NCBI GenBank assembly: GCA_964589115.1
Contig: CAZPUD010000003.1
Span: forward strand, 3,272 to 35,271
Source of the DNA: an uncultured candidatus Brocadiaceae bacterium
GTDB lineage: Bacteria; Planctomycetota; Brocadiia; Brocadiales; Brocadiaceae
Reading direction: 5' to 3'
DNA: 32,000 bases
The notes under the pieces are model-generated. The model worked only from the letters and a program-made list of their open reading frames with translations, ran no database searches and was not told where the DNA came from. Shown here in pieces: positions 1 to 32,000 of this stretch (positions are counted from its first letter, which is position 1; each line of letters opens with the position of its first letter). The position numbers were made by a program, and so were the translations under genes.

Positions 1-75
1 AAGCTGCCATCAATTTTCAAATAATCCACTGGCAGATGTCTGATGTAATTAAATGAAGAAAAACCAATACCAAAA
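1..75 (-). pseudogene. EAL-domain (c-di-GMP phosphodiesterase) fragment, continues past the left edge
   Basis: The reverse complement of 1..80 reads [26 protein letters not shown]. This is the conserved DDFGTGYSS...LKID block from the middle of EAL domains. It is out of frame with the GGDEF ORF that stops at 76..78. The first ~150 aa of an EAL domain are absent. Confidence 0.6.
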
Positions 76-1870
76 TCATCCAATTTTTGTTTTCTGATCG
101 TGTGTATAAATGCAGACACAATTACGGCCTTTTTCCTTCGCCATGTACACAGCAAGGTCAACGGATGTGAGGATCGTTTCTGCTTTATCACCGTGATCGG
201 GAAATAGAGCAATACCAATACTCACGGTGATGCGGATTAGGGTACCATTCTCTACTAAGGTATTATGCTGTACCAATTCCAGAATTTGGTTTGCGATTGA
301 CTCGGCCTCATCTAGATCAATGTGAGGAAGGATGACGGCAAACTCATCACCCCCCAGTCTGGCCAGTAAGTCGGTCTGGCGGCGCAGCCTTGTTTTTATG
401 AGATTTGAGAAATTTATCAGAAGCTTATCCCCGACCTGATGTCCAAAGGACATTGATGTCTTTGAAATTGTCGATATCCAAAAATAGTAACGCCCCTTTT
501 GTCCCGAATCGTCTTGTTTCTGCAAGCCAGTGTTCCAATTCCTCATGAAAGCGGCGCCGGTTAAAGAGGTCTGTAAGGGGATCCCGATTCGCCATATACA
601 GAATTTGGGATTCGTGATTTTTGCGTTCTGTGACATTTCTGCAAATCTCCAGACAGTAAACAATTTTTCCGCTGCTATCTTTAATAGGGCTGGCTATATT
701 TTCTACGTAGACAATTTCTCCGGAAGGGATCACTACCTTTCTCTCGGAAATATGCGGCTTACCATCCTTGTACACCATTTCCACAGGACACCCATCACAA
801 ATAGTGTCTTTACTTTCATAGGACGAATAACATTTATATCCCAACCGTACTCCGAATATATTCTTCACAACATTATTTTGATAAACTATGTTGTAATCTA
901 AATCCTGAATCGTCAGGCCATCTTCCATCGCGTCAATCACCGATTGGAGTTTGTTCTTTTCTAAACGCAGTTCTTCTTCCACCAGCTTACGGTATGTAAT
1001 ATCCTGAACGGTTCCAATCATTCTGACAGGCTTTCCGGTATGGTCAAACTTTACCAAAGCCCTTGAATGAACAATGCGTACAGTTCCATCTTCATGTATT
1101 ACGCGGTAATCAACTTCATAAGATTTTTTTCCATATAAGGCATCATGAATTGATTTTTTGACAAATTCTCTGTCATCAGGGTGAACACAATTGAGAAATC
1201 TCTCATAGGTTATTTCGCTATATTCCTGAGGGTTTAATCCAAAAATACGGTACATCTCATCTGACCAGTAAATTTCATTGGTAATGATATTCCGCTCCCA
1301 GTTTCCGATATGAGCAATTCTTTGAACCTCGGTAAGCCTTTCTTCACTCTTTCGTAAAGATTCTTCCATTTGCTTGCGATCGATACCTATAGCAACATTG
1401 TCTGATACTGATGCCAATATTTTGAGTATATCATCTGAAAGTTGCTTTTTTGAAAATAACGCCAATACCCCTATGAGCCGGTCTTCGACAATCATGGGAT
1501 AACCAGCAAAGGAGACTATTTCTTCCCGTTTTGCCCATTCCTGGTTATGCACTCCGGGGTCTCCAATCACTGCGTTAGTCAGGTGTGGCTTACGCTCTTT
1601 AGCAATGAGGCCAATCTTGTACATACCAACCGGTATAATACTGTGGTCACCATCGATATGGGTATACATCCCTGCACTGCTCTGTAATTCTAAAGCGCCC
1701 TTTTTTTCATTAAATGTCCAAATACGGACGAATGCAGCGTCCAGGCTCTGTACCAAAACCTCAGTGCACCTTTGTAACATGCTTCTCAAAGTGCCCCCAT
1801 GAATAAGGGCAAAACCAATTTCGGCATGTAAGGTTGTCAATTGTGGTAGTTCTGATGGTATTTCTTTCAT
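76..1870 (-). pseudogene. GAF-PAS-PAS-GGDEF diguanylate cyclase, split by a frameshift near 449-452
   Basis: ORF 425..1870 has a GAF-like N-terminus, two PAS regions and the start of a GGDEF domain (LFLDIDNFKDIN). ORF 76..663 continues in another frame with SFGHQVGDKLL...RLGGDEFAVILP...AKEKGRN. The junction DNA is atcaat-g-tcctttggacat, which is 2 nt short of an intact IND-SFGH reading. Confidence 0.8.
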
Positions 1871-2063
1871 CTTTTGTGCTTAGTATTTCGGATTTCCTTT
1901 TCGCAGAGCTGTCTGCGAAAAAACGTAGTATCTTAAAACTTATTTTTTAAGGTTCTTAACTACCTCATAGACTGATTTATACAGTATTTTCGATACCTGT
2001 GCAGTATATCTAACATGGAATAGCGTTTCAATGTAATTAACAGCTATCTCCGATTTAAAACAT

Positions 2064-2292
2064 TTATAATAATTTTGTAAATTCATCCACTGATAAATGA
2101 GCCTGTTTCATGATATGAGATAATGTAGATCTTTTGATAGGATTGTGTGCTGGAACGGTGAGCTTTAGTTTTTTTTCTGTTGTACGTTTTTGCAAACGTA
2201 TGTGACTACCTTTTTGACGGACAACTACCCATCCATCCCGATGCAAAGCCGTTAATGACCTGTCCGTAATTCAAGCTTGGAACTTTTGTCAT
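2064..2292 (-). pseudogene. hicA: HicA-family mRNA interferase toxin, frameshifted after ~15 codons
   Basis: ORF 2064..2246 reads ALHRDGWVVVRQKGSHIRL...VPAHNPIKRSTLSHIMKQAHL, the HicA core. The expected N-terminus MTKVPSLNYGQVIN starts at ATG 2290-2292 but lies in a different frame, with one extra G near 2248-2251. That frame stops after 28 codons. Confidence 0.7.
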
Positions 2293-2309
2293 ATGGCAAT
2301 TTCTAAGAC

Positions 2310-2492
2310 CTATGCATCCGGATTAAACCTCAAATCATCTTCAACTGGTTCAAGATATAATTCAATGGCTTCTCTAATATTTTTCAATGCCTCTTCCTTG
2401 GTATTGCCTTCACTTATGCAGCCAGGAAGCGCTGGAACGATTGCAGTATATCCGCCTTCATTGCTTGGTTCTAAAACTACTTGGATTTTCAT
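2310..2492 (-). CDS. hicB: HicB-family (UPF0150) antitoxin, short form
   Basis: The 60-aa product is MKIQVVLEPSNEGGYTAIVPALPGCISEGNTKEEALKNIREAIELYLE, the typical HicB N-domain pattern. It lies 17 nt upstream of the hicA ATG. Confidence 0.75.
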   Translation of the reverse strand: MKIQVVLEPSNEGGYTAIVPALPGCISEGNTKEEALKNIREAIELYLEPVEDDLRFNPDA

Positions 2493-2577
2493 CTCCCAAC
2501 CTCCAATATTTCGAGCTAATTATCTAAATCGTGTCTTTATTATTGCAATTTATCTGTGTAAAGTCAATGAACAGTAA

Positions 2578-2653
2578 GTAGGGTTGGCAATGTCCATCGA
2601 AAAATAAGCAACATGGGAGGGCGAGCGATATTCTGGTGGGCAATGCACATCCT
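2578..2653. repeat. ~75-bp hairpin repeat, copy 1 (GTAGGGT..GCA.TG.CCA.CGAAAAATAAG...GAGCGATAT..GGTG.GCAATG.CCA)
   Basis: Aligns by eye over its whole length with 4995..5068 in the same orientation. Its two ends are inverted repeats of each other. Confidence 0.7.
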
Positions 2654-2828
2654 GCCTGGCTCCTGGGCTTCTTGATTAATTGTACTCTATAGCAAAAAGA
2701 GTTCGTGTTAACAGTGAAAAATAAGGTGAAATATGGTCTAAAAGGGTATATAATCTGGAAATTACTGAATTATTGAGAAGAGGATTTTGTAGTAAATTTG
2801 TCCAAAGATTTACAAGAAGGAAGGAAAG

Positions 2829-3050
2829 ATGGATTCCAAACAATTACTGGACAGAATTACCATTAATCCCGAAGTAATGGTTGGTAAACCGACTATAAGA
2901 GGACTAAGAATTACTGTCGAACAAATTTTGAAGGCATTAGCTGCTGGAATTACGGTACAGGAACTGCTTGAAGATTATCCTGAATTAGAGCCTGAAGATG
3001 TTCAAGCTGTTTTACTTTATGTGGCTGAATTAGTGTCGGTAAGTTGTTAA
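2829..3050 (+). CDS. DUF433-family small protein (putative antitoxin-like)
   Basis: 73 aa reading ITINPEVMVGKPTIRGLRITVEQILKALAAGITVQELLEDYPELEPEDVQAVLLY, which matches the DUF433 pattern. A purine-rich RBS (aaggaaggaaag) precedes the ATG. Confidence 0.75.
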   Translation: MDSKQLLDRITINPEVMVGKPTIRGLRITVEQILKALAAGITVQELLEDYPELEPEDVQAVLLYVAELVSVSC

Positions 3051-3156
3051 ATAAATTTTGTGTTTATAAAGATGGAAGACTTAGAATCAGAAAATAAAGA
3101 TCAATTTCTATATAAAAAATTCTCACTTATCCTAACCCGAACGAGTTGGAAGAGAA

Positions 3157-3222
3157 ATGTAGGGCGAGGCTTTAGCCTTGCATTTGTTGTAGGAAAGCAA
3201 ACCTAAAGGTTTGCCCTACATG
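3157..3222. repeat. GTAGGGC...GCCCTAC hairpin repeat
   Basis: atgtagggc (3157-3165) pairs with gccctacat (3213-3221). It contains the perfect sub-hairpin gcaaacct-aa-aggtttgc. A related element lies at 22231..22261. Confidence 0.6.
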
Positions 3223-3303
3223 TTACTAGCAAAAATATTTTTCTAAAGATACTAATGCGTAAGTATATGCTTTATATTAAATATTAAAAGATTAAGGTAA
3301 AAA

Positions 3304-3528
3304 ATGAAATTTAAACGTATCACAGTAGACCCCAAAACTTGTACCGGCAAATCATGCATTCGTGGACTTCGCTTCCCAGTCTCGCGTTTACTAGGCCTTC
3401 TAGCCTCTGGAGAAACTAAAGAATCTATTCTCAGGGCATATCCTTACCTTGAGGCAGAGGATATTGATGAAGCCTTGAGGTATGCTGCTTATCTTGCAGA
3501 AGAAGAAACAATGGAATTTGCAAGGTGA
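3304..3528 (+). CDS. DUF433-family small protein
   Basis: 74 aa reading ITVDPKTCTGKSCIRGLRFPVSRLLGLLASGETKESILRAYPYLEAEDIDEALRYA. Confidence 0.7.
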   Translation: MKFKRITVDPKTCTGKSCIRGLRFPVSRLLGLLASGETKESILRAYPYLEAEDIDEALRYAAYLAEEETMEFAR

Positions 3529-3556
3529 AGTTTAGCATGGTTAATAAATAGTTTCA

Positions 3557-3835
3557 TCAGCTTATTTCTACGCAGATATCTTCTTTTCTGATCAAATCCA
3601 GTGCATACTGGACGCATGCCTTTATGTCTTCTGTTTTTAAATCCGTGTAGTAATTTTGGATGATTTCATTGAAAGGGATTCCTTCCTGGACTAATTCAAG
3701 AACATTATCAACAGTTATTCTTGTATCTTTTATGTACGGTTTCCCAAAATGTATTTTAGGGTTAACGGTTATGCGATTTCTATAATCTTTAATTTTACAC
3801 CTCCACTTTTGAAGGATCTGAACAATTTGTAGCAC
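3557..3835 (-). CDS. DUF433-family small protein; start codon uncertain
   Basis: Reads ITVNPKIHFGKPYIKDTRITVDNVLELVQEGIPFNEIIQNYYTDLKTEDIKACVQYA. The only in-frame start is a GTG at 3833-3835, which lies inside the outer arm of the foldback repeat. No ATG is available. Confidence 0.6.
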   Translation of the reverse strand: MLQIVQILQKWRCKIKDYRNRITVNPKIHFGKPYIKDTRITVDNVLELVQEGIPFNEIIQNYYTDLKTEDIKACVQYALDLIRKEDICVEIS

Positions 3836-4415
3836 TTTAGTTTTTTTGAAAAAACCCTGAAAAGTTCCATTAGGAGCGATATATTAATAGAACAAGAATC
3901 TGCACCATGTTAAGCTCCAGGGGAGCGGTATATATCCACCTATAGTATCCAAAGGATGAAGCCGAACATATCCTCAAATTACGAAAGACTACTGAAATGG
4001 TCATTGCGAGGGTCTTTTCCGAAGCAATCCCAAAGCGGGAATTTGGATTTCGGATTTTAGATGTCGGATTTCGGATTTTACACTTTGGTTTTTCATTCCG
4101 CAATCTGCAATCCCAAATCTGCAATTGGATACTTGCGGAGCCTGTTTCGGGCGTATCAGTGAGGAATCCCCGGGTTTGCTTCAGCTTCCGCCTTGCAACC
4201 GCATCACTCCTCGCAATGACATTTTAAGGTTTTCCGTAATATTCCATATACTTGTATTCAAACAAAGACTCAACTTTCGTCATATTCTGTTCGGTTTCAT
4301 CTGTTGGATACTATAAATATTATGTCGCTCCTCAGGAGCTTTATTCTCACGTTTTGTTTTAGCTATTTATATTTCGCCCTTATGGGGTTATTTTTAAAAA
4401 ACTAAAGTGTTACAA
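3827..4415. repeat. ~590-bp nested inverted-repeat (foldback) element
   Basis: There are three levels of arms. The outer arms are ttgtagcactttagtttttttgaaaaa (3827-3853) versus tttttaaaaaactaaagtgttacaa (4391-4415). The second level is ttccattaggagcgatatat (3865-3884) versus tatgtcgctcctcaggagc (4321-4339). The third level is a perfect 12-bp pair, gtcattgcgagg (4000-4011) and cctcgcaatgac (4209-4220). The centre holds short direct repeats: ggatttcggatttta at 4045-4059 and 4066-4080, and aatctgcaat at 4102-4111 and 4116-4125. Confidence 0.7.
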
Positions 4416-4450
4416 TAATTTAAACGCTTATGAAATTCAAAGTTTCAGAG

Positions 4451-4568
4451 TTGGTTCAATTGTCCACGATTAAACCGAAACGTTTAGCATGTCTCATATG
4501 ACTGGAATAAACTAAAACGTATAGGCATATGCTAAACGAAGGGTTCAATCTACAAGATTGAACCAACC
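4451..4568. mobile_element. 118-bp MITE-like palindromic element, copy 1
   Basis: Termini are TTGGTTCAAT...ATTGAACCAA, with ~40-bp imperfect terminal inverted repeats. It has three internal hairpins, including cgtttagcat...atgctaaacg. It is about 80-85% identical by eye to 13547..13663 in the same orientation. Confidence 0.75.
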
Positions 4569-4668
4569 ATAGGCCATAATAGGCCCTGCTTATTGAGGTT
4601 CTTCTATCTGCCTCATAGACTGATTTGTATAGCCTTTTTGATACTTCTAGAAAATCCTTCCCATCCAT
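4456..4668 (-). pseudogene. HEPN-like gene, 3' part replaced by the MITE
   Basis: The first 33 codons (MDGKDFLEVSKRLYKSVYEADRRTSISRAYYG) resemble the first helices of small HEPN proteins. From 4568 downwards the reading frame runs through MITE sequence (LWLVQSCRLNP...). Confidence 0.45.
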
Positions 4669-4952
4669 TAAGAAATTTGAAATGTTAAAACAAATTTTGA
4701 TCTGGAATCTTTAGAAATAAAATTACGGATTTTGTTTCTAAATTCCTTCTCTCTTTTAATAATATTATCTACTTTGTCGTTTATTTTTACATCAAATCTA
4801 ACCTTTCGATAATTTTCTATTTCGCAATCTGATTGCAGGGTTACTTTGATGTCTTCAATATTTTGAAAGGTCTCTAGAATAAGCTTATAGTAAGTTTCAA
4901 CATCAGAAGTGATCTTTTCCTGTTCACAAAAATCCGATATTTCTTTATCCAA
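4668..4952 (-). CDS. hypothetical 94-aa protein, translationally coupled to the HEPN-like remnant
   Basis: Its stop overlaps the next ATG as TAATG at 4666-4670. It has a TTG start, is very AT-rich, and contains no motif I recognise. Confidence 0.35.
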   Translation of the reverse strand: MDKEISDFCEQEKITSDVETYYKLILETFQNIEDIKVTLQSDCEIENYRKVRFDVKINDKVDNIIKREKEFRNKIRNFISKDSRSKFVLTFQIS

Positions 4953-4994
4953 TACAGGGATACCTTGAGAAAACTTAAAATTGCATTAAGTAAT

Positions 4995-5068
4995 GTAGGG
5001 TGAGCATTGCCCACCGAAAAATAAGTGACGTGGGAGTGTGAGCGATATGGTGAGCAATGTCCACCCTA
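4995..5068. repeat. ~75-bp hairpin repeat, copy 2
   Basis: Aligns with 2578..2653. Arms are gtagggtgagcattgcccacc and ggtgagcaatgtccaccctat. Confidence 0.7.
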
Positions 5069-5211
5069 TCCGGCTAATTGCTATCATAAGTACCTTGTTT
5101 TATATAGCAATGAAAGTTAGAATATTGCCACTCAATGGATGATTTTACTAATTATAGGAAATTTTTTTGTATTTGATTAAGAATATTCTAATGAATAATT
5201 TCATTACCGCA

Positions 5212-7632
5212 TTATCTAATCCTTACCCTCTCTTGGTTTCTTTGCTTGATCTTGGCATAAAGTTCTATTTCTTTTTCATGTTCAACAGTAACCACAACAG
5301 CATAGTTTTGTAAATAATTGTTATCAGTTATCCACCTGTTCTTACAAATAGTTGCGATAACAAGCGGTTTATTAGTATCAAATCTTGGTTTTCCTTCCCA
5401 TATCTTTATACCTTTTTGATGAACTCCTAATTTCCTGAAGTTTCCGCCAGGATTCAAATCTATTTCCTTCAGCTCAATTCCTTTAGGAATAATGATCTCA
5501 CTTGTATTATCAATCTTTAACTGTTTAAAACATTGTTCAATTTCTTTAATTTCTAGAGAATGAAATAGATGAAATTCCATTGTGCATCCAAGATAATCAA
5601 TTCTGTTTTTGTTTACCAATGGATCGAAGACTAAAGTAATTACTAGTTGCCTATTCCCTTGTTCATCAATGAATTCTTCTGGAAGATAAAATTGATAGAA
5701 ATGGATAGAATCAAGTTTCATTTTATCATCTGCTATTAACAATACCCTATTATCTTGAGAAAACGTTGCGTTAGTCAAAGAAGGAATTCCATATCCATAA
5801 ACATTAAGAAGACTTGCAAGTTTTTCGTTACTATCGGACAATTTTATATTTTGTAAAAAGCCGGGTCTTTCAGCAGGAATACTTGTGGACGATAGAACAA
5901 TCGCTTTGATCATATTTGCAGAATAATTGGGATATTTATTCCAGAGCCGGGCGATACAATTTGAAACTTTTGGTGTGCTGAGGCTTGTACCAATACCAGC
6001 GTTGAATAATCTTCCCTCTTGAATAAAATCCTTGTTCAGAGATATTATTTTACCACCAATATTATTTGTCGGTTGATGACGCCCAGTTATTACATTACCG
6101 CCTATTTCTACTAATTCAGGCTTTATCATACCCTTATAACCTGGACCGACTCTTGTAAAAGGTGAAGGATAGAATGTTTTTGCCGGAGATGATAAAATGT
6201 CTGACTGGCTTTTAATATCAGGACCATAGGGCGGGGCAATTGATCCAACGGTTAACGCAAGGGCAGATGAAGCAGGTTCGATTATCTTTACGTTATCATT
6301 AGTTCCATCTTGGAAATAAGTCGGATATTTATTCAAGTCAAAATCACAGTAGTTACCTGTTGATATAACAAAAATAATTTTAAACTCTTTAGCAAGTTCA
6401 TCAACTAAAGAAGACAGATTAAATTGTTTTCTACCAGAAAATGTTCTATTATCTAAATTGCCAAAAGAAATATTTATTACCTTGCAATTCGGATAATTTT
6501 CAGCAATCCATCTAACAGCTTTTTCAAACTGATGTTCAAGAAGTTCCTCTGGGTCATATACTGCTTCTATGTTTCCATCTGACTGTTTTTCAGCAAACAT
6601 AACTTTGGCTGAATATATCCAGACTTCGGGATTAAAATTTTTTCTATTAATGCATTCTTTTACATCACCATATAAGGCTATGCCCGCTACTCCTGTTCCG
6701 TGTCCGACATCATCTACAGGTTTATCTTCTTCAATTTTAGTACTTTTTCTTGTAACTATAGCTTTTTCATTGCCAACTGCTTTTTCTAAAAGTGGATGAT
6801 TGGAAACAATACCAGAATCCATTATGAGTATCCCTATTGCACTGTCAGTTGGAGATCCCCCAATTTTCAATTCTTCCTTAGGAATATTGAGTGTGGAAAC
6901 TGTTACATAAGGTTTAGGAGGTCTATCTATTGAAGCAATTTCTTTGAACACAGCAATTTCATCAAAAAGAGTCTTATTCCCATAAATCCTTAAAAGACAA
7001 AAATTATTAGTAATTAATTTATCTGTAATTCTACCTTTCTTATCCTCAATAAATTTTTCCAATCCTGGAAGGTTGTTATCTCCCTCAATGAAGTGACGAA
7101 GCTTTTGTTTCTCCATTTTCCATATTTCTATATCTAGATAACCGAATTCATTCTTTCCTAATGGATTTTGCTTTAACTGTTTTCCAATTTTTTCTTTTGG
7201 AGGGATATCCATAAGTTTTTCAATGGCGTCAAAGAACTTATATTGCTTTTTTCCCTCCGAATAATCTTTTAATTTTTTTGAAAATTCGCCCAATGCATTG
7301 TTTTCTGCAAAAACAATCCAAAATCCTTTTTTATCAGGAGATGGAGAAATAACTTCTATACCCATGCGACTTAACTCATTTCGGAATAATTCCTCACTAA
7401 CGGCTTGGTTCACTTCTATTTTAAAAATAAGTGAAGGATCAAAATATTTGCCGTAATTTTTCTTCAGAAAATCCTGATCTTGTTTGAAATTTTGAAATGT
7501 TTTTATCTGAGTTTGATAAAAATCATTTTTATTCCTTCCCTTAACTGTTTTATACCCACCGCCACCGTATTTACTTCTATTGTATTCCTGATCTATTTTT
7601 GGCAGTTTTAAATGTTCATATTGCTTCGGCAT
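5212..7632 (-). CDS. Cytoplasmic subtilisin-like serine protease (peptidase S8), IetS-like
   Basis: The S8 catalytic set is in canonical order: D272 (MDSGI, 6817-6819), H311 (HGTGVAG, 6700-6702), N427 (STGNY) and S550 (GTSLSTP, 5983-5985). The N-terminus is hydrophilic with no signal peptide. The ATG lies 2 nt after the upstream ATPase stop. Confidence 0.85.
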   Translation of the reverse strand: MPKQYEHLKLPKIDQEYNRSKYGGGGYKTVKGRNKNDFYQTQIKTFQNFKQDQDFLKKNYGKYFDPSLIFKIEVNQAVSEELFRNELSRMGIEVISPSPDKKGFWIVFAENNALGEFSKKLKDYSEGKKQYKFFDAIEKLMDIPPKEKIGKQLKQNPLGKNEFGYLDIEIWKMEKQKLRHFIEGDNNLPGLEKFIEDKKGRITDKLITNNFCLLRIYGNKTLFDEIAVFKEIASIDRPPKPYVTVSTLNIPKEELKIGGSPTDSAIGILIMDSGIVSNHPLLEKAVGNEKAIVTRKSTKIEEDKPVDDVGHGTGVAGIALYGDVKECINRKNFNPEVWIYSAKVMFAEKQSDGNIEAVYDPEELLEHQFEKAVRWIAENYPNCKVINISFGNLDNRTFSGRKQFNLSSLVDELAKEFKIIFVISTGNYCDFDLNKYPTYFQDGTNDNVKIIEPASSALALTVGSIAPPYGPDIKSQSDILSSPAKTFYPSPFTRVGPGYKGMIKPELVEIGGNVITGRHQPTNNIGGKIISLNKDFIQEGRLFNAGIGTSLSTPKVSNCIARLWNKYPNYSANMIKAIVLSSTSIPAERPGFLQNIKLSDSNEKLASLLNVYGYGIPSLTNATFSQDNRVLLIADDKMKLDSIHFYQFYLPEEFIDEQGNRQLVITLVFDPLVNKNRIDYLGCTMEFHLFHSLEIKEIEQCFKQLKIDNTSEIIIPKGIELKEIDLNPGGNFRKLGVHQKGIKIWEGKPRFDTNKPLVIATICKNRWITDNNYLQNYAVVVTVEHEKEIELYAKIKQRNQERVRIR

Positions 7633-7634
7633 CT

Positions 7635-8654
7635 TTATTTAACTCCATTTATCCGCCCTTTAATGTCTTTTCTTCGCTTTTGTTCCATAATGGCAAAAAT
7701 TAGATCATTCATTTCAACCCTGCTTCTATCGCTTAGTACACTATTTTTTATTGATTCGAAACAAATCAAGGCAATATCAGAAGGAGCCATACCATCTGTT
7801 TGTTTGGATAATTTTTTAATATCGAGAGAGTTACCTTTAGTTATTACCTTTAGATATTTTTCGAAAATAAGTATCCTCCTTTTTTCGTCAGGAATATCAA
7901 AATAAAGTATTTCGTCAAATCTCCGCCATAATGCAGGATCCAAAAGGTGTTGATGATTTGTAGCAGCGATTATCAAACTCTCTCCCATGAAGTTATCAAG
8001 CATTTGAAGGAAATTATTCACAACTCTCTTAATTTCACCATGCTCATAATGGTCGTCTCTATGCTTCCCAATTACATCGAATTCATCGAACAAAACAACC
8101 CATTTACCTCGTTCAAAAAAATCAAATATTTTTCGTAAGTTTGTAGCAGTTTCTCCAAGGTAAGATGAAATAATAGAATCAAATCTAGTATAAACCATTG
8201 GATATCCAAGTAACGAACTCATTAGTTGAGCTGTTAGTGTTTTGCCAGTACCGGGAGGACCACAAAACAGTAGCTTTTGTTTTGGTTTTATACCGTAAGT
8301 AGCAAGAATTTCTGATTTGCCATATTCCTGTACTATTCTGTTTAGGGCAGAGATAATATTATCTTCCAAGATTACATCTGACCAGTCTAAGTGAAATTCC
8401 TTTATCTCAAGAAGAGGAAATCCTTTTTCTGTATCTCTTGGTATTGGTAAGTTTTCTTTAAATCTTTTTTGATAACCTTCGAAAGGAATATCTATATTAC
8501 TATTGTTATTTAAGATTTCATTCAATTCTTTAACAAGGATTCTATGTTTTTTTCTTTCTTCATTCTTTATTATTTCATTTGCTGCTTTCAAAAATGAGTC
8601 ATTATCTTTGTTAATGAATGATTGGAAAAGTTGTTTTATAAGATCGCTATTCAT
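7635..8654 (-). CDS. Classical AAA+ ATPase, IetA-like partner of the S8 protease
   Basis: Walker A GPPGTGKT (8238-8261), Walker B VVLFDEFD (8076-8099), sensor-1 ATN (aa 231-233) and ALWRRFD (aa 241-247). Confidence 0.85.
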   Translation of the reverse strand: MNSDLIKQLFQSFINKDNDSFLKAANEIIKNEERKKHRILVKELNEILNNNSNIDIPFEGYQKRFKENLPIPRDTEKGFPLLEIKEFHLDWSDVILEDNIISALNRIVQEYGKSEILATYGIKPKQKLLFCGPPGTGKTLTAQLMSSLLGYPMVYTRFDSIISSYLGETATNLRKIFDFFERGKWVVLFDEFDVIGKHRDDHYEHGEIKRVVNNFLQMLDNFMGESLIIAATNHQHLLDPALWRRFDEILYFDIPDEKRRILIFEKYLKVITKGNSLDIKKLSKQTDGMAPSDIALICFESIKNSVLSDRSRVEMNDLIFAIMEQKRRKDIKGRINGVK

Positions 8655-8698
8655 TATCCGTTTCTATTTCTCAAAAGCTTTTATTTAATGTAACCATG

Positions 8699-8728
8699 TA
8701 TTTTACATTTCATTTAAAATGTAAAATA
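8699..8728. promoter_or_regulatory. Perfect 12-bp inverted repeat 45-74 nt upstream of the ATPase start; possible operator
   Basis: tattttacattt (8699-8710) pairs with aaatgtaaaata (8717-8728), with a 6-nt spacer. It is almost pure A/T, so it could also be fortuitous. Confidence 0.25.
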
Positions 8729-9021
8729 ATAATTCTATAGATTATGTGTATAAATAGCTAAATTATACATGAGAACTTTTGAGATTCCCACCATCTTCTT
8801 ATGAATGTTTTTGCAATCTCGTGAAAAGGGTTGGTAAAAGGGGTGTATCTTTACAGTTATCTCGGAATAGCTTTGTAAATCAAAACTTTATATAGCATTA
8901 CCCTGTAAAAATTTCTTTTTGTAAATTTTTATAACTCCCTTGATTTCCCATTTTAAGAGGGAACTTAGTTTTAGATACGATACTCTATATATTTTGTCAA
9001 ATTCTCTACAGATAAAAAATA

Positions 9022-12000
9022 TCAGAAAGAAACTTCTCCCTTAACTATTTTAATTTCCTCTTCTGTTAGCCCATACAGTTTGTAAACTATTTCATCTATC
9101 AAATTATCTATAGCTTTAATTTTTGTTTTTAGTGGTTCAAGGATTGAGATGCTTTGAATAAATTGATCCTCAAATTTTTCTTGAGTTTTCCGGTCTGATG
9201 GGTCTATTGATAGCTTATTTCTATTCCTCTTTAAGATTTCAATGAGTTGGTTAAAGTCATGTTCGTGGTATTCCTTTATAGTGGTCTTGTTTGAAAGTTC
9301 ATCGATTTCTAAGCCGATTTCACGTTCAAGCCATTTTAGGAAACCTTTGATTTCCTCATTTTTCTTTTCGTTCATTTTGATCATCTCTTCGGCGATATAG
9401 GCTAGAAAATCATGTACTGCATCAGATTGTTCCTTCTCTAGTTCTGGAAAACCATATTTATCTTTTAAAAGCCTTAAATCTATAAAGGATAAAATTTCTT
9501 CAATTATTCCATTTGTTAAATATTGTTGATAAAGTTTAATTGCATTATTAACAAGGTTTTTTTTAAGAGATGGAGATGTGATGAATTTAATTGAACGAAT
9601 TGGAATTTTTTGTAATTCAGCAAGGGTTGTTTGTCTAAAGTCGTCTTTTGTCGCCAGTGTAGAAAAATTAAGATACATGAAAGAATGAAATTTGCTGTTA
9701 ATGTTGGCAAGAAGATAATAAGGAGAATAGTTATCCATTGTTGTTATAAAAGGGTTAACATCCTTTTTAGAAACAAACGGATCACTTATAAATGTAGCCA
9801 TTAGTCTATCTGCTCTACTTATTATTCTTCTGATAAGAATTCTAGGATTTGTATAAAATCTTATCAAATGGGTAACTGAACTAAAATCAATATATTTTCT
9901 TGATTCTTCAATAAATTGATACCTATAAACTTGTCCGATTACATAAGGTAAATAATTATCTGTTCTTTTGTATTGATCATAACTGAAGAACGATTCAACA
10001 ATACCTTGAGTTGATTTTGTAAGAGAACCTAGAGTAACTATATAATTTTTATTTAGTTTATCTAGGAGTTTATAATTGTGAATATTGGTGTATACTTTGT
10101 AATCTATATTATTTGTAATATAGTTAAAAGGAATAGAGTTTGTATCACAAGTATTACAGGAGATATTGTTGATTTTGACTTTTTTACTATATTGCTTTGC
10201 TAAGAAATACCGATCTTTAGGAGAATATTCGGCTTTTGTAAAAATAGCTATGCAAGTATCAATATAAGCATCAGGGAATATATCATACGGAAGATTAATT
10301 ATTTGGGAAAGAAAAGTCTTATTTGAGAATGCTACTTGTCGAAATTTAAGATAATTTTCACCTGTTTGCCAAGCTACAGGTGTAATCATACCTAGTAACC
10401 CATTATTTTTAAGTAGACTTATACTTATGCTCATAAAAAGTATGGAAGTATCATATTTTCTATAAGCAACTTCTAGTTTTTGGGTATAAAAATAACTGTC
10501 TTCATCAGAAATATCTTCCGTTGGAATATAAGGTGGATTTCCAATTACACAATCAAACCCAGAATTTTCTTTCTTTTCTACTTTTTGTTCCAGCGTGCCA
10601 ACGCGCTCAAAGAAGACCTCAGGAAATTCAATTTCCCAGTGGAAAAACCGTTTCCCCTTTGCTATTTTCTCGATAGATTCAATTGTTTTTCTGTGCTTTT
10701 CATGCAATGAGTCAATAGACTTTTTAAGGTTATCCAGGTCTATTGTGCTACTTACCTCCGGTAAAAATATCCTGGCTTCTTTTATCCCAAAATATTCAGA
10801 GACAAGTATATCAAGGAGTATTCTATATCCGACAATACTTTTATCTGCGTCTCTGTATTTCCGTTCCGAATCTTTTACCTGCTGATATGTTGCATCTGAA
10901 AGACTGGACACAAAGAGCATGTTTCTGATAGCTCTATTTAAAGGTTCCAGGCTTATGCGAAATAACTTCTTTTCCGTTGCGTTTCTAAGCGTTTCCAAAT
11001 TTGAACCTATAAGTGAATTACCACACTTCAAATGATGATCCAGGAATGAGAGCGGTGCACCGAGGACAAAGGAGTCGAGCCATAATGATAGTTTTGCAAG
11101 CTCAACGGCCATCTCGTTCAGATCGACACCATAGATACACCGTTTCATCACGGTTCGTTTCATGAGATTTACTTCTGTAAGTTTGCTTTCATCTATGCTT
11201 ACCCCTTGCCGCTTTATTCCTTCGAGTATCTCATGTTTCAACTTCTCTATCTTTCTTATTACCGGATTTTCAGGAAAATTGGCAAGAAATGAAATGATCT
11301 TGTCTGTTATGAAGTCGACGGTATGGACAAGGAAGTGGCCGCTGCCCATAGCGGGATCCAGCACCTTGATATCAAATACCGTCTCAAAGAGGTCTTCTTC
11401 CAGATTAACTATCCTGTCAATATGGGGTCCTTTCGGTTCTCCAGGATGATCCCAGTACCTCCAGTCTTTTGGTTTTTTCAACTGTTTACGTTGTTTTTCA
11501 TAAAGTGTTTCCAATTCAGAAAGGATCTCTTGCGCCCTTTGAAATCGTATTCCCAGTACCGGGCCTACGGTATTCTTCACAATGTATTCAACGATATAAT
11601 GCGGCGTGTAGTAAGAACCGGTGGCCTTACGTTCGTGCTTCGAGTTTTCTATGTAAATCTCGCCTTTTTCTTTTCTCCTGTATATCCTGGTATTTGCATC
11701 AATCTCCGATTCCTTTTTCCAGAGTATTTTGCTGCCTTCTTTGATCTCAACCATAGGCTCATCTGCAATACGGATATGGAACTCAAGGAGTCCTTCATAA
11801 ATGTTACCCAGATGACGGACGTCTAAGGATGAGTAATCAATGAAGGGTTTTTGACCCGGTGTATATTCACCTTGCTGGTCTATGGTGAGAAGTGCAATTG
11901 CATCGGCAAGAAACGGGTCGGATATTTTATTGGCTGCTAAAAAACTCTCAGGCAGGGTTTCAAAAAGGCCGCCATTATAGATAGGAATATTCAAGGCCTT

Positions 12001-13104
12001 GTCGCCCCTCTCTATGATCCTGCAAAGAGACTCAAGGCGCGACCAATAATCATAGGTTTGATGGCTCATACCTTCGAGGATAGTTATTTCAAGCTCGCTG
12101 GCAATATCTTCTTTTAATCTCTTCAGGCTCTTTTTGTAGTAACGGTCCTGATCATTTACCGGCAAAAGTGCCCTCGATTCTGCATATAACAGGAATAAAA
12201 GCCGGTAAAGGAGGGTAAGACAGCCGTTGAATATTTCTTTTAAATCTTCATCGGTCTCTTTTTTGATGTGCTTTTCGTTGTAACGATATTCGATAAAGCC
12301 TTCCGCTAAACCCTCAAAGATCTTATCGAATATAAGATTTTTGAGGTTTTCGCTGACCCTTGCAGCATAATCCTCACTGCCCTTAATATGCTGGTCAAGC
12401 CACGTCTTTCCTGTTACCGGATCGGGAATAAAGACATCTTTTGAGAAGAAGAGGTAAAAATATTTGAAGGTATCGGGATTACTGCAATTGATAATCTCCT
12501 CTAAATCCACTTCATAATAATTCCCGGAACGTGAGGCGGCACGATAGTAAAAGAGGCGCCATACCTTCCCGTTTGTTAATATTGCCCATTGAATACGACT
12601 GTTGGAATTGTGGTAAACGTCGTCCAGGTATTTTACCGTTTGTGCTGTCGGGTCACGATTATCGAGGATATCTTTTGGATCGGTATCGTTTAAGCTCCTT
12701 CCCCAGTATTTTGCCTCCAGGATGGTAAGAGGGTAGGAGTAGAAGTATTGAGGATTATCCTTTCCCTTGCGGGCTTCTTTATGAGAATCCTTGTCTTTAA
12801 ATAATGCGTAGTCGGGTCTTCTCTTCTTCGTACCTCTTTGGGTGGTTGGCTGGACGTCCCATTCGTAATCAAGGGATGCAAGTACCGGTCTTATAAATTT
12901 ATCTTCGAGATTTGCCTCTTCTCCCGGGCCGAGCTTTAATGATTGGATGGATTTGTAAGCTTGTTTTATATTTTCAAATGCCGTGTGAACCTTTTCATTG
13001 TCTGTATTCCATAAGGAGGTTGATTGTAGCCTGTGTTCGAGATAGTTGTTTGAGAATAGTTTTTGGTTTTTCAAAAAGAACAGCTTTTCCTGCTCTTGCA
13101 CCAT
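9022..13104 (-). CDS. Single-chain type IIG restriction-modification enzyme: PD-(D/E)xK nuclease + gamma-class N6-adenine methyltransferase + target-recognition region
   Basis: Nuclease motif RPD98 (12811-12813) ... E130-A-K132 (12709-12717), followed by WAILTNGKVWRLFY. Methyltransferase motifs are GSYYTP, motif I DPAMGSG (11338-11358), YGVDLNEMAVELAKLSL, FHWEIEFPEVF and motif IV NPPY (10528-10539). A C-terminal ~500 aa follows, ending YGLTEEEIKIV. A GAGGA RBS sits 6 nt before the ATG. Confidence 0.85.
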   Translation of the reverse strand: MVQEQEKLFFLKNQKLFSNNYLEHRLQSTSLWNTDNEKVHTAFENIKQAYKSIQSLKLGPGEEANLEDKFIRPVLASLDYEWDVQPTTQRGTKKRRPDYALFKDKDSHKEARKGKDNPQYFYSYPLTILEAKYWGRSLNDTDPKDILDNRDPTAQTVKYLDDVYHNSNSRIQWAILTNGKVWRLFYYRAASRSGNYYEVDLEEIINCSNPDTFKYFYLFFSKDVFIPDPVTGKTWLDQHIKGSEDYAARVSENLKNLIFDKIFEGLAEGFIEYRYNEKHIKKETDEDLKEIFNGCLTLLYRLLFLLYAESRALLPVNDQDRYYKKSLKRLKEDIASELEITILEGMSHQTYDYWSRLESLCRIIERGDKALNIPIYNGGLFETLPESFLAANKISDPFLADAIALLTIDQQGEYTPGQKPFIDYSSLDVRHLGNIYEGLLEFHIRIADEPMVEIKEGSKILWKKESEIDANTRIYRRKEKGEIYIENSKHERKATGSYYTPHYIVEYIVKNTVGPVLGIRFQRAQEILSELETLYEKQRKQLKKPKDWRYWDHPGEPKGPHIDRIVNLEEDLFETVFDIKVLDPAMGSGHFLVHTVDFITDKIISFLANFPENPVIRKIEKLKHEILEGIKRQGVSIDESKLTEVNLMKRTVMKRCIYGVDLNEMAVELAKLSLWLDSFVLGAPLSFLDHHLKCGNSLIGSNLETLRNATEKKLFRISLEPLNRAIRNMLFVSSLSDATYQQVKDSERKYRDADKSIVGYRILLDILVSEYFGIKEARIFLPEVSSTIDLDNLKKSIDSLHEKHRKTIESIEKIAKGKRFFHWEIEFPEVFFERVGTLEQKVEKKENSGFDCVIGNPPYIPTEDISDEDSYFYTQKLEVAYRKYDTSILFMSISISLLKNNGLLGMITPVAWQTGENYLKFRQVAFSNKTFLSQIINLPYDIFPDAYIDTCIAIFTKAEYSPKDRYFLAKQYSKKVKINNISCNTCDTNSIPFNYITNNIDYKVYTNIHNYKLLDKLNKNYIVTLGSLTKSTQGIVESFFSYDQYKRTDNYLPYVIGQVYRYQFIEESRKYIDFSSVTHLIRFYTNPRILIRRIISRADRLMATFISDPFVSKKDVNPFITTMDNYSPYYLLANINSKFHSFMYLNFSTLATKDDFRQTTLAELQKIPIRSIKFITSPSLKKNLVNNAIKLYQQYLTNGIIEEILSFIDLRLLKDKYGFPELEKEQSDAVHDFLAYIAEEMIKMNEKKNEEIKGFLKWLEREIGLEIDELSNKTTIKEYHEHDFNQLIEILKRNRNKLSIDPSDRKTQEKFEDQFIQSISILEPLKTKIKAIDNLIDEIVYKLYGLTEEEIKIVKGEVSF

Positions 13105-13205
13105 TCAAGTCCTCGAGAAGAATCGGGGATTATAAATACCTGGATAATTTTTTGTGATTACTCAAAATTGTGTTGAATAGCTTGAATTGGAGAATCTGCT
13201 ACAAG

Positions 13206-13300
13206 ACCCACCCCTGTCCCCTCCCGAGAGGGGAATAAAGAAGTTTTCTCACGAGAGAGGAATAAAAAGTCCCCTCTTGGGAGGGGATTTAGGGGTGGGT
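13206..13300. repeat. G/C-rich inverted repeat (ACCCACCCCT..CCCCTCCC.AGAGGGGA)
   Basis: Left arm is acccacccctgtcccctcccgagagggga (13206-13234). Right arm is tcccctcttgggaggggatttaggggtgggt (13270-13300). The spacer holds a degenerate direct copy of the inner arm, ctcacgagagaggaataaa. Confidence 0.7.
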
Positions 13301-13546
13301 AAAAGTATCAGGAATATTACATTATGGCTTTATTCAATATAACTTTGAATAACGACATTCTCTTTTCATTGGCAGGAAGTATAAAATATTTGAAAAGTTA
13401 TTTCAATGCTATTTTATTTTGATTGATGATGTGCTTACTAAATGAATTTACGTATAGGAATTACAACCGACCATGTAGGGTATATTCAATATGCTAATCT
13501 ACGCAGATGTTAAGGACTAACTACAAGTCGTTATAGTTGGTTATAG

Positions 13547-13663
13547 TTGGTTCAATCGTCCACGATTGAACCTAAACGTTTAGCATGTTTCATATGCTTG
13601 GCACCAATCAAAAACGTACAGGCCAATTAAACACATGGTTCAATCTACAAGATTGAACCAACC
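13547..13663. mobile_element. MITE-like palindromic element, copy 2
   Basis: Same termini and hairpins as 4451..4568 (ggttcaatcgtccacgattgaacc and ggttcaatctacaagattgaacc). The central part has diverged. A 10-bp tandem duplication, ttatagttgg x2, abuts the left end (13531-13550). Confidence 0.75.
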
Positions 13664-13896
13664 CTGAGGTCTACATTCCGCTTTAATAACCTTTCAATAT
13701 CAAGCCATATCCTGTCTTCTGCATCATATTTGATATCAATTTCTTCCCATTCCAGGTATTTGCTTTTCGATCTGAAATATACAGCAATATCTACGTCCGA
13801 TTCCCTGTGAGTTGTTTCCCTGGCATAAGAGCCGAACAAAAATGCCATGAGGACATCGCCCCTCTTTTCAAAATAATCTTTAAGGATTTTTATCAT
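13645..13896 (-). pseudogene. Minimal nucleotidyltransferase (MNT-type antitoxin), C-terminus truncated by the MITE
   Basis: LFGSYARE...SDVDIAV is the pol-beta-type NTase signature. After ...KRNVDL the frame enters the MITE (RVGSIL, then stop). The start is either ATG 13894-13896, 4 nt after the glmS stop, or TTG 13906-13908, overlapping it. No HEPN partner ORF lies downstream. Confidence 0.65.
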
Positions 13897-13900
13897 TCGG

Positions 13901-15727
13901 TCATTCAACCGTTACGCTCTTTGCAAGGTTTCTTGGTTTGTCTACATCGCAGCCCCGCATTACTGCCATATGGTAGGCCAGTAATTGAAGCGGGATTACC
14001 GAGAGGATTGGTGTTAAAGTATCGGAGGTTTTCGGTATGTAAAATACATGATCTACCTTTTCAGCGATCTGCTCATCTCCTTCTGTTGCAACTGCAATTA
14101 CCCTTCCACCCCTTGATTTTACCTCTTCAATGTTACTCAAGATTTTTCCGTAAACGCTGTCTCTCGTGGCGATAAAAACAACCGGCATATCTTTGTTTAT
14201 GAGGGCTATAGGACCGTGCTTCATCTCGGCAGCCGGATATCCTTCGGCGTGGATATAGGATATTTCTTTCAATTTCAATGCGCCTTCGAGTGCCACGGGG
14301 TAATTGTATCCCCTTCCTAAATAAAGGGCATGTTCACTATCTTTATATATCGCTGCAAGTTTTATAATCTCATCTTCCTTATTAAGGATAGTCTGAATTT
14401 TATCCGGTAGTGATTTGATATCTTTTATCATATCGAACCGTTTTGGATGGGAAGGGTATCTTAGATTCATCATGTAAAGGGTAAACAGATATGAAACTGC
14501 AATTTGCGCCGTGAATGCCTTGGTAGAGGCAACGCCTATTTCCGGACCGATATGCAGATAAATTCCACAATCGGCTTCCCTTGCTATGGTACTGCCAACA
14601 ACGTTGCAGATAGAGAGCAACTTGGCACCTTTATTTTTGGCTTCCCGCATTGCTGCAAGGGTATCGGCCGTCTCACCTGACTGACTGATAGCAATTACTA
14701 CGGTACCATCTTCAATTACCGGATTCCGGTACCGGAATTCGGAGGCATATTCTACCTCAACAGGTATACGTATTAGTTCCTCAAGCATATATTCACTTAC
14801 AATCCCTGCATGCCATGACGTACCACAAGCAACGATAACAATACGCTTTGCCTCTCTGAGTTCCTTCTCACAGTTAATCAATCCCCCGAGTTTTATAAGA
14901 CCACTGTCTCCCTCTACCCTTCCACGCATAACGTTTTGCAAGGCCTGCGGCTGCTCATGGATTTCTTTGAGCATGAAGTGCTCGTAACCACCCTTCTCGA
15001 TCATATCGATATTCCAGAGTATTTCCTCTACTCTTTTATGAATTGGAATGTTTTGTATTGTTTTGGTTTCATAATGGTTCCGGGTAAGAATGGCAACTTC
15101 GTTGTCATCGAGGTACACTACATCACGCGTATGCTCCAGTGAGGCAGAAACATCAGAAGTTACGAAATGCTCCTGATTTCCAATTCCTATAACTAAAGGC
15201 GAGCCCTTTCGCGCTGCTACAATTTTTTGTGGATCTTTTGTAGAAATTACTGCAATTCCATAAGTCCCCTCTACCTCTTTTAACGCCTCCATTACCGCTA
15301 TCTCAAGGTTACCTTGAAAATACTTCTCAATGAGATGTGCCAGGACTTCTGTGTCTGTTTCACTCTTAAAGATATGTCCCTCTTGTTCTAATTTTGATTT
15401 TAAATAATCATAATTCTCGATGATCCCGTTGTGTACGACGGCAATTTCGTTATTACAATCGACATGTGGATGGGCATTTTCAACAGTAGGTGCCCCATGC
15501 GTGGCCCACCGTGTGTGAACAATACCTGAACAGGCATTAAAGCTGTTTCCATTGATCTTTTTCTCTAACTCGGCTATCTTACCGACAGCTTTTTCGCATC
15601 GTAAGATGCCGTTCTCGATAAGCGCCATCCCGGAAGAATCGTACCCACGGTATTCAAGTCTTTTGATGCCATCCAGTAAAACCCTGATGATTTCTTTTTG
15701 CCCGATATATCCTATAATTCCACACAT
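13901..15727 (-). CDS. glmS: Glutamine--fructose-6-phosphate aminotransferase
   Basis: 608 aa with N-terminal MCGIIGYIG (Ntn Cys), two SIS regions and C-terminal ...NLAKSVTVE. Confidence 0.95.
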   Translation of the reverse strand: MCGIIGYIGQKEIIRVLLDGIKRLEYRGYDSSGMALIENGILRCEKAVGKIAELEKKINGNSFNACSGIVHTRWATHGAPTVENAHPHVDCNNEIAVVHNGIIENYDYLKSKLEQEGHIFKSETDTEVLAHLIEKYFQGNLEIAVMEALKEVEGTYGIAVISTKDPQKIVAARKGSPLVIGIGNQEHFVTSDVSASLEHTRDVVYLDDNEVAILTRNHYETKTIQNIPIHKRVEEILWNIDMIEKGGYEHFMLKEIHEQPQALQNVMRGRVEGDSGLIKLGGLINCEKELREAKRIVIVACGTSWHAGIVSEYMLEELIRIPVEVEYASEFRYRNPVIEDGTVVIAISQSGETADTLAAMREAKNKGAKLLSICNVVGSTIAREADCGIYLHIGPEIGVASTKAFTAQIAVSYLFTLYMMNLRYPSHPKRFDMIKDIKSLPDKIQTILNKEDEIIKLAAIYKDSEHALYLGRGYNYPVALEGALKLKEISYIHAEGYPAAEMKHGPIALINKDMPVVFIATRDSVYGKILSNIEEVKSRGGRVIAVATEGDEQIAEKVDHVFYIPKTSDTLTPILSVIPLQLLAYHMAVMRGCDVDKPRNLAKSVTVE

Positions 15728-16185
15728 AGTTTACTCCTTAAAATATGTTCTTTATATACGGCAGTGCATTTCTGAATTTGCCTGAGATTACAACTTTACT
15801 ATCAAAATATATACCATAGAGCAGGGGAACTTGGTCTTTTGGTATTTAAGAGATCGTAAAGACATGCCGTTACGATAGGGAAAAAGAAAACAGGTTATAA
15901 AGATAATATAAAAATAAATGGTAAAAGTGTGACATATCACAGAAACGTGCCGTTACAAAAGTGAGGCATGACACATGAGACTTTTCTAAACTGTAGTACT
16001 TCTATTACCTTTGTACATTATGGATTTCTACTATAATTTAGCTTATACCGGCTATAACATCTATAACATTATTATTTTTAATGACTAAAATTGTCAATAG
16101 AAAATTTTGTTGCAGGGTTTTTGGGAACTCATTGAGATTTACTATTGAAAATGATAGAATCTAGAACCTAAATTAACTAACAATT

Positions 16186-17190
16186 ATGAAATATACTATA
16201 AAACAAATCCAATCTATTATTGGCGGGAAAATTACCGGTGATCCGGATACTCTCATTACGGGAATTGCCAGTATTGATGCCGCAAAAGAAGGGGACATAA
16301 CTTTTATCAAGGATGATGCACTCATCCCGAAAGCAATCGCTTCAATGGCTTCTGCGATAGTTGTACACCGTGATATCGGGACCTTAAAAAAACCTCAAAT
16401 TATAAAAGAAGATCCGTTTCTTGCCTTCACCAAATTTATGGAGGTTGTAGGCAGGGAAAGATATATGCGCCCATCCGGTATCCATCCAACCGCTGTCGTC
16501 AGTAAAGATGCTATAGTTGGAGAAGGTGCCTCTTTTGGTGCCTATGTCGTTATTGATGATTACGTAAAGATCGGGAATAACGTCACTATTTACCCGAACA
16601 CATTTATAGGTAAGGGAAGTTCCGTAGGTGATAATTCTGTTATCTATGCAAATGTTGTTATCAGGGAAGGTGTCACCATCGGGAAACGGGTTATTGTGCA
16701 CTGCAGTAGTGTTATCGGAGATGATGGATTCGGTTACCTGCAAATACAGGGTAAACATATGAAGATACCACAGATCGGAACGGTTGAGATAGGAGACGAT
16801 GTTGAAATCGGTGCCATGGTGACGATTTGCCGTGCCGCACTCGATAAGACGGTTATAGGGAATGGAGTAAAAATAGATAACCACTCACATATTGCCCATA
16901 ACGTTACGGTGGGAGATAACAGTATGCTTGTTGCTTATGCCAAGATTGCGGGTAGTACCAGGATTGGGAAGAATGTTCTGATTGCAGAAGATGTGGGAAT
17001 AACAGACCACGTGACGATTGGTGATAATTGTATTATTGGCGGGGGATCTAATGTTTATAAGAGTTTAGATGACCGTTCCATCGTATGGGGTTCACCTGCC
17101 AAACCAATCAATGAGGAAAAACGCATTCAGGTATTAATTAGAAAACTGCCGGAAATGTATAACGCAATAAAGAAATATTGTAAGATCTAA
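16186..17190 (+). CDS. lpxD: UDP-3-O-acylglucosamine N-acyltransferase
   Basis: 334 aa with an LpxD-type N-terminal domain (IGGKITGDPDTLITGIASIDAAKEGDITFIKD), followed by a long left-handed beta-helix of hexapeptide repeats. Confidence 0.85.
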   Translation: MKYTIKQIQSIIGGKITGDPDTLITGIASIDAAKEGDITFIKDDALIPKAIASMASAIVVHRDIGTLKKPQIIKEDPFLAFTKFMEVVGRERYMRPSGIHPTAVVSKDAIVGEGASFGAYVVIDDYVKIGNNVTIYPNTFIGKGSSVGDNSVIYANVVIREGVTIGKRVIVHCSSVIGDDGFGYLQIQGKHMKIPQIGTVEIGDDVEIGAMVTICRAALDKTVIGNGVKIDNHSHIAHNVTVGDNSMLVAYAKIAGSTRIGKNVLIAEDVGITDHVTIGDNCIIGGGSNVYKSLDDRSIVWGSPAKPINEEKRIQVLIRKLPEMYNAIKKYCKI

Positions 17191-17305
17191 TTTTTCGTCA
17201 AAAACAACGGGAAGACTCAATTTATATACGCAATTTTGAAACATAGTTTTCTACATTGCCAATTGTTATTGAAGAAGAGGAGATCAATATTTTAAAACCA
17301 GATAT

Positions 17306-18550
17306 TTAGAGTTTTCCAAGTATAATGCTTGCGTTGTGTCCTCCGAAACCAAATGAATTGGAGAGAACCTTACTAATCTTCTTTTCGCGGGCAACATTAG
17401 GAACAAAATCGAGCCCTGTACATTCCGGGTCAGTTATCTCATGGTTAATTGTAGGCGGGATAACGCCTTCCTTAATTACCATGGCAGAAATGGCAATTTC
17501 TACACTTCCCGAAGCACCGAGTTGATGTCCCAGCATAGATTTTGTAGCACTAACAGGAATTTTTGAAGCGTGCGTCCCGAAGACTTTTTTAATGGCTTTT
17601 ACTTCAATATTATCGCCTATCGGAGTTGATGTAGCATGGGCATTGATATAATCTATATCTTCCGGGTTGGACCGGGCATCTTCTAATGCAACTTTCATGC
17701 ATCGCATTGCACCGTCACCATTTTGTTCCGGTGCAGCAATATGGTAGGCGTCTGCATTAAGTCCGTAACCTAATATTTCTGCATAAACCTCTGCGCCTCT
17801 TTTTCTTGCCATTTCAAACTCTTCAATTACAATAATTCCTGCACCTTCTGAGAGAACGAAGCCGTCACGGTCTTTATCAAAGGGACGGCTGGCTTTTTGT
17901 GGTTCATTATTGCGGGTAGAGAGTGCCTTCATGGCGCTAAAACCACTTAGGCCTAAAGGTGTAATTACTGCTTCCGAACTTCCCGCTATCATTATATCTG
18001 CATCTCCCCTCTGAATAATACGAATGGCTTCTCCTATAGCATTAACACCTGTAGTACATGCTGTTACCAATGCATAATTAGGGCCCTTGAGTCCGAAAAG
18101 TATTGCTACCTGCGCTGAGGCGGCATTGACCATCAATTTAGGCACCATGAAAGGAGATACCCGCGAAGGTCCTTTATTTATAAGGACATTGTGCTGCGTT
18201 TCAAACTCTAATAATCCTCCCATACCTGATCCTATAACAACACCTACTCTTGTTCGGTCAAAGTTATTTAGATTAAGTTCGGCGTCTTTTACTGCATGTA
18301 TAGAGGCAGCAAGAGCAAACTGAGCAAAACGGTCTAAACGGCGTATTTCCTTAACATCAAACCATAGGCTGGGATCAAAATCACTAGCCTCCCCGCCAAA
18401 GTGTACATCAAAGGCAGAGGTGTCAAAATAAGTGATGGGTTTTATACCACTCTTTCCCATGCATAGTGCCGACCAAATTTGTTTTTTTTCGCAACCTAAA
18501 GGCGTGACTGCTCCAACACCTGTAATAACGACTCTTCTTCGTTCCTGCAT
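17306..18550 (-). CDS. fabF: 3-oxoacyl-ACP synthase II
   Basis: Contains RRVVITGVGAVTPLG, active-site Cys in ACTTGVNAIGEA, HATSTP and GHQLGASG. I prefer the ATG at 18548-18550 (MQERRRVV). The longer ORF to 18589 would overlap acpP by 38 nt. Confidence 0.9.
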   Translation of the reverse strand: MQERRRVVITGVGAVTPLGCEKKQIWSALCMGKSGIKPITYFDTSAFDVHFGGEASDFDPSLWFDVKEIRRLDRFAQFALAASIHAVKDAELNLNNFDRTRVGVVIGSGMGGLLEFETQHNVLINKGPSRVSPFMVPKLMVNAASAQVAILFGLKGPNYALVTACTTGVNAIGEAIRIIQRGDADIMIAGSSEAVITPLGLSGFSAMKALSTRNNEPQKASRPFDKDRDGFVLSEGAGIIVIEEFEMARKRGAEVYAEILGYGLNADAYHIAAPEQNGDGAMRCMKVALEDARSNPEDIDYINAHATSTPIGDNIEVKAIKKVFGTHASKIPVSATKSMLGHQLGASGSVEIAISAMVIKEGVIPPTINHEITDPECTGLDFVPNVAREKKISKVLSNSFGFGGHNASIILGKL

Positions 18551-18551
18551 T

Positions 18552-18785
18552 TTATTTGTGTTCTTCAATATATTTAATGGCATCACCAACAGTACGTATT
18601 TTTTCAGCCTCTTCGTCCGGGATGTTCATATCAAAGGCATCCTCAAATTCCATAATCAATTCTACAGTGTCGAGTGAATCGGCTCCAAGATCATTAATAA
18701 ACGAAGTATCTCTCGTAATTTGTTCGGATTTTACTCCCATTTGTTTTGTGATAATTTCTTTAACCTTCTCTTCAATTGCTGACAC
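18552..18785 (-). CDS. acpP: Acyl carrier protein
   Basis: 77 aa with the [20 protein letters not shown] phosphopantetheine-attachment motif. Confidence 0.95.
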
Positions 18786-18815
18786 GGTTTTACCTCCTTA
18801 TCTTCCAAAATTAAT

Positions 18816-19763
18816 TCAGTTTATCAAATTCTTAAAAGCCTCTACAGTGTCAATGTTTCTGATTTCCTTAGTAGGGTCAATCCTTCTCATAAGTCCCGAT
18901 AAAGTTTTTCCGGGACCAATTTCATAAAACTGGTTGAATCCGTCCTGTATAAGTGTACGGATTGACTGATGCCACCGTACGGGACTTGTTAGTTGTTTTG
19001 ACAATGATATTCTTATCTCGTCGGGTTTTTTTACATATCCGGCATGGACGTTTGCCACAACGGGAATATTTGACTCGGAGATATTTGTTGACTCTAGTTC
19101 CTCCGTTAGCCTTTTACCTGCCGGGCTCATTAAATCTGAATGAAAGGCCCCGTCTACCTTTAAAGGAACGACCATTTTTGCACCGTGCTGTTTGGCCAGG
19201 ATCGATGCCTTTTCTAGTACTGCCTTCTCCCCCGAGATAACTACCTGTCCCGGACAATTATAATTTGCAGCGCAAATAATTCCGAAAGAACTAACTTCCC
19301 CGCATATCTGTTCTACTTTTTCGTCTTTTAAACCAATAACAGAAATCATACCTCCCGGATTTGCATCACATGCTTCCTGCATAAACATGCCCCGCTTATA
19401 TACCAGCCTTAAAGCATCCTGAAATGTTATTGAACCCGTGGACGCATGGGCTGTGTATTCTCCGAGGCTAAGTCCTGCTGCAGCAAGACACATATCTGTT
19501 TGAACCGGAGAATTTTTCTTTAAGACCTCCAGGATTGCCATGCTGGTTACAAATATAGCAGGCTGGCAAACGGTGGTTTTATTAAGTTCCTCCTGCTTCC
19601 CCTGAAAACAAAGCCCCGTTATATCAAAGCCAAGAATTTCGCTGGCGGTGTCAAATATCTCCTGTGATTCTTTAAACTCAACATAAAAATCCTTACCCAT
19701 CCCTGCATATTGTGCACCCTGTCCGGGAAAAAGAAATGCTGTTTTCCGCATGTTTTCTACCAT
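18816..19763 (-). CDS. fabD: Malonyl-CoA:ACP transacylase
   Basis: Contains FLFPGQGAQYAGMG and GLSLGEY. An alternative start at ATG 19749-19751 (MRKTAFLFPGQG) would avoid the overlap with fabH. Confidence 0.9.
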   Translation of the reverse strand: MVENMRKTAFLFPGQGAQYAGMGKDFYVEFKESQEIFDTASEILGFDITGLCFQGKQEELNKTTVCQPAIFVTSMAILEVLKKNSPVQTDMCLAAAGLSLGEYTAHASTGSITFQDALRLVYKRGMFMQEACDANPGGMISVIGLKDEKVEQICGEVSSFGIICAANYNCPGQVVISGEKAVLEKASILAKQHGAKMVVPLKVDGAFHSDLMSPAGKRLTEELESTNISESNIPVVANVHAGYVKKPDEIRISLSKQLTSPVRWHQSIRTLIQDGFNQFYEIGPGKTLSGLMRRIDPTKEIRNIDTVEAFKNLIN

Positions 19764-20746
19764 CTAATGACTGAGGATCCCCATGTTAAACCGCCCCCGA
19801 ATGCTACAAGCATAACAATGTTTCCTTTCTTGAGACGCCCTTCTCTTCTGGCTTCATCAATTGCGATGGGAATAGATGCAGAAGATGTATTTCCGTATTT
19901 ATCGATGTTTATAAACGCCTTTTCCATTGGCAATCCAATCTTTTCCATGGTTGCCTCAATAATTCGTAAATTGCTCTGGTGAGGTATGATTAAATCTATA
20001 TCATTCAATCCTATACCGTTTTTTTCTACTGTCTCGTGGATCAGGTTTGTTATATTATTAATCGCTAATTTGAATACCTCTTTACCTTTGAATTTAATAT
20101 AATGCATTCGCTGCTGAATTGATTCCAGAGTAGCAGGGTTTCTCGCCCCGCCCCCCGGCATGATAAGCACGTCTGCCTGTGATCCGTCTGCTGCCAGGTT
20201 TGTATCTAGAATCTCGTGTTTTGTAGAACTTTTTTGGATAATTACGGCACCGGCTCCGTCTCCGAATAATACACAAGTCTTACGGTCGGTATAATCTGTA
20301 ATCTTTGATAAGCATTCTGCTCCGATTACAAGTACGGTTTTCATTGCACCGGAATCTACAAAGCTTCTGCCGATGGATAAAGCGTAAATAAAGCCGGCAC
20401 AAGCTGCCAGTATATCAAAGGCACATGCCCTTGTTGCACCTATTTTCTGTTGTATGTAACATGAGGTTGAAGGAAAGAGATGGTCAGGTGTAATTGTCGA
20501 GGTAATAATTAAGTCTAAATCTTTCGGAGAAACTCCGGCGTCTTCCATTGCCCTGAGTGAAGCCTGAGTAGCAAGGTCAGATGTTATTACACCATCTTCA
20601 ACAATGCGGCGCTCTTTAATGCCTGTCCGCTGGGTGATCCAATCGTCACTGGTATCGACTATTTTTTCTAAGTCACAGTTTGTTAAAACCTTGCCTGGCA
20701 GGAAGGACCCTATCCCTGTAATAGATGCCTTTTGATTCTGTTGCAT
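19757..20746 (-). CDS. fabH: 3-oxoacyl-ACP synthase III
   Basis: 329 aa with AACAGFIYAL (catalytic Cys), HQSNLRII and GNTSSASIP. Confidence 0.9.
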   Translation of the reverse strand: MQQNQKASITGIGSFLPGKVLTNCDLEKIVDTSDDWITQRTGIKERRIVEDGVITSDLATQASLRAMEDAGVSPKDLDLIITSTITPDHLFPSTSCYIQQKIGATRACAFDILAACAGFIYALSIGRSFVDSGAMKTVLVIGAECLSKITDYTDRKTCVLFGDGAGAVIIQKSSTKHEILDTNLAADGSQADVLIMPGGGARNPATLESIQQRMHYIKFKGKEVFKLAINNITNLIHETVEKNGIGLNDIDLIIPHQSNLRIIEATMEKIGLPMEKAFINIDKYGNTSSASIPIAIDEARREGRLKKGNIVMLVAFGGGLTWGSSVIRW

Positions 20747-20796
20747 GTGTAATTAATTTATTTATACCCAGAGGAGATTAATAGGTGGCCGGCTGA

Positions 20797-21813
20797 CTAA
20801 GTAACGTTTACGGTAAGAGTATTGGATTTTTCCAGCCCGGAGACAATGTGCTCATTGACTTTATCCTTTGATAACTTCAACGCAACTCTTACAGCGTTTC
20901 GAATTGCCTTGGAATCCGATCTTCCATGGCATATGATACAAATACCATTAACACCCAGCAGAGGAGCTCCGCCATATTCCGCAAAGTCCATTTTCGCCCT
21001 TAGCACTTCAAATGATGGTCTGCATAGCCACAGACCGATCTTCGACCAGAATGTCTTCATTGCTTCTGATTTAATTGTCGACAAAAGACTCATGGAAAGG
21101 CCTTCTGCAAATTTCAGCATTACATTTCCTACAAAACCTTCACATACAACTATATCTGCTTTACTATCAAATATTTCACGACCTTCAACATTTCCTACAA
21201 AATTTAAAAAAGAATTAGAAAGAAGCATGAACGTCTCTTTTGCAAGATCATTTCCTTTTGCATTTTCTTCACCGATATTCAAAAGTCCAATCTTTGGATT
21301 ATTAATACCGAAGATATATTTAGCATACACCGATGCCATAACACCATACTGAAAGAGATGTATAGGCTTACAGCAGATATTTGCCCCTATATCTATAATT
21401 GAGCATATTCCATGCCGTGTGGGTAGGGGTATAATAATACCAGGGCGCTGAACTCCCTTCAGCAGTCCTAAATATAATGTTGATGCAGCTACAGTGGCGC
21501 CCGTATGCCCTGCACTGATAACGGCAGCAACATCTCCATTTGCTACAAGCTGGATACTCCGTGTAATTGATGAGTTCTTTTTTTGGCGTATAGAGTAAGT
21601 AGCAGGGTCATCCATATGAACCACTTGAGATGCATGATGGATAGAGATGTTACTTCGAACTTTTCCGTAAAGGTTGAGTTCTTGCTGTATTTCTTTCTCA
21701 TTGCCAACCAAAACTATCTCATCATCTGGAAATTGCTGTGCAGCAAGGACCGTCCCCTTAACAATCTCATGGGGTGCTTTATCTCCACCCATTACGTCTA
21801 CTGCAACTCTCAT
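20797..21813 (-). CDS. plsX: Phosphate acyltransferase
   Basis: 338 aa with N-terminal MRVAVDVMGGDKAP. It sits between rpmF and fabH, the usual position. Confidence 0.9.
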   Translation of the reverse strand: MRVAVDVMGGDKAPHEIVKGTVLAAQQFPDDEIVLVGNEKEIQQELNLYGKVRSNISIHHASQVVHMDDPATYSIRQKKNSSITRSIQLVANGDVAAVISAGHTGATVAASTLYLGLLKGVQRPGIIIPLPTRHGICSIIDIGANICCKPIHLFQYGVMASVYAKYIFGINNPKIGLLNIGEENAKGNDLAKETFMLLSNSFLNFVGNVEGREIFDSKADIVVCEGFVGNVMLKFAEGLSMSLLSTIKSEAMKTFWSKIGLWLCRPSFEVLRAKMDFAEYGGAPLLGVNGICIICHGRSDSKAIRNAVRVALKLSKDKVNEHIVSGLEKSNTLTVNVT

Positions 21814-21816
21814 GAG

Positions 21817-22044
21817 TTATCTTTCAACAGAAATGACCTGTTTTCCCCGGTAATAGCCGCAGTTGTGACAAATAGTATGTGGTTGATTTACCTGTTTGCA
21901 GTGTGAACAGATGTATCGCTTTGATCGTACACCGGCACCCTTTTCCATATTTTCAGCAAGCGGAATGACAGGAGGAGTTAGTTTGTCGTGTGTACGTCTT
22001 TTGCGTGTTCTTGAATTTGAGAACCTTCTTTTTGGATTAGGCAT
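21817..22044 (-). CDS. rpmF: 50S ribosomal protein L32 (zinc-ribbon form)
   Basis: N-terminal MPNPKRRFSNSRTRKRRTHDKL plus CSHC...CHNCGYY. At 75 aa it is somewhat long for L32. Confidence 0.9.
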   Translation of the reverse strand: MPNPKRRFSNSRTRKRRTHDKLTPPVIPLAENMEKGAGVRSKRYICSHCKQVNQPHTICHNCGYYRGKQVISVER

Positions 22045-22133
22045 TTATCACCTCTATAAAAATCCCTGCAAATTTTTAATAAAAAAATTTTATTTATATA
22101 TAATATAATCTCTATTACACTTTTAAACCAGTG

Positions 22134-22162
22134 ATTTTATATAGAGATATCGTTATTGTCAA
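22134..22162 (-). promoter_or_regulatory. Candidate sigma70-type promoter for the rpmF-plsX-fab operon
   Basis: On the minus strand: TTGACA (22162-22157), a 17-nt spacer, then TAAAAT (22139-22134), about 90 nt upstream of the rpmF ATG. This is a motif match only. Confidence 0.3.
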
Positions 22163-22185
22163 GTAAAATAAGAAGTTGGGTAATA

Positions 22186-22306
22186 ATTTAGTTTTTTAAA
22201 AATCCAACAATAATAATATATTACATACCGTGTAGGGACAGGTTTTAAACCTGCTCCTACAATGATGTTATTCATACATAGTTTTTTCAAAAACTAAATT
22301 GTTACG
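22186..22306. repeat. Small foldback element sharing outer arms with 3827..4415
   Basis: aatttagttttttaaaaat (22186-22204) is the inverted partner of ttttttcaaaaactaaatt (22282-22300), matching 17/19. They flank the hairpin tgtagggacaggttttaaacctgctcctaca (22231-22261). It lies immediately 3' of alaS. Confidence 0.6.
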
Positions 22307-22313
22307 AAGTCGA

Positions 22314-24971
22314 TCAGTGAATACTCTGTTGTATTTTGCTCTCTAACAACTCAGTGGCAAAACTAAGTGCTTCGTCCAGTTTTTCCGGATATTGTCCTCC
22401 TGCCTGAGCCATATCCGGTCTGCCGCCTCCGCCTCCACCAACCACTTTCGCCACTTCTTTTGCAATGTTTCCCGCATGGAAGCCATAATTTACTAATTTA
22501 GAGCTTAAGGCTGTGATTAATGTTACACGCCCGTTCTGGGCAGCTCCCAGTACGATAGCTACCTCCTGCGCGGACTTTATTAACATATCTGCTATTTTTC
22601 TCAGGTCGTCTGCGGTTACATCTTCCAATTTTTTTGTAACAATCTTAACCCCGGAAACCTCTTTTGCATTTTTGATAAAGGAATCTATTCTGCTGCTTAA
22701 ATCTTTTTGTTTTATTTTATGAACTTCTTTCTGTAAATTTTTCAGTTCATGCAAGATTTCCCGGGTTTTGGTAATAAGTTTATCTTCATTTGTACTGAGA
22801 ATGTCACACACCTCCCGGATTACATCTTCTTTTCCCCTGTCTCTCTTCAGAGACGCCATACCTGTTATGGCCTCAATACGTCTGATTCCTGAGGCAACAG
22901 AGGATTCACCCGTTATTCTGAATAATCCGATTTCTCCTGTGCTGTTTACATGGGTTCCACCGCATAATTCCTTGCTGAAATCGCCGATAGAAACCATCCG
23001 GACCAATTCCCCGTATTTTTCACCAAATAAGGCTACAGCACCGGCATTCCTCGCCTCCTGGGTTGTTAGTTCCTGTACTGATATAGGCATGTCTTCCAGG
23101 ATTTTTTCGTTTACGATATCTTCTATTCTTGTAATTTCCTCTTTTGTCAGGCCTGAGAAATGTTGAAAGTCAAATCGCAAACGATCGGGTGTTACCAGGG
23201 AGCCTGCTTGTTCTGCATGCTGGCCAATTACTTTTCGAAGTGTGTGATGCAGGATGTGCGTCGCTGAATGGTTTCTCCGAATGGCGTTTCTCCTCTGATC
23301 GTCAATTTTTGCATTAACAACGCTTCCTTTTCTCAGTTCCCCTTTTATTATTTTCCCGATATGGAGAATAAAGTCGTCACTTCTTTTTGTATCTGTGATC
23401 TGGATATAGCATCCGTTCGATTCCAAAATACCTGTGTCGCCAACCTGTCCGCCGGATTCTCCATAAAATGGTGTTTGATCCAAAACTATTGTTACTTCAT
23501 TTCCTGCCGCAGCCGTATCTACAAGCTGGCCACTTTGTATAATAGCTATTGCCCTTCCTTCACAAGCGTATTGTTCATAACCAACGAATTTTGAGCCTTT
23601 TGAAATATCTTTTATCCTGCTGATCGGACCGGTATCAAAGATTTCTCCTGCCATTTGAGATGAAGCCCTGGCCTGTAACCGCTGCTTTTTTAATTCTTCT
23701 TCAAAGGCGTCTTTATCAACGCCGAAACCTTTTTCGTGAAGAATCGATTCTGTCATTTCAAGCGGGAATCCATACGTATCGTACAATTTGAAGGCTTCAC
23801 GACCCGGGAGTATCTTCTGATTGCTTTTTTGAAGGGATTCCATAAGTTCTTCTAATATGCTGGTTCCCTGATCGAGTGTCTCATGAAACTTCTCTTCCTC
23901 GCTTTTTATAATTCGTGCAATATTTTCTCTGCGCTGATTAACGTCCGGGTAGTAATCCTTCATTAAATTACCAACAATCGGTACCAATTTATATAAGAAG
24001 CTATCCTTTATACCTAACTGTGTACCATCCCGTATGGCCCTTCTTAATAACCGCCTTTCCACATACCCGCGTCCTTCATTGCCTGGGAGAACGCCATCTG
24101 AAATACAAAACGTACAGGCCTTTACATGGTCGGCGATTCGGCGCATAAGTACGGCGTTTTCAAGTCTTCCATTGTATTTTACGTTCGAGATCCCTTCTAT
24201 ACATTTTATAATGGGATGGAAGATATCGATATCGAAATTGGTCTGCACTCCTTGCATGACGCGTGCCATTCTTTCCAGCCCCATGCCGGTGTCTACATTT
24301 CTGTGCGGTAATGGTTCCAGTTTACCACCTTCCTTGCGGTTATATTGGGTGAAAACTAAATTCCAGATTTCAACAAAACGATCGCATTCACATGCAGGCT
24401 CACATTCTTTTCGACCACAGCCTGTCTCTTCCCCTTGATCAAAAAATATCTCAGAGCATGGGCCGCAAGGCCCATTAGGACCGAGTTTTGGGGCATTCGA
24501 CGGCCAAAAATTATCCTTTTCATCATATTGATATATTTTTGATTTGGGTACGTGGATGTATTTTTCCCAAATTTCGTATGATTCCTGATCATTTTTATAT
24601 ACACTTACACTCAGTCGTTCTTCCTGGATTTTTAACTCTTGTATTAAAAATTCCCAGGCCCATTCGATGGTTTCTTTTTTGAAATAGTCGCCGAAAGAAA
24701 AGTTTCCCAGCATTTCAAAAAATGTGTGGTGGGATGCTGTTTTGCCTACGTTTTCGATATCTCCGGTACGAAGGCATTTCTGACAAGTAGCTGCTTTTTT
24801 AGTATTTAAATTACCTTTACCAAGGAACATATCCTTGAACTGATTCATCCCTGCACCGGTAAAGAGAAGTGTAGGGTCATTCTGTGGAACCAGTGAATCA
24901 CTGGGTAATATAGCGTGAGATTTTCCCTCAAAGAATTTGAGAAATTTATTACGAATTTCGCTCGTCTTCAT
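22314..24971 (-). CDS. alaS: Alanine--tRNA ligase
   Basis: N-terminal MKTSEIRNKFLKFFEGKSH, the class II core, the editing-domain HSATHILH motif, and a C-terminal GGGGGRPDMAQAGG (DHHA1 region). I prefer the ATG at 24969-24971. The 23-codon extension to 25040 overlaps recA. Confidence 0.95.
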   Translation of the reverse strand: MKTSEIRNKFLKFFEGKSHAILPSDSLVPQNDPTLLFTGAGMNQFKDMFLGKGNLNTKKAATCQKCLRTGDIENVGKTASHHTFFEMLGNFSFGDYFKKETIEWAWEFLIQELKIQEERLSVSVYKNDQESYEIWEKYIHVPKSKIYQYDEKDNFWPSNAPKLGPNGPCGPCSEIFFDQGEETGCGRKECEPACECDRFVEIWNLVFTQYNRKEGGKLEPLPHRNVDTGMGLERMARVMQGVQTNFDIDIFHPIIKCIEGISNVKYNGRLENAVLMRRIADHVKACTFCISDGVLPGNEGRGYVERRLLRRAIRDGTQLGIKDSFLYKLVPIVGNLMKDYYPDVNQRRENIARIIKSEEEKFHETLDQGTSILEELMESLQKSNQKILPGREAFKLYDTYGFPLEMTESILHEKGFGVDKDAFEEELKKQRLQARASSQMAGEIFDTGPISRIKDISKGSKFVGYEQYACEGRAIAIIQSGQLVDTAAAGNEVTIVLDQTPFYGESGGQVGDTGILESNGCYIQITDTKRSDDFILHIGKIIKGELRKGSVVNAKIDDQRRNAIRRNHSATHILHHTLRKVIGQHAEQAGSLVTPDRLRFDFQHFSGLTKEEITRIEDIVNEKILEDMPISVQELTTQEARNAGAVALFGEKYGELVRMVSIGDFSKELCGGTHVNSTGEIGLFRITGESSVASGIRRIEAITGMASLKRDRGKEDVIREVCDILSTNEDKLITKTREILHELKNLQKEVHKIKQKDLSSRIDSFIKNAKEVSGVKIVTKKLEDVTADDLRKIADMLIKSAQEVAIVLGAAQNGRVTLITALSSKLVNYGFHAGNIAKEVAKVVGGGGGGRPDMAQAGGQYPEKLDEALSFATELLESKIQQSIH

Positions 24972-24981
24972 GGTTAATAAA

Positions 24982-26067
24982 TTATTTTTCACCCTTTTTC
25001 GATGAGGATACTGCCTTAGCCTTTTCAGGGATCTCCTCATGCGTTTTTTCTGTGACTAATTCCGGCCTTATTTTTTTTAGGATAGACTGCTCAATTTCGG
25101 CCATCAATTCACTCTTTTCCGTAATGAACTGTCTTGAGTTTTCTCTACCCTGTCCCAAACGTATTTCACCATAAGAAAACCAGGTACCGGCTTTTTCTAT
25201 AATCTGATGTTCTACGCCAAGATCTATAATATCACCAGCCTTTGATATTCCTGTATTATATAAGATATCAAATTCTGCCTTTCGGAATGGAGCTGCAACC
25301 TTATTTTTTGCAATTGTTGCACGGACCCTGCTTCCGATATTTACATCGCCGTCTTTTATCGTACCAATTTTCCTGATGTCTATACGTACTGATGAGTAAA
25401 ATTTCAGTGCCCTTCCGCCCGGGGTTGTTTCCGGATTTCCCCCGTACATCACACCGATCTTTTCCCGGATTTGGTTGATGAATATAACACTGGTTTGAGA
25501 CTTTGAGATACAACCTGTTAGCTTACGCAGTGCCTGTGACATCAATCTTGCCTGTAATCCTACGTGGGTATCACCCATTTCCCCCTCAATTTCCGCACGG
25601 GGCACAAGGGCTGCTACGGAATCAACTGCAATAATATCTACTGCATTGCTCCTTACCAGGAGTTCTGCAATCTCGAGTGCCTGTTCCCCGGTATCCGGCT
25701 GGTTGACCATGAGATTGTCTAAATCTACTCCTAATTTCCTGGCATAATCAGGATCCAGGGCATGTTCTGCATCAATAAATGCTGCCGTACCGCCGCTCTT
25801 CTGTGCACTGGCAATAATATGGAGAGTGAGAGTCGTTTTACCCGAAGATTCCGGGCCAAATATTTCAACGATTCTTCCCCGCGGTATCCCTCCGACACCG
25901 AGTGCAATATCCAGTGATAATGCCCCGGTTGAAATTGTGGGTACATCTAATCTCGTATCGCCCCCCAACTTCATTATTGTTCCTTTTCCATATTGTTTTT
26001 CAATATGCGAAATTGCTCTTTCCAGGGCCTGCTGCCGTTTTTCCTTATCTTCTTCGATTTTTAACAT
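24982..26067 (-). CDS. recA: Recombinase A
   Basis: 361 aa with [13 protein letters not shown] (Walker A), the FIDAEHALD region, and L1/L2-like regions. Confidence 0.95.
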
Positions 26068-26096
26068 AATAGTCCACCCATATAAAAATCATAAAG

Positions 26097-26663
26097 TTAT
26101 GAAACTAAATTAATACTTTGTAACTTCGTATATACGGGTCCCTTCTGTGAAAGATCACTCTTCATAAGAACTACCTGTGCTATAGGTTCTGAGCCGAAAT
26201 TAAACCCAATGTACGAATTTAGATTATCTATAAGCTTGTTAACATTCTTCCGTGTTTTTATTCGCCCTATTGTAAGATGCGCCTCAAACTGGCGGTTTTC
26301 CTGCTCTATTCCCAATGCCGCTAATTGGCTGTCCAGCCTTTGGTGTATGTTCATTAAATTTTTCCCGGGATCTATTACATCAATAAAAATAACCCGCGGG
26401 TTTTTCTGTGTCGGGAAAACGCCTGCTCCTATATAACTAAGGTTAAATGGCTTTATATCGATCACGGAATCTTTTATTATACCGATAACGGTATCAATTT
26501 TTTCTTCTTCAAGATATCCGATAAATTTTAATGTAACATGAAAATTTTCGGGTGATACCCATCCTACATCTGCATCTGCCTTTTTCAACGTATTTTGGAA
26601 TTCAATAAATTTTTTTCTGATCTCTTCTGTAATTTCAATTGCAACAAAAAGCCTTACGTTCAT
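26097..26663 (-). CDS. thpR: RNA 2',3'-cyclic phosphodiesterase (2H family, LigT/ThpR)
   Basis: 188 aa with two HxT motifs, FHVTLKF and AHLTIGR. Confidence 0.8.
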   Translation of the reverse strand: MNVRLFVAIEITEEIRKKFIEFQNTLKKADADVGWVSPENFHVTLKFIGYLEEEKIDTVIGIIKDSVIDIKPFNLSYIGAGVFPTQKNPRVIFIDVIDPGKNLMNIHQRLDSQLAALGIEQENRQFEAHLTIGRIKTRKNVNKLIDNLNSYIGFNFGSEPIAQVVLMKSDLSQKGPVYTKLQSINLVS

Positions 26664-26704
26664 AATTACCCGGAGAGGCTAGGTTCATACCGATTAAAAA
26701 GATA

Positions 26705-26815
26705 GAAACCACAGATTTCTGTAGATGGGTAAATGGGTAGATGAGTTGAGGAGTTAAATACTCATTTACCCATTCACTCATTTACTCGTCTACTAACTTT
26801 GCAATCTGTGGTTTC
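26705..26815 (-). terminator. Long hairpin repeat, plausible intrinsic terminator of gltX
   Basis: The stem base is a perfect 12 bp: gaaaccacagat (26705-26716) and atctgtggtttc (26804-26815). It encloses imperfectly paired gggtaaatgggtagatgag / ctcatttacccattcac arms. On the minus strand it is followed by tatcttttt. Confidence 0.4.
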
Positions 26816-26879
26816 AATAATTTTCTCCAAAACCTGGCGCATTTCTAAAGATAAATCGCATATAAAGTACTTAAATTCT

Positions 26880-28217
26880 CTACAACCTGATTATTTCCGA
26901 AGTTTCAGAGAAATTTTTTATTGTATATTCAAGCCTTTTCAGCGTCTTCTCTTTCCCTAAAAGTTCCATTGTCTCAAAAATACCTGCACTTACACTCTTT
27001 CCTGTAATAGCTACTCTCAAGGGTTGAGCAAGCTTGGAGAAACCTACACCCATCTTTCCTGTTAACATTCGCAGACGATCTTCCAGGTGTGACTTATCAA
27101 AACTATCTTGTGGAGAAAGGGCAGAATGTACTTCTTTTAGTAACTCTATAACTCCCTCTTTCTTAATAAATTTGTTGACAGCGGCGGGGTCGTATTCTAT
27201 GGTATCGGTAAAAAAGAACATAGTCTGGTTTACTAAGTCTTGAAAAGTCTTGAAACGTTCGTGGTATAATTTCACTAAATTGGTTAGCCATTCTGTTGAG
27301 ATTTTTGATGTATCAATACCCGATTTTTCAAAAAAAGTCTTAACATCGGGTGCCAGACGTTCGACGGGTGTATTTTTTATATACTGACCGTTCATCCAAT
27401 CCAGTTTTACATTATTAAATTGTGCACTGGTCTTATTTACCCGTTTCAGAGTAAATTTCTCAATCATTTCCCGGATCGACATAATCTCCTGATCGTTTCC
27501 GGGTGACCATCCAAGAAGTGCAAGAAAATTTATTAATGCCTGTGGTAAATAACCTCTTTCCCGGTATTCAGTGACAGAAGTTGCTCCATGACGTTTACTT
27601 AATCTTGTGCCGTCCTCTCCAAGGATCATGGGAATATGAGCAAACTCCGGGGTTTCAAACCCAAAAGCGTTATAAAGGGCCACTTGCTTTGGGGTATTTG
27701 AAATATGATCATCCCCTCTTATGATATGGGTGATCCCCATTTCTGCATCATCAATTATACAGGCAAAGTTGTAGGTTGGAAAACCGTCAGCCTTAAGTAT
27801 GATGAAATCTTCAATAAGGGAAGTATCAAAGGTAATAGTGCCGTGGATGAGGTCGTTAATTTCCGTTACGCCGTCCAGCATCCTGAACCTGATAGCCCTG
27901 CGACCTTCTGCATCGGTATCGTAAAAAGCCTCCCCCTGGTTTACTAACGTTTCTGCATATCGTTTGTAAGTTGATAAACGCTGGCTTTGGAAGTGCGGGC
28001 CTTCATCCCAATCCAATCCGAGCCATTTCAAGCTGTCGAGAATGGCCTGGGTTGCTTCTTCGGTGGAGCGCTGCCGGTCGGTGTCTTCTATGCGAAGGAG
28101 AAAAACTCCATTGTTGTGCCTTGCAAATAACCAGTTGTAAAGGGCTGTCCTTGCACCTCCGATATGGAGATAGCCTGTTGGACTAGGTGCAAAACGAACC
28201 CTGACATTTGAACTCAA
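26880..28217 (-). CDS. gltX: Glutamate--tRNA ligase
   Basis: Contains RFAPSPTGYLHIGGARTALYNW (HIGH motif) and LSKRHG (KMSKS variant). It has a TTG start, and 445 aa is on the short side. Confidence 0.9.
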   Translation of the reverse strand: MSSNVRVRFAPSPTGYLHIGGARTALYNWLFARHNNGVFLLRIEDTDRQRSTEEATQAILDSLKWLGLDWDEGPHFQSQRLSTYKRYAETLVNQGEAFYDTDAEGRRAIRFRMLDGVTEINDLIHGTITFDTSLIEDFIILKADGFPTYNFACIIDDAEMGITHIIRGDDHISNTPKQVALYNAFGFETPEFAHIPMILGEDGTRLSKRHGATSVTEYRERGYLPQALINFLALLGWSPGNDQEIMSIREMIEKFTLKRVNKTSAQFNNVKLDWMNGQYIKNTPVERLAPDVKTFFEKSGIDTSKISTEWLTNLVKLYHERFKTFQDLVNQTMFFFTDTIEYDPAAVNKFIKKEGVIELLKEVHSALSPQDSFDKSHLEDRLRMLTGKMGVGFSKLAQPLRVAITGKSVSAGIFETMELLGKEKTLKRLEYTIKNFSETSEIIRL

Positions 28218-28416
28218 GCCTTTGTCCTTTCTGTAAATCTATCGTAAGTTTGTTTCGTTTATGGAATAACTAAAGCTGCTGGGAGATTGTATTAACGATA
28301 AATATATTAACGAATATAGAATAAATGTGTCAAGCCTTTTATTAGCTAATCCCGTTCCATGTTTTGGCGCTGTTTATGCCCTGTTTGTCTAATTATTCAT
28401 TGCTTTGTGACAGTTA

Positions 28417-28543
28417 AGTTCACCGCAGAGAACGCCGAGGGCGCAGAGGTTACTAGGCGCAGAGGTTACCAAGAGATAAAAACGGTAAAATTATACAAAA
28501 GCCCCAATTTTATTTATTTTCTCTGCGTCCTCTGCGGTGAACT
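28417..28543. repeat. Inverted repeat (AGTTCACCGCAGAG...CTCTGCGGTGAACT) with an internal 17-nt tandem
   Basis: Arms are 28417-28439 and 28521-28543. gcgcagaggttac occurs twice, at 28441-28453 and 28458-28470. It lies in the divergent gltX / PfkB-kinase intergenic region. Confidence 0.65.
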
Positions 28544-28637
28544 ATTACGTTGCTTTTTACCTTGTGAGAAAGTAAAATTCACCACTTTATATGCGATTTA
28601 TCTTTGCGACTGTGCTGAATTCTAATAAGGAGATAAA

Positions 28638-29591
28638 ATGAACATACTTGTTTCTGGTTCTTTGGCTTATGACAGGATTATGGACTTCCCAGGAAGGTTT
28701 TCCGATCATATACTTCCGGATAAGATACATGTGCTGAACGTGTGTTTTATGATAAATGGTATAAAAGAGAATTTTGGAGGTACGGCGGGCAATATTGCCT
28801 ATGCACTTTCCCTGCTTGGGGAATACCCCACGGTCATAGCTACTGCCGGACATGATTTTGAGCCTTATAGAAATTGGCTGGCAAAAAATAAGATTCCTAC
28901 AAAACATATTAAGATCATTGAGGATGAATTGACTGCGGGCGCATACATTACTACCGACAAGTCTGACAACCAGATAACAGCATTTAATCCAGGTGCAATG
29001 AAGTGCAGTTCTGATTTTGACTTCGGTTCCGTTGAGCGTGAGAAAACCCTTGCTATTGTCGCACCGGGAAATTTGGATGACATGGTTAATTTTACTAATA
29101 TCTATAAAAAGAAAAGGATTGATTATATTTTTGATCCGGGACAGTCACTTCCCGCATGGACTGGTGATCTTTTGACAGAGATGATACATGGCTCAAAAAT
29201 ATTTGTATGCAATGATTACGAGCTGCAGTTGACGCAGGACAAAACATCCATGATGGTAAGTGATATTCTGAAGAGGGTGGAAATGCTTATCGTAACAAAA
29301 GGGGAGTTTGGTTCTGAAATTATGATAAGGGAAAATAACGCAATAAAAACGTTTCATGTCCCCGCTGCAAAGGCTGATCCGGTATGTGACCCTACCGGTG
29401 CCGGAGATGCGTACCGGGCCGGATTGATCAAGGGGCTGATTTTATCAAAGAAAGACGTTATCCATGCGGCAAAGATAGGTGCTGTTTGCGCTACCTATTG
29501 TGTTGAGGTATACGGGTCACAGAATTATCATTTTACCCGTGATGCGTTTAACAAACGGTTTGAGACTATTTTTGGTGAGAAGGCTTTTTGA
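28638..29591 (+). CDS. PfkB-family carbohydrate/nucleoside kinase
   Basis: 317 aa with an N-terminal GG motif (ENFGGTAGNIAYAL) and a C-terminal DPTGAGDAYRAG motif. A GGAG RBS precedes the ATG. Confidence 0.8.
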   Translation: MNILVSGSLAYDRIMDFPGRFSDHILPDKIHVLNVCFMINGIKENFGGTAGNIAYALSLLGEYPTVIATAGHDFEPYRNWLAKNKIPTKHIKIIEDELTAGAYITTDKSDNQITAFNPGAMKCSSDFDFGSVEREKTLAIVAPGNLDDMVNFTNIYKKKRIDYIFDPGQSLPAWTGDLLTEMIHGSKIFVCNDYELQLTQDKTSMMVSDILKRVEMLIVTKGEFGSEIMIRENNAIKTFHVPAAKADPVCDPTGAGDAYRAGLIKGLILSKKDVIHAAKIGAVCATYCVEVYGSQNYHFTRDAFNKRFETIFGEKAF

Positions 29592-29649
29592 AATCATAAA
29601 AGTATTTACTTTTGCCGGAATTTTTTGATAATCTTAGCTAAAAACGATT

Positions 29650-30747
29650 ATGAAAAATATTGATGCGATGATTCAAACGTTCTGTCAAGCCCTGGACTGC
29701 GCGGGCAAAGGGATTATGATCCAGGATAGTAACCGGAAGGTGCTGTTTTTTAACCGGGCATGTGAGGAGATTACAAAATGGCCAAGGGAGAGGATTATCG
29801 GTAAAGACTGTGGTGAGGTCTTTCAGTGCCATACTTCTACCGGCATGTGTTTGACGGAGAAATTCTGTCCCGGTATGGACGTATTCCATGGTAAATTCTC
29901 CAAGGGATCAAGAGAGCTATTTATCAAACGGGGAGATGGAAGTGAAACCTGGGTAGAAGCAAGTGTATCGGCTATCAAAGATGCAGAAGGGAAGGTAACC
30001 CATATTATTTCTATTTTAGAGAATATAACGGAAAGAAAAAGGTTGTCAGATGAGATCCTTAAGACCAAGACCTTATCTACATTAGGTGCATTTGCAGCAG
30101 AATTGGCACATGAGATTAAAAATCCATTGAATGCCATGAATCTACAGATGTTGTTATTGGAACGTGAGATACAGAAAATGCATAAAATAAGCGGCAAATC
30201 AAAAGAAGAATTGCTTGAGATTGCTTCAATAGTCCGTAACGAACTGAATCGTTTGAGTGAATTTGTAGGGGAATGTCTGCATTTTTCAAGGACCGGGGAG
30301 CTTAACAAAAGCCGTGTTGACATAAGGGAAATACTGGAGGAGATTATTTCGCTGATTATGCCGCAAGCGCAGTTAAATGGTATTGAGATAGAATTAGATG
30401 TGGTATCTGAACTGCCAAAAATAAGCGTAGACAAAGACAAGATAAAGCAGGCTATTTTAAATATTTTTATTAACGGTGTTGAGGCAATGCCTGATGGAGG
30501 GAGATTGCTGGTCAGTGCAAAACAGAACGGGCATGAAATACTCATTTCCTGTCAGGATACAGGGGTCGGAATTCCGGATGAGATCAGGGATAAGATATTC
30601 AATTTATTTTATACTACCAAAGACGGAGGCACTGGAATAGGGCTTTCTTTTGCCCAAAATATTATCAATGCCCATGGGGGCACAATAAGGCTGGAGCCGT
30701 CATCCCGGGGGACAAGATTTACCGTTGCAATACCGTTAAACCAATAA
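29650..30747 (+). CDS. Cytoplasmic PAS-domain sensor histidine kinase (NtrB-like)
   Basis: A PAS region with four clustered Cys, an H-box (ELAHEIKNPLNAM), an N-box (NIFINGVEAM) and G-boxes (DTGVGIP, GTGIGLSF). It has no hydrophobic segments. Confidence 0.85.
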   Translation: MKNIDAMIQTFCQALDCAGKGIMIQDSNRKVLFFNRACEEITKWPRERIIGKDCGEVFQCHTSTGMCLTEKFCPGMDVFHGKFSKGSRELFIKRGDGSETWVEASVSAIKDAEGKVTHIISILENITERKRLSDEILKTKTLSTLGAFAAELAHEIKNPLNAMNLQMLLLEREIQKMHKISGKSKEELLEIASIVRNELNRLSEFVGECLHFSRTGELNKSRVDIREILEEIISLIMPQAQLNGIEIELDVVSELPKISVDKDKIKQAILNIFINGVEAMPDGGRLLVSAKQNGHEILISCQDTGVGIPDEIRDKIFNLFYTTKDGGTGIGLSFAQNIINAHGGTIRLEPSSRGTRFTVAIPLNQ

Positions 30748-30902
30748 TTAACGTGATGCAAGTTTACCTGTATGGTTAAATATTTGATTTATAAGCATAG
30801 AAAAAATAAATGTCTAAGTTGTATCCTTCACGTGATGTGGAATATATGTTGTATAAATTGAATTTCCTTAAATTAAAAAATATTTCTGGAGGACTAACGA
30901 AC

Positions 30903-31511
30903 ATGCCGTCTATAGAAGAAAGACTTGACACGCTGGAGAGTATCCTCGGGCAGTTTATTGTCCATACGGATATTGCCTTAAGAAGATTGGAAAATGAGAT
31001 GAAGGAATTTAAAAATGAGATGAGGGCGTTTAAGGACGAGATGAAGGCGTTTAAGGACGAGACAAGGGAGGAAAGCAAGAATAGAAACAGGGAATGGAGT
31101 AATCTTGCAAAAAAGATGGGGACACTTGTGGAAGATCTGATTGCCCCTGCATTGAGACCTGTCTTAAGCAAATATTTCAACTGCGATGTGACCATGGAAG
31201 GGCAGAGGATGTTCAGGAGGAAAAATGGAGAGGATTACGAGATAGATGCCATAGCAGTGTGTGGCGATAAGATATTTATTGTAGAAGTCAGATCAACCCC
31301 GAGGGTCAATTATGTAGATGGAATAACAGAGAAGAAAAAGAGATTTTTTGAATTCTTTCCTGAATATGGGGGCAAGGAATTATTAGCCATTTATGGAAGT
31401 ATCACTTTTGAAGAAAATGTAATTCGGTATGCCTCTAAAAATAAGGTATATGTAATGGGCTGGAGAGAATGGGAATCTATGGACATATTGAATTTTGATG
31501 AAATCAGCTAA
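30903..31511 (+). CDS. Coiled-coil (DUF3782-like heptad repeats) + putative PD-(D/E)xK-fold protein
   Basis: I prefer the ATG at 30903, with GGAGG 10 nt upstream at 30888-30892. The track ORF starts at 30810. It contains the EMKEFKN/EMRAFKD/EMKAFKD repeats and then E144-I-D146...V-E159-V-R161 (31239-31292), which is reminiscent of restriction-endonuclease-like folds. Confidence 0.6.
   Translation: MPSIEERLDTLESILGQFIVHTDIALRRLENEMKEFKNEMRAFKDEMKAFKDETREESKNRNREWSNLAKKMGTLVEDLIAPALRPVLSKYFNCDVTMEGQRMFRRKNGEDYEIDAIAVCGDKIFIVEVRSTPRVNYVDGITEKKKRFFEFFPEYGGKELLAIYGSITFEENVIRYASKNKVYVMGWREWESMDILNFDEIS
30996..31079 (+). repeat. 21-bp in-frame tandem repeat (3 good units + 1 degenerate)
   Basis: Units are gagatgaaggaatttaaaaat, gagatgagggcgtttaaggac, gagatgaaggcgtttaaggac and gagacaagggaggaaagcaag. 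Confidence 0.85.
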
Positions 31512-31517
31512 AGCAAT

Positions 31518-32000
31518 ATGACAAAACCAAGATTGTTACTCGTTGATGATGATAAAAATGCACTTGATGGACTAGTAAAGATATTGGCAAGTGACGGATA
31601 TGCTGTTTCCGGTGTGTTGTCCGGTTATGAAGCATTGAATCTCTTATCGAAGAAAAAATTTGATATTATCATAACAGACATGAAACTGCCGGGGATGGGG
31701 GGACTTAATCTGATCCATGAAGTGAAAAAAAAGGATGAATCCCTGGCAATCGTATTGATCACGGCTTACAGTTCTATTAAAACAGCCGTTGATGCCATTA
31801 AATGTGGAGCGGATGATTATTTGACAAAACCTGTAAATATTGAGGAATTGGAACTGGTACTGGAGAAGTTATGGGAGAAGCAACAGTTGATTGCCCAAAA
31901 TCAGTTGTTGAAAGAGAAGTTGAAAGATAAATATAAGTTCTCAGAACTTGTCGGTGGTACCCCGCAGATGCATCGCATATTTAAAATGATAGAGGATGTA
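31518..32000 (+). CDS. Sigma54-dependent response regulator (NtrC family), 5' partial, runs off the right edge
   Basis: My own translation is MTKPRLLLVDDDKNALDGL...IIITD54MKLPG...YLTK104P, a REC domain. A linker follows, then ELVGGTPQMHRIFKMIEDV, the start of the sigma54-interaction AAA+ domain. The frame is open to 32000. The ORF track does not list it because it has no stop. Confidence 0.85.
   Translation, partial: MTKPRLLLVDDDKNALDGLVKILASDGYAVSGVLSGYEALNLLSKKKFDIIITDMKLPGMGGLNLIHEVKKKDESLAIVLITAYSSIKTAVDAIKCGADDYLTKPVNIEELELVLEKLWEKQQLIAQNQLLKEKLKDKYKFSELVGGTPQMHRIFKMIEDV

Follow-up and report, generated by a model that had tools for sequence, protein, structure and literature searches.

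IetAS of the Agrobacterium plasmid pTiC58 was reportedly described by Yamamoto et al. in 2009, and an IetAS anti-phage system is said to have been presented by Gao et al. in 2020. Going by citations of the original work in two later papers (PMC13069673, PMC8562856), IetAS initially became known as a toxin-antitoxin system for plasmid stability, and the logic of IetS as toxin and IetA as antitoxin dates from 2009. In homologous systems the protease alone is toxic and is neutralized by the ATPase; deletion of only the ATPase is lethal, and ietA mutants were not obtainable (PMC13069673, PMC8562856). Homologous systems were found to be phage-protective in E. coli and B. subtilis (PMC13069673; bioRxiv 10.1101/2022.08.27.505566; 10.1101/2022.08.21.504612). 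The IetAS system of B. cereus shows an abortive-infection phenotype with one phage trigger, the SPbeta protein YosG (bioRxiv 10.1101/2022.08.27.505566), and co-localisation of RM III and ietAS has been reported (bioRxiv 10.1101/2022.08.21.504612). The substrate and the molecular mechanism were still open as of 2026 (PMC13069673). A preliminary description of the locus analyzed here had regarded trigger, substrate and mechanism as not established, which holds for the latter two, while the toxin-antitoxin logic and the YosG trigger were already reported.

Layout and composition of the ietAS locus

The window analyzed is a stretch of 32,000 nucleotides from the genome of an uncultured Brocadiaceae bacterium (contig CAZPUD010000003.1). 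Two neighbouring minus-strand reading frames (Table 1) were compared with PADLOC and Pfam profiles, as had been proposed. The first matches IetA (PDLC02196) with E = 2.3e-93 over residues 5-329 of 339 (profile positions 6-325 of 374), and the second matches IetS (PDLC02198) with E = 7e-113 over residues 5-806 of 806 (profile positions 4-786 of 795). Pfam profiles detected AAA (9e-29, about 1e-28) and AAA_lid_3 in IetA and Peptidase_S8 (2e-36, residues 268-615) in IetS. Gene coordinates and direct reading agree with the gene arrangement given previously: the ietA stop codon TAA (7635-7637) and the ietS start codon ATG (7630-7632) leave 2 nt between the genes, and a GGAG lies about 10 nt upstream of the ATG. 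This spacing implies translational coupling, and the gene coordinates of the related locus in Ca. Brocadia sp. WS118 (L001) show the identical 2-nt gap.

Table 1. Positions of the ietAS genes, their parts and neighbouring features in the window.
Feature	Residues	Position (nt)	Strand	Basis
ietA, classic-clade AAA+ ATPase, predicted antitoxin	339 aa	7635-8654	(-)	PADLOC + Pfam; ORF calls
IetA family-specific N-terminal region	about 1-90			
IetA AAA core	128-253	7896-8273		
IetA lid	277-318	7701-7826		
ietS, intracellular S8 (subtilisin-family) protease, predicted toxin/effector	806 aa	5212-7632	(-)	PADLOC + Pfam; ORF calls
IetS N-terminal tail, [ED]-H-L-x-L-P-[FL]-[YI], then basic, Gly-rich flexible linker	1-33	7534-7632	(-)	
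IetS N-terminal domains	34-237	6922-7533	(-)	Pfam Y4kK_N (PF27160) + Y4kK_2nd (PF27210)
IetS S8 core	263-625	5758-6846	(-)	Pfam + 50-homologue conservation
IetS C-terminal β-sandwich (seven beta-strands) and terminal helix	626-790; 791-805	5215-5757	(-)	AlphaFold2 model
ietS ribosome binding site GGAG, within ietA 3' end, 10 nt 5' of ATG		7643-7646	(-)	direct reading
IetAS cassette, about 3.65 kb (207-bp 5' region, ietA, ietS)		5211-8861	(-)	blastn
Conserved upstream region travelling with the cassette		8655-8861	(-)	three-way alignment
Candidate promoter, extended -10 TGTATAAT		8762-8769	(-)	inferred
Type IIG R-M gene, upstream of the cassette	1360 aa	9022-13104		
HicA gene		2064-2246		
HicB gene		2310-2492		

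The low GC content noted before was confirmed, with 33.0% for ietS, 31.8% for ietA and 32.3% for the whole cassette against 43.0% for glmS and about 41% for the remainder of the window. The ietAS pair is chromosomal and lies within an island of defence and toxin-antitoxin genes, downstream of both glmS and the gene of a type IIG R-M enzyme. In this type IIG protein only methyltransferase and specificity domains are recognized (Eco57I, N6_Mtase, TaqI_C, MmeI_Mtase). Toxin-antitoxin neighbours within the window are HicAB and three DUF433 genes. The preliminary description was right about the R-M gene, but its reading of the toxin-antitoxin genes as debris is doubtful: the HicAB DNA is 83.6% identical to the annotated HicBA pair of one relative and may therefore be intact. 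An Rfam scan of the window gave no match.

Using blastn, the cassette was found with 84.4% identity in Ca. Brocadia sp. WS118 (L001 8756-12422) and with 83.7% identity in a Brocadiaceae MAG (L006). Homology ends within one base of the ietS stop codon on one side and 187-207 bp upstream of ietA on the other. In both relatives a type I R-M operon carries the cassette behind hsdS, and the closest relative (L089) has no cassette following its type IIG gene. The cassette is thus mobile, being located at other sites in other Brocadiaceae and missing here in the closest relative. A low-GC step within the type IIG gene was considered as cassette border and rejected; it stems from an independent exchange of the specificity region. 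In the upstream region, TGTATAATT is invariant in the alignment of the window with L001 and L006. A generic sigma-70 scan gave no signal above shuffles, so the promoter listed in Table 1 is a putative one; a terminator scan was likewise not above shuffles.

Domains of the ATPase and the protease

Walker A (GPPGTGKT, 132-139, including K138), Walker B (VVLFDEFD, 186-193), sensor 1 (ATN, 231-233) and the arginine fingers R244/R245 (ALWRRFD, 241-247) are all intact in IetA, and a pore loop SS[YF]LG is located at 163-167. K138, D190, E191, the pore loop, N233 and R244/R245 show no substitutions or only conservative ones in 17 orthologues, and the pore-loop-2 segment GK.R.D..EHGE is strongly conserved. 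All IetA motifs named in the preliminary description were thus located and are invariant or nearly so. The nearest solved structure is the D2 domain of p97/Cdc48 (1e-57), and PAN and FtsH were matched as well.

The S8 catalytic set of IetS (D272, H311, N427, S550), likewise recognized earlier, is invariant in 50 homologues, and the core is preceded by the invariant linker D-R-P-P-K-P-Y (residues 236-242). As stated before, IetS has no signal peptide: Kyte-Doolittle analysis revealed no hydrophobic leader, the highest 19-residue mean being 1.27 and the highest mean of a 12-residue stretch that starts in the first 40 residues being -0.64. IetS, having no hydrophobic segment, is therefore predicted to be cytoplasmic. 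The dN/dS values of 0.06-0.09 for ietA and 0.12-0.13 for ietS indicate that both are functional genes under purifying selection. The full-length AlphaFold2 model of IetS (pLDDT 85.2, pTM 0.78) has its best structural matches among pro-form and multidomain subtilases, namely ProN-Tk-SP (3afg, 5e-24), KP-43 (1wmd, 2e-19), the EpiP pro-form and furin.

Structure prediction, suggested earlier for the flanking domains, revealed ferredoxin-like modules and a β-sandwich, and the predicted order in IetS starts with a conserved HLxLP tail, followed by a helix, a pair of ferredoxin-like modules, the S8 core and then the β-sandwich. The N-terminal region, in which no motif had been named earlier, is already covered by Pfam Y4kK_N and Y4kK_2nd, and the precomputed labels (PF27160, PF27210 and PF00082) are found on a protein identical to the window IetS (P0001). 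Both domains precede the S8 core in all but two of the 120 homologues listed, the exceptions being P0009, a fragment of 535 aa in which PF00082 is the sole label, and P0071, a protein of 717 aa without PF27160. With 184 cluster representatives among 1.84 billion, the N-terminal domain family is a small one and occupies the N-terminal position throughout, and the architecture of IetS is common to more than 400 database proteins. In the models, residues 35-60 form a long helix, followed by beta-alpha-beta-beta-alpha-beta ferredoxin-like modules at 68-141 and 164-236. The model of the N-terminal part only reaches a pLDDT of 88.5, and Foldseek against the PDB returned weak, generic tandem ferredoxin-like matches (IlvH ACT 2e-4, RRM, KH).

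The H-L-x-L-P sequence of the tail is present in 49 of 50 IetS homologues. In the full-length model, residues 1-10 are beta-bridged at a pLDDT of 87, compared to a pLDDT of 46 and no bridges in a model of residues 1-262. Since the tail is confidently placed only together with the rest of IetS, the prediction is that it packs against the protease or the C-terminal part. A strict LIPY/F motif as in intracellular subtilisin proteases (ISPs) was rejected, as no more than 2 of 50 tails conform to [LVI][IFLV]P[YFH]. The C-terminal β-sandwich is probably jelly-roll-like: viral jelly-roll capsid proteins weakly match the IetS model (170-220 columns, prob 0.9-0.99), the position in the query not being reported, so that we infer the assignment to this domain. 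It aligns by sequence with the S8 protein of an Agrobacterium plasmid through residue 796, and is thus common to IetS subfamilies. A hyper-variable 'sensor' domain was considered for IetS and rejected, all domains being conserved to a similar degree (0.49-0.59 pairwise column identity).

Gene neighbourhoods and proposed function

To survey the pairing of the two families, loci of full-length IetS relatives having upstream DNA were regarded as informative. An IetA homologue is encoded directly upstream of IetS at 19 of 19 such loci, in bacteria and archaea, and at none of 62 control loci of other subtilases. The pairing of ATPase and protease is far beyond chance, in line with the co-occurrence expected from the preliminary description. 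Neighbours in relatives include type I and type III R-M systems, HicAB, Fic, HepT/MNT, a DrmD-like helicase, and GajB-like and AriA/mad3-like proteins; the DrmD-like SNF2 helicase was found upstream of ietA only in two distant proteobacterial relatives (L020, L023). In a tblastn survey, a position within R-M operons and beside other defence genes was seen for at least 10 of 21 IetS loci and at none of the 62 control loci, a difference that is indicative and not a formal enrichment test because the R-M queries were taken from IetS loci. A scan of viral contigs for IetAS relatives found none. The full-length PADLOC matches, the pairing in all relatives and the defence-gene neighbours bear out the earlier proposal of a co-expressed IetAS-type conflict or defence pair.

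We consider it likely that the locus encodes a functional Y4kK-type IetAS toxin-antitoxin/abortive-infection module on a mobile cassette, with IetS as toxin and the ATP-hydrolysing IetA as antitoxin; these roles are carried over from remote homologues with 21-33% identity. By analogy, IetS would be a cytoplasmic serine-protease toxin and IetA a hexameric AAA+ ATPase kept in a fixed ratio with IetS via translational coupling. ATP hydrolysis by IetA would keep IetS harmless until an infection cue, in the one case studied a specific phage protein, breaks this restraint. Freed IetS would then cleave cellular and/or phage proteins, and growth would stop before the phage cycle is completed, which amounts to abortive infection. 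The same logic would render the cassette addictive to its host. In the Y4kK-type subfamily, we propose that IetA would engage IetS via the HLxLP tail and the Gly-rich linker, and the aromatic pore loop, conserved in IetA, would fit a threading or gripping ATPase. Tentatively, and with considerable doubt, the tail may be both a latch on the protease body and a handle gripped by the IetA hexamer, an ATP-dependent 'clamp on a tail' that gates IetS. If this were true, stalling of IetA by a phage protein or by energy collapse would release the toxin, a new gating of a protease toxin. Less likely than the tail latch, and improbable, is a PrrC-like role in which these cassettes, located repeatedly in R-M operons, would watch over the R-M enzymes and be set off by inhibition of restriction.

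Alternatively, the pair could be a pure addiction module that stabilizes the island by post-segregational killing without an anti-phage role in this host; cassette-free cells would be killed by IetS because IetA activity decays first. The plasmid-stability function under which IetAS first became known, going by later citations, would fit this, as would the position of a mobile cassette among other toxin-antitoxin genes (HicAB, DUF433) and a Mycoplasma homologue, a toxin-antitoxin pair encoded on the chromosome for which no role against phages is known (PMC8562856). However, homologous systems protect E. coli and B. subtilis against phages, and relatives lie within R-M operons and next to defence genes at the loci counted above but at no control locus. 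We regard an addiction module without anti-phage function as unlikely, and one role would not preclude the other.

There is only a slim chance that IetA and IetS form a cooperative degradation machine like PAN-proteasome or FtsH, in which IetA, as activator or adaptor, unfolds substrates and hands them to IetS. The nearest relatives of IetA are unfoldases (p97 D2, PAN, FtsH), its aromatic pore loop and pore-loop-2 segment are invariant, and a complex with constant subunit ratio is suggested by the translational coupling. Against this, the protease of homologous systems is toxic alone and neutralized by the ATPase, the loss of which is lethal. In addition, subtilases are open-cleft endopeptidases and not chambered proteases, and thus need no unfoldase. 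A mixed model with restraint before infection and delivery afterwards may still apply. The reading of IetS as a common secreted subtilase that has a propeptide and merely neighbours an unrelated ATPase is effectively refuted, although the second N-terminal module is in propeptide position and pro-forms are the best structural matches, because a signal peptide or hydrophobic segment is missing, the linkage to the ATPase is strict and both proteins match the IetA and IetS models end to end.

The main value of the analysis is a correct annotation, placing IetAS with confidence in an anammox (Brocadiaceae) genome. The Y4kK-type cassette is a discrete 3.65-kb unit that moves between R-M-associated hotspots, in bacteria and archaea. 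Since the anammox host cannot be grown as a pure culture and a phage model is lacking for it, this copy offers no better experimental entry than the E. coli and Bacillus systems; the domain map of one IetS subfamily and the fully conserved pore-loop set of IetA provide concrete mutants to test.

Comparison with described systems

With Tk-SP (3afg) and KP-43 (1wmd), IetS shares what we take to be the same layout of propeptide-like module, S8 core and C-terminal beta-jelly-roll; these proteases are secreted, 14-17% identical to IetS and without partner ATPase. ISPs resemble IetS in being leaderless cytoplasmic subtilases with a short conserved Pro-containing N-terminal peptide, and the IetS tail HLxLP[FL][YI] is predicted to be beta-bridged likewise. 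In ISPs with a LIPY/F pro-peptide, this peptide runs as a beta-strand across the active site and is inhibitory (PMC6220982). Additional domains of 250 residues lie between tail and core in IetS, and since IetS homologues are toxic alone the tail cannot be a sufficient inhibitor. The likeness to ISPs is an analogy, not membership.

TA132/133 of Mycoplasma mycoides is a chromosomal operon of an AAA-ATPase (353 aa) and a subtilisin-like protease (757 aa) that was shown to be a toxin-antitoxin pair (PMC8562856). It resembles the window pair by description, and flanking repeats suggest horizontal transfer there too (PMC8562856). The system ietHAS (Liu-DS4) has the same IetA and IetS core plus a helicase (PMC13069673). 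Its SNF2-family helicase is part of the operon, whereas the window operon is without helicase, and the upstream neighbour here is the type IIG R-M enzyme, set off from the genes by the cassette's own 5' region.

The y4kL/y4kK genes on pNGR234a of Sinorhizobium fredii NGR234, namesake of Y4kK_N and Y4kK_2nd, share the same N-terminal families according to Pfam labels. IetS of the window is about 30% identical to the product of this S8 gene over residues 297-798; in the current record that gene is interrupted by an IS21-family element.

Prototype IetAS, from Agrobacterium pTiC58 and as anti-phage system, shares with the window pair the gene order, the ATPase gene preceding and nearly abutting that of the protease. 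Common to both are also a classic-clade AAA+ ATPase whose motifs are intact and an S8 protease of about 800 aa that lacks a leader and carries an additional C-terminal domain. Compared with an Agrobacterium plasmid pair, IetA has 33% identity to the ATPase along its full length, and IetS is 21% identical to the protease only from residue 267 on, that is in core and C-terminal domain; its N-terminal 260 aa have no detectable sequence similarity to the plasmid protein. The Agrobacterium pair is plasmid-borne, and the pair described here is chromosomal in an anammox planctomycete. The NCBIfam equivalog cut-offs were not reached for IteA_antiphage (236 bits vs 510) and IteS_antiphage (105 bits vs 900), which indicates a subfamily other than the curated seeds. 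Judged by sequence, this subfamily is Y4kK-type IetAS, 21-33% identical to an Agrobacterium plasmid pair of the prototype type. A divergent or new variant, as considered in the preliminary description, is not borne out, since the existing PADLOC IetS sub-model fits from residue 5 to the end, the N-terminus is in Pfam and hundreds of proteins share the architecture. With adjacent, co-oriented genes, the ATPase first, intact ATPase and S8 motifs and a leaderless protease, the pair is a well-preserved member of the catalogued IetAS family and no new kind of system.

Assignment of the gene pair to IetAS

The preliminary description of this DNA had proposed that two adjacent minus-strand genes encode an IetAS-like pair of AAA+ ATPase (IetA) and S8 protease (IetS). 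The window DNA confirmed both ORFs and their spacing: the TAA stop of ietA (7635-7637) and the ATG start of ietS (7630-7632) are separated by 2 nt, and a GGAG at 7643-7646 lies 10 nt ahead of this ATG. All AAA+ motifs and the complete S8 catalytic set described earlier were recovered (see table). The lack of a signal peptide was likewise borne out, the N-terminus of IetS being strongly hydrophilic, with no hydrophobic segment anywhere in the protein (highest 19-residue Kyte-Doolittle mean 1.27). The low GC content of ietS (33.0%) and ietA (31.8%) in comparison to glmS (43.0%) and the remainder of the window (about 41%) also held.

End-to-end matches were obtained with the PADLOC models for IetA (PDLC02196, 2.3e-93, residues 5-329) and IetS (PDLC02198, 7e-113, residues 5-806), supporting the proposed identity, and the Pfam search detected AAA in IetA (9e-29) and Peptidase_S8 in IetS (2e-36). 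The best NCBIfam matches were the IteA and IteS equivalog models, both far under cut-off (236 bits against 510 and 105 bits against 900, respectively); the pair thus represents a subfamily other than the curated NCBIfam seeds. Only against these narrow equivalog thresholds does it fall short; on all sequence-level criteria the pair belongs to IetAS.

The search yielded more than 400 IetS homologues at E <= 1e-10; of the 120 listed, nearly all share its architecture. Precomputed Pfam labels of the database homologues assign PF27160 (Y4kK_N) and PF27210 (Y4kK_2nd) to the N-terminal region, which had been described as having no nameable motif. Going by these profiles, the pair belongs to the Y4kK-type subfamily already modelled by both PADLOC and Pfam, so that the suggestion of a divergent or new variant could not be upheld. 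The ietHAS variant was rejected because the operon in the window contains no helicase.

The closest IetS relatives among the matches listed are those of Ca. Brocadia sp. WS118 (84%) and a Nitrospirota MAG (77%), followed by a plateau at about 50% identity that includes Dehalococcoidia, WS2, Omnitrophota, WOR-3, Methanogaster, Methanolobus, Aenigmarchaeota and others. This taxonomic spread indicates wide horizontal transfer across bacteria and archaea. Compared to the prototype-type pair of an Agrobacterium plasmid, IetA aligns along its entire length with 33% identity (2e-60), and IetS over residues 267-796 only, with 21% identity.

Domain organization of IetS and IetA

IetS was modelled with AlphaFold2 at full length (pLDDT 85.2, pTM 0.78), and a second model covered residues 1-262 alone (pLDDT 88.5). 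No solved structure was found among IetS relatives; the closest solved relative of IetA is the p97/Cdc48 D2 domain (1e-57). Structural matches of the N-terminal modules were weak and generic (tandem ACT, RRM or KH folds). The best matches of the whole protein were pro-form or multidomain subtilases (ProN-Tk-SP, KP-43, EpiP pro-form and furin), which places the second N-terminal module at the propeptide position. Weak matches of 170-220 columns to viral jelly-roll capsid proteins suggest a jelly-roll-like C-terminal domain; since their query position is not given, we infer that they belong to this domain. The C-terminal domain aligns by sequence with the Agrobacterium plasmid protein and is thus family-wide. 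An unusually variable domain was looked for in IetS, and none was found. The family of the N-terminal domain is small, with 184 representatives among 1.84 billion, and its members are always located at the protein N-terminus.

The tail carries the motif [ED]-H-L-x-L-P-[FL]-[YI] in 49 of 50 IetS homologues. It forms beta-bridges in the full-length model (pLDDT 87) and none in the N-terminal fragment alone (pLDDT 46); being confident only in the full-length model, it is predicted to contact the protease or the C-terminal part. This arrangement loosely recalls the intracellular subtilisins, in which a LIPY/F pro-peptide blocks the active site (PMC6220982). The strict pattern of these enzymes fits just 2 of the 50 tails. 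Across 17 orthologues, the invariant elements of IetA are pore-loop-1 SS[YF]LG, the ATPase motifs and a segment GK.R.D..EHGE, as expected of an active, substrate-gripping AAA+ protein.

Features of the locus (window positions unless residues or loci of relatives are named)
Feature	Position or locus	Strand	Remark
ietA	7635-8654	minus	ORF, 339 aa
ietS	5212-7632	minus	ORF, 806 aa
Type IIG R-M gene	9022-13104	minus	
IetA Walker A	residues 132-139		includes K138
IetA Walker B	residues 186-193		
IetA sensor 1 ATN	residues 231-233		
IetA ALWRRFD	residues 241-247		
IetS S8 catalytic residues	D272, H311, N427, S550		
IetS N-terminal tail	residues 1-33		models
IetS helix	residues 35-60		models
IetS two ferredoxin-like beta-alpha-beta-beta-alpha-beta modules	residues 68-141, 164-236		models
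IetS DRPPKPY linker	residues 236-242		invariant
IetS S8 core	residues 263-625		models
IetS beta-sandwich	residues 626-790		models
IetS terminal helix	residues 791-805		models
Nested inverted repeats	3827-3857/4385-4415; 3941-3968/4288-4315; 3992-4011/4209-4228		
HsdR, HsdM, RhuM, HsdS	L001, L006 (Brocadia)		type I R-M, ahead of IetAS
HicBA	L001/L002		behind IetAS
HsdM, Fic, HepT/MNT; HsdS, Fic	L004 (Methanogaster)		ahead of IetAS; behind IetAS
Type III Mod and/or Res	L007, L008, L020, L022, L023		near IetAS
DrmD-like SNF2 helicase	L020, L023		upstream of IetAS, published ietHAS layout
GajB-like protein	L019		near IetAS
AriA/mad3-like protein	L015		near IetAS
Integrase	L003		near IetAS

Pairing, mobility and genomic surroundings

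As the earlier proposal anticipated, the two families co-occur: tblastn located IetA directly upstream on the same strand in 19 of 19 full-length-IetS loci having upstream DNA, and an IetA homologue was present in none of the 62 loci sharing the S8 core only. At the sequence level, IetA and IetS are shown here to be strictly paired, cytoplasmic and catalytically intact. The genes next to the pair in related genomes are of the kinds usual in defence islands. R-M homologues flank IetAS in 10/21 loci and 0/62 control loci, a contrast in line with the proposed proximity to defence genes that is indicative only, because the neighbour queries were drawn from IetS loci. Co-localization of RM III with ietAS was reported earlier in E. 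coli (bioRxiv 10.1101/2022.08.21.504612).

In Nitrosomonas and other proteobacterial relatives, the order is helicase (DrmD-like SNF2), IetA, IetS, type III Mod and type III Res (L020 3305-17841; L023 5774-16777; L022), so that the ietHAS layout here lies within a type III R-M locus; L020 has a duplicated Mod fragment just upstream of ietA (8369-8689). In the current RefSeq record of pNGR234a (NC_000914.2, 16371-25837), an IS21-family element (istA/istB) appears to split the S8 gene matching IetS. This gene, which has a SIR2-family gene in its vicinity, is presumably the y4kK after which the Pfam Y4kK domains are named.

By its GlmS (88-93% identity), the host belongs to the Brocadiaceae. Two other Brocadiaceae genomes contain cassettes with 84% DNA identity to window 5211-8861; the homology breaks off within 1 base of the ietS stop codon at one end and about 200 bp ahead of ietA at the other. 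In these genomes the cassette lies behind hsdS, not behind a type IIG gene, and at the corresponding site of the closest relative having this locus (L089, GCA_039794405.1; order lpxD, glmS, type IIG gene, dinB/lexA) IetAS is absent. With dN/dS values of 0.12-0.13 (ietS) and 0.06-0.09 (ietA) among the three cassettes, both genes are under purifying selection. The pair is thus shown here to be mobile among defence hotspots and under selection. The conserved 5' region of the cassette includes an invariant TGTATAAT (8762-8769), which may be an extended -10 promoter.

Gene content beyond glmS differs among Brocadiaceae (L090 11952-21721 vs window 1-13900), and the site behaves as a defence-island hotspot. 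One genome carries RmuC, a 1601-aa UvrD/DEAD helicase, GIY-YIG, PIN and HepT/MNT; L089 has the type IIG gene and dinB/lexA, and the window the type IIG gene, IetAS and toxin-antitoxin genes. In Ca. Brocadia WS118 (L001), fragments flanking HicBA on both sides just downstream of IetAS (12527-12778 and 13282-13431) are 67-72% identical to the C-terminal 50-80 residues of the window type IIG enzyme and are probably remnants of such a gene at that hotspot. The part of the type IIG gene for the specificity region (9415-10527, 28-29% GC) has no DNA match to the L089 orthologue, and the flanking parts are 88% (10528-13433) and 84.5% (9028-9414) identical; at the protein level, residues 2-990 are 81.5% and residues 1087-1359 54% identical. 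This looks like a target-recognition domain swap and accounts for the GC step inside the gene.

HicA (2064-2246) and HicB (2310-2492) share 83.6% DNA identity with the pair behind IetAS in WS118. Direct repeats of 40 nt (1957-1996/4605-4644, 83%) and 54 nt (2578-2631/4995-5048, 81%), the latter including near-palindromes (GGTGRGCAWTGCYCACC), bracket the HicAB genes and, separately, a 94-aa ORF (4668-4952), which suggests small gene cassettes with common repeat elements at their flanks. The window also has two copies (4450-4568 and 13546-13667) of a MITE-like element, about 120 nt long, with terminal inverted repeats GTTGGTTCAATC...GATTGAACCAAC (predicted fold about -40 kcal/mol; no Rfam match), and several more occur in a relative from the Brocadiaceae (L089 near 8904-9372, 16855-17047 and 18599-18724); ORF 4456-4668 is probably spurious because one copy overlaps it. 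Three separate DUF433 genes (2829-3050, 3304-3528 and 3557-3835) have no recognisable partner toxin. The stretch 3827-4415 is a long imperfect palindrome (about 590 nt) made of three nested inverted-repeat pairs; it includes a 21-nt tandem repeat (4045-4086) and no ORF with a family match. At 76-1870 (minus), the gene for a GAF-PAS-PAS-GGDEF diguanylate cyclase is split into two overlapping ORFs, 425-1870 stopping at GGDEF profile position 50 and 76-663 spanning positions 49-160; the frameshift reflects either a pseudogene or an error of assembly.

Proposed mode of action

In experiments with distant homologues, IetS acts as the toxin and IetA as the antitoxin, and cells do not tolerate the loss or mutation of IetA alone (PMC13069673; PMC8562856). 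The protease active site is required for defence in a distant homologue (PMC13069673), and the B. cereus system works through abortive infection, with SPbeta YosG as trigger (bioRxiv 10.1101/2022.08.27.505566). In the favoured reading, IetA would spend ATP to keep IetS inactive, possibly by holding on to the conserved tail at its N-terminus; once a phage cue stalled or diverted IetA, the freed protease would arrest the cell. That the cassette serves addiction only appears improbable, and we consider a cooperative unfoldase-protease machine of IetA and IetS somewhat less probable still. The missing leader and the strict ATPase linkage all but rule out an ordinary secreted subtilase.

The IetS domain map and the conserved tail give specific testable hypotheses. 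The window copy would not surprise a specialist, and the IetAS mechanism is no more testable with it than with the E. coli or Bacillus systems.
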